From assembly GCA_047651235.1 (NCBI GenBank), contig CP178758.1, positions 3,600,001-3,632,000 of the forward strand: DNA of 32,000 nucleotides, read 5' to 3'. The position numbers and the translations under genes were made by a program. Below, piece by piece: positions 1-32,000 of the stretch (positions within the stretch are counted from its first letter, which is position 1; each line of letters begins with the position of its first letter). A model generated the notes under the pieces. That model did not search any database, was not told the DNA's origin, and worked only from the letters and a program-made list of their open reading frames with translations. The DNA comes from Candidatus Electrothrix yaqonensis (GTDB lineage: Bacteria > Desulfobacterota > Desulfobulbia > Desulfobulbales > Desulfobulbaceae).

Positions 1-1373
1 GAAAGCAGGGAGAGAACCGGATTTCCCCCTTCATCGCCGGAAGAGGCTGAAGAGGTGAGTTCGGCTGCGGCAAGTTCAATATTGCCGAGAATTGCTGAAA
101 GCAGATTATTGAAATCATGCGCTATGCCTCCGGCAAGAACCCCGACGGACTCCAGTTTCCGTATCTTGGCCTGCTCCTTTTCCATTTCTTTTTCCCAAGT
201 GATATCCCGGAAGATAATAACAGCACCGATCACTCTGTTTTCCCGATCCCGGATAGGCGCTCCGCTGTCGGCAATATTCAGCTTTCTCCCGTCGCTGTGC
301 AGCAGAACAGTATTCCCGGTACCGTCAAACCTTCTGCCAGACTGCAGGATCATGGCAACCGGGCTCGGTATTTTCTCACCGCTTTCTTCATCAAAAATCC
401 TGAGCAGTTCATCAGCTGGCCTGCCGACCGCTTCCGCATTATTCCAGCCTGTCAACTGTTCCGCAGCTCTGTTGATGAAAATGATTTTTCCCTGCACATC
501 AGTACTGATTACTCCGTCGGCGATGGACTGGAGCATGACCCCGAGCCGTTCCCGTTCTTCTTCAGCCTGCTGCTTTGCCCGCTTCAGGGCAGTAATATTC
601 CTGCAGATCCCTATAACGCCCATCAGTTTGCCGTCAGGGCAGATGTAGGGAGTTTTCCGGATATCAAAAAACAGTTCACCGTCATCGGGAGTAACAAACA
701 GCTCCTCTATCCGTGCGGACATACCGGACACGAGAACGTCCTGGTCTCCATACCTGAAAGAACCAGCTATTTCACTTGAAAAAACAGCGGCATCAGTTTT
801 GCCGACAATCTCCTCTTCCCGCCTGCCGGACAGCGTTTCAAACGCCCGGTTACAGCCGATGTAAGTATTATCCACATCTTTAAAATAAATCGGATCAGGA
901 ATGGAATTGATCAGGGCCTCAAGCATATTTTTCTGCTGCAGCAGCTCCTCCCTGGTTTCCCTGAGCCTGAGTGCCTTTTTCCGCAGCGTAATATGGGTAT
1001 TGATCCGGGCCAGCACCTCAATCTGCTGAAAAGGCTTGGTGATATAATCGACCCCGCCGGCCTCAAAACCCGCGACCTTATCCTCCACTGTATCAAGCGC
1101 GGTCATAAAGATGACAGGAATATCGGCAAGCCGGTTATCCTGCCGGATCCTCCGGCAGGTTTCCAGCCCGTCCATCTCCGGCATCACCACATCCAGCAGG
1201 ATGAGATCCGGAACAACCTTCTGCAGGATATCCAGAGCCTGTACGCCGTTCTGCGCAACACGAATCCCGAAATCCTGCTCCTGCAGAAACGAAAACAGGA
1301 TTTCCAGATTCACCGCCTGATCATCAACGATCAGAATAATACCTTTTTCTTTTCGCTTCTTCTGACGACTCAT
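1..1373 (-). CDS. Hybrid sensor protein with an N-terminal receiver (REC), two PAS-like domains and the start of a HisKA kinase domain; the 3' end runs off the window
   Basis: This ORF is absent from the ORF track because it is open to the window edge. My translation of the minus strand from the ATG (complement of 1371-1373) gives MSRQKKRKEKGIILIVDDQAVNLEILFSFL...DLILLDVVMPEMDGLETCRRIR...GGVDYITKPF, which is a REC domain. PAS-like blocks follow (LEALINSIPDPIYFKD, LQSIADGVISTDVQGKIIFINRAAEQLTGW), then the H-box LESVGVLAGGIAHDFNNLLSAILG. The + strand ORFs 55..648 and 117..779 are antisense artefacts. Confidence 0.85.
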   Translation of the reverse strand, partial: MSRQKKRKEKGIILIVDDQAVNLEILFSFLQEQDFGIRVAQNGVQALDILQKVVPDLILLDVVMPEMDGLETCRRIRQDNRLADIPVIFMTALDTVEDKVAGFEAGGVDYITKPFQQIEVLARINTHITLRKKALRLRETREELLQQKNMLEALINSIPDPIYFKDVDNTYIGCNRAFETLSGRREEEIVGKTDAAVFSSEIAGSFRYGDQDVLVSGMSARIEELFVTPDDGELFFDIRKTPYICPDGKLMGVIGICRNITALKRAKQQAEEERERLGVMLQSIADGVISTDVQGKIIFINRAAEQLTGWNNAEAVGRPADELLRIFDEESGEKIPSPVAMILQSGRRFDGTGNTVLLHSDGRKLNIADSGAPIRDRENRVIGAVIIFRDITWEKEMEKEQAKIRKLESVGVLAGGIAHDFNNLLSAILGNIELAAAELTSSASSGDEGGNPVLSLL

Positions 1374-1882
1374 ATAAATGTATTCTACATTCAACATTGA
1401 TTGACCGGCCCAACGATCAGGAGCAGCCGCATTGTCCGGCAGCAGGGAAACCGCACTGCCCGGTGTTTTTTTCAGAGCGTCTCTTTACAGCTTTACCAGC
1501 TTTACAGAGAAGACGCAGGAAAAATCTCTGTGGCTGCAGCACGCAAATATCCAACAACTGTATCCTATCAGAATCAGGCATGACAAGTCAAACAGGGATT
1601 TTGCTCTGATATCGAGCTGTTCTTCCTCTGCTGCCGGGCCAGACAGGCATGATGTTCTTCTGAAGTTCGTTGTCATGCAGGCCGTTCTATGGTACTTTTA
1701 CAGTTCTTCTTCCATGTTCAACGGAAGATACATTTCTTCATGTTTCATGAAATTCGCCCGCCCACACCCGGCACAGCAGAACCGACGGAACTGTACATTG
1801 TTTTTTCTTTCTCAACCTGTCGGGCAGAGCAAAAAATATTTACGATAAAGCAAAACAGGAAAGACAGGAGATCGGACAAATT

Positions 1883-3649
1883 ATGCGCTACTCACAGATG
1901 TTGCTCCCCACCACAAAAGAAATACCGGCCGAGGCTGAGGTCATCAGCCATCAGCTCCTGCTGCGGGCCGGTTTTATCCGCAAACTGACCTCCGGGTTGT
2001 ATACCTATCTGCCCATCGGGCTGGCTGCCGTAAAAAAAGTGGAAGCCATTGTCCGGGAAGAAATGAACCGGGCCGGGGCCCAGGAACTGCTTATGCCGAT
2101 GGTCCAGCCAGCAGATCTCTGGCAGGAATCAGGACGCTGGAAAAAATACGGGCCGGAGCTGCTCCGCTTTCAGGACCGCCACAATCGGGACTACTGCCTC
2201 GGCCCGACCCATGAGGAGGTCATAACCGATATCGCCCGCCGGGAACTGCATTCCTACCGACAGCTTCCCATGAATCTGTATCAGATTCAGACCAAATTCC
2301 GTGACGAAATCCGCCCCCGGTTCGGCCTGATGCGCGGTCGTGAATTCGTGATGAAAGATGCCTACTCCTTTGACGTCAGTGACGAAGGGGCCGGGGAGAC
2401 CTATCAGGCCATGCATGCGGCCTACACCCGCATCTTTCAGCGCTGCGGTCTGGAGTTCCGGGCCGTGGAAGCGGATTCTGGCAGCATAGGCGGTTCCTTT
2501 TCCCATGAATTCATGGTGCTGGCAGACACCGGAGAGGACACGCTGGTGATCTGCCGGGAATGCGACTACGCCGCGAACATTGAAAAGGCCAGGGTCGTTC
2601 TGCTGGAAACTAACGACGACTCCAAGGATACTGCTGTCAAGCTGCAGGAACGGACCAGGGTGGCTACTCCGGGCATGAAAAAGGTGGATCGGGTCGCGGA
2701 ATTCTTGGGCGTCACGCCGCAGGAAATCATCAAAACCATGATCTACCTTGCCGACGGCGAACCGGTGGCCGTGCTGGTGCGCGGAGATCGGGAGGTGCAG
2801 TCAGTCAAGCTCAAAAATCTGCTCGACGCCGCTGAGGTCGAACTTGCTGATGACGATACGGTTTGGGAAATGACCAAGCTGCCTGTCGGCTACCTGGGAC
2901 CGGTTGATCTGCCGATCAGGGTCGTGGCTGATCAGGAGGTCATGACCATGCGCAATGCTGTTGCCGGGGCCAATGAAAAAGGCCATCATCTCACCGGAGT
3001 GAATCCGGGCCGGGATTTCACGCCCCTGCTCATCGGTGACCTCCGCCAGATCACCGACCAGGACCGCTGTCCGGTCTGTCAGGGGCCGCTGGAGCTGACA
3101 GAGGGTATTGAAGTCGGACATATTTTTAAACTGGGGGCCAGCTATTCCGAGGCCATGCATGCCGTGTTTCAGGATCAGGACGGCAAGGAACAGACCATGA
3201 TTATGGGCTGCTACGGCATCGGGGTCAGCCGGGTAGTTGCGGCTGCCATTGAACAGAACCACGATAAGAACGGCATTATCTTTCCCCTGCCCCTTGCCCC
3301 GTTCCAGGTCATAATTCTCAATCTGGGGATAAAAAGCAAAGAAACCACAGCAGCGGCAGAACAACTGTATCAGGAACTCCGGGATGCCGGCATCGAGGTG
3401 CTGCTGGATGACCGGGATGAACGGCCCGGATCAAAATTCAAGGACGCCGATCTGATCGGGATTCCCTATCGGATAACCGTGGGCAAGACGTGGGAAAAAG
3501 ACGGCAAGGTGGAACTGCGTTCCCGGCGGGATGGGACAACGACCCTGCTTGACCATGCGCAGGCGGCAGCGGCAACAACCGACATGATCCGTGCGGAGCT
3601 GTGTTCCATTGCGAACATTGTGCAGCAGGCTGCCGGACAACAAAAATAG
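1883..3649 (+). CDS. proS: Prolyl-tRNA synthetase
   Basis: The 588-aa ORF starts [47 protein letters not shown], a typical bacterial ProRS N-terminus. Class II motifs are present ([35 protein letters not shown]). AGGAG lies about 10 nt upstream of the ATG. Confidence 0.95.
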
Positions 3650-3660
3650 AAAGAGTCCTG

Positions 3661-5868
3661 ATGCCTGCCAAGGAACCTTTCGCCTCTTCCGAGGCGATGA
3701 TTTATTTCAACACCCTGATTGCCACAACCCATGAGTATCTGCACGAGGTTGATCTGGCTCCGCTGAAAAAAGCCTATACCTTTGCGGAAGAGCGGCACAG
3801 GGAAGCGCATCATTCTTCAGGCAGGCCGTATATTGAGCACCTGCTGGATGTGGCCAATACCCTTGCCTCTATGCGGCTCGACCTTGATACGATTACCGCT
3901 GCCCTGCTCCACGGTATGCTCAAAGAGGAAGCAGCCACCCCTGATGAACTGGAAAAACAGTTCGGGCCTGATGTGGCCAATATCGTCAACGGGACCACCA
4001 GGATCACCAATGTCCATTATGACTCAAAAATGGCCTATCAGGCGGAGAATATCCGCAAGCTGTTCCTTGCTATGGGGTCGGACATCCGGGTGCTGCTGGT
4101 CAAGCTGGCGGACAGACTGCACGACATGCTCAGCCTGCGGCAGGCAGAGAGGGAACGACAGCGGCATCTGGCGCGAGAGACTATGGACCTCTATGCGCCG
4201 CTGGCCAGCCGTCTGGGCATCGACTGGATGAAACGGGAGCTGGAGGATCTGTCCTTTCAGTATCTTTTTCCGGCAGAATACAAGGAGCTGATGGCCCATC
4301 TGGTCAGCACTCTGGGCGAGCGGGAACAATACGTCGATGAGGTGATTGGCATTCTGCGCAGAAAACTGCGGAGGAATAATGTGTTTCCCATCCGGGTCAT
4401 CGGGCGGCCCAAGCATCTCTATTCCATCTATAAGAAACTGGTGGTCCAGAACATCCCGGTCGAGCAGGTGTACGACAAGGTGGCCTTCCGCATTATCGTG
4501 CATACGATCAAGGAATGCTACGAGGCCCTGGGCACCATCCACAGCAGCTGGATACCCGTTCCAGGCCGGATCAAAGATTTTATTTCTGCGCCCAAATCCA
4601 ATAATTATCAGTCGCTGCACACCACGGTGGCCGGTCCGGGCGGCCATTTCATTGAAATCCAGATCCGCACCGAGGAAATGGATAAGGTGGCCCAGGAAGG
4701 CGTTGCTGCCCATTGGGCCTATAAAGAAGGCCAGAAGATCAATTCCAAGGATGCCCGTCTGTTCAGGGAGTTGAAACAGCTGGTTCAGGCCCTGCAGGAG
4801 GTGGAAGACCCCGGCGAATTTCTTGATACAGTGCGGGGCGAGCTGTTTGATCCGGATGTCTATGCCCTCACTCCCACGGGTGAGGTACGGGAGCTGCCTC
4901 GTGGGTCCACGCCCATTGATTTCGCCTATGCCATTCACACGGCTGTCGGGGACCGATGCACGGGCGCCAGAGTCAACGGTCGGCTGGTGCAGCTGAAATA
5001 CGAACTGCAGAACGGCGACATTGTCGAGATTATCACTTCCAGAAATCAGCATCCGAAACGGGCCTGGCTGCAGCTGGTCAAAACCAGCCGGGCCAGAGCA
5101 AAGATCAGGCAGTGGCTGCGTAAGGAAGAAAAAGAAAAGGCACTGCTGACCGGACGTGAGATATGTGAGCGTGAGCTGAAACAGCGCGATACCAGCCTGA
5201 AAAAACTGCTCAAAAGCGGTCATATCCGGCTGCTCCTGGAAAAACTGCGCTGCAACTCTCTGGATGATCTGCTGGCCAAAGTCGGCACCGGAACCATCAC
5301 GATACAGCAGCTGGAACGGGCCCTCCTGCCGGAAGAAATGCTGCAGGAAGAAAAAGAGCAGCGGCAGCAGGAGGAGCTGCTGGAACGGGTGGCCGAGGCT
5401 GAAAGCAGGGCCGCTCTGACCGCGACCGTAAAAGGAGCTGTTGAAGTCGATGGTGTTGATGATATGCTGATTAAGATCAGTCAGTGCTGCAGACCGGTGC
5501 CGGGGGACGAAATTATCGGTTTTATCACCACCGGCAGTGGCGTCTCCGTGCATAAGGCCAAATGTCCCAATCTGCTGGCCACCGATCCGGTCCGATGGCT
5601 TGAAGTCAAATGGACCGGGGCAGCCGCCCAGAATACCCACCGCGCGGAGCTGTTTCTGCGGGCCGAGGACAGAAAGAATTTGCTGGTCGATATCAGCTCG
5701 TGTATCTCCAGTGATGACGCAAATATTGTTGAATTCAACTCCCGTACCACTCCGGACAATATTGCCGAATTCAACGTGGTCCTGGAAATTGCCGATCTGG
5801 ACCATCTGCAGATTCTGCAGACCCATCTGCGGCAGATTCCGGAAATGATCGAGGTACGCAGGCGGTAA
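3661..5868 (+). CDS. relA: RelA/SpoT homologue (long RSH, (p)ppGpp synthetase) whose hydrolase-domain motifs look degenerate
   Basis: The synthetase core reads RPKHLYSIYKKLV...YDKVAFRIIV...PGRIKDFISAPKSNNYQSLHTTV...EIQIRTEEMDKVAQEGVAAHWAYKE. A TGS region (TPTGEVRELPRGSTPIDFAYAIHTAVG) and a C-terminal ACT-like region follow. I chose the ATG at 3661 (MPAKEP...) over the track start at 3601, which overlaps the end of proS. Confidence 0.9.
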   Translation: MPAKEPFASSEAMIYFNTLIATTHEYLHEVDLAPLKKAYTFAEERHREAHHSSGRPYIEHLLDVANTLASMRLDLDTITAALLHGMLKEEAATPDELEKQFGPDVANIVNGTTRITNVHYDSKMAYQAENIRKLFLAMGSDIRVLLVKLADRLHDMLSLRQAERERQRHLARETMDLYAPLASRLGIDWMKRELEDLSFQYLFPAEYKELMAHLVSTLGEREQYVDEVIGILRRKLRRNNVFPIRVIGRPKHLYSIYKKLVVQNIPVEQVYDKVAFRIIVHTIKECYEALGTIHSSWIPVPGRIKDFISAPKSNNYQSLHTTVAGPGGHFIEIQIRTEEMDKVAQEGVAAHWAYKEGQKINSKDARLFRELKQLVQALQEVEDPGEFLDTVRGELFDPDVYALTPTGEVRELPRGSTPIDFAYAIHTAVGDRCTGARVNGRLVQLKYELQNGDIVEIITSRNQHPKRAWLQLVKTSRARAKIRQWLRKEEKEKALLTGREICERELKQRDTSLKKLLKSGHIRLLLEKLRCNSLDDLLAKVGTGTITIQQLERALLPEEMLQEEKEQRQQEELLERVAEAESRAALTATVKGAVEVDGVDDMLIKISQCCRPVPGDEIIGFITTGSGVSVHKAKCPNLLATDPVRWLEVKWTGAAAQNTHRAELFLRAEDRKNLLVDISSCISSDDANIVEFNSRTTPDNIAEFNVVLEIADLDHLQILQTHLRQIPEMIEVRRR

Positions 5869-5872
5869 TTCG

Positions 5873-6316
5873 ATGGAATTTCTCTGCCAAGTCTGCGGCA
5901 ATGAGGTGGAACCGGGCATCGGCCGCTGTCCTTTCTGTGGGGCAAAGCTGAAATTTCCCGCTCCCCGGCGGAGTCTGCAGCACAGGGTTGTCAAGCTGAA
6001 ACAGGGAATGCCTACGGTAGAACAGGCCTTGGCCCGGCTTGACCGCGAACTGCACCAGGCCCGCCTGGAACGCTGCCGGATTCTGACCCTGATTCACGGC
6101 TACGGGTCCACCGGCCGTGGCGGGGCAATCCGGGAGGAAATCCGGAACAGACTGCAGTATCTTAAATATCAGGGCAGAATCAACGATATTCTTCTGGGAG
6201 AAGAGTTCAGCACCGGGACCGGCACCGGACGCCATCTGCTGCGCCGTTTTCCTTTTCTCCGGCAGCACCAGGATTTGAACCGGGGCAATCGGGGAATAAC
6301 CTTGGTGATTATCTGA
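5873..6316 (+). CDS. Smr-domain protein with an N-terminal zinc ribbon
   Basis: The sequence has CQVCGNEVEPGIGRCPFCG (CxxC...CxxC) followed by a Smr-like core (LKQGMPTVEQALARLDRELHQARLERCRILTLIHGYGSTGRGGAIREEI). It starts 5 nt after the stop of the RSH gene. Confidence 0.7.
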   Translation: MEFLCQVCGNEVEPGIGRCPFCGAKLKFPAPRRSLQHRVVKLKQGMPTVEQALARLDRELHQARLERCRILTLIHGYGSTGRGGAIREEIRNRLQYLKYQGRINDILLGEEFSTGTGTGRHLLRRFPFLRQHQDLNRGNRGITLVII

Positions 6317-6386
6317 ATTCAGGAAGTATCATCTCAACCTTTTCAATATCGGCAGAAAGGGCCGTTCCGTTCAGCGGAAACAGAGA

Positions 6387-6415
6387 TTGACTTTTTTTCT
6401 GCTCTACCGTACAGT
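6387..6415 (+). promoter_or_regulatory. Candidate sigma70-type promoter for the DtxR-family gene
   Basis: TTGACT (6387-6392), a 17-nt spacer, then TACAGT (6410-6415), about 35 nt upstream of the ATG at 6451. This is a consensus match only. Confidence 0.3.
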
Positions 6416-6450
6416 TTCGGGTAATTTCAGGTCTTCACACAAAATCATCC

Positions 6451-6933
6451 ATGCCTTCCAAAAACAGACTCACCGCCAGCCAGGAGGATTATCTGGAGGC
6501 GATCTATCACATTTCTGATGACAAGATGGCGGCACGGGCCAAGGATATTGCCGACTATCTTGACGTGCGTGCGTCGTCTGTGACCGGAGCGCTGCGTACT
6601 CTAGGCAAGAGAGGGCTGGTCAACTATGCCCCGTATGACCTGATTACTCTGACGGATAAAGGCCGTGCTGCTGCTGAAGAGATTGTCCATCGCCATCAGG
6701 CTCTGGAAAAATTTCTGGTCAATGTGCTGGGGGTTGGACAGGAAGAGGCGGACAAGGCGGCCTGCAGAATGGAACATGCTGTGCCCAAGGCGATTGTGGA
6801 GCGCCTGGTGAAATATGCCGAGTATGTGGAAAAATGTCCGAAAGGCGGAATTACTTGGGAATCAGGCTTCGGGTATTACTGCAGGCACGGCTGCACGGAA
6901 GAAGATTGCAGGAACTGCCAGTATAAAGAGTAA
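6451..6933 (+). CDS. DtxR/MntR-family metal-dependent transcriptional regulator with a Cys-rich C-terminal tail
   Basis: The N-terminal wHTH reads LTASQEDYLEAIYHISDDKMAARAKDIADYLDVRASSVTGALRTLGKRGLV. The dimerisation and metal region reads HRHQALEKFLVNVLGV...ACRMEHAV. The tail is KCPKGGITWESGFGYYCRHGCTEEDCRNCQYKE. Confidence 0.8.
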   Translation: MPSKNRLTASQEDYLEAIYHISDDKMAARAKDIADYLDVRASSVTGALRTLGKRGLVNYAPYDLITLTDKGRAAAEEIVHRHQALEKFLVNVLGVGQEEADKAACRMEHAVPKAIVERLVKYAEYVEKCPKGGITWESGFGYYCRHGCTEEDCRNCQYKE

Positions 6934-7221
6934 CTGTCCAGTTCCGTGTGATCATTACCTGAAAGAAGGCAGCCTCTTTTCAAGCCCGCGAACAGATCTT
7001 TCTGAGCTTTTTAAAAAGCCTGAAATTTCAAGGTGAGCAGTGTCTGAGATTTGTCCGGCACAAAGAGTAACCGGAAGCAAGCCAACTGCAAGTTGCCGGA
7101 TCATTTCGGAGCAGCCTGCCTTTCTCTGCCCCCTCCTCGACGCTGGCCGAGAGAGGGGAGGGAGCGGACAGGCCGAATCCGTTCTTTTTTTTGTCGGTAT
7201 TTCGACTATCTTTTCTGACAG

Positions 7222-7695
7222 TTAATCGTCATGCCTACCATATCGATATTCGTAGCGGTCATCATCATCATGTCGTTCATATGAGCTGTAGTAGCTCGTG
7301 CTGGGCCGGTATGTTGTGCTGGGCCGGTATGACGAACTGCTGCTGTAACCGCTGTAGCTGCTGCTGGGCCGGTATGTTGTGCTGGGCCGGTATGACGAAC
7401 TGCTGCTGTAACCGCTGTAGCTGCTGCTGGGCCGGTATGTTGTGCTGGGCCGGTATGACGAACTGCTGCTGTAACCGCTGTAGCTGCTGCTGGGCCGGTA
7501 TGTTGTGCTGGGCCGGTATGACGAACTGCTGCTGTAACCGCTGTAGCTGCTGCTGGGCCGGTATGTTGTGCTGGGCCGGTATGACGAACTGCTTCTGTAG
7601 TATTCATAGCGATCGTCATCGCTGGCCGACGCAGTACTCAGGAACAAACCTGCAAAGAAAACGCCGCCGATCAATCCTGTCATAATTCTCTTCAT
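7222..7695 (-). CDS. Small secreted Ser/Tyr/Arg/Pro-rich tandem-repeat protein (hypothetical)
   Basis: AGGAGG sits 7 nt upstream of the ATG (minus strand ...caggaggattaacgATG). A clear Sec signal peptide is present (MKRIMTGLIGGVFFAGLFLSTASA|SDDD). Then come about 4.7 copies of the 21-aa unit YRPSTTYRPSSSYSGYSSSSS, flanked on both sides by acidic DDDRYEY motifs. Confidence 0.7.
   Translation of the reverse strand: MKRIMTGLIGGVFFAGLFLSTASASDDDRYEYYRSSSSYRPSTTYRPSSSYSGYSSSSSYRPSTTYRPSSSYSGYSSSSSYRPSTTYRPSSSYSGYSSSSSYRPSTTYRPSSSYSGYSSSSSYRPSTTYRPSTSYYSSYERHDDDDRYEYRYGRHDD
7285..7600. repeat. 63-bp tandem repeat, about 4.7 copies, nearly identical
   Basis: The unit ctgggccggtatgttgtgctgggccggtatgacgaactgctgctgtaaccgctgtagctgctg starts at 7301, 7364, 7427, 7490 and 7553. 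An 18-bp sub-repeat (gctgggccggtatgNNN) lies inside each unit. The repeat is in frame with CDS 7222..7695. Confidence 0.95.
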
Positions 7696-7904
7696 CGTTA
7701 ATCCTCCTGTCTGGTGTTGTTGTATCCTTCCTTTTTTACGAGAAGGTTGAAACTCTATACTTCATACAATAGCAGAGGAAAGATTAACGGAAGATGAACA
7801 GACTTTATTTTTTCATGCGAAGAGAAAATTAATTTATTCTTTCCCATAAAAACAAACAGTTAATTTGACATCATATCATCTGTGGTCCGATATGAGATGT
7901 TTCT

Positions 7905-9230
7905 TCACCCCATCTTCCGCACCGTTTTTCCGATCCGTTCCATCTCGGTCAGGATCGCTTTCTCATCCAAGGTGGTCAGCTGCCGGTCCCGCATCACCAC
8001 TTGGCCGTTGATTACCGAGTGAATCACATCGCCGCCTTGGGCTGCATACACCAGATGGGAAATCGGGTTGTAGACCGGGGTCAGATGTGGCTGATCCATA
8101 TCCAGTATGATGATGTCCGCCTTTTTACCCACCGCAAGACTTCCGATCTCCGCTTCCGCGCCCAGCAGGGCTGCACCGCCCAGGGTGGCGGCATGGAGGG
8201 TGGTGGCGGCATTCATCACGGTCGGATCCATGCGGATTACTTTGTGGAGTTTGGCTGTCGCATTCATCTCCCCAAACAGGTCCACATCGTTGTTGGAAGC
8301 GCTGCCGTCCGTGCCGAGCCCCACGGTCACCCCCTTGTCCAGCATATCCGGTATTGGTGCTGCGCCGGAAGCCAGCTTCATGTTGGATTCTGGACAATGG
8401 GCAATTTTCACTCCCCGTTGAGCAAGCAGCTCAATCTCCTGTCCGCTGACCATCACGCCATGCGCAGCCATCACCCGTTCATTCAGCAAAGCAAGATTTT
8501 CCAGATGCTGCACCGGTGAGCAGCCGTACCGCTCTGTGCAGGTCTTGACCTCGTCCTGATTTTCCGAAAGATGGATATGATACAGAGCATTTTTCTCCTC
8601 GGCTTGGGCAGCCAGCCGCTCCAGCAGGGCAGGAGAGCAGGTGTAGACCGAGTGCGGGTTCACCGTGACGCTGATCAGCTCATTGTCAGCATATTGTTCA
8701 AACAGCTCTTCGGTGTAGGCAAAGCCGTTTTCCAGCTCGCCGTAGTTGGGTGAGGGAAAGTCGTAGAGTACCTCGCCCAGCCAGGTCCGCATTCCCGACT
8801 CTGCTGCTGCACGGGCCACATCCTTTGCAAAGAGATACATATCGTTGAAGCTGGTCGTGCCGGATCGGATCATCTCGCAGATGGAAAGCAGGGTGGAGTG
8901 ATAGACCATTTCCGGGGTCAGCTGCGCCTCTCTGGGGAAGATATGCTCCTGCAGCCATTCCATGAGCGGCAGGTCGTCAGCCAGCCCACGAAAGCAGGAC
9001 ATGGCCGCATGGGTGTGGCTGTTGATCAGGCCGGGCATGATCAGCCCGTGCGGATGAGCGAGGCAGTCCGCCTGCGGGTATTTTTCCGCCAGATTCGGGC
9101 CGATCTCGACGATACGGTCATCGGCAACAGCAACCGAGATATTTTTCTGCTCCTGCACGTCTCGACTGTTTGCCACCAGATAGCGGCCGGAGAGGATCAG
9201 ATGGTCGTTTGATTGTACCTCACGGCTCAT
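7905..9230 (-). CDS. mtaD: 5-methylthioadenosine/S-adenosylhomocysteine deaminase (amidohydrolase superfamily)
   Basis: The 441-aa ORF contains GLIMPGLINSHTHAAMSCFRGLADDLPLMEWLQEHIFP, the HxH metal motif in MtaD-type context. Further motifs are HIHLSEN, AHGV and GLGTDGSASNN. It overlaps the upstream PNP gene by 4 nt (ATGA). Confidence 0.85.
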   Translation of the reverse strand: MSREVQSNDHLILSGRYLVANSRDVQEQKNISVAVADDRIVEIGPNLAEKYPQADCLAHPHGLIMPGLINSHTHAAMSCFRGLADDLPLMEWLQEHIFPREAQLTPEMVYHSTLLSICEMIRSGTTSFNDMYLFAKDVARAAAESGMRTWLGEVLYDFPSPNYGELENGFAYTEELFEQYADNELISVTVNPHSVYTCSPALLERLAAQAEEKNALYHIHLSENQDEVKTCTERYGCSPVQHLENLALLNERVMAAHGVMVSGQEIELLAQRGVKIAHCPESNMKLASGAAPIPDMLDKGVTVGLGTDGSASNNDVDLFGEMNATAKLHKVIRMDPTVMNAATTLHAATLGGAALLGAEAEIGSLAVGKKADIIILDMDQPHLTPVYNPISHLVYAAQGGDVIHSVINGQVVMRDRQLTTLDEKAILTEMERIGKTVRKMG

Positions 9231-10066
9231 GGTTCCAGCTCCTGTATGATTTCACAAATCAGTTTCTGCAGCTTGGGCTCTGCCCGGTTGGCCGCCTCCA
9301 CAATATCTTCCAGCAGGATAGGGGTGAAGTTGTCCGGGTCATTGACATTGGCGACCACGGACAGACCCAGTACCTGCAGCCCGCCATGCAGAGCCGTGAT
9401 GATTTCCGGTACCGAGGACATGCCTACGGCATCGGCTCCGCATTGCCTGAGCAGCCGGGTTTCCGCCGGGGTCTCCAGACTTGGGCCGGGAATGCAGATA
9501 TAGGTGCCCTCTGTGACCCGGGAAAGGTCAAGTTTGTGGGCTGCCTGCCGGGCCAGTTGGCGCAGGGCAGGATGGTATGGTTCCGAGAGATCCGGGAAAC
9601 GCGGGCCCCATTCGTCAATATTCGGTCCGCGCAGGGGATTATCCGGCAGCTGGTTGATATGATCCCGGAAGATCATAATGGTGCCGGGCTGCCAGGCAGG
9701 GTTTAGCCCGCCGGAGGCATTGGTGATAATGGCCGTATGCACGCCGAATTGGGACAGCACCCGGACAGGAAAGCCGACCTCACGGGCGGTATAGCCTTCA
9801 TAATAATGGAACCGGCCCTGCAGCACAGTAACCGGTTTTCCGGCCAGAGTGCCGCAGATCAGATTACCGGCATGGCTGGTCACTGTGGAACGGGGAAAGT
9901 TGGGGATTTCCTCGTAGGGGATGGTAATTCTGTCTTCCATTGCCCCGGCCAGATTACCGAGACCGGTGCCGAGCTGAATCAGGATTTCTGGCGTGGCAGG
10001 CAGGCAGGAGCGGAGAAAGGTAACCGCTTCGTCCACCTGCTGTTTATGTGCGTTGATATCAATCAT
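9227..10066 (-). CDS. Purine nucleoside phosphorylase (trimeric PNP-I/PunA family), probably acting with MtaD in MTA salvage
   Basis: The 279-aa ORF contains IQLGTGLGNLA, FPRSTVTSHAGNLICGTLAGKPVTVLQGRFHYYEGY, ITNASGGLN and GPSLETPAETRLLRQCGADAVGMSSVPE. It is translationally coupled to mtaD. Confidence 0.85.
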   Translation of the reverse strand: MIDINAHKQQVDEAVTFLRSCLPATPEILIQLGTGLGNLAGAMEDRITIPYEEIPNFPRSTVTSHAGNLICGTLAGKPVTVLQGRFHYYEGYTAREVGFPVRVLSQFGVHTAIITNASGGLNPAWQPGTIMIFRDHINQLPDNPLRGPNIDEWGPRFPDLSEPYHPALRQLARQAAHKLDLSRVTEGTYICIPGPSLETPAETRLLRQCGADAVGMSSVPEIITALHGGLQVLGLSVVANVNDPDNFTPILLEDIVEAANRAEPKLQKLICEIIQELEP

Positions 10067-10361
10067 GGTGTTCTGTTGTTTTTCATCCCATAGATCGCTT
10101 ATCGTATTTTTTCATTAATACCTTGCAGGTTATAACGAATTCTCTTTCCTTTCACAAGAAACAAAGCCCCCGGTATTCACACAAGCAGGTTCCGAGCCGG
10201 TCGTAAAAGACAGGGGGGGATCGCACTGTCCGGGCAGCATCCATTATGAAAAAAACTGTGAATATAAACTGTTGTGCAGATAACAATTCAGGTTCCGCCA
10301 TTACCGGTGGGACGGGATGCAGTGAGTCTTTTCTTCTCAAGCACCCCGCCGGGTTGACTCC

Positions 10362-11954
10362 TTACCCATCAATAACGCCGTTGCAGTCGTTGTCAACTCC
10401 GTCTCTTCCGAAATTTCCCTTGTCCTTATGGCCGGGATAAACTTCGGGATCATTGTCATTGCAGTCGCCATCTTCCACACAGAAGCCGTCGTTGTCATTG
10501 TCCGTACAGACTGAGCAGCCTTCATCAACGGTTCCGTCGCAATTGTTGTCGATACCGTCACAGAGTTCCGCTGCGCCGGGGTAGATGTCCGCATTGCCGT
10601 CATTGCAGTCGCCGTCTTCCACGCAGACGCCGTCATTGTCATTGTCCGTACATACCGGGCATCCCTCATCCGCAGTTCCGTCGCAGTTGTTGTCGATGCC
10701 GTCACAGGTTTCGGTTGCGCCGGGGTAGATGTCCGCATTGCTGTCATTGCAGTCGCCATTCTCCGTACAAACGTTGTCGTTGTCATTATCCGTGCATACT
10801 GGTCCGCCCTGATAAGTTAACGCGTCATATGCCTGAATCAGGCCGTGACCGAAGGTGCTGTCATAGCCTATTGCGCCAAGATCAAAGGCAGTTTCTGTCA
10901 AAGCTGCATACACATCATCCGGAGTACTTGCCGTGTCATAAGCTATGAGCATGGCTGCAGTGGCAGCAACGTGAGGCGTAGCCATTGATGTGCCGTTGTA
11001 CGAATAATACCCCCAAGCAGTACCGGAGAATGTTTCCTGAACAACTCCGCTTCCGGGAGCAACAACGTCAAGCCCGTTACCCCTGTTTGAATAGCCGGCC
11101 ACAGCATCCTGTGAATCCGTAGCCCCTACAGCAATAGTTGTTGGATAAATTGCCGGATAGCTGACTTGGGTTGTGTCGGAATCATTACCTGCAGCGGCAA
11201 CCACGGTGACATCGTTGCTGTGGGCATAATCAAGGGCTTCGTCCATGTAGGAAATGCTGGTGTACCCATGCGCTCCCAGACTCATGTTGATGACCAGTGC
11301 ACCGTTATCCACAGCCCAGTAGATTCCATCTGCCACATCTGCAAACGAACCGGATCCTGTATCGCTCAAGACCTTGACCGGCATTACACATGCACCATAG
11401 GCCATCCCGGCGCAGCCGACTCCGTTATCTGTAGACTGAGCTACTGTTCCGGAGACATGGGTTCCGTGACCATGCCCGTCAGAGGGATCATTATCACTGT
11501 TAACGAAATCATACCCCGGCACGACACAGCCGATACCGTCCGTTCCGCCGGTGGCCAGTCCGGTATCCAGCACTGCCACGGTTACTCCGGTACCAGTGGT
11601 CAAACCCCAGGCCTGCTCACTCTGGATGCGGGGAAGATGCCATTGATAAGATGAGTAATACGGATCATCGACTGATGCGTAGGCCCAGGCGATATAGTTT
11701 AATTCGGCCTTACGACCTTTTTTGCGCAAGGCCTTAACCTCTTTTTTTTCGTTGCCCTTAGCTACTTCAAGGACTGTCAGATTCGCGTGCTCCAGATATT
11801 TCACAACTTTATATCCGGGAAAATCTTCCGGAGTTCCATGCACGACAACCTGTTTTTCTTTAAATTCCGGTTTATCTTTTGGCTGCTTCGCAAAACTTGT
11901 GCAGTGCCAGCTGAAAATCACGACAAGAGCGACGGACAAAGACAGGACCTTCAT
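10362..11954 (-). CDS. Secreted subtilisin-like serine protease (peptidase S8) with a propeptide and three C-terminal Cys/Asp-rich repeats
   Basis: GGAGG lies 7 nt upstream of the ATG and the signal peptide is MKVLSLSVALVVIFSWHCTSFA. The catalytic triad contexts are VAVLDTGL (Asp), HGHGTHVSGT (His) and GTSMATPHVAA (Ser). The C-terminus has 3 copies of a CTDNDNDGxCxEDGDCNDxNxxIYPGAxExCDGIDNNCDG-type motif. Confidence 0.9.
   Translation of the reverse strand: MKVLSLSVALVVIFSWHCTSFAKQPKDKPEFKEKQVVVHGTPEDFPGYKVVKYLEHANLTVLEVAKGNEKKEVKALRKKGRKAELNYIAWAYASVDDPYYSSYQWHLPRIQSEQAWGLTTGTGVTVAVLDTGLATGGTDGIGCVVPGYDFVNSDNDPSDGHGHGTHVSGTVAQSTDNGVGCAGMAYGACVMPVKVLSDTGSGSFADVADGIYWAVDNGALVINMSLGAHGYTSISYMDEALDYAHSNDVTVVAAAGNDSDTTQVSYPAIYPTTIAVGATDSQDAVAGYSNRGNGLDVVAPGSGVVQETFSGTAWGYYSYNGTSMATPHVAATAAMLIAYDTASTPDDVYAALTETAFDLGAIGYDSTFGHGLIQAYDALTYQGGPVCTDNDNDNVCTENGDCNDSNADIYPGATETCDGIDNNCDGTADEGCPVCTDNDNDGVCVEDGDCNDGNADIYPGAAELCDGIDNNCDGTVDEGCSVCTDNDNDGFCVEDGDCNDNDPEVYPGHKDKGNFGRDGVDNDCNGVIDG
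10365..10802. repeat. Three tandem coding repeats of about 144 bp (48-50 aa Cys/Asp/Asn-rich module) at the 3' end of the S8 protease gene
   Basis: The three modules are PVCTDNDNDNVCTENGDCNDSNADIYPGATETCDGIDNNCDGTADEGC, PVCTDNDNDGVCVEDGDCNDGNADIYPGAAELCDGIDNNCDGTVDEGC and SVCTDNDNDGFCVEDGDCNDNDPEVYPGHKDKGNFGRDGVDNDCNGVIDG. Confidence 0.9.
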
Positions 11955-11984
11955 AAAAATTCCTCCGTTCAGATGCTATGTATG

Positions 11985-12022
11985 AAAAAAAGGAGCGGTT
12001 CCGGATGAACCGCTCCTTTTTT
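11985..12022 (-). terminator. Rho-independent terminator, structurally bidirectional, downstream of CDS 12069..13094
   Basis: The structure is AAAAAA, then AGGAGCGGTTC (11991-12001), a cggat loop, GAACCGCTCCT (12007-12017) and TTTTT. The stem is a perfect 11 bp and is flanked by A and T runs. Confidence 0.75.
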
Positions 12023-12068
12023 ATAAATCAACCGTTCAGATCAATCCGATAATGAACCGGCAGCAGAC

Positions 12069-13094
12069 TCAGTCACATGTAAACCGGATTGTGGTCTTCA
12101 TGGCCCAGCTGCCTTTCACGGCAATCTGGTCGCCCTTGGCCCAGGCGGTTTCCTGACCCAGACTGTCGTGCAGCACGGAAGCATGTGCGGCCATTTCGGC
12201 ATCCAGATTTACAGACATGCCGGACTCACACAGCATACCTTCAAGGTCACCGAACTCATCCAGCGGTATCTTGATCCTGTTGGTGACATCATAAACATCT
12301 TCGGAAATGTCCGGGAAGTTTCCTATTTTGGGATTACCCTTCTTGTTTGCAGGCATCACGGGATTTTCCTGATTCTCTACCCAAAGATGCGTTTCCTGAA
12401 GATACCAGCCGTCCTCGGTATCATAGGTGACAGACAGTGTGTCAACCACGCCGTCATTGTCCAGATCCTCCAGATCGACACTGACCGAACCGACATCTGT
12501 ATGCTGACCTGCAATGAGCTCCGCAGACTTGTTTTCTTCTTCCGGTCCGTCGGCGGCAACCTGGAAACCGTCCTTGACGATCTCAACCTGAAGGGTAGGT
12601 TCATCGGCAACATCAGGACCGGGGCGGCAGGGACCGGGAACCTCTGTCACATTATAAAGCCGTGCAGCCTTGAAGCCCATCTCGCATGTCCAACCGTCGC
12701 CTGCGCCTTCGGGAACATTATCGAATTCCACGGTGTATGTCGTTATATTCTCCTCGCCTACCTCCTGCCCGGAATCCCATTTTACATAGACAGTATCTGC
12801 ATAGTCTGTTCCCTTCATACTGCCGTCTTCTCCGATTACGACAGGTTGGTCCGAAGTGGCGACAGCACCTTCAGGAAGCTCAAGATTCAGATGGCTCAGA
12901 GCAGGATCATCATTGATTCTGATCGTGTAGTCACAGAGAACTGTGGTCCCGTATACGCACTGGGCATCCAGAACTTCTGCGGACACTTCAGTGAAGTCGC
13001 CGGCCTGGGCGGTAAAGGGAACTGCAAAAAGAACTGCTGCTGCGGAGATGAAACTTCTGCGGAATACTTTTGATGTGGTTTTTGTGGATTTCAT
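12069..13094 (-). CDS. Hypothetical acidic secreted protein with a Tat-like signal peptide
   Basis: I chose the start at 13094 (GGAGG 6-7 nt upstream) rather than the track start at 13211. The N-terminus MKSTKTTSKVFRRSFISAAAVLFAVPFTAQA|GDF contains RRSFIS, which resembles the twin-arginine motif. The mature part is Asp/Glu-rich and I recognise no domain. Confidence 0.65.
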   Translation of the reverse strand: MKSTKTTSKVFRRSFISAAAVLFAVPFTAQAGDFTEVSAEVLDAQCVYGTTVLCDYTIRINDDPALSHLNLELPEGAVATSDQPVVIGEDGSMKGTDYADTVYVKWDSGQEVGEENITTYTVEFDNVPEGAGDGWTCEMGFKAARLYNVTEVPGPCRPGPDVADEPTLQVEIVKDGFQVAADGPEEENKSAELIAGQHTDVGSVSVDLEDLDNDGVVDTLSVTYDTEDGWYLQETHLWVENQENPVMPANKKGNPKIGNFPDISEDVYDVTNRIKIPLDEFGDLEGMLCESGMSVNLDAEMAAHASVLHDSLGQETAWAKGDQIAVKGSWAMKTTIRFTCD

Positions 13095-13549
13095 AACATA
13101 CCTCCTGGTAGAAAAAGGGTGATGAGAAAGAAAGCAGGCAACCCGGCTGTCTCCTCTATTGGAGACCCGTAGCTTTCCGGCACCGCCTCGCGGCGGTTGT
13201 GGCTTTATCAACTTTCCGGCTCTGCTTTTTCCGGAAAGTATATTATGTCAGAGAACCTGCATTTAAAAAACTGTCTAACAAATCCTTATGGTTCTTTATA
13301 GCTCAAACGCTGCCTGGTGTCAAACTTTTTTTGCAAAAAAAAAACAAAATGTTAGAGTGGTATTTCTTATACTTCGACCAGATATACGACCAATTTTTTA
13401 TCATCGCTCCGTCTCTTTCTGCGGCAGAGAAAAACAGTCCCGCCTTCTCTGCATGGAGCCGAAATCTCTTCATTTTATACTGGCTCTGAAGCGAAGGACT
13501 GTTTCCTTGTCTCCGGAAGGCCGCAGAGGGTTACCCATGCCGCCCTCAT

Positions 13550-13774
13550 TTGTCTGGGCAGGTAAAATTAATTGAACAAAACTTTCACAGCGCCAACTTT
13601 TCCTGTATGCTGTATCGTATGATAAATAGAGAGAAATACATAGAACATCTGCCCCCTACCCCCTACAACTGCACCTGTACTAATCTGTCCGGTCATGTAG
13701 GAAAGATCAGTCATGATAGTATCAGCGACTTTTTGAAAAAGAAACGCACTGCTGAGCAATGCCGTCGGCGGTAA
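13550..13774 (+). pseudogene. Possible N-terminal fragment of a DDE transposase (IS remnant)
   Basis: The short ORF segment ...MINREKYIEHLPPTPYNCTCTNLSGHVGKISHDSISDFLKKKRTAEQC resembles, from memory, N-termini of IS4/IS701-like transposases (xYIxxLxxTPxNxTCTNLxxHxxxxSHDxxxxFL). It is truncated after about 50 aa and sits in an AT-rich non-coding gap. It is unverified without a search. Confidence 0.3.
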
Positions 13775-13863
13775 GGAACAAGGCAGGGAGAGTCCTGTCT
13801 GGTGAGCCTCAGCCCTGAAGAGGGGAATAACTGATGGGTGGCAAGGTTTGCTGCTGCAAAACT

Positions 13864-14520
13864 CTAACTGATATCTTCAAGCAGTCCGAGCTTTGCCGCG
13901 TAGCGGACCAGATCAACCGTGCTGTGCAGCTCCAGTTTGCTCAGGATATTGGCCCGATGATTGGTCACGGTTTTTGTACTGATACAGAGTGTATCCGCTA
14001 TATCTGTGACCGATTTTCCCTGGGCCAGAAGCCGGAATATTTCTTGTTCCCGGGCGGTCAGGTTACCGTAGGTTGAGTCGGAAAGTTCCGAGGATTCGGC
14101 AGTCTCCAAGAGGCGGCCGACAATTTCTCTGGAAAGAGCTGAGTCTAGGTAGTATCCATTCTGCAGAGCAGCCTCAAGGGCCTTGTGCAGGCAGCTGGAG
14201 ACAGACTCCTTGACAAGGTAGCCGACAGCACCGGCCCGCAGCGCCCCGAGAATATAGTCGATTTTGGAATGCATACTGACGATCACGATCCGGGTTTCCG
14301 GCACTGCGGCCCGGAGTATCCTGGTGAGCTGAATGCCGCTCTTGTCAGGCAGGGACAGATCGACCACCGCCACCTCTGGCCTGATACTCCTCACCGCCTC
14401 CTCCCCCTGACGGGCATCAGCGCCTTCACCGGAAACCTCGAAATCAGTATATTTTTCAATCAGCTGTCTGAGACCTGCCCGGAAGGTATCATGGTCATCA
14501 ATAAGGACTATTTTGTTCAT
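13864..14520 (-). CDS. NarL/FixJ (LuxR-type HTH) family response regulator
   Basis: The start is at the ATG at 14520 (MNKIVLIDDHDTFRAGLRQLI...). The receiver has VAVVDLSLPDKSGIQL. The C-terminal LuxR HTH reads LTAREQEIFRLLAQGKSVTDIADTLCISTKTVTNHRANILSKL. The gene lies 20 nt downstream of the kinase gene. Confidence 0.9.
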   Translation of the reverse strand: MNKIVLIDDHDTFRAGLRQLIEKYTDFEVSGEGADARQGEEAVRSIRPEVAVVDLSLPDKSGIQLTRILRAAVPETRIVIVSMHSKIDYILGALRAGAVGYLVKESVSSCLHKALEAALQNGYYLDSALSREIVGRLLETAESSELSDSTYGNLTAREQEIFRLLAQGKSVTDIADTLCISTKTVTNHRANILSKLELHSTVDLVRYAAKLGLLEDIS

Positions 14521-14539
14521 GATGCGTATCGGCCGAAGT

Positions 14540-16090
14540 TCAAGTTGATATTTCGTTGTTCTGTGCTGCCGCTGCCGCTGCCGCTGCCGGGCCGGGAAAT
14601 TCAATGATGATCTTTGTTCCCTGCTGCGGGGCCGAGTGAATCCTGAAGCTGCCCTGCATCATCCGGACCCGCTCCTTCATACCGAGCAGGCCGAAGCGCT
14701 TGTTTTCCAAGGCTTTGCGGAGGCCCTGTTCCGGGTCAAAACCGCAGCCGTCATCCTCCATCCGCAGGATGATGTTCGGATGTGAGGCGATCAGCCGGAT
14801 TTCCGCCCTGGAGGCATCTGCATGTTTTTTGATATTATTCAGTGCCTCCTGGACCAGCCGGTAAGTATTGATCGCATGATCAAAATCAAAAACCAAGCTG
14901 TCAATTCCAGCCTTGGTAAAATGTACATCAACGCCGCTCTTGTTGCTGAACTCCCGGCAGTAGTCGGCTATAGCGCTGGACAGACCGATCTGTTCAAGAC
15001 CGGGCGGGCGCAGATTATAGGAGAGTTCGCGTACGGTCCTGATGCAGTGATCGAGCAGTTTTTCCCAATCATGCACGGCCTGCTCTGCCGGAGCGTTGCC
15101 CTCTGCCGCATCATGTAGCAGGCTGCCGCCGGAAATCTTGAGCGAGGAGAGATTCTGCGCCACATTATCGTGCAGATAAAGGGAAATCTGCTGGCGCTCC
15201 GCCTCCTGCACGGTCAGAAGCTTCTGAGAAAGGGTATGCACCTGCTCTTCGGCCTTTCTGAGTTCCGCATTGGCATGAATCAGTTCGCTGGTCCGTTCCC
15301 GGACCTTCAGCTCAAATTCATTGTGATATCCGGCCAGCTGTTCCGCCATGTTGCCGAATTCTCCGGCCAGAAACTCGAATTCATCCCCGGACCTGATATT
15401 CAGTCGGTAATCCAGATTGCCCATGCCGATCTGCCGGGTTCCTTCCTGCAGCAATTTAACCGGTTCCAGAACAGAACGCATCATAAGAAAAACAACAAGT
15501 ACTGTCAGGACAATAACAACAGCACTGGTCAGAATGACAATCAACAGCGTATGCCGGTATTTCTCATTGATAAAGGCTTCAGTCCTGCTCAGCTGCCGGA
15601 GATGGAGGTGCAGATGCTGATCAATTGAGGATTCCAGCTGCTTCAGCTCCTCCCCGATCGCCTCGGAAATCTGAGAAAATTCAGCCGGGTCGGCAGTCCA
15701 TCCGGCCTCGGATTCCTTGAGAATATATTTGGACAGAGTGGCAGCAAAAATGGCATGGTGGAGCGTTTCGTGGGAAACCTGTTCTGCCGGAGTCAGGCCC
15801 TTGTGCTTATGTCCGGCATGCTTTTCTATCATTCCGGTCAGCTGGTCTGCTTTTTGGCGAAGCATGCGCCGGTCGATCCGATGCTCCAGGATGCCTGACT
15901 CCAGAGAAAGGAGCAGCTCCTTGAGATCAAGCATGGCAGAAGCATCAAGAGCGGCATCCTGCAGCAGCTGGTTAAAATGGTGATGAATAGTGGAGAACGT
16001 CCAGACGCAGCAGCCTCCCTGCACGAGGACGCCGAGCAGCAGAGGCAGAAAATAGAGAAGAAATCGGTTGCGCAGACCGGTTCTGAGCAT
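14540..16090 (-). CDS. Membrane sensor histidine kinase (HAMP + HisKA_3 + HATPase_c; NarX/LiaS-like class)
   Basis: The start at 16090 (MLRTGLRNRFLLYFLPLLLGVLV, a TM segment) was chosen because the track start at 16195 would include the atpE terminator. A second TM plus HAMP reads LLIVILTSAVVIVLTVLVVFLMMRSVLEPVKLLQEGTRQIGMGNLDYRL. The H-box is ERQQISLYLHDNVAQNL. The ATPase region has QEALNNIKKH and DDGCGFD. The C-terminus has an Ala8 tract. Confidence 0.85.
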   Translation of the reverse strand: MLRTGLRNRFLLYFLPLLLGVLVQGGCCVWTFSTIHHHFNQLLQDAALDASAMLDLKELLLSLESGILEHRIDRRMLRQKADQLTGMIEKHAGHKHKGLTPAEQVSHETLHHAIFAATLSKYILKESEAGWTADPAEFSQISEAIGEELKQLESSIDQHLHLHLRQLSRTEAFINEKYRHTLLIVILTSAVVIVLTVLVVFLMMRSVLEPVKLLQEGTRQIGMGNLDYRLNIRSGDEFEFLAGEFGNMAEQLAGYHNEFELKVRERTSELIHANAELRKAEEQVHTLSQKLLTVQEAERQQISLYLHDNVAQNLSSLKISGGSLLHDAAEGNAPAEQAVHDWEKLLDHCIRTVRELSYNLRPPGLEQIGLSSAIADYCREFSNKSGVDVHFTKAGIDSLVFDFDHAINTYRLVQEALNNIKKHADASRAEIRLIASHPNIILRMEDDGCGFDPEQGLRKALENKRFGLLGMKERVRMMQGSFRIHSAPQQGTKIIIEFPGPAAAAAAAAQNNEIST

Positions 16091-16157
16091 AAAGAAAAGT
16101 ATCAGACAATCCCGGACAGGATGCTCTTTAGAGCAGGAAAACGATAAGGAAGACGAT

Positions 16158-16189
16158 AAAAAAGGCCGCAGCAGAACGCCACGGCCTTT
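16158..16189 (-). terminator. Candidate rho-independent terminator after atpE
   Basis: The minus strand reads CAAAGGCCG-tggcgttctgctg-CGGCCTTTTTTATCG. This is a GC-rich stem extendable to 8 bp, followed by a T-run, 56 nt downstream of the atpE stop. Confidence 0.55.
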
Positions 16190-16244
16190 GTGCAAAGGAA
16201 TACAATTTCCCTTGAGCTACGACTGAGGACTGATCCTGGTGAAA

Positions 16245-16505
16245 TTACCCGATCAGTGCATCCTTGAACGGGTTGGCAAACAGCAGAATAAAGGCGATAA
16301 CCAGTCCGTAAATCGCGATAGACTCGATCAAGGCCATACCGAGGATCATGGTCGTGGTGATCGGGCCTTTTGCTTCCGGATTGCGGGCAATACCGGCGCA
16401 GGCGCTGTCAACGCCGCGTCCCATGCCGAGACCGGCAGCAAGACCGGGCAGTCCGATAGCAGTCGCTGCTGAAAAGCACACCAGTGCGAGATGAATCTTG
16501 TCCAT
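16245..16505 (-). CDS. atpE: F0F1 ATP synthase subunit c
   Basis: The start at 16505 has GGAGG upstream. The sequence is [76 protein letters not shown]. It has the ARNPE loop and the conserved carboxylate in ALIES. Confidence 0.95.
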
Positions 16506-16598
16506 TGTTCTAACCTCCAAAAGTAATAAAGATAAGTTGGCCTTCTTCCTTTGTTTGTATCTGACGGAACGTCTCAAAAAAAATCACTCTTCTCACTC

Positions 16599-17321
16599 TC
16601 AATGGGCGTGCTCCATCGCCCCGACACAGTAGATAACCGAGAGCAGGACAAAAACAACTGCCTGAATCAGCGAGACAAGCACACCGAGACAGAGAATGGG
16701 CAGAGGCGCAAAGATGGCCCCGGCCAGCATAAACAGAACAGAGAGCAGGATCTCCTTTGCCAGGATATTGCCGAAAAGACGCATGGAAAGTGAAATAAGC
16801 CGGGCAAGGTTACCGATCAGCTCAAGAATAAACATAAATGGAGCCATAACCGGAATCGGCCCGGTAAAATGCTTGTAATATTTCCAGCCGTGATAGCGGA
16901 ATCCCAGAATATGGTGAAATACCCAGACAATGATGGTCATGGCAAGGGTAATATTGAGGTTGGATGTGGGGGACATGAAACCGGGCAGCAGACCGATCAT
17001 ATTACCAAGAACAATATAGATAAAAAAGGTGGCCAAGACCGGGAAAAGCATTCTGGCCCGCTCTCTGCCCATATGTTCAGCAAAAAAATCCATCAGGCCG
17101 CCGATCAGGGCTTCCCAGAAATTCTGTCCGGTTCCGGGAACCAGCTCCAGTCTGCTCAGCGTCAGCTTGGGGACAAGAAAGAGAAATGCCATGAGCAGCC
17201 AACTGTAGGTCAGATAGGGCTCGCAGAGCTTCTCCAGAAAGGTTGCTCCGATCGGTTCGTGCGGAACCGGCAGTCCCAGCCAGTCGAGAATAACCGAGAT
17301 GAATAAAATTGGATGTTCCAT
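16599..17321 (-). CDS. atpB: F0F1 ATP synthase subunit a
   Basis: This 240-aa polytopic membrane protein contains GNLARLISLSMRLFGNILAKE, which holds the conserved Arg of subunit a. It lies directly upstream of atpE. Confidence 0.9.
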   Translation of the reverse strand: MEHPILFISVILDWLGLPVPHEPIGATFLEKLCEPYLTYSWLLMAFLFLVPKLTLSRLELVPGTGQNFWEALIGGLMDFFAEHMGRERARMLFPVLATFFIYIVLGNMIGLLPGFMSPTSNLNITLAMTIIVWVFHHILGFRYHGWKYYKHFTGPIPVMAPFMFILELIGNLARLISLSMRLFGNILAKEILLSVLFMLAGAIFAPLPILCLGVLVSLIQAVVFVLLSVIYCVGAMEHAH

Positions 17322-17336
17322 TGATCTGCACTCCCT

Positions 17337-17774
17337 TTATATGCTTTTATGTTCTCCGGAGAATTCCATACAGCTGCGGGCAAGGGGAACAATAATGACG
17401 CTGACTGCCACTGTGGACAACCCCACCGTCAGCCCTATTATATTTATTTCAACACTCATACCCAGGACAGCCAGCAGCAGCACCAGCACAAGAAGACGGC
17501 CATAAAATCTGACCGCAAAAAGCGCTGTCGGCCCTTGCTGCACCTGCTGTTCCGGTGCAGCAGCGATCTTGTCTACGATCTGTCTGACCGTCCGTTTCAG
17601 CAGAAAGAAACTGCCGCCGGACAGGATGCCGCCGCACAGGACGGATACGGCCATCTGTCTGCCGAAAAAGTACCAGCTTCCCAAGCTGAGCAGAAGCACC
17701 AGGAAGACATTGAACTGCTCCACCCGTCGCACCAGGGGATATTCGTCGGCTGCACCGCTCTTCTGCTTATTCAT
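17337..17774 (-). CDS. atpI: ATP synthase protein I-like membrane protein
   Basis: This 145-aa protein has about 4 hydrophobic segments and sits immediately upstream of atpB. It overlaps the preceding small gene by 8 nt. The assignment rests mainly on operon position and topology. Confidence 0.6.
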   Translation of the reverse strand: MNKQKSGAADEYPLVRRVEQFNVFLVLLLSLGSWYFFGRQMAVSVLCGGILSGGSFFLLKRTVRQIVDKIAAAPEQQVQQGPTALFAVRFYGRLLVLVLLLAVLGMSVEINIIGLTVGLSTVAVSVIIVPLARSCMEFSGEHKSI

Positions 17775-17997
17775 CCCTGGATATTTTTTTGTTCAGCTCC
17801 CAAAGATGCCTGAAGCCTGCAGCGATTCCGAAACCGAGGAAAATAAAGGTGAACCAGGGGGAGGTGCGACCGGCAAACAGTTTATTGTCCAGATACCAGC
17901 CCATGCCGAAACCGATACAGACTGAGGCGGCAAAGGTTGTCCCGGACTGGCCGTATATTGCCAGCTCAGTCAGTATGCCTCTCTCCTCTTTGGCCAT
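17767..17997 (-). CDS. AtpZ/ATPase_gene1-like small membrane protein
   Basis: The start is the ATG at 17997, with AGGAG 6 nt upstream; the track start at 18015 is a GTG. The sequence is MAKEERGILTELAIYGQSGTTFAASVCIGFGMGWYLDNKLFAGRTSPWFTFIFLGFGIAAGF, a two-TM pattern typical of the small gene that precedes atpI in split F0 operons. Confidence 0.6.
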   Translation of the reverse strand: MAKEERGILTELAIYGQSGTTFAASVCIGFGMGWYLDNKLFAGRTSPWFTFIFLGFGIAAGFRHLWELNKKISRDE

Positions 17998-18075
17998 TTT
18001 CTGCTCCTGAATCACGTAGACAAGGCAAAGTCGGAGTCACAGATAGCACGCAGACGCAACAAGTGCAATATTTTT

Positions 18076-19368
18076 TTATGCTGCAGCCAATTTTGCCAGG
18101 CAAGCCTCTGCTGCGGCAAGGGCCTTTTCCAGGTGCGTCCGGTCATGCGCAGCCGAGATAAAAGCCGCCTCGAACTGGGACGGTGCCAGCCAGATACCCT
18201 GTGCCAGCATCTCCCGGAAATAGCGGCCGTAGCGTTCTGTATCCGCCTGCATGGCCGAATCAAAATCCGTCACCGGTTTATCCATAAAAAAGCAGGTCAT
18301 CATGGAGCCGATCCGATTCAGCACGGTCGGTACCGAAGCCTTGGCACTGATTGCGGCCAGTTGTCCGGCAAACCAATCGCTTTTCTCCTCAAGCTCTTTG
18401 TAGAAGCCGGGCTGCCGCACGGTTTTGAGCATGGCCAGTCCGGCAGCCATAGCCAGAGGATTGCCGGACAGAGTGCCAGCCTGATACACCGGTCCGTCCG
18501 GGGCGATCTGATCCATGATTTCCTTTTTACCGCCGTAAGCGCCGACAGGCAGGCCGCCACCGATGATCTTGCCGAGACAGGTGAGATCCGGCAGAATACC
18601 GAAGCGTTCTTGGGCCCCGCCCAAAGCCAGCCGGAAGCCGGTGATCACCTCGTCAAAAATGAGGACAATGTCTAATTCCGCAGTCAGCTCACGCAGTTTC
18701 TGGAGAAAGGCCATATCCGGGACAATCACGCCCATATTTCCGGCAACCGGCTCGATGATCACGCAGGCGATATCCAGTTCGTCATCCCGTAGCGTCTTTT
18801 CCAGCACTTCAATATTGTTGTAGGGGATGGACAGGGTATTTTTGACAATATCTTCCGGCACACCGGGGCTGCCCGGAATCCCCAGAGTAGCCACGCCGGA
18901 ACCGGCCTTGACCAGAAAGGAGTCCGCATGACCGTGGTAGCAGCCGTCAAACTTGAGCACCATATTCCGACCGGTATAGCCTCGGGCCAGACGGATGGCG
19001 CTCATGGTCGCCTCAGTGCCGGAGTTAACAAAACGTACCTTTTCAATGGACGGCACAGAGTCGCAGACCAGTTCGGCCAGCTCCACCTCAAGCGCAGTGG
19101 GTGCGCCAAAACTGGTCCCATTAGGCAGAGCTTCCTGAATCGCCCGCACGACCTCCAGATGGCCGTGTCCAAGGATCATCGGCCCCCAGGAGGCGACAAA
19201 ATCGATAAACTTATTGCCGTCAGCATCGGTGATTGTACAGCCTTCAGCCTTGGCAACAAACAGAGGATCACAGCCCACGGATTTGCAGGCCCGTACAGGC
19301 GAATTCACGCCTCCGGGAAGGAATCGGCATGCCTGGTGAAATAATGTAGCGGAATGTGTTGTGTGCAT
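18076..19368 (-). CDS. hemL: Glutamate-1-semialdehyde 2,1-aminomutase
   Basis: The 430-aa ORF contains LFHQACRFLPGGVNSPVRACKSVG...FIDFVASWGPMILGHGH and IFDEVITGFR. The PLP lysine context is CLGKIIGGGLPVGAYGG. Confidence 0.95.
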   Translation of the reverse strand: MHTTHSATLFHQACRFLPGGVNSPVRACKSVGCDPLFVAKAEGCTITDADGNKFIDFVASWGPMILGHGHLEVVRAIQEALPNGTSFGAPTALEVELAELVCDSVPSIEKVRFVNSGTEATMSAIRLARGYTGRNMVLKFDGCYHGHADSFLVKAGSGVATLGIPGSPGVPEDIVKNTLSIPYNNIEVLEKTLRDDELDIACVIIEPVAGNMGVIVPDMAFLQKLRELTAELDIVLIFDEVITGFRLALGGAQERFGILPDLTCLGKIIGGGLPVGAYGGKKEIMDQIAPDGPVYQAGTLSGNPLAMAAGLAMLKTVRQPGFYKELEEKSDWFAGQLAAISAKASVPTVLNRIGSMMTCFFMDKPVTDFDSAMQADTERYGRYFREMLAQGIWLAPSQFEAAFISAAHDRTHLEKALAAAEACLAKLAAA

Positions 19369-19451
19369 AACGATGTGAAAGTCATCAGTTCAGGATAGGT
19401 TCGGAATCAATAAGCCGACGACTATACCATGCGTTTTTTTTCTTTGCAAAC

Positions 19452-19466
19452 AGGAGTTACGCGGTT
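19452..19466. repeat. Solo copy (14 of 15 nt) of the terminal-repeat motif of the MITE-like element at 29863..29980
   Basis: aggagttacgcGgtt at 19452-19466 compares with aggagttacgcAgtt at 29865-29879. Both lie upstream of minus-strand gene starts (hemL and dapB). Confidence 0.4.
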
Positions 19467-19602
19467 AGTAAAAATCAGGCAATATGGCAGACATAAAAAA
19501 GAAGCTCAATTACTTCCCCCTGCATTATCGACATCGGGACGGAAGGTAGGGATGTAAGGAGGATGTGCTCGCGGAGGGGAACAAGAAGGGATGATCAGCA
19601 GC

Positions 19603-19631
19603 TTGCACTCTTTCCGGCTATCGTGTATTTT
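19603..19631 (+). promoter_or_regulatory. Candidate sigma70-type promoter for the low-GC cassette
   Basis: TTGCAC (19603-19608), a 17-nt spacer, then TATTTT (19626-19631), about 150 nt upstream of the ATG at 19779. This is a consensus match only. Confidence 0.25.
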
Positions 19632-19778
19632 ATATATTTTCCGATGTTAAAAAGAAATATCGTATCTTCCCATGAAATCGGGATTTGGCAAACAAGGTAG
19701 TATTATACGCGAGTCTATCTCATGATTTTTTGCATATACACCACCATTCAGCCCCCTTTGTCAAAAAGGTGAAGTGCT

Positions 19779-20528
19779 ATGCTTCCAGATGATCTGATTG
19801 TAGGATTTATTATATACGCATTGACGTTTCGGTTGGCTATCATTGCAGCGGGTATTGTGAGTATTGTCTTTGGATACAAGCTGTTTGCGCTCGGCGTGAT
19901 GGGCGGAGAGAAAACCCGTATTAACGCTCAGGCAGGGCAGATTAAACTGACACTTGCCAATGCCGGGCCCGGCTTGGGTTTTGCACTGTTCGGTGTACTC
20001 ATTATCGCGGTTATGCTTTTTCAAGGTAATCCAGAGATCGTCCTGAAGGATGTTCAGCTCGTTATAAAGGATTTACAGCAAGGCGGTACTCCGTCCGAGG
20101 TGCATATCGGAAGCGCAGCATTTAAGGGGGGGAACGATAATAAGATAAGTCAAGCGGTGCAGCGTTTCAATCAGGCGTTGAATGAAGGGAAGCAGTTGCA
20201 ACATGCTGGAGATATCGAAGCGGCCATAACAGTTTATAACAAGGTGCTGTCCGACTCAGAGGCCCCCTTTATACTCAATGAATTAGCTTGGCTCTATCGG
20301 GAACAGCAGCAACTTGACGAGGCTCTGGTGTTGGCACATGCAGCAACGACAGTTGATCAGAAAGACTCCAATAGCTTCGACACGCTAGCACTGATTTTGC
20401 TGGATCGGAAGGAGTTTGAAGCTGCGGAACACGCTGCACAGACTGCCTTGAAGCTTGATCCTGCTAACCAGGATTATAAGGAAACCCTGAATAAAGTACA
20501 AGCTGCTAAGAATAGTACAACGCTATGA
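19779..20528 (+). CDS. Membrane-anchored TPR-repeat protein (cassette gene 1)
   Basis: The N-terminal hydrophobic segments are IVGFIIYALTFRLAIIAAGIVSIVFGYKLFAL and GPGLGFALFGVLIIAVMLF. About three TPR-like repeats follow (GDIEAAITVYNKVL..., LNELAWLYREQQQLDEALVLAHAA..., FDTLALILLDRKEFEAAEHAAQTALKLDP). The stop overlaps the next start (ATGA at 20525-20528). Confidence 0.7.
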   Translation: MLPDDLIVGFIIYALTFRLAIIAAGIVSIVFGYKLFALGVMGGEKTRINAQAGQIKLTLANAGPGLGFALFGVLIIAVMLFQGNPEIVLKDVQLVIKDLQQGGTPSEVHIGSAAFKGGNDNKISQAVQRFNQALNEGKQLQHAGDIEAAITVYNKVLSDSEAPFILNELAWLYREQQQLDEALVLAHAATTVDQKDSNSFDTLALILLDRKEFEAAEHAAQTALKLDPANQDYKETLNKVQAAKNSTTL

Positions 20529-21712
20529 TTAAAATAGTGAATCGCTGCGTTATTATAGCACTATTGCTCCTAATTGAGACGAATGCCTGGGGCGTTAATC
20601 TTTCTGGTTATTTTGGTAACAGCTACGCTGTTGTGGTCGGTATTCATGAATATCAGGATAGGAACACTTGGCCGGATGTGACGTATGCCATGGAAGACGC
20701 AAATGATATGGTCGCATTTCTTTTGAGGCAGGGCTTCAGAAAAAATAATGTAAAGTCGTTCATTAATGACCGAGCGACAAGAGAAAGTATTATATCCTAT
20801 TTGGCAGACGATCTAGCACGGACATTGAAAAATAATGACAGAGTCGTCTTTTATTTCTCGGGGCATGGAGAAACTGAGCAGATTGGCTTAAATGACTTCG
20901 GCTATATCATACCCTATGATGGCAAGAAAGGACGTCCTTCAACTTGGATTTCTATGGAGAAGCTTCAAGAGCTTGCAGCTAAACTTGGCAATGCCCGCCA
21001 TCAGCTGTTTATTTTGGACTCCTGTTTTGGTGGTCTGATTGAGCCGAAGGGATCGGGTATTTCATCAGAGATGCCTTTTTATCTTGACGATTTGACAAAA
21101 CGTCGAGTACGCCTGTACATGACTGCCGGTGGTGCCAATGAGAAGGCCCCTATGCGTAGTAGCTTTTCTAAGAATAGCCATTATACAGCTAATCTCCTCA
21201 GAGGGTTGGATGGCCTTGCGGATAAGAATTATGACGGGATTGTAACTACGAGTGAACTTGAAGGGTATCTTCTGACAGCAGCTAGTATAAGAGGAGTAAT
21301 TATGCCGAGATGGGGAACTCTTGACGGTCACGAGAATGGGGAGTTTGTTTTTAGCTCTCCGAAAACTGCACGGAACATAGTTCGCAATTCAAGTCCGGTG
21401 TCCGGCCCCACCAAAGGGAATGTCAAGAATAGCTATGAGGTGGAGAGGTTACGAGCAGAGGTAGAGCGATTGGAGAAATTACGAGCAGCAGAAAGATCGA
21501 AACCACAACCACAATTATATACAAAATCTTTATCAGTAAGAAGCACATTAACTAAAGAGGAGCAAAATCAGATCGATTATGAATGGCAGCATGATATTCA
21601 AGGTGCTGCCAGCTCTTATACTGTTGAACAATTTCTCGAACGATACCCTGTAGGAGGTCATGTTCCAGCTGCACGGCAGAAACTGAACGAACTACGTGCG
21701 CGTGGTCAATAA
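20525..21712 (+). CDS. Exported caspase-like cysteine protease (peptidase C14 fold) with a coiled-coil/helical C-terminal region (cassette gene 2)
   Basis: A signal-peptide-like N-terminus is present (MIKIVNRCVIIALLLLIETNA|WG). The C14 hallmark motifs are YAVVVGIHEY, the catalytic His in VVFYFSGHGE and the catalytic Cys in LFILDSCFGG. The C-terminus has RLRAEVERLEKLRAAE and YTVEQFLERYPVGGHVPAARQKLNEL. Confidence 0.75.
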   Translation: MIKIVNRCVIIALLLLIETNAWGVNLSGYFGNSYAVVVGIHEYQDRNTWPDVTYAMEDANDMVAFLLRQGFRKNNVKSFINDRATRESIISYLADDLARTLKNNDRVVFYFSGHGETEQIGLNDFGYIIPYDGKKGRPSTWISMEKLQELAAKLGNARHQLFILDSCFGGLIEPKGSGISSEMPFYLDDLTKRRVRLYMTAGGANEKAPMRSSFSKNSHYTANLLRGLDGLADKNYDGIVTTSELEGYLLTAASIRGVIMPRWGTLDGHENGEFVFSSPKTARNIVRNSSPVSGPTKGNVKNSYEVERLRAEVERLEKLRAAERSKPQPQLYTKSLSVRSTLTKEEQNQIDYEWQHDIQGAASSYTVEQFLERYPVGGHVPAARQKLNELRARGQ

Positions 21713-21755
21713 GTGTGTTTTTACGAGATAGGCATATATGCCTTTGGAGCTTGAT

Positions 21756-22409
21756 ATGAATATAATAAAGATTGGAATTAGTGTAGCTGCATGCGTTGCG
21801 CTCAGTGGATGTTCAGACCTTTTACTACTCAGGCCGGAGGTTAAAGGTTGCTACCCGGTGGATAGTCTTAGCATAGAGGAACGGGTTAGTCTCCAAGTCG
21901 GGAATGGCAATCCGATACTTCTGGCTGGTGATAAGGAATTTGTATGTGCCTGCTATCATCCTGGTTCCCTTGTCGCAGCCGATGAAGGGGATCATCTGGA
22001 CAGAGCTGACGAAGATGATAACTTGGACAGAGCCGACGAAAATGATAACTTGGACAGAGCTGACGAAGGAGATTATTTGGTCAAAGCGGATGAAGGCGAT
22101 CGTTTGGATAGAGCTAGCGAAGGAGATCGTCTGGACAAAGCCGGTGAAGGGGACCGTTTGGACAGAGCCAGTGAAGGAGATCGTCTTGACAAAGCTGGTG
22201 AGGGCGATCGTTTGGACAAGGCTGGTGAAGGAGATCAGCTGGATAAAGCCGATGAAGCAGATTGGCTTTCAAAAGACTCTACCGAACTCTCTTGCCGTAT
22301 TGTATCAGGATGTCCTGGTTTTCAACTGATTGGTTATGAACCGAAACAGATCACAGTTCGTACCGAGGAAGGAAGAAAGTCTTTTTCAACGAACTGTATC
22401 ACTTGGTAA
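21756..22409 (+). CDS. Lipoprotein with 11 tandem acidic nonapeptide repeats flanked by Cys-containing modules (cassette gene 3)
   Basis: The start at 21756 has GGAG 6 nt upstream; the track start at 21738 is less likely. The lipobox is in MNIIKIGISVAACVALSG|CS. The repeats run ADEGDHLDR ADEDDNLDR ADENDNLDR ADEGDYLVK ADEGDRLDR ASEGDRLDK AGEGDRLDR ASEGDRLDK AGEGDRLDK AGEGDQLDK ADEADWLSK. Confidence 0.7.
   Translation: MNIIKIGISVAACVALSGCSDLLLLRPEVKGCYPVDSLSIEERVSLQVGNGNPILLAGDKEFVCACYHPGSLVAADEGDHLDRADEDDNLDRADENDNLDRADEGDYLVKADEGDRLDRASEGDRLDKAGEGDRLDRASEGDRLDKAGEGDRLDKAGEGDQLDKADEADWLSKDSTELSCRIVSGCPGFQLIGYEPKQITVRTEEGRKSFSTNCITW
21978..22274. repeat. 27-bp tandem repeat, 11 copies, in frame
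   Basis: Units of gcY gRt gaa ggN gat cNt ctg gac aRa type run from 21978 to 22274 (11 x 27 = 297 nt). The central copies are the most similar to one another. Confidence 0.9.
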
Positions 22410-22434
22410 AATTTATTGAAAAACGAGGATTGAT

Positions 22435-23217
22435 ATGGAAAAGTTATTGACAGCCTGCTTTCTTTCATTACCCCTTTTGATGGCTTGTGGGGCCATGCAT
22501 CCTTTAGAGAAAGGGGGGGATACGAAACGAGCGTTGAATACCGTCGAGTTGCAGTATCCCAACGTTACATTTACATTTCCGTCCACCAGAAAGACGTACC
22601 GGTCCGGTGAATCTTTTCCCCCGCCGAAAACTATTGATTGTTCCAACCTCACCCTGAAATCAGACTCATTCAAAGATGCTATTGAGGCAGGAGCACTCAT
22701 AGTGAGGATTAAGACCCCACGACAAGTAAAGCAGATTGTTAAGGATAAAAAGGGCAAAGAAATTGTTGAGCGCGTTAAGATAAAACCCGTTTACGGCGGA
22801 GTACTGGCATTGTGTAAAGTTTCTCCTAATGCGACTGGGCCGGATTCCCGAAGCTACCGGATTCGCGATCTTGATGACCGCCTTATTAAGGGCCAGAATG
22901 GCTTTATTTCTGTTATAGGGGCAAACCTGTCACAGGGTAATCAGCTACCCTCACTGCAAGATTTGGGAAAAGTACTCAATATCGACACAGGGCTTTCCTC
23001 TAAATCCATCAATATAGGCAGGACTAATTATTCTTGGATGCTCTGGCTGACAGACCGAACATCCACCTTTACCGATTATGAAGGTGAGATGATAATGCGT
23101 AAGCGCAAGGAGAAAGCAGCTAAAGCTAGGGCAGCAGCTAAGGATAGAGCGGATCAAGCTAGAGCTGAAGCTAAAGCAAGAGAAGAAGCAAGAAAAGCCA
23201 AGTCTGCTTCTAAATAA
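22435..23217 (+). CDS. Lipoprotein-like hypothetical protein with a Lys/Ala/Arg/Glu-rich helical C-terminal tail (cassette gene 4)
   Basis: MEKLLTACFLSLPLLMA|CGAM carries a lipobox-like LMAC, in which Met at -2 is atypical. A globular part of about 200 aa has no domain I recognise. The tail is RKRKEKAAKARAAAKDRADQARAEAKAREEARKAKSASK. Confidence 0.6.
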   Translation: MEKLLTACFLSLPLLMACGAMHPLEKGGDTKRALNTVELQYPNVTFTFPSTRKTYRSGESFPPPKTIDCSNLTLKSDSFKDAIEAGALIVRIKTPRQVKQIVKDKKGKEIVERVKIKPVYGGVLALCKVSPNATGPDSRSYRIRDLDDRLIKGQNGFISVIGANLSQGNQLPSLQDLGKVLNIDTGLSSKSINIGRTNYSWMLWLTDRTSTFTDYEGEMIMRKRKEKAAKARAAAKDRADQARAEAKAREEARKAKSASK

Positions 23218-23390
23218 GCTCCCAGCTGGACGGAAGCCAGCCTCGCACCGATAAATCACATACAATGCGTAGCCCGGATGGAATACAATAAAATCCGGGC
23301 GTTCATCCACTGCGCCATCAATTTCCGCATTTCACTGTGCTGCATATGATCTTCCTCCTGCAGCCCTCCCTCCTTTCGCAGCCATCTGTC

Positions 23391-23693
23391 TCACATCGAC
23401 GCAAACATTCGTGTGCCCGCTCCCCAAGCCTTTTCCTTGACAAAATCAGCAGCTGTCTCTACAAAGGACAGGTTGAATCGCAGTTGTGACAGGCCAGACC
23501 GGTTGTCCGTGAGGTTGAAAAAATGCGGATGGATAAAAACGACCTGACCTCCCGGCATTACGACTATTACAGAGGACAGTTCCCTAACCGGGTGTTCAGA
23601 GTGTTTGCTGTCGGAACTCTGGACAAAATTCCACTGATGGTTATTATATTTCCAAAACAAGCGCTGTGTCTCGGTATGCTGCTGCACCGACAA
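23391..23693 (-). CDS. Doubtful short ORF; possibly a degenerate C-terminal remnant of a 2OG/Fe(II)-oxygenase-like (PhyH-like) gene
   Basis: It starts with TTG and has no SD. The segment VVMPGGQVVFIHPHFFNLTDNRSGLSQLRF loosely resembles the xGDxxxFHxxxxHxSxxNxSxxxR region of PhyH-type proteins, but the spacing is imperfect. It sits at the junction between the low-GC cassette and the bat operon. Confidence 0.2.
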   Translation of the reverse strand: MSVQQHTETQRLFWKYNNHQWNFVQSSDSKHSEHPVRELSSVIVVMPGGQVVFIHPHFFNLTDNRSGLSQLRFNLSFVETAADFVKEKAWGAGTRMFASM

Positions 23694-23737
23694 GCGTTTT
23701 GGAACATATTTTTTAAATTGTATCCGACCTGTTTCCT

Positions 23738-25741
23738 ATGCCGACCTTTGCCCAACCGCTTTGGCTGCTGACAGGCTTGGTTGCCTGCTTCGCAGCCGTG
23801 CTGTTCATCAGTTTTAATATTATACGCAGAAAAAAGGAACTGCAGACATTCGCTGCAGTCAATCTGCTGCCCGGCCTGACCACCAATGTTTCCACTTCCC
23901 GGCGCAGGCTGAAGAATATTCTATTTATTCTGGGCTTGGCCTGCCTGTTCCTCGCCTTGGCCCGACCTCAGTACGGCAACCGCTGGATCGAGGTGCGGCG
24001 CAAGGGGATAGACATCCTGATCGGGGTGGATGTGTCCAAATCTATGTTGGTACCGGATATCAGCCCGAACCGATTGGAACGGGCCAAACTGGCCATCCGG
24101 GACTTTGTTGGCAAGCTGGAGGGCGACCGGGTAGGGCTGCTCCCCTTTGCCGGAACCGCCTTTCTCATGTGCCCGCTGACCACGGACTATGATGCCTTTA
24201 CCGCCTCGCTGGATGCCATAGATGTCAACACCATTCCCAAAGGCGGCACGGATATCGGCACGGCCATCCGGGAAGGAGGCGAGGCCCTGGCCAACGAAGC
24301 CAATCATAAAATTCTTGTCCTGGTTACTGACGGTGAGGATCTGAGCGAGGATGCCCTCAAAGCGGCAGAGAAGGCAAAAGCTGAGAAGATGACCATCTAC
24401 ACTATCGGTGTAGGCACACCGGAAGGCGAGCTGGTGCCTCTGCCGGGCGGCCAGCCGGGAAGTTTTGTCAAGGATGCGCAGGGCAATTTTGTCACCTCCA
24501 AACTGGACGAGCACACCTTGACCACTATTGCCGAGGCCACAGGCGGGCTGTACGTGCCTCTGGGCAGCATGGGCCAAGGCTTTGAAACAGTGTATCAGCG
24601 CAAGCTGGCCCTTTTACCCAAGGAGGAACACGGGCAGCGTAAACAGAAGATTCCCATTGAACGCTTCCCGTGGCCGCTGGGTGCTGCTCTGCTTCTGCTT
24701 GGTGCGGATTTCCTCCTCACCGGTCGGAAGAGCAGCCGATCTCTGCGTCTACCCTTTGTCAAGACTGCGGGCAGGCGGAAAAAACAGCAGGCAACGGCAG
24801 CGGTTCTGCTCATCGCCCTGTTCTTCGGAGCAACATCAGGACGGGCTTCCCAGGGTGAGGAGCTGTTTCAGGCCGGTGATTATAGCGGGGCTGAAAAGTA
24901 TTATCACAAGGCTCTGGAAAAGGACAAGGATGATCCGGCCCTGCATTTCAATCTGGGCGGCACACTGTACCGGCAGAAAAAATACGAACAGGCTGCCGCA
25001 GAGTTTAATCAGGCCCTGGCAACAGAAAATCTGAACTTACAGGCCAAAAGCTATTATAATCGGGGCAACAGCCAATATTTTCTTGGTGCAGCTCAGGAGG
25101 CGGCTGATGCGGAACAGGCCCTGAAGCAGTGGAGCGGGGCAAAGAAATCCTTTGAAGCCGCACTGCAGCTGCAGCCCGAAGACAAGGCGGCTGCCCATAA
25201 TCTGGAGATGATCAGCAAAAAGCTGGAGCAGCTGAAAGAAAAAATGCGCAACTCCGGCAAGCAGTGCAATAATCCGCAGAGCGGCAAGGACGGCGACCAG
25301 CAGAAGGACGGACAGGACAAAAAGAAAGAGGAGCAGCAACCGCAGGATCAGAACAGCGCCGACGGAAAAGAACAACAGGAGGAACAGCAGGAGAGCTCTT
25401 CGCCGCAGGAGCAGCCAGCCGGTCAGCAGGAGGATGCCGAAGAGCAACCTGAGCAGCAGGCTGCACCAGAACCGGCTGAAGAGGCTGAACCGGAAAAGAA
25501 GGAAGAAACACCGGCTGTCGAAGATATTCAGCAGGCTGCGGCGGAGGAGAACGAACAGAGCGGGCAGCAGGAGGAGAAAAAACAGCAGATGAGCGAGGAG
25601 GATATGCAACGCAGGATGATGGGCAGAATGACCGAACAAGAGGCGAAGAATTTGCTCGATAGCCTGAAGGGGGAGCAGGGTGAGCTGAATTTTATTCCCC
25701 AAGGAGCACCAGACGACGAACCGGTGAGAAAAGATTGGTGA
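23738..25741 (+). CDS. VWA-domain membrane protein fused to a TPR module with a Gln/Glu-rich tail (BatB-like plus BatC-like fusion)
   Basis: The N-terminal TM (FAQPLWLLTGLVACFAAVLF) and the VWA MIDAS context (DILIGVDVSKSM...LLPFAGTAFLMCPLTTD...GGTDIGTAI...ILVLVTDGED) are BatA/B-like. After a TM segment (WPLGAALLLLGADFLL) and a second signal-anchor-like stretch (ATAAVLLIALFFGATSG) there are TPR repeats (GEELFQAGDYSGAEKYYHKALEKD...). The protein ends with a long Q/E/K-rich tail. Confidence 0.8.
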   Translation: MPTFAQPLWLLTGLVACFAAVLFISFNIIRRKKELQTFAAVNLLPGLTTNVSTSRRRLKNILFILGLACLFLALARPQYGNRWIEVRRKGIDILIGVDVSKSMLVPDISPNRLERAKLAIRDFVGKLEGDRVGLLPFAGTAFLMCPLTTDYDAFTASLDAIDVNTIPKGGTDIGTAIREGGEALANEANHKILVLVTDGEDLSEDALKAAEKAKAEKMTIYTIGVGTPEGELVPLPGGQPGSFVKDAQGNFVTSKLDEHTLTTIAEATGGLYVPLGSMGQGFETVYQRKLALLPKEEHGQRKQKIPIERFPWPLGAALLLLGADFLLTGRKSSRSLRLPFVKTAGRRKKQQATAAVLLIALFFGATSGRASQGEELFQAGDYSGAEKYYHKALEKDKDDPALHFNLGGTLYRQKKYEQAAAEFNQALATENLNLQAKSYYNRGNSQYFLGAAQEAADAEQALKQWSGAKKSFEAALQLQPEDKAAAHNLEMISKKLEQLKEKMRNSGKQCNNPQSGKDGDQQKDGQDKKKEEQQPQDQNSADGKEQQEEQQESSSPQEQPAGQQEDAEEQPEQQAAPEPAEEAEPEKKEETPAVEDIQQAAAEENEQSGQQEEKKQQMSEEDMQRRMMGRMTEQEAKNLLDSLKGEQGELNFIPQGAPDDEPVRKDW

Positions 25742-26214
25742 TGACGATGTTCAACAGACAATTCTATAAAAAGAAGAAACGGCATATCCTGGTCTGGTTG
25801 CCGGTTTTCCTCTGCTGCGTGCTGGCCGCTCCAGCTATGGCGGTGGAGATACAGGTCTCGGTAGAACTGAACCCGACCAGTTTTACGGTGGGAGCGACAG
25901 CAGAACTCACGGTGACCGTGAACGGCACCAGCTCGGCCACCCTGGAAATACCGGAGGTGGACGGCCTGGATTTCCAGCAGAACGGTCTGTATCAGCAGAC
26001 CACGGTTACCGGCGGGAAAGTTATTGCTTCTGTTACCTACAATTTGATGGTCCAGGCTGACAAGCCCGGAGATTATACCATCGGGCCGGTCAGGGTCAAG
26101 GCGGACGGTAAGGTCTATACCACCAAATCTGTCAAGTGCACGGTTCTGGCCGCCCGAAATTCCGCTTCCCAAGATAGAGATACCGAGGAGAAGGCGGACA
26201 GGATCTGGTTATGA
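25735..26214 (+). CDS. Stand-alone BatD N-terminal-domain paralogue (secreted)
   Basis: It has a signal peptide (HILVWLPVFLCCVLAAPAMA). The following domain is closely similar to residues about 33-140 of the next gene: 32/43 and 26/31 identities in two blocks counted by hand. Its start overlaps the previous stop and its stop overlaps the next start (ATGA at 26211). Confidence 0.65.
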   Translation: MVMTMFNRQFYKKKKRHILVWLPVFLCCVLAAPAMAVEIQVSVELNPTSFTVGATAELTVTVNGTSSATLEIPEVDGLDFQQNGLYQQTTVTGGKVIASVTYNLMVQADKPGDYTIGPVRVKADGKVYTTKSVKCTVLAARNSASQDRDTEEKADRIWL

Positions 26215-28136
26215 AGGCATGGGGAAATCAATGCCGGTCGGTTGCTGTCCGGACATGGCTGCTGGCTCTCCTCTGCTGTGCGTTTGCTGCTCCAAATGCG
26301 GGTGCGGCAGCAGATATTCAGATCTCGGCGGAGCTGAACCCGACCGAATTTACGGTGGGTGAGACAGCCGGACTCACAGTAACTGTGAACGGCACCATCT
26401 CGGCTGAGCCGGAAAGACCGGAAGTGGACGGACTGCGTTTTTACTACCGTGGTCCGAATCAGAGTCGGCAGATCTCGTGGGTGAACGGCAAGGCAAAGGT
26501 ATCTTCTTCTGTTACGTTCAACTTTCTGGTTCGAGCTGACAAACCCGGAGATTATACCATCGGGCCGGTCAAGGTCAAGGCGGACGGCAAGGCGTATACC
26601 ACTCAACCTCTCAAATGCACGGTTCTGCCTGCACAGAACGCAAACTTAAACGCAACCGGACAACCGCAGCCGCAGACCGGGAAGACTCCACAGGGTGCTG
26701 CCCGACCGACCCGCCCCGATGTTGCCGGGCAGGTCGGCTTCATGCGGATCATGCCGGAAGCAGAACGCATCTACTCCGGCCAGCTGGTTCCCTTTATCCT
26801 GAAGGCCTATTTCCGATCGGGAATACGGATTACCCTCAAATCGGCACCCCGTTTTTCCGGGGATGATTTTCTCCTTCATTCGCTTGACGAAAAACCGCAG
26901 CAGCGGCAGGAACGGTTTAACGGCAGGCCGTATACTACCCTGACCTGGCAGGGATCTCTGTCCGCTGTCAAAGAGGGCACGGTTCCGCTGATCGTGGAAA
27001 TGGACGCGGAAGCTCTGATTCGGCAGCAATCCCGCCGTCGGACCGACCCGTTCGGCTCCTCCATGTTGAACGATCCGTTTTTTGACAGCTTTTTCGGCCA
27101 GTATTCCACCCATGAGGTAAAAATCACCAGCCCGGAAAAGACCATCACCGTGCTGGACCTGCCTGCTGCAGACCGTCCGCCTGATTTTCACGGAGCCATC
27201 GGCAACTTCAGCCTGTCTGTGGCAGCTTCGCCGCTGGACGGCAAAGTCGGTGATCCGATTACCCTGAAGATGCAGATTACGGGCAGCGGCAATTTTGATC
27301 TGGTCCAGGCCCCGGCACTCACCGGGAGCGAGGGCTGGAAGACCTATCCGGCTGCGGACAGTTTTGCTGAGCAGGGCAGCGGCAAAGGCAAAAAGACCTT
27401 TGAACAGGCGGTCATCCCGATCAAACAGGGGGTGACCGCTGTTCCGTCGCTCCGTTTTTCTTACTTTGATCCGAGTACAGAGGACTATGTTACCCTGACC
27501 AGTGATCCGATCCCGCTGCAGCTCCAGGATGCAGTGGAACCAATGAAACCGGCGGCTCAGCCTCCGGTCAGCACGGTGCAGTCAGCTCAGCCGACACAGA
27601 CGGAAGATGCGGGGAACAACACAGCTCCTGAGAATTCTGCAGCAAAGCCTGCTCCGCATCCGGCCCCCCTGAAAAATGAACTGGGAAAGCTGGTCCCGGC
27701 AATTCAACCTTTGTATCGCAAGCTGTGGTTTCAGGTGATGATCGGCTCTGCTGCGCTCTGTCTCCTGGCTGCTCTGCTGCTCTTTCTGCACAGGAAAAAA
27801 CTGGAAAATGATCCCGCAATCCTGCTCCGTAAGCAGGTGAAACAGCAACTGGCGCAGCATTATCAGGCAATGCAGCAGGCGATTGCTGCTCAGGATCAGG
27901 AGCGTTTTCAGCAGCATTGCCGGACGGCGGTCCAGCAGCGGACCGGGGAGGTCTGGGGGCTTGCGCCGGAAGCCATTACCTTGGCGGATCTGGAGCAACG
28001 GCTGCCGGAGGATGCGCCTTTGCGGAATATTTTTTCCCGCTTGGAACAGAGCGGTTATGCAGGTGAGCACTTAGCGCAGGCCGAGCTGGAAGAAACTCTG
28101 CAGACAACCCGAAACGAACTGGAGAAGCTGGTATGA
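26211..28136 (+). CDS. batD: BatD-like 'oxygen tolerance' protein
   Basis: The 641-aa ORF has a signal peptide (WLLALLCCAFAAPNAGA) and beta-rich repeated modules (FTVGETAGLTVTVNG, FSLSVAASPLDGKVGDPITLKMQITGSGNF). A C-terminal TM (LWFQVMIGSAALCLLAALLLFL) and a cytoplasmic helical tail follow. It sits between the VWA and TPR-SH3 genes, as in bat operons. Confidence 0.75.
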   Translation: MKAWGNQCRSVAVRTWLLALLCCAFAAPNAGAAADIQISAELNPTEFTVGETAGLTVTVNGTISAEPERPEVDGLRFYYRGPNQSRQISWVNGKAKVSSSVTFNFLVRADKPGDYTIGPVKVKADGKAYTTQPLKCTVLPAQNANLNATGQPQPQTGKTPQGAARPTRPDVAGQVGFMRIMPEAERIYSGQLVPFILKAYFRSGIRITLKSAPRFSGDDFLLHSLDEKPQQRQERFNGRPYTTLTWQGSLSAVKEGTVPLIVEMDAEALIRQQSRRRTDPFGSSMLNDPFFDSFFGQYSTHEVKITSPEKTITVLDLPAADRPPDFHGAIGNFSLSVAASPLDGKVGDPITLKMQITGSGNFDLVQAPALTGSEGWKTYPAADSFAEQGSGKGKKTFEQAVIPIKQGVTAVPSLRFSYFDPSTEDYVTLTSDPIPLQLQDAVEPMKPAAQPPVSTVQSAQPTQTEDAGNNTAPENSAAKPAPHPAPLKNELGKLVPAIQPLYRKLWFQVMIGSAALCLLAALLLFLHRKKLENDPAILLRKQVKQQLAQHYQAMQQAIAAQDQERFQQHCRTAVQQRTGEVWGLAPEAITLADLEQRLPEDAPLRNIFSRLEQSGYAGEHLAQAELEETLQTTRNELEKLV

Positions 28137-28924
28137 AGCAACGTACTGTGTCCGCAGCTTTGCTGTATCTCCTGAAGACGGTGCCGGTTGCGCTCTGCTT
28201 TTTTTTATTTTGTTCGATCGGCGGGTCGGCAGGCAATGCCGCCGAAGACCCGACTGCCCTGTTTGAGCAGGCCAATATCGCCCATACGCGCGAAGAGTAT
28301 CAGCAGGCTGTGGACCTTTATCAGACCATTGTCGGCAGCAGTGGGGTCTCGGCCCCGCTGCTGTATAATCTGGCTAACAGCTATGCAGCTCTGGGGAAAA
28401 CCGGCCCGGCAGTACTCAACTATGAACGGGCCCTGCGGCTGACTCCCGGGGATGCCGATATTCAGGCCAATCTGGAGCAGGTGCGCAAGGATGCCGGATT
28501 GTATCGGGATGATAGGCCGTTGTACATGCGGGCTGCTGAACTGCTCGGTGCAGACCAGTGGCTGCTGCTCGCCGGTTTTTCCCTGCTCCTGCTGGCCACC
28601 AGTGCTCTGGTAGCAAACTTGGTTCAAGGAAAACGCATCGTCTTCCGCTTCCTGACAACAGGTTCCTTGATCACGCTGCTCCTGACCCTGCCTCCGGCCC
28701 TGTTCCGCTATCAGGAGTGGAATGTCGGGGTGGTGCAGGAGAACACCCGGCTGCTCATCTCTCCCTTTGCCGATGCAGCCTCGTCCGGCAGCATCAAGGC
28801 CGGTCGTCTGCTCCGGCCGGGCCGGACGCATGGTGATTATGTATTGATTGAGGATGAAACCGGCAAAAGCGGCTGGCTTGCGCGGGACGGCTTTGCCCGG
28901 GTTACGAAAATTCCTGAAAAATGA
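28133..28924 (+). CDS. TPR + TM + SH3b-like protein (BatE-like)
   Basis: The TPR repeats read EEYQQAVDLYQTIVG...LYNLANSYAALGKTGPAVLNYERALRLTPGDADI. The TM segments are WLLLAGFSLLLLATSALVANL and LITLLLTLPPALF. An SH3-like C-terminus follows (GSIKAGRLLRPGRTHGDYVLIEDETGKSGWLARDGF). There is a 4-nt overlap with batD. Confidence 0.7.
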   Translation: MKQRTVSAALLYLLKTVPVALCFFLFCSIGGSAGNAAEDPTALFEQANIAHTREEYQQAVDLYQTIVGSSGVSAPLLYNLANSYAALGKTGPAVLNYERALRLTPGDADIQANLEQVRKDAGLYRDDRPLYMRAAELLGADQWLLLAGFSLLLLATSALVANLVQGKRIVFRFLTTGSLITLLLTLPPALFRYQEWNVGVVQENTRLLISPFADAASSGSIKAGRLLRPGRTHGDYVLIEDETGKSGWLARDGFARVTKIPEK

Positions 28925-28931
28925 ATACTGT

Positions 28932-28985
28932 AAAAAAATCCTGCAGCCCGGCTGCCGATGAGGAGAGGGAGGCCATAGCCGGGCT
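28932..28985 (-). terminator. Candidate terminator hairpin between convergent batE-like and dapB genes
   Basis: AGCCCGGCT (28945-28953) pairs with AGCCGGGCT (28977-28985) in a 9-bp stem with a 23-nt loop. The A7 run at 28932-28938 gives a T-run after the hairpin on the minus (dapB) strand, offset by 6 nt. The loop is long for an intrinsic terminator. Confidence 0.3.
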
Positions 28986-29024
28986 CTGATCAGGATGGGA
29001 TGATATTACGCTGAGATATAACCA

Positions 29025-29837
29025 TTAAAACTCTGCCAGACCAAGCACGTCAAACATGGTATACAGCCCTTTGGGCTGACCGACCACCCAGGCGGCGGCT
29101 TTGGCAGCCCCTCCGGCAAAATTGTCCCGGCTGTGGGCCCGGTGAGTGATCTCGATCCGCTCTCCGGGACCGGCAAAATACGCCGTATGCTCACCGACAA
29201 TGTCTCCGGCCCGGATGGTCTGAATGCCGATTTCCTTGTCCGTCCGCTCACCGATCATGCCGTGCCGCTCAAAAACGCCGACTTCAGCCAGATCCCGGCC
29301 CAAGCCGGAAGCCACCATCTCACCGAGTTTGAGGGCAGTGCCTGAAGGCGCATCCTTTTTCATCCGGTGATGGGCCTCGACAATCTCCACGTCATAGGCA
29401 TCGCCGAGCACGGCAGCGGTTTTTTCCACCAGCTTGAACAGCACATTCACGCCCACAGCCATGTTCGGCGCCTGCACGCAGGGAAAATGCCCGGCAGCGG
29501 TTTCCCGGAGCACGGTCAGATTATCGGCGGACAGCCCGGTGGTCCCGATCACCATAGCCCGGCCATGTTTGGCCGCGACCTTGATAAACTCCATGGTTGC
29601 CTTATGAAAAGTGAAGTCAATAATCACTTCGCCCTGGTCGATCACTGCTTCCAGACTGTCAGCGATCTGCACTCCGACAGTACCCAGTCCGGCGACCTCG
29701 CCTACATCTTTGCCCACAGCAGGGCTGTCTGCCTGTTCAAAAGCAGCAGCCAAGGATAGATCAGGATGCTGGTGCACCAGATGACATATGCGCTGTCCCA
29801 TACGACCGGCTGCACCGGCTACAATTACTTTGCTCAT
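29025..29837 (-). CDS. dapB: 4-hydroxy-tetrahydrodipicolinate reductase
   Basis: The 270-aa ORF starts MSKVIVAGAAGRMGQRI, the NAD(P)-binding GxxGxxG motif. It also contains DFTFHKATMEFIKVAAKHGRAMVIGTTG and EIVEAHHRMKKDAPSGTA. Confidence 0.95.
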   Translation of the reverse strand: MSKVIVAGAAGRMGQRICHLVHQHPDLSLAAAFEQADSPAVGKDVGEVAGLGTVGVQIADSLEAVIDQGEVIIDFTFHKATMEFIKVAAKHGRAMVIGTTGLSADNLTVLRETAAGHFPCVQAPNMAVGVNVLFKLVEKTAAVLGDAYDVEIVEAHHRMKKDAPSGTALKLGEMVASGLGRDLAEVGVFERHGMIGERTDKEIGIQTIRAGDIVGEHTAYFAGPGERIEITHRAHSRDNFAGGAAKAAAWVVGQPKGLYTMFDVLGLAEF

Positions 29838-29862
29838 GGCTTTCTCTTGTCTTGATTTCTTG

Positions 29863-29980
29863 TAGGAGTTACGCAGTTGGTTTTATAACCCGCTGATTTT
29901 GTTCAACTGACGGTTTTTGCCTCCAACAAGCGAACCTATTGTAACACTTGAGATTCTTGTTTTCAACTGCGTAACTCCTA
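29863..29980. mobile_element. MITE-like 118-bp element with perfect 17-bp terminal inverted repeats and a possible 6-bp target duplication
   Basis: TAGGAGTTACGCAGTTG (29863-29879) is the exact reverse complement of CAACTGCGTAACTCCTA (29964-29980). TTCTTG directly flanks both ends (29857-29862 and 29981-29986). There is no coding capacity. It lies between murD and dapB. Confidence 0.5.
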
Positions 29981-30054
29981 TTCTTGATTAAAATATCTTC
30001 TGAAGATCGCGGAAACAATACGATTCCCGGCAGCTGTCGCCGATCCGATCTACC

Positions 30055-31479
30055 CTACAACAGAATACCGTCCCGGTCAACAGGCACATTTGTCCGCATG
30101 CCGGTGAGTAGCATGACGCAGCGGGTAAACTCCTTCCCCCGCTCTTCGTAATTTCTGAACATATCAAAACTGGCACAGGCTGGAGCCAGCAGCACGGTAT
30201 CACCCGGTTGAGCCGCTGCAAAGGCCCGGAAGACCGCCTCTTCCATATCTGCAGCGGACTGATGACCGACTCCGGCTGACTCTGCCGCTGATGCCAGCTC
30301 CGGCCCGGCTTCGCCGATAAGCACAAGATGTCTGACATGCTGCTGTAGAGACGGAATCAGGTCGGCAAAGTCACCGCCCTTGTTGCGTCCGCCCGCAATC
30401 AGGACAACCTCTTTTTCGCCTCCCTGCCGGAATCCGGCCAAGGCCGCAGCCACCGCACCGATATTGGTTGCCTTGGAGTCATTGATAAAATGTACCCCCT
30501 CCAGCTCACCAGCCGGGGTCATTCTATGCAGCGGCGGCTGAAAATCAGCCAGCCCGACCCGGATGCTGTCTTCATCGCAACCGAACGCCCGTACCGCCAA
30601 GATAGCGGCAGCAGCATTATACCTATTGACCAGCGAATTGAGCCGGGTTGCCGCAAGATCGTATACTTCAACTTCAGCCTGCCCGTTCGGGGCAAAACCG
30701 GGCTCCAGCTGTACGCCCTGCCCTTCCACCTTTGCTCGGCAGCCCGACCGGGCGCCGAAACCATACACCGCTCCGGCAGTGGCTATCCGACCGGGCACGA
30801 GCTGCGGATCATCCATGCCGATAATGGCCGTATCACCCCGGCCCTGATGAGCAAAGAGCTGCATCTTGGCCGCTGCATAGTGAGCAAAGCTGCCGTGCCG
30901 GTCAATATGATCCGGTGACAGATTGAGCAGCAGGCCGATATCCGGCCGGAATGCTCCGGCTGCCTCCAGCTGGAAACTGGAGAGCTCCAGCACCAGTACC
31001 TCGGCATCACCCGGCTCGCGCAGGTATTCCAGAACCGGGGTGCCGATGTTGCCGCCGACAAAGACCTTTTTTCCTGTGCTCTGCAGAAGATGCCCGATCA
31101 AACTGGTGACTGTAGTCTTACCGTTGGAGCCGGTCACGGCAATCACCGGCACCTGCATCCGTCCTGCAGCCAAGGCCAGCTCTCCAAGCACCGGAACGCC
31201 CCGGCTCCGGGCTGCGTCAAGTATCTTCAGATCCATCGGTACTCCCGGACTGACTACTACCAGCTCCGCATCGGCAAAAAAATCCGCTGTGTGGCCACCA
31301 GTTTCCAGTATAGCTTCGCATTGGGCCAGTGCTGCCTGCTCTTCTGCGGAAACCTGCGGCCTGAAATCGGAAACAGCAACCTTCACCCCCCGCTGATGCA
31401 GATATCTGACCGCTGCCAAGCCTGACCTGCCCAGCCCGACCACGACGGTCTTCATGCCTTTGTTGAAATTATAAACCAT
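30055..31479 (-). CDS. murD: UDP-N-acetylmuramoyl-L-alanine--D-glutamate ligase
   Basis: The sequence contains KTVVVGLGRSGLAAVRYL, the P-loop VIAVTGSNGKTTVTSL, ELSSFQLE, NLSPDHIDRHGS and FINDSKATN. I prefer the start at 31479 (MVYNFNKGMKTVVV, AGGA 5 nt upstream). ATG 31455 is an alternative and the track start at 31545 is unlikely. Confidence 0.9.
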   Translation of the reverse strand: MVYNFNKGMKTVVVGLGRSGLAAVRYLHQRGVKVAVSDFRPQVSAEEQAALAQCEAILETGGHTADFFADAELVVVSPGVPMDLKILDAARSRGVPVLGELALAAGRMQVPVIAVTGSNGKTTVTSLIGHLLQSTGKKVFVGGNIGTPVLEYLREPGDAEVLVLELSSFQLEAAGAFRPDIGLLLNLSPDHIDRHGSFAHYAAAKMQLFAHQGRGDTAIIGMDDPQLVPGRIATAGAVYGFGARSGCRAKVEGQGVQLEPGFAPNGQAEVEVYDLAATRLNSLVNRYNAAAAILAVRAFGCDEDSIRVGLADFQPPLHRMTPAGELEGVHFINDSKATNIGAVAAALAGFRQGGEKEVVLIAGGRNKGGDFADLIPSLQQHVRHLVLIGEAGPELASAAESAGVGHQSAADMEEAVFRAFAAAQPGDTVLLAPACASFDMFRNYEERGKEFTRCVMLLTGMRTNVPVDRDGILL

Positions 31480-31697
31480 ATTTTCCTGCAGCCCGACCGG
31501 ACCTGCGGTATTGGAAAAATTTGAAATTATGGGAGAGCGGTACACTTGTCAACCACCCTGCAGGACGACACATCTTACTCTATAAAGCGGCAAATCCGGA
31601 AGTTATTTTCTTCACGTTTCCGTTTTCCTTATCTGAATTTTTTGCTAACTTAAAAAGTTATCTCAGTGCATCGACTCGAAAATTGAGGAAAGCAGAT

Positions 31698-32000
31698 ATG
31701 GGAGCGCTGTCCAGGGCAAAAAAAGAGAAATATACCTGCTATCAACAACAGCTGCAAAGCCGATGTGAGCAGCAGCACGAATTACTGCGGCGACTGCAGA
31801 GAGATCACGCCATTGTTACTGATCCTGCCGTCAAATTCGAGCGGGAGCAACAGATTGAAGCTGCCCGGAGCGAATGTAAGCAGATCAGGCATGACCTGAG
31901 CCTGCTGGAAGATGCGCTGCGGACTGGTGATGACAGCAGAGTGCCTGCGCGATATCAACGTAAGCCCAAGGCTGAAAGCCCAGCCCGGCAGAACCTGCTG
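31698..32000 (+). CDS. Hypothetical protein, helical/coiled-coil N-terminus only; continues beyond the window
   Basis: It is absent from the track because it is open to the window edge. GAGGA lies 7 nt upstream of the ATG at 31698. My translation has no stop in 101 codons: MGALSRAKKEKYTCYQQQLQSRCEQQHELLRRLQRDHAIVTDPAVKFEREQQIEAARSECKQIRHDLSLLEDALRTGDDSRVPARYQRKPKAESPARQNLL. Confidence 0.55.
   Translation, partial: MGALSRAKKEKYTCYQQQLQSRCEQQHELLRRLQRDHAIVTDPAVKFEREQQIEAARSECKQIRHDLSLLEDALRTGDDSRVPARYQRKPKAESPARQNLL

Follow-up and report, generated by a model that had tools for sequence, protein, structure and literature searches.

We estimate at roughly one in two the probability that a run of four plus-strand open reading frames (g1–g4) in a cable bacterium, Candidatus Electrothrix yaqonensis, encodes an extracytoplasmic protease complex, in which a periplasmic protease would be tethered to a lipoprotein pair that serves as its sensor or its substrate. 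The preliminary description of this DNA had the cassette built around a caspase. Comparison of loci showed a different center: the C-terminal tail of g2 together with g3 and g4 is the conserved, constant part, and the catalytic domain is swappable, with a trypsin in place of the caspase in some loci. In agreement with the earlier statement that no system with this gene set has been characterized, searches of Pfam, NCBIfam, PADLOC, PDB, and the literature turned up no characterized operon that matches, and PADLOC returned a generic caspase model without a system match. The cassette is so far undescribed and fits as a variant among protease-linked modules; its g1 membrane module, g3, and the g4 domain are three modules without family assignment in Pfam, NCBIfam, PADLOC, or PDB.

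The window, that is, the whole stretch of 32,000 nucleotides analyzed, contains the cassette between the housekeeping genes hemL, atp, and bat (Table 1). The open reading frame calls gave four tightly packed genes on the same strand, as described before, with the ATGA overlap of g1 and g2 seen in the sequence. The gaps of 43 nt (g2–g3) and 25 nt (g3–g4) were also reproduced, the first with a g3 start at 21756; this start has GGAG 8 nt upstream and agrees with the NCBI call (P0164). The sequence AAGGTGA was located 6–7 nt ahead of the g1 ATG. The intergenic region between hemL and g1 had a GC content of 42% and no Rfam match, a sigma-70 promoter scan of its plus strand gave nothing convincing, and neither promoter nor terminator support was found for a single g1–g4 transcript.

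Table 1. Features of the g1–g4 cassette and its upstream region, in window positions or amino acid (aa) positions
Feature	Position	Strand	Description
hemL–g1 intergenic region	19369..19778	.	410 nt, hemL and g1 divergent; presumed promoter region
g1	19779-20528	+	249 aa, predicted inner-membrane protein, TPR C-terminal part
g1 two-segment hydrophobic N-terminal module	aa 1-89	+	highly conserved
g1 TPR part	aa ~130-245	+	Pfam TPR matches
g2	20525-21712	+	predicted exported C14 caspase-like protease
g2 signal peptide (predicted)	20525..20593	+	aa 1-23, ...NAWG|V
g2 C14 caspase/metacaspase-type domain	20609..21358	+	aa ~29-278, PF00656
g2 His114 codon	20864-20866	+	catalytic dyad
g2 Cys167 codon	21023-21025	+	catalytic dyad
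g2 C-terminal "EWQ tail"	21545..21709	+	aa ~341-395, ~55 aa, helical hairpin
g3	21756-22409 (alternative start 21738)	+	predicted 217-aa lipoprotein
g3 acidic nonapeptide array	21977..22273	+	27 nt x ~11, 54-nt super-period
g4	22435-23217	+	predicted 260-aa lipoprotein
g4 beta-rich domain	22519-23079	+	aa ~29-215, invariant C69 and C127
g4 basic helical tail	23080-23214	+	aa 216-260

The GC content of the cassette was 45.5%, against 53.9% in the rest of the window. Windows of 3.4 kb outside the cassette had a mean of 54.1% (sd 2.0, minimum 50.1), which placed the cassette about 4 sd below other windows of its size, and the GC3 of g1–g4 (0.375–0.484) was lower than that of all 20 other open reading frames of at least 150 aa (mean 0.617, sd 0.052). 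The low GC relative to the flanks, previously deduced from hand counts of single lines, was confirmed by these values, the single lines being more extreme than the averages. Horizontal acquisition, which had been proposed on this basis, is supported circumstantially by the atypical composition and by the variable location of the cassette, whose flanks differed among seven genomes; against it, there was no tRNA, integrase, or flanking repeat at the cassette, and g4 had no phage or plasmid match.

The sequence of g2 predicts a C14 protease that is exported by the Sec route and keeps both residues of the His/Cys dyad, in line with the preliminary description. Peptidase_C14 (PF00656) matched at 52.9 bits (cut-off 21.4, E 5e-14), and H114, G115, D165, C167, G170, and D58 were invariant in 36 homologs. 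The signal-peptide-like N-terminus, also noted earlier, was the sole hydrophobic segment (aa 1–24) and was kept in the homologs, including the trypsin-type proteases; signal peptides and lipoboxes were called by hydropathy and regular expression. The solved structures closest to the g2 profile were Geobacter GSU0716 (3bij, 6e-11), plant metacaspase-4, yeast Yca1, and TbMCA2 of T. brucei. D58 and D165 presumably correspond to the S1 Asp pair of TbMCA2, and from what the structures of TbMCA2 and Yca1 show, Arg or Lys is predicted at P1. With the bacterial metacaspase-like proteases or orthocaspases of C14, g2 shares the PF00656 fold family, the dyad, the "DSC" motif, and the second invariant Asp, D58; it differs from these by the addition of a predicted signal peptide, a BamD-like hairpin, and a fixed operon with a TM-TPR protein and two lipoproteins. 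The best NCBIfam match was caspase_w_EACC1 (NF047832), and assignment of g2 to this EACC1-associated subtype was rejected at 67.3 bits, below the cut-off of 140.

The EWQ tail was present at the C-terminus of 21 of the 120 caspase homologs, and it also ends the trypsin+PEGA proteases of two other loci (L005 and L008). When the tail profile was compared with PDB, BamD/YfiO matched at E 0.004 (3qky) and E 0.0009 (5efr), both over only 28 residues and borderline, the matches to CpoB/YbgF were weaker (CpoB, E 0.33), and Pfam YfiO was found at E 0.03 in one homolog, the L011 caspase. The tail may therefore form a hairpin that resembles a TPR unit of the BamD/YbgF type.

Above-threshold HMM matches placed g1 in the TPR family: TPR_2 (7e-12, 44.9 bits, cut-off 27), TPR_1 (6e-10, 38.9 bits), and TPR_8 (30.3 bits). 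Together with two hydrophobic segments (aa ~4–43 and 57–89) separated by a K/R-rich loop, they bear out its earlier description as a membrane TPR protein; its topology was assigned by a simple positive-inside count, which was inconsistent in some homologs. At E<=1, neither the whole protein nor its first 122 aa had a Pfam match other than TPR, and the N-terminal module had none; identification of g1 as EACC1 was rejected for both. Homologs of g1 were located 5' of the caspase in L002, L004, L010, L011, L014, L017, L018, and L029.

Lipoboxes were called in g3 (LSGC) and g4 (LMAC) with the pattern [LVI][ASTVI][GAS]C, and the homologs had LSSC, LGAC, LSAC, LTGC, and LTAC, those of g4 having LSAC, LTGC, or LTAC at this position. 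Besides the nonapeptide array, g3 has a split, Cys-rich domain in which six Cys are conserved, and the protein ends in CITW; its N-terminal and C-terminal halves were both kept in 13 homologs. The array was detected by TRF as a 27-nt repeat of 10.6 copies (21977–22262, score 194, 75% matches; family D1) and as a 54-nt super-period (score 275), which agrees with the 11 acidic nonapeptides counted previously. The homologs carried 8–14 units; the consensus was LDRADEGDR, with the pattern [LVI]-x-[G/K]-x-x-E-x-x-x, in which only the hydrophobic residue at position 1 and Glu at position 6 were conserved. No Pfam or PDB match was found for g3, even with the repeats removed.

An alignment of 35 homologs of g4 revealed the motifs PPKTIDCS, YGGVLALC, GPDSRSY, and SWMLWLTDR. 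The AF2 model of g4 had a pLDDT of 85.5 (core >95), with aa 210–259 as a single helix, and this helix and the lipobox substantiate the earlier view of g4 as a lipoprotein-like protein with a basic helical tail. The domain had no fold match in PDB or BFVD and no sequence match in Pfam or PDB. Its distant relatives numbered 163 among 1.84 billion representatives, and some of them contained SH3_3, a domain type often called cell-wall binding. Signal peptides, lipoboxes, and Cys pairs that are kept across homologs support the earlier prediction that all products are membrane-bound or extracytoplasmic.

The co-occurrence of the four families, on which the cassette depends, was found in other genomes. 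The order g1-g2-g3-g4 was the same in seven independent loci (the window, L002, L010, L011, L017, L018, and L029) from Electrothrix, Electronema, and metagenomes, with different flanks each time. L029 was found prospectively: the tail-bearing caspase P0014, chosen because its contig was not shared with any listed g4 match, was looked up, and g1, g3, and g4 were alongside. In Ca. Venteria, which are filamentous sulfur bacteria (L005), and in L008, a Trypsin_2+PEGA protease with the EWQ tail was located directly 5' of g3-g4, and in the distant loci L025 and L027 a tail-bearing caspase was followed by g3 and g4. In E. gigas (L004), g1 was kept and aa 1–298 of g2 were 85% identical, but the g2 tail was different and the downstream genes were unrelated, which indicated that the tail and g3/g4 had been replaced together. 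In L024 the g3-g4 pair had no adjacent protease; therefore, the pair should have a role of its own. Fusions were also detected, namely, caspase-(hairpin)-g4 (P0021 and L014/L020) and TIR-TM-hairpin-g4 (L015; TIR_2 6e-12, TM aa 242–266 after a basic stretch), and in the latter the TIR domain is predicted to be cytoplasmic and linked to the g4 domain across one TM helix. Restriction-modification and toxin-antitoxin genes were among the neighbors in other genomes, and the distribution of the cassette was narrow and patchy.

In the mechanism that we propose, g2, once secreted, would use its tail to dock on g3 and g4 at the outer membrane; co-occurrence and the fusions are the evidence for this docking, and contact of the BamD-like tail with both g3 and g4 is a prediction from the cassette. 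The g4 protein would act in recognition or sensing, or would itself be cleaved. Because g2 keeps both acidic residues that metacaspases typically have in S1, it would cut after Arg or Lys; candidate cut sites are the K/R residues of the g3 repeats and, right after the g4 domain, a conserved basic cluster. Since K/R residues are scarce in the repeats of some lineages (4 in 103 aa in L025), the repeats cannot be the universal site for an Arg/Lys-specific enzyme. g1 would pair with the caspase domain, would be translationally coupled to it at the ATGA overlap, and would regulate or anchor it from the inner membrane, the TPR part lying on the periplasmic side. As a whole, the cassette would give filamentous sediment bacteria a sensing module in the periplasm that is gated by proteolysis, with the logic of protease-linked conflict or cell-death systems but located in the envelope. 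The combination of a swappable Cys or Ser protease with fixed partners has so far been described in conflict systems of the cytoplasm, and the same logic may also run in the periplasm.

The preliminary description had set the cassette apart from cytoplasmic CHAT/caspase conflict systems. Its extracytoplasmic placement stood, but the exclusion was too strong, because the g4 domain is fused to TIR in L015 and the exchange of proteases is conflict-like. A further proposal, that the g4 domain is a new class of extracytoplasmic sensor that is wired to caspase, trypsin, or TIR in multicellular, filamentous bacteria of sediments and that the cassette is a periplasmic immune or programmed-cell-death pathway, is unlikely in our estimation. 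Cable bacteria form centimetre-long filaments with unexplained inactive "ghost" cells; if this proposal is true, such a pathway could underlie these cells, the sealing off of cells that are damaged or infected, or a controlled breaking of the filament.

Among the alternatives to a tethered, proteolysis-gated complex, we consider a housekeeping envelope protease somewhat unlikely; g3 and g4 would then be adaptors that feed envelope proteins, such as cell-wall hydrolases or filament junction or sheath proteins, for turnover without sensing or cell death. NlpI-Prc of E. coli and LbcA-CtpA of P. aeruginosa are such pairs of a lipoprotein adaptor and a periplasmic S41 protease with TPR contacts, and the cassette is similar in its putative periplasmic protease, outer-membrane lipoprotein partners, and TPR-mediated contacts. 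The extracytoplasmic location of every part, the likeness of the g2 tail to TPR units of BamD and CpoB, which mediate periplasmic protein-protein contacts, the SH3_3 domains in distant g4 relatives, and the housekeeping genes that flank the cassette in the window are consistent with this alternative. However, the cassette protease is C14 or S1 and not S41, and it is not known to work with such adaptors; the TPR protein is no lipoprotein but has an inner-membrane anchor, and neither g3 nor g4 is related to NlpI or LbcA. The narrow, patchy distribution, variable location, and atypical composition are unlike those of a core envelope function, and the TIR-g4 fusion fits turnover poorly.

Dedicated maturation, in which g3, g4, or both would be the functional products, for instance a structural, adhesive, or cation-binding lipoprotein pair of the surface or periplasm, seems improbable; the protease would then process them a single time, perhaps by cutting off the g4 tail, much like proteases that specialize in propeptide processing. 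Conservation runs deepest for the g3-g4 pair, which is protease-free in L024, the g4 tails are variable and charged or Pro-rich behind the conserved basic cluster, and the g3 insert keeps its length (76–126 aa) and acidity while its sequence drifts, as in a spacer or ion-binding segment. The repeats resemble RTX repeats in their period of 9, their Gly/Asp/Glu-rich composition, and a fixed hydrophobic position, but their consensus is not the Ca-binding GGxGxDxUx, and the RTX and SMc04171 models scored 8–16 bits against cut-offs of 625–1000 (RTX model, 7.8 bits against 1000). The AF2 model of g3 was uninformative (pLDDT 34) and gave no structural support, and caspase-g4 and TIR-TM-g4 fusions would be unexpected for a structural protein and its maturase.

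Two cytoplasm-directed systems were also compared. EACC1-caspase is a two-gene membrane conflict system with a small TM protein 5' of the caspase (Kaur et al. 2020, PMC7159879), and the cassette shares with it the 5' TM gene, the variable caspase C-terminus, the enrichment in multicellular bacteria, and the proposed proteolytic gating (PMC7159879, PMC12642450); in contrast, g1 has two hydrophobic segments and TPR, the caspase is predicted to be periplasmic, and its partners are lipoproteins. In Pepco modules, a serine or cysteine protease is paired with a small protein that is not an enzyme, ends in a charged tail, and is activated by cleavage (Evans et al. 2025 preprint, PMC12642450). Similarly, g4 would be a small, non-enzymatic, beta-rich partner linked to a serine or cysteine protease, with a charged or Pro-rich tail behind its folded part, and sensor-like domains such as FGE, carried by Pepco proteases, also occur in the nearest g2 relatives; however, g4 is a 260-aa lipoprotein and Pepco a 117-aa cytoplasmic protein, and their sequences showed no relationship. 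A cytoplasm-directed defence module of either type, with g1 or g4 as a latent pore-former released by the caspase, is very unlikely despite these likenesses, the NCBIfam match of g2, and the restriction-modification and toxin-antitoxin neighbors, since g1 lacks an EACC1 match, the g2 match is far below cut-off, g2 has a predicted signal peptide and g3 and g4 have lipoboxes, PADLOC gave the generic caspase model alone, and g3 and g4 match nothing in Pfam or PADLOC, which bears on Pepco only if these libraries include a Pepco model.

A 2025 study noted that caspase-domain genes are present in cable bacteria and that their function needs research (PMC12163305), and the cassette is a concrete, conserved, and tractable candidate for this question. 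Gene exchange among filamentous gliding bacteria was reported earlier (PMC6390638); the g3-g4 core, common to Desulfobulbaceae and Beggiatoaceae, would be a further cross-phylum case.

The four genes of the proposed cassette were recovered as plus-strand ORFs at the positions first assigned to them. The ATGA overlap between g1 (a membrane TPR protein) and g2 (a C14 caspase-like protease) was real, as were the gaps of 43 and 25 nt on either side of g3, when the start of this lipoprotein gene was taken at 21756. A GGAG lies 8 nt upstream of that start, and the NCBI gene call agrees with it; g4 encodes a second lipoprotein. In the window, hemL and atp genes lie upstream and Bat-family genes downstream. 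The gene order g1-caspase-g3-g4 was found in seven independent loci, with different flanks each time. As a prospective test, we picked P0014, a caspase homolog that has the C-terminal tail of g2 and lies on no contig of the listed g4 hits, and g1, g3, and g4 were all present at its locus. In at least seven further cases, a caspase hit and a g4 hit came from contigs of equal length. A scan of 185,579 species genomes with the g4 profile returned only seven loci, which belonged to cable bacteria or other Desulfobulbaceae with the sole exception of Ca. Venteria ishoeyi, a filamentous bacterium of the family Beggiatoaceae that oxidises sulfide. We conclude that the genes form a conserved, hitherto undescribed extracytoplasmic protease cassette. 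The bat operon was ruled out as a component of the system, because all other genomes have different flanks. Two adjacent, overlapping ORFs downstream both match the BatD family in the public calls of the contig identical to the window (L001). A minus-strand ORF of 100 aa between g4 and the bat operon is a gene in the public annotation; it lacked any match in Pfam and is possibly not a true gene. In other genomes the neighbours were a type I R-M system, a HEPN/nucleotidyltransferase pair, three tandem PDDEXK_2 (Rpn-like) genes, or an antitoxin gene; unlike these variable-region neighbourhoods, the flanks in the window are housekeeping genes.

Positions of the cassette genes, comparison loci, and other features (L numbers are comparison loci or contigs)
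Feature	Locus	Organism	Position (strand)
g1-caspase-g3-g4 locus, g1	Window	Ca. Electrothrix yaqonensis	19779-20528 (+)
g1-caspase-g3-g4 locus, g2	Window	Ca. Electrothrix yaqonensis	20525-21712 (+)
g1-caspase-g3-g4 locus, g3	Window	Ca. Electrothrix yaqonensis	21756-22409 (+)
g1-caspase-g3-g4 locus, g4	Window	Ca. Electrothrix yaqonensis	22435-23217 (+)
g2 aa 233-245	Window	Ca. Electrothrix yaqonensis	21221-21259
ORF, 100 aa	Window	Ca. Electrothrix yaqonensis	23391-23693 (-)
BatD-family ORF, about 155-159 aa	Window	Ca. Electrothrix yaqonensis	25735-26214 (+)
BatD-family ORF, 641 aa	Window	Ca. Electrothrix yaqonensis	26211-28136 (+)
c-di-GMP-I-GGC aptamer	Window	Ca. Electrothrix yaqonensis	13133-13212 (-)
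ORF with aptamer at 5' end	Window	Ca. Electrothrix yaqonensis	12069-13211 (-)
g1-caspase-g3-g4 locus	L002	E. scaldis	
g1-caspase-g3-g4 locus	L006/L010	Electronema aureum	
g1-caspase-g3-g4 locus	L011	E. laxa	
g1-caspase-g3-g4 locus	L017	Metagenome contig	
g1-caspase-g3-g4 locus	L018	Metagenome contig	
g1-caspase-g3-g4 locus (P0014)	L029		
Variable-region neighbourhood	L029		8806-13200
Variable-region neighbourhood	L002	E. scaldis	6249-6966
Variable-region neighbourhood	L011	E. laxa	9066-11767
Variable-region neighbourhood	L008	JGI contig	3139-3348
Two conserved genes of no known family, 5' of trypsin+PEGA protease	L005/L012		4144-6123
Two conserved genes of no known family, 5' of trypsin+PEGA protease	L008	JGI contig	3883-6092
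Variant cassette	L004	Ca. Electrothrix gigas	7254-10709
g3 homolog	L027		4550-4960 (+)
TIR-TM-hairpin-g4 protein, 512 aa	L015	Electronema sp. PJ	7029-8567
TIR-TM-hairpin-g4 arrangement, two ORFs	L013	E. laxa	6599-7402, 7659-8570

The assignment of g2 to C14 was borne out by a Peptidase_C14 match of 52.9 bits (cut-off 21.4), and the His/Cys dyad (H114 and C167) was invariant in 36 homologs; residues 1–24, the sole hydrophobic stretch, account for the signal-peptide-like N-terminus. By PDB profile comparison the nearest solved relatives were GSU0716 (3bij; 6e-11), metacaspase-4, Yca1, and TbMCA2, and g2 groups with the metacaspase-like enzymes. D58 and D165 ('DSC' motif) were likewise invariant in the 36 homologs, and they would correspond to the acidic S1 residues that, in the TbMCA2 and Yca1 structures, confer Arg/Lys specificity. 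At residues 233–245, with the motif DKNYDGIVTTSEL, D233, D237, G238, T241, E244, and L245 were kept in at least 90% of the 36 homologs. This loop is EF-hand-like but does not fit the canonical pattern: on our reading of PROSITE PS00018, it fails at position 4 in g2 and at position 3 in the homologs. It is possibly a cation site. The g2 tail (residues ~341–395, predicted to be a hairpin) gave matches of E ~1e-3 to the TPR units of BamD/YfiO and weaker ones to CpoB/YbgF; the apparent likeness to BamD/YfiO is borderline and agrees across searches. The description of g1 as a membrane TPR protein was confirmed by TPR repeats that exceeded the threshold and by a pair of hydrophobic segments near the N-terminus, and its membrane module was strongly conserved among homologs. 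The N-terminal module had no match in Pfam, and EACC1 was ruled out as the identity of g1, with no Pfam match for either the whole protein or this module.

The description of g3 as a lipoprotein with 11 repeats agreed with a lipobox and a 27-nt repeat in 10.6 copies. A homolog search with g3 was dominated by repeat words (five hits), and its homologs were taken from the loci instead. These had six conserved Cys residues across two half-domains, the C-terminus CITW, and 8–14 nonapeptide units, in which conservation was limited to a hydrophobic residue at position 1 and a Glu at position 6; the repeats carry K/R in many lineages, not all. RTX repeats were ruled out because their consensus differs. 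In Pfam, g3 had no match either whole or repeat-deleted, the repeat-deleted form also had none among PDB sequences, and structure prediction from five sequences was uninterpretable (pLDDT 34). For g4, the lipobox position was kept in homologs and a long C-terminal basic helix was found, as expected for the lipoprotein-like protein with a basic helical tail that had been described. Its homolog alignment showed strong motifs and two invariant Cys residues. The AF2 model of g4 was confident (pLDDT 85.5); Foldseek against PDB and BFVD gave no match at E<=0.001 (best, an fHbp chimera with a TM of 0.17), and there was neither a sequence match in Pfam nor a profile match to PDB sequences. A profile search of 1.84 billion representatives yielded 163 relatives, mostly lipoproteins of 160–300 aa, some with SH3_3 domains, which was the only Pfam family in ten relatives scanned. 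A conserved basic cluster opens the g4 tails, which are charged or rich in Pro.

Comparison of divergent loci bore on which part of the cassette is its core. In Ca. Venteria ishoeyi and JGI contig L008, a signal-peptide protease with Trypsin_2 and PEGA domains precedes g3 and g4, and its last ~55 residues align to the g2 C-terminus (…EEQ.QALYEWQ.D…S.S…VE.FL.RYP.GSHVP….KL.ELRA.G.). In place of g1, this gammaproteobacterial version has two unrelated exported or membrane proteins, one secreted (~242 aa) and one of ~400 aa with a TM segment at about residues 67–92. In E. gigas, g1 is kept and the caspase is 85% identical over residues 1–298, and the tail, g3, and g4 are replaced together. A dissimilar, beta-rich region stands in for the tail; downstream are a lipoprotein of 164 aa, unrelated to those of the cassette, and a protein of 266 aa that may be a beta-barrel, as judged solely from a sub-threshold DUF6850 match (E 0.008). 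At L025 and L027 a tail-bearing caspase is followed by g3 and g4, the g4 of L027 being only a distant relative; its g3 homolog, with GASEGGKLV repeats and the C-terminus SCITW, was overlooked by the gene caller, and the public call there (136 aa, minus strand) is on the wrong strand. L024 has g3 and a g4-SH3 protein with no protease adjacent. The tail was present in only 21 of 120 caspase homologs, all of them the closest relatives, and the tail-less homologs ended in different domains, FGE-sulfatase, Sel1, LamG, and Lcl_C among them. In P0006 (599 aa) and P0093 (355 aa) ~200 aa of no recorded family follow the tail, which is therefore not always terminal. Taken together, the protease swap, the joint replacement, the distant lineages, and the tail distribution showed that the cassette is a composite of two units, g1 with the caspase domain and the tail with g3 and g4. 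Thus, the preliminary description was right that the four genes form a conserved cassette, but not that it is built around the caspase: the protease domain is interchangeable, and the core is the protease tail and two orphan lipoproteins, with a g4 domain that is also wired to TIR.

The TIR link came from fusion proteins that contain the g4 domain. One kind, in E. sp. AR1 (P0021) and at L014/L020, is a signal-peptide caspase with a g4 domain, devoid of its lipobox, joined to the C-terminus, and in P0021 an internal copy of the hairpin motif directly precedes this domain. In the Electronema sp. PJ protein, an N-terminal TIR domain (TIR_2, 6e-12) is followed by one TM helix (residues 242–266) with a basic stretch before it, then by the hairpin motif and finally by the g4 domain. 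In E. laxa this arrangement recurs, divided between two ORFs with an AT-rich gap of ~250 nt between them. The TIR proteins stand alone, with no g1, g2, or g3 alongside. The fusions put the hairpin beside g4 in a single chain and tie the g4 domain to another type of effector across the membrane.

With the refinements above, the export signals and the intact dyad supported the proposal of an envelope protease module. As to function, the best-supported reading is that of a periplasmic protease whose C-terminal hairpin would tether it to the g3-g4 lipoproteins; g2 would dock on this pair through the tail and would cleave a partner in an Arg/Lys-directed manner, g4 may act as the sensor, and g1 would be the inner-membrane partner of the caspase domain. 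There are three alternative readings: a protease-adaptor complex with a housekeeping role, like NlpI-Prc; a dedicated maturation protease serving g3 and g4 as a structural pair; and, least likely, a defence module of the conventional kind directed at the cytoplasm. The cassette resembles cytoplasmic-defence protease-effector modules in its swappable Cys/Ser protease and fixed small partners (PMC7159879, PMC12642450). PADLOC found nothing beyond a generic caspase model, comparison with Pfam, NCBIfam, and PADLOC did not place the cassette among EACC1-caspase systems, and no link to Pepco was found in these three libraries, whether or not they contain a Pepco model. In the papers searched on cable bacteria and caspases or metacaspases the cassette was not described, in accordance with the earlier remark that no characterised system with this gene set is known. 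A 2025 study of cable-bacterium ghost cells went no further than to note caspase-domain genes and to call for work on them (PMC12163305). It seems unlikely to us that the cassette is an immune or cell-death pathway in the periplasm of multicellular filaments.

Horizontal acquisition had been proposed from low GC, and the composition was indeed atypical. The cassette had 45.5% GC against 53.9% in the rest of the window, where equal-sized windows outside the cassette averaged 54.1% (sd 2.0, minimum 50.1), and GC3 of the four genes (0.375–0.484) was under that of every other ORF of 150 aa or more (20 ORFs, mean 0.617, sd 0.052). Cassette GC was also below that of the flanks in seven of eight related loci. 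Neither a tRNA nor flanking repeats were detected, and there was no phage or plasmid match, which leaves horizontal acquisition plausible, on circumstantial grounds only. Gene exchange has been reported among filamentous gliding bacteria including Beggiatoaceae (PMC6390638), which fits the occurrence of g3 and g4 in two phyla. No convincing promoter and terminator sites were predicted around the cassette, and Rfam gave nothing within or adjoining it. Elsewhere in the window, a c-di-GMP-I-GGC riboswitch aptamer scored 63.4 bits (gathering score 59, E 6e-13) at the 5' end of a minus-strand ORF.

Follow-up and report, generated by a model that had tools for sequence, protein, structure and literature searches.

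Exported bacterial nonapeptide repeats are almost synonymous with RTX calcium-binding beta-rolls, and RTX repeats (Pfam HemolysinCabind) form a parallel beta-roll in alkaline protease, CyaA and other proteins. The RTX nonapeptide follows the consensus X-(L/I/F)-X-G-G-X-G-(N/D)-D, type I secretion by an uncleaved C-terminal signal belongs to the definition of RTX proteins, and apo-RTX blocks need counter-ions to fold (PMC3034196). Another nine-residue repeat, x-R-[IV]-x-x-x-G-x-x, characterizes YdhT of E. coli (NCBIfam NF007410), an uncharacterised protein.

Here we analyse a 217-residue lipoprotein of Candidatus Electrothrix yaqonensis YB6, encoded within a 32,000-nucleotide stretch of DNA (the window), together with the family to which it belongs. 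We find that this family has the period and Leu-x-Gly skeleton of RTX repeats but differs in its conserved chemistry (an invariant Glu), its export route and its fixed partner. The features of this Glu-type nonapeptide family are represented in none of Pfam, NCBIfam or PDB, and, judged on sequence, the array is of a type not described before.

Architecture of the repeat lipoprotein

The repeat gene is preceded by GGAG at 21746-21749, 6 nt 5' of the ATG at 21756, and the start Met is the same in homologues. The N-terminus of the protein, MNIIKIGISVAACVALSGC, has a basic n-region and a hydrophobic h-region followed by a lipobox that fits the pattern [LVI][ASTVI][GAS]C of SPase II substrates, and lipidation is predicted; the lipobox Cys is kept in close homologues, while in some distant members an ordinary signal peptide takes the place of the lipoprotein signal. 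Past this Cys, three Cys lie on either side of the array, as the preliminary description had it. Its count of eleven in-frame 27-nt units is likewise exact, with a start-to-start spacing of 27 throughout, and Tandem Repeats Finder reports a period of 27 (10.6 copies, score 194) as well as one of 54 (score 275). The units read, in order, ADEGDHLDR, ADEDDNLDR, ADENDNLDR, ADEGDYLVK, ADEGDRLDR, ASEGDRLDK, AGEGDRLDR, ASEGDRLDK, AGEGDRLDK, AGEGDQLDK and ADEADWLSK, and their 99 residues together carry a net charge of -23.

Table 1. Features of the repeat lipoprotein gene and its neighbours (positions in the window).
Feature	Position	Strand	Basis or detail
First cassette gene, membrane protein with TPR repeats	19779..20528	+	Pfam TPR_2 7e-12
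Exported Peptidase_C14 caspase-family protein	20525..21712	+	Pfam E 5e-14; PADLOC generic caspase model
Caspase C-terminal tail, aa 338-395	21536..21709	+	common to trypsin-PEGA proteases of homologous cassettes
Repeat lipoprotein gene (P0001), 217 aa	21756..22409 incl. stop codon	+	ORF list, translation, full-length homologues
Signal peptide with lipobox L-S-G-C (aa 16-19)	21756..21812	+	read from sequence; Cys19 = predicted lipidated residue
N-terminal module, aa 20-74: C32, GNPILL motif, C64-x-C66	21813..21977	+	alignment, AlphaFold2
Array, 11 nonapeptide units, aa 75-173	21978..22274	+	repeat finding; 38 Asp+Glu, 15 Lys+Arg
C-terminal module, aa 174-217: C180, C186, GFQL motif, C214, terminal Trp	22275..22406	+	alignment, AlphaFold2
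Partner lipoprotein "lipo2" (P0011), 260 aa, basic Ala/Lys/Arg tail	22435..23217	+	adjacency

A family with a strict nine-residue frame

The searches recovered at least 30 homologues, from cable bacteria, from Ca. Venteria ishoeyi (a sulfur bacterium of the Thiotrichaceae) and from metagenome contigs; a contig profile search with alignment A1 returned Electronema aureum only. The family is defined by an N module, C-x(~30)-C-x-C with G-x-P-[IL]-[IL], a C module, C-x5-C-G-F ... C, and, separating the two, an array with a strict period of 9 residues, all present in the window protein. Among the 28 members aligned, C64, C66 and C180 are invariant, and C32 and G188 nearly so. Sequence and profile searches with the repeat protein gave no family match in Pfam, NCBIfam, PADLOC or PDB, no relative of known function was found by structure or by sequence, and a literature search found no paper mentioning these genes.

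The family unit has the consensus G1-A2-[GTDS]3-E4-x5-x6-[RHK]7-[LVI]8-x9, with Lys/Arg in place of Gly at position 1 in the window's clade. Conservation in the array is confined to Glu4, aliphatic residue 8 and, mostly, Gly1; the remaining positions are fully turned over between lineages (ADEGDRLDK, ADERASLTK, GAGERDRLA, GAGEEGHLA, GIGEKGGVT, GDTENRRLA, GDTEDHHVK). The 9-residue spacing is strict in nearly all of 29 family proteins (279 units counted), and indels within units are very rare across the family arrays. Gly1 is found in 84% of the 279 units and residue 8 is Leu, Val or Ile in every one; because each unit was anchored on a Glu plus an aliphatic residue four positions on, these two residues are 100% by construction; alignments A1-A3, made independently of the anchoring, also show Glu columns with little or no variation. 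The periodicity that had drawn attention to this protein is kept in its homologues, and for this reason the array is not arbitrary filler.

Divergence and copy number of the units

The central repeats had been described as nearly identical in DNA, with the suggestion of recent expansion or contraction, and neither statement survives comparison of the units. Unit pairs are 52-93% identical (mean 69%), the highest value being reached by units 2 and 3 only, and the codon-position differences among units 5-10 comprise 55 synonymous vs 24 non-synonymous changes. Two relatives, P0002 (88% identical) and P0003 (69%), both have 11 units. Unit divergence and this shared copy number together give no sign of recent expansion or contraction in this lineage. 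Across the family, copy number runs from 2-3 units (P0076) up to 14, and several other lineages show fast concerted turnover, with units that are 100% identical.

Codon use in the window array is varied, with three codons each for Leu and Ala, and in the array of L009, which is old (mean 57% nt identity among units), four synonymous codons are in use for Gly1 and four for Leu8. Such variety at kept residues indicates selection on the residues and not a legacy of duplication, and we conclude from these sequence comparisons that the Glu, Leu and Gly positions are under selection.

Comparison with RTX and other repeats

The family resembles RTX in its nine-residue period, its acidity and its single, putatively buried aliphatic residue per unit with a Gly two residues later; the family profile aligns with RTX in register, Leu8 on U8 and Gly1 on G1, and both kinds of repeat are plausibly disordered without counter-ions. 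The G-G-x-G-(N/D)-D turn, however, is missing: the invariant Glu takes the position of RTX Gly4, and there is no conservation of Asp6. Read in the RTX register, the family has G1 (84%), Ala at position 2, the invariant Glu at position 4 and D6 in 12% of units, and the window unit becomes R-L-D-[KR]-A-[GSD]-E-G-D, in which U8 and D6 alone coincide. The Gly-Asp pair said to recall RTX in the preliminary description proves specific to the window's clade and not family-wide. Export differs as well, by Sec with a lipobox as opposed to type I secretion, and so does placement, the family array being central between Cys modules and RTX repeats C-terminal. The earlier statement that the array is not canonical RTX is thus borne out by motif, models and export route.

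Pfam HemolysinCabind does not match the window protein at E<=1 and matches 1 of 28 members, at E 0.73. NCBIfam RTX_toxin gives matches far below threshold in 12 of the 28 (8-19 bits vs a cut-off of 1000), and a PDB profile search matched no RTX chain at E<=1. The giant matches of the representative search were rejected as family members: RTX proteins account for 117 of the 148, with scores of ~7-22 bits per 100 residues, and three more (a DENN protein, a PBP-TPR protein and one other protein) contain unrelated 9-residue linkers.

With YdhT the family shares the nine-residue period and Gly and aliphatic residues at fixed spacing. One member, P0130 (GAGEDARVG), matches the YdhT model by its repeats only (E 2e-9, 37 bits vs a curated cut-off of 300), and a search with NF007410 gave no hit to the window protein. 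YdhT differs in having a sequence without N-terminal signal peptide, lipobox, the family's Cys modules or the invariant Glu, and its gene lies in another operon, ydhYVWXUT. The Electronema homologue is named collagen-like in UniRef, and Gly-rich tandem repeats are indeed common to both; Pfam Collagen matches 1 of 28 members (E 7e-4). We rejected a collagen reading, as the G-X-Y register is lacking: each unit of the window array contains a single Gly, and in the Electronema 9-mer Gly stands at positions 1, 3, 6 and 7. An EF-hand or thrombospondin-like DxDxDG motif was also rejected, the resemblance being limited to window units 2-3 and not conserved.

Neighbouring genes

In all 13 contexts examined, among them the distant L012, L013, L018 and L021, a homologue of lipo2 adjoins the repeat gene, and lipo2 itself has no family in Pfam, NCBIfam, PADLOC or PDB in sequence and profile searches. 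The lipo2 partner gene was found in only 4 of the 14 genomes of the genus and in 0 of 400 other genomes of the phylum; the repeat family is outside the core cable-bacterium conduction machinery. Pairing of the basic lipo2 tail with the acidic array was considered and rejected, with no co-variation between tail and array; the tail is missing beside the acidic L008 array (net -13), and also in Electronema, Venteria and distant members.

Directly upstream, as previously noted, is a caspase-type gene; the genome has seven C14 genes, this one included. The caspase-type product has a signal peptide and an intact dyad of His (FSGHGE) and Cys (DSCFGG), and the locus in this respect resembles multi-gene envelope cassettes with prokaryotic Peptidase_C14 caspase homologues; it differs in that the repeat lipoprotein is no protease and that in other contexts a trypsin-PEGA protease stands in for the caspase or no protease is present. 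An exported protease lies directly upstream of the repeat gene in 9 of 13 contexts, and in two of these nine a trypsin-PEGA protease takes the place of the caspase while carrying the same ~50-aa C-terminal tail. The tail of the window's caspase is 53-59% identical to the C-termini of the L004 and L005 Trypsin_2+PEGA proteins and occurs as a single copy in this genome. The protease is lineage-specific, a caspase in some lineages and trypsin-PEGA in others. L012 and L021 have lipo2 adjacent and no protease nearby, L013 and L018 have none in the part of the neighbourhood covered, and gene fusions join caspase to lipo2 (L017) and tail to lipo2 (L019).

The functional link to the neighbouring protease that the preliminary description proposed is plausible, given the 9 of 13 contexts and the kept tail, but the regularly spaced Asp and Lys/Arg cleavage sites through which it was to act are not conserved in the caspase-linked arrays GIGEKGGVT (Electronema), GAGEEGHLA, GASETGALA and GAGEVAHLA. 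In the last of these, from L022, Lys is absent and Arg appears in just 2 of the 11 units. The gene, its lipobox and its repeats are established by these data, as is the conservation of the Cys modules and of the neighbours.

Predicted structure

AlphaFold2 models the window protein with pLDDT 75-86 at aa 30-69, 82-86 in the C-terminal module and <40 across the array (aa 70-175); the pTM of 0.41 would fit packing of both end modules as one unit. A copy number of 2-3 to 14 is as expected of a variable insertion in a fixed core. In the AlphaFold model of the Electronema homologue, a strand of 3-5 residues (mostly 4) recurs each 9 residues over the whole array, at pLDDT 41-50. Foldseek searches of both models against the PDB gave nothing significant (E>1), and among the non-significant neighbours of the Electronema homologue model, SH3 domains and proteins with a beta-helix or beta-roll predominate. 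A general 18-residue super-period, considered as support for a two-sided roll, was rejected, being present in 5-6 of 28 arrays only.

Models for the array

We tentatively favour, at a little short of an even likelihood, a regular and probably cation-stabilised rod or spacer with a Glu ladder, forming part of an envelope complex. In this model, in which we infer how the array folds, that it binds cations, that the proteins form a physical complex and what the protease tail does, the repeat lipoprotein would be exported through Sec and SPase II, and its folded core would be a small beta-rich six-Cys domain, probably disulfide-bonded, that is built from the N- and C-terminal segments and interrupted by the nonapeptide array. 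Each unit would form one short strand with aliphatic residue 8 buried, giving a beta-roll- or solenoid-like rod along which the Glu4 carboxylates line up as a ladder, neutralised and stabilised by divalent cations; by analogy with apo-RTX blocks, an array of net charge -23 would need counter-ions to fold. The rod may act as a length-setting spacer or as a polyanionic surface of an envelope complex with lipo2, and in cable bacteria and Thiotrichaceae this pair may be coupled to the exported protease via the conserved C-terminal tail.

Counting against the rod are the lack of a confident array fold in either AlphaFold model (<40; 41-50), a low hydrophobicity and high charge that equally fit intrinsic disorder, and the 9-residue GxxExxxL arrays in linkers of unrelated proteins, e.g., a eukaryotic DENN protein (P0070) and the linker between PBP and TPR domains in P0075. 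These same observations, together with the single aliphatic residue per unit, a copy number that varies from 2 to 14 and fast concerted turnover in several lineages, are what would be expected of an intrinsically disordered polyanionic tether or entropic spacer that joins the halves of the Cys domain, or of a string of short linear motifs for lipo2 or some other partner, with folding induced only by the binding, the G/E/L pattern being kept for solubility, flexibility or docking. We regard this as somewhat unlikely, since a pure spacer needs no invariant Glu and aliphatic residue at a spacing of 4, in a strict 9-residue frame across phyla; both residues are kept despite synonymous codon turnover, indels inside units are very rare, and regular strands are weakly predicted in the Electronema homologue. 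Quite improbable, in our estimate, is that the array serves the upstream exported protease as a multi-site substrate, pro-peptide or decoy, cut in each unit after Asp, Lys/Arg or Glu to release nonapeptides or a ladder. Members with the Glu/Leu pattern and lipo2 but no protease nearby (L012, L021) speak against it, as do gene fusions that join the protease to lipo2 and not to the repeat protein, and Asp and Lys/Arg that are not positionally conserved and are nearly absent from some caspase-linked arrays (L022); an invariant Glu in every unit, a basic residue in most, an upstream protease whose link to the repeat gene survives a swap of protease fold, and a shared tail confined in this genome to these cassettes are nonetheless what a substrate would show. 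A divergent but true RTX calcium-binding beta-roll is highly improbable and is already contradicted at the level of sequence by G2 and G4 replaced by Ala and the invariant Glu, by the low occurrence of D6, by the lack of a significant match in the HemolysinCabind, NCBIfam and PDB searches, and by an export signal of the N-terminal lipoprotein type and not the C-terminal type I kind, in spite of the nonapeptide period, the coincidence of window Asp6 and Leu8 with RTX D6 and U8, the subthreshold RTX_toxin matches and the many giant RTX proteins matched by the family profile.

If the array does fold, it would be a new metal-dependent repeat scaffold and would offer a way into an envelope module, so far uncharacterised, that two unrelated groups of filamentous sulfur-oxidising sediment bacteria share, probably by horizontal transfer, and that is linked in them to exported proteases of the caspase or trypsin type. 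A more extended scheme, which we think unlikely when taken as a whole, would place the family beside RTX as a second class of nonapeptide beta-roll or solenoid, one based on Glu, in which the invariant Glu replaces the Gly4/Asp6 chemistry of RTX and export is by Sec as a lipoprotein. Such an array would fold on divalent cations, its rod length set by copy number and its base clamped by the disulfide-stapled split domain; lipo2 and the protease tail would dock on the rod, so that filamentous sulfur bacteria would have the exported protease positioned in their envelope, and the module would have moved between Thermodesulfobacteriota and Gammaproteobacteria. Homologues of the TPR gene that opens the window's cassette precede the caspase in L007 and L008, and TPR ORFs lie ahead of it in L017 and L022 as well.

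An eleven-unit array in a four-gene cassette

We find that the repeat lipoprotein gene of the window has GGAG 6 nt 5' of its ATG at 21756 and starts at the same Met as its homologues, and that its N-terminal lipoprotein signal, MNIIKIGISVAACVALSGC, contains the lipobox LSGC. A repeat search of the window places repeat starts 27 nt apart throughout the array, and Tandem Repeats Finder detects two periods at 21977-22262, one of 27 nt (score 194, 10.6 copies) and one of 54 nt (score 275). The 99 array residues, among them 38 Asp+Glu and 15 Lys+Arg, are flanked by three Cys per side (C32, C64 and C66; C180, C186 and C214), and the gene is single-copy in this genome. The preliminary description had the coordinates right, as well as the 11 in-frame units, the three Cys per side and a caspase- or metacaspase-type protease gene upstream, which proves to be Peptidase_C14. 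The array also opens long spurious ORFs in another frame (window 21904-22329; 4230-5000 of the JGI contig L022); gene calling on the JGI contig followed the wrong frame and split the repeat gene, and public data probably under-annotate the family as a result.

Cassette genes and features (window coordinates unless a locus is named)
Feature	Position	Strand	Remark
TM-TPR protein	19779-20528	+	first of four cassette genes
Caspase, Peptidase_C14 (Pfam 5e-14)	20525-21712	+	second of four cassette genes
Tail of tail-bearing proteases	21536-21709 (caspase aa 338-395); proteases L004 3167-4264, L005 3137-4246		common C-terminal module
Repeat lipoprotein	21756-22409	+	third of four cassette genes; ORF, 217 aa
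Array	21978-22274	+	11 in-frame units, first ADEGDHLDR, last ADEADWLSK; cut into 27-mers
lipo2	22435-23217	+	fourth of four cassette genes

Conservation and age of the repeat unit

A word-based protein search returns nine relatives only, all cable-bacterium-like, including Ca. Electrothrix scaldis and Ca. Electronema aureum. An exhaustive profile search gives 7,207 matches; the top 148 include 117 giant RTX proteins, matched via their repeats, and ~25 short proteins with the whole architecture. Further members were taken from neighbouring loci (L003, L004, L005, L009, L018, L021 and L022), and distant ones come mostly from metagenome contigs. The short proteins (94-265 aa, mostly 170-265 aa, with a few short fragments) consist of a signal peptide, with a lipobox in most, an N module C-x(~30)-C-x-C with G-x-P-[IL]-[IL], the nonapeptide array and a C module C-x5-C-G-F...C; family alignments show no variation at C64, C66 and C180.

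Copy number ranges from 2-3 units (P0076) up to 14, and unit spacing is nine in nearly every case (279 units, 29 proteins); the loss of periodicity in homologues that the preliminary description had named as evidence against its reading is not what the family displays. The consensus, weighted equally per protein with units anchored on Glu and the aliphatic residue four positions on, is G1 (84%), A2 (55%), [G/T/D/S]3, E4, x5, x6, [R/H/K/N]7, L/V/I8, [A/V/G]9, and the Glu columns are invariant or nearly so in independent alignments as well. Other positions are replaced between lineages (ADEGDRLDK, ADERASLTK, GAGERDRLA, GAGEEGHLA, GIGEKGGVT, GSGEDGRVV, GDTENRRLA, GDTEDHHVK), the window's clade being unusual in carrying Lys/Arg at position 1 where the family has Gly. 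A distant member, P0144 (L013 420-1127), has the unit GDTEDHHVK and 21 His in its array, a variant that suggests transition-metal binding.

The central repeats had been described as nearly identical in DNA, suggesting recent expansion or contraction; in fact, pairwise unit identity is 52-93% (mean 69%), with 93% reached by units 2 and 3 only. Codon differences among units 5-10 are 55 synonymous vs 24 non-synonymous, three codons are used at each conserved position (Ala, Leu, Lys/Arg), and two relatives, at 88% and 69% identity, likewise carry 11 units, the first three positionally orthologous. Unit divergence, synonymous excess and shared copy number all contradict recent change, and on these comparisons the window array is old and selected. 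The array of L009, a homologous locus, is likewise old (mean 57% nt identity between units), and its Gly1, Glu4 and Leu8 are kept in 10/10 units, Gly and Leu via four codons each, which is direct evidence that these residues are under selection. Some arrays have been recently homogenised, with 100% DNA-identical units in L002, L003, L004, L005 and L007.

Apparent protease exchange and lipo2 fusions

The four-gene order recurs in L007 (Electronema), L008 and L022, and at least caspase, repeat protein and lipo2 in L002, L003 and L009. A protease neighbours the repeat gene in 9/13 contexts. In Ca. Venteria ishoeyi (Gammaproteobacteria, Thiotrichaceae) and metagenome contig L005, a Trypsin_2+PEGA serine protease takes the caspase's place directly 5' of the repeat gene, and its tail is 53-59% identical to that of the window caspase. 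This module of ~50 aa, common to these serine proteases and the C14 caspases of cable bacteria, reads roughly ..EEQxQAxYEWQxDIxxSxSSxTVEQFLxxYPxGSHVPxAxxKLxELRAxG; in every case the repeat lipoprotein gene directly follows the tail-bearing protease, and among seven Peptidase_C14 genes in the window's genome only the window copy has the tail. From the shared tail, it looks as if the protease fold had been swapped on a common adaptor. Several of the genome's C14 genes sit in open frames of ~1000-1280 aa.

lipo2 adjoins the repeat gene in 13/13 contexts and has no relative in Pfam or the PDB. The distant loci L012, L013, L018 and L021 show no protease wherever their flanks are readable: lipo2 lies upstream of the repeat gene in L012, two copies lie downstream in L013 (whose contig begins 420 nt upstream of the repeat gene), the L018 copy has an extra C-terminal stretch, PDZ-like by reading of sequence, and the L021 copy carries an SH3_3 domain. 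In L017 (388-2028; G006, an Electrothrix-genus genome) one ORF joins a caspase domain directly to a lipo2 domain, and in L019 (1162-2073; genome G001) lipo2 is fused with a tail-like motif and lacks a neighbouring repeat gene; both are Rosetta-stone fusions tying the protease side to lipo2. The last ~45 codons of window lipo2 encode a basic Ala/Lys/Arg tail found in some Electrothrix copies only; Electronema, L008, Venteria and distant homologues lack it, and it shows no co-variation with how acidic the neighbouring array is.

A rare, probably transferred module

The module is rare and patchy, with lipo2 in 4/14 genomes of the genus plus one other family of the order, and in 0/400 other genomes sampled across the phylum. 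Cassette GC is 42-49% vs 51-58% in the flanks (window 19300-23200). Between the Venteria contig and the window's genome, ribosomal protein L20 is just 59% identical, so this contig is no cable-bacterium contaminant; lipo2 is 52% identical. The cassette has probably moved horizontally, the four genes probably forming an acquired accessory module. It occurs in a minority of Electrothrix genomes and is ~50% identical to that of a gammaproteobacterial sulfur bacterium.

Structure models and possible roles of the array

An AlphaFold2 model of the window protein, built from a 10-sequence alignment, has pLDDT 75-86 for aa 30-69 and 176-217, both beta-rich, and <40 for aa 70-175; a pTM of 0.41 with ~38% of the chain confident suggests that the two ends pack together. 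A model of the Electronema homologue (15-sequence alignment) places a strand of 3-5 residues, mostly 4, in every nine residues along the whole array at pLDDT 41-50. Neither model has a significant Foldseek match; the top non-significant ones of the Electronema model are mostly beta-helix/beta-roll proteins and SH3 domains. A two-sided roll should show a super-period of 18 residues, which is clear in just 5-6/28 arrays, the window's 54-nt period being a mild case. With strands of low pLDDT and a rare super-period, a regular array fold is suggested, not established.

A Glu and an aliphatic residue, both invariant in a strict nine-residue frame and kept through turnover of all other positions and through synonymous codon change, argue for an array with a defined periodic structure or with a binding function that recurs along it. 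We tentatively favour a cation-stabilised beta-roll- or solenoid-like rod, inserted into a split six-Cys domain, in which Glu carboxylates would line up as a ladder stabilised by cations and which would act together with lipo2. That the array is instead a disordered polyanionic tether or motif array is consistent with the lack of confidence in both AlphaFold models and with similar 9-mers in linkers of unrelated proteins, and we consider this somewhat unlikely. The regularly spaced Asp and Lys/Arg had prompted the proposal of a protease substrate cut along its units; this now appears improbable, since even caspase-linked arrays do not conserve these residues (in L022, 2/11 units have Arg and none has Lys), the family also occurs without proteases, and the fusions join protease to lipo2.

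That the array is a true RTX roll is very unlikely. RTX units follow the consensus X-(L/I/F)-X-G-G-X-G-(N/D)-D (PMC3034196), and local hmmsearch sets Leu8 of the family profile over U8 and Gly1 over G1 of RTX blocks, at just 7-22 bits per ~100-residue stretch; the two share a 'Leu-x-Gly every nine residues' skeleton as a resemblance, but RTX Gly4 is the invariant Glu here and nothing conserved stands opposite Asp6 (12% Asp). The window protein is without a match to Pfam HemolysinCabind, which hits 1/28 members (E 0.73), NCBIfam RTX_toxin scores 8-19 bits vs a cut-off of 1000, and a PDB search returns no RTX chain at E<=1. RTX proteins leave the cell by type I secretion, using a C-terminal signal (PMC3034196), whereas the window protein carries a lipoprotein signal. 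We reject RTX membership because motif, model and structure searches and export signal all disagree with it, bearing out the earlier view that the array is not canonical RTX. A similar skeleton, x-R-I-x-x-x-G-x-x, is found in E. coli YdhT, whose NCBIfam model one family member matches via its repeats (37 bits vs a cut-off of 300). In E. coli K-12, ydhT (L010 4748-5560) encodes an uncharacterised protein with a dozen or so repeats of nine residues, x-R-[IV]-x-x-x-G-x-x.
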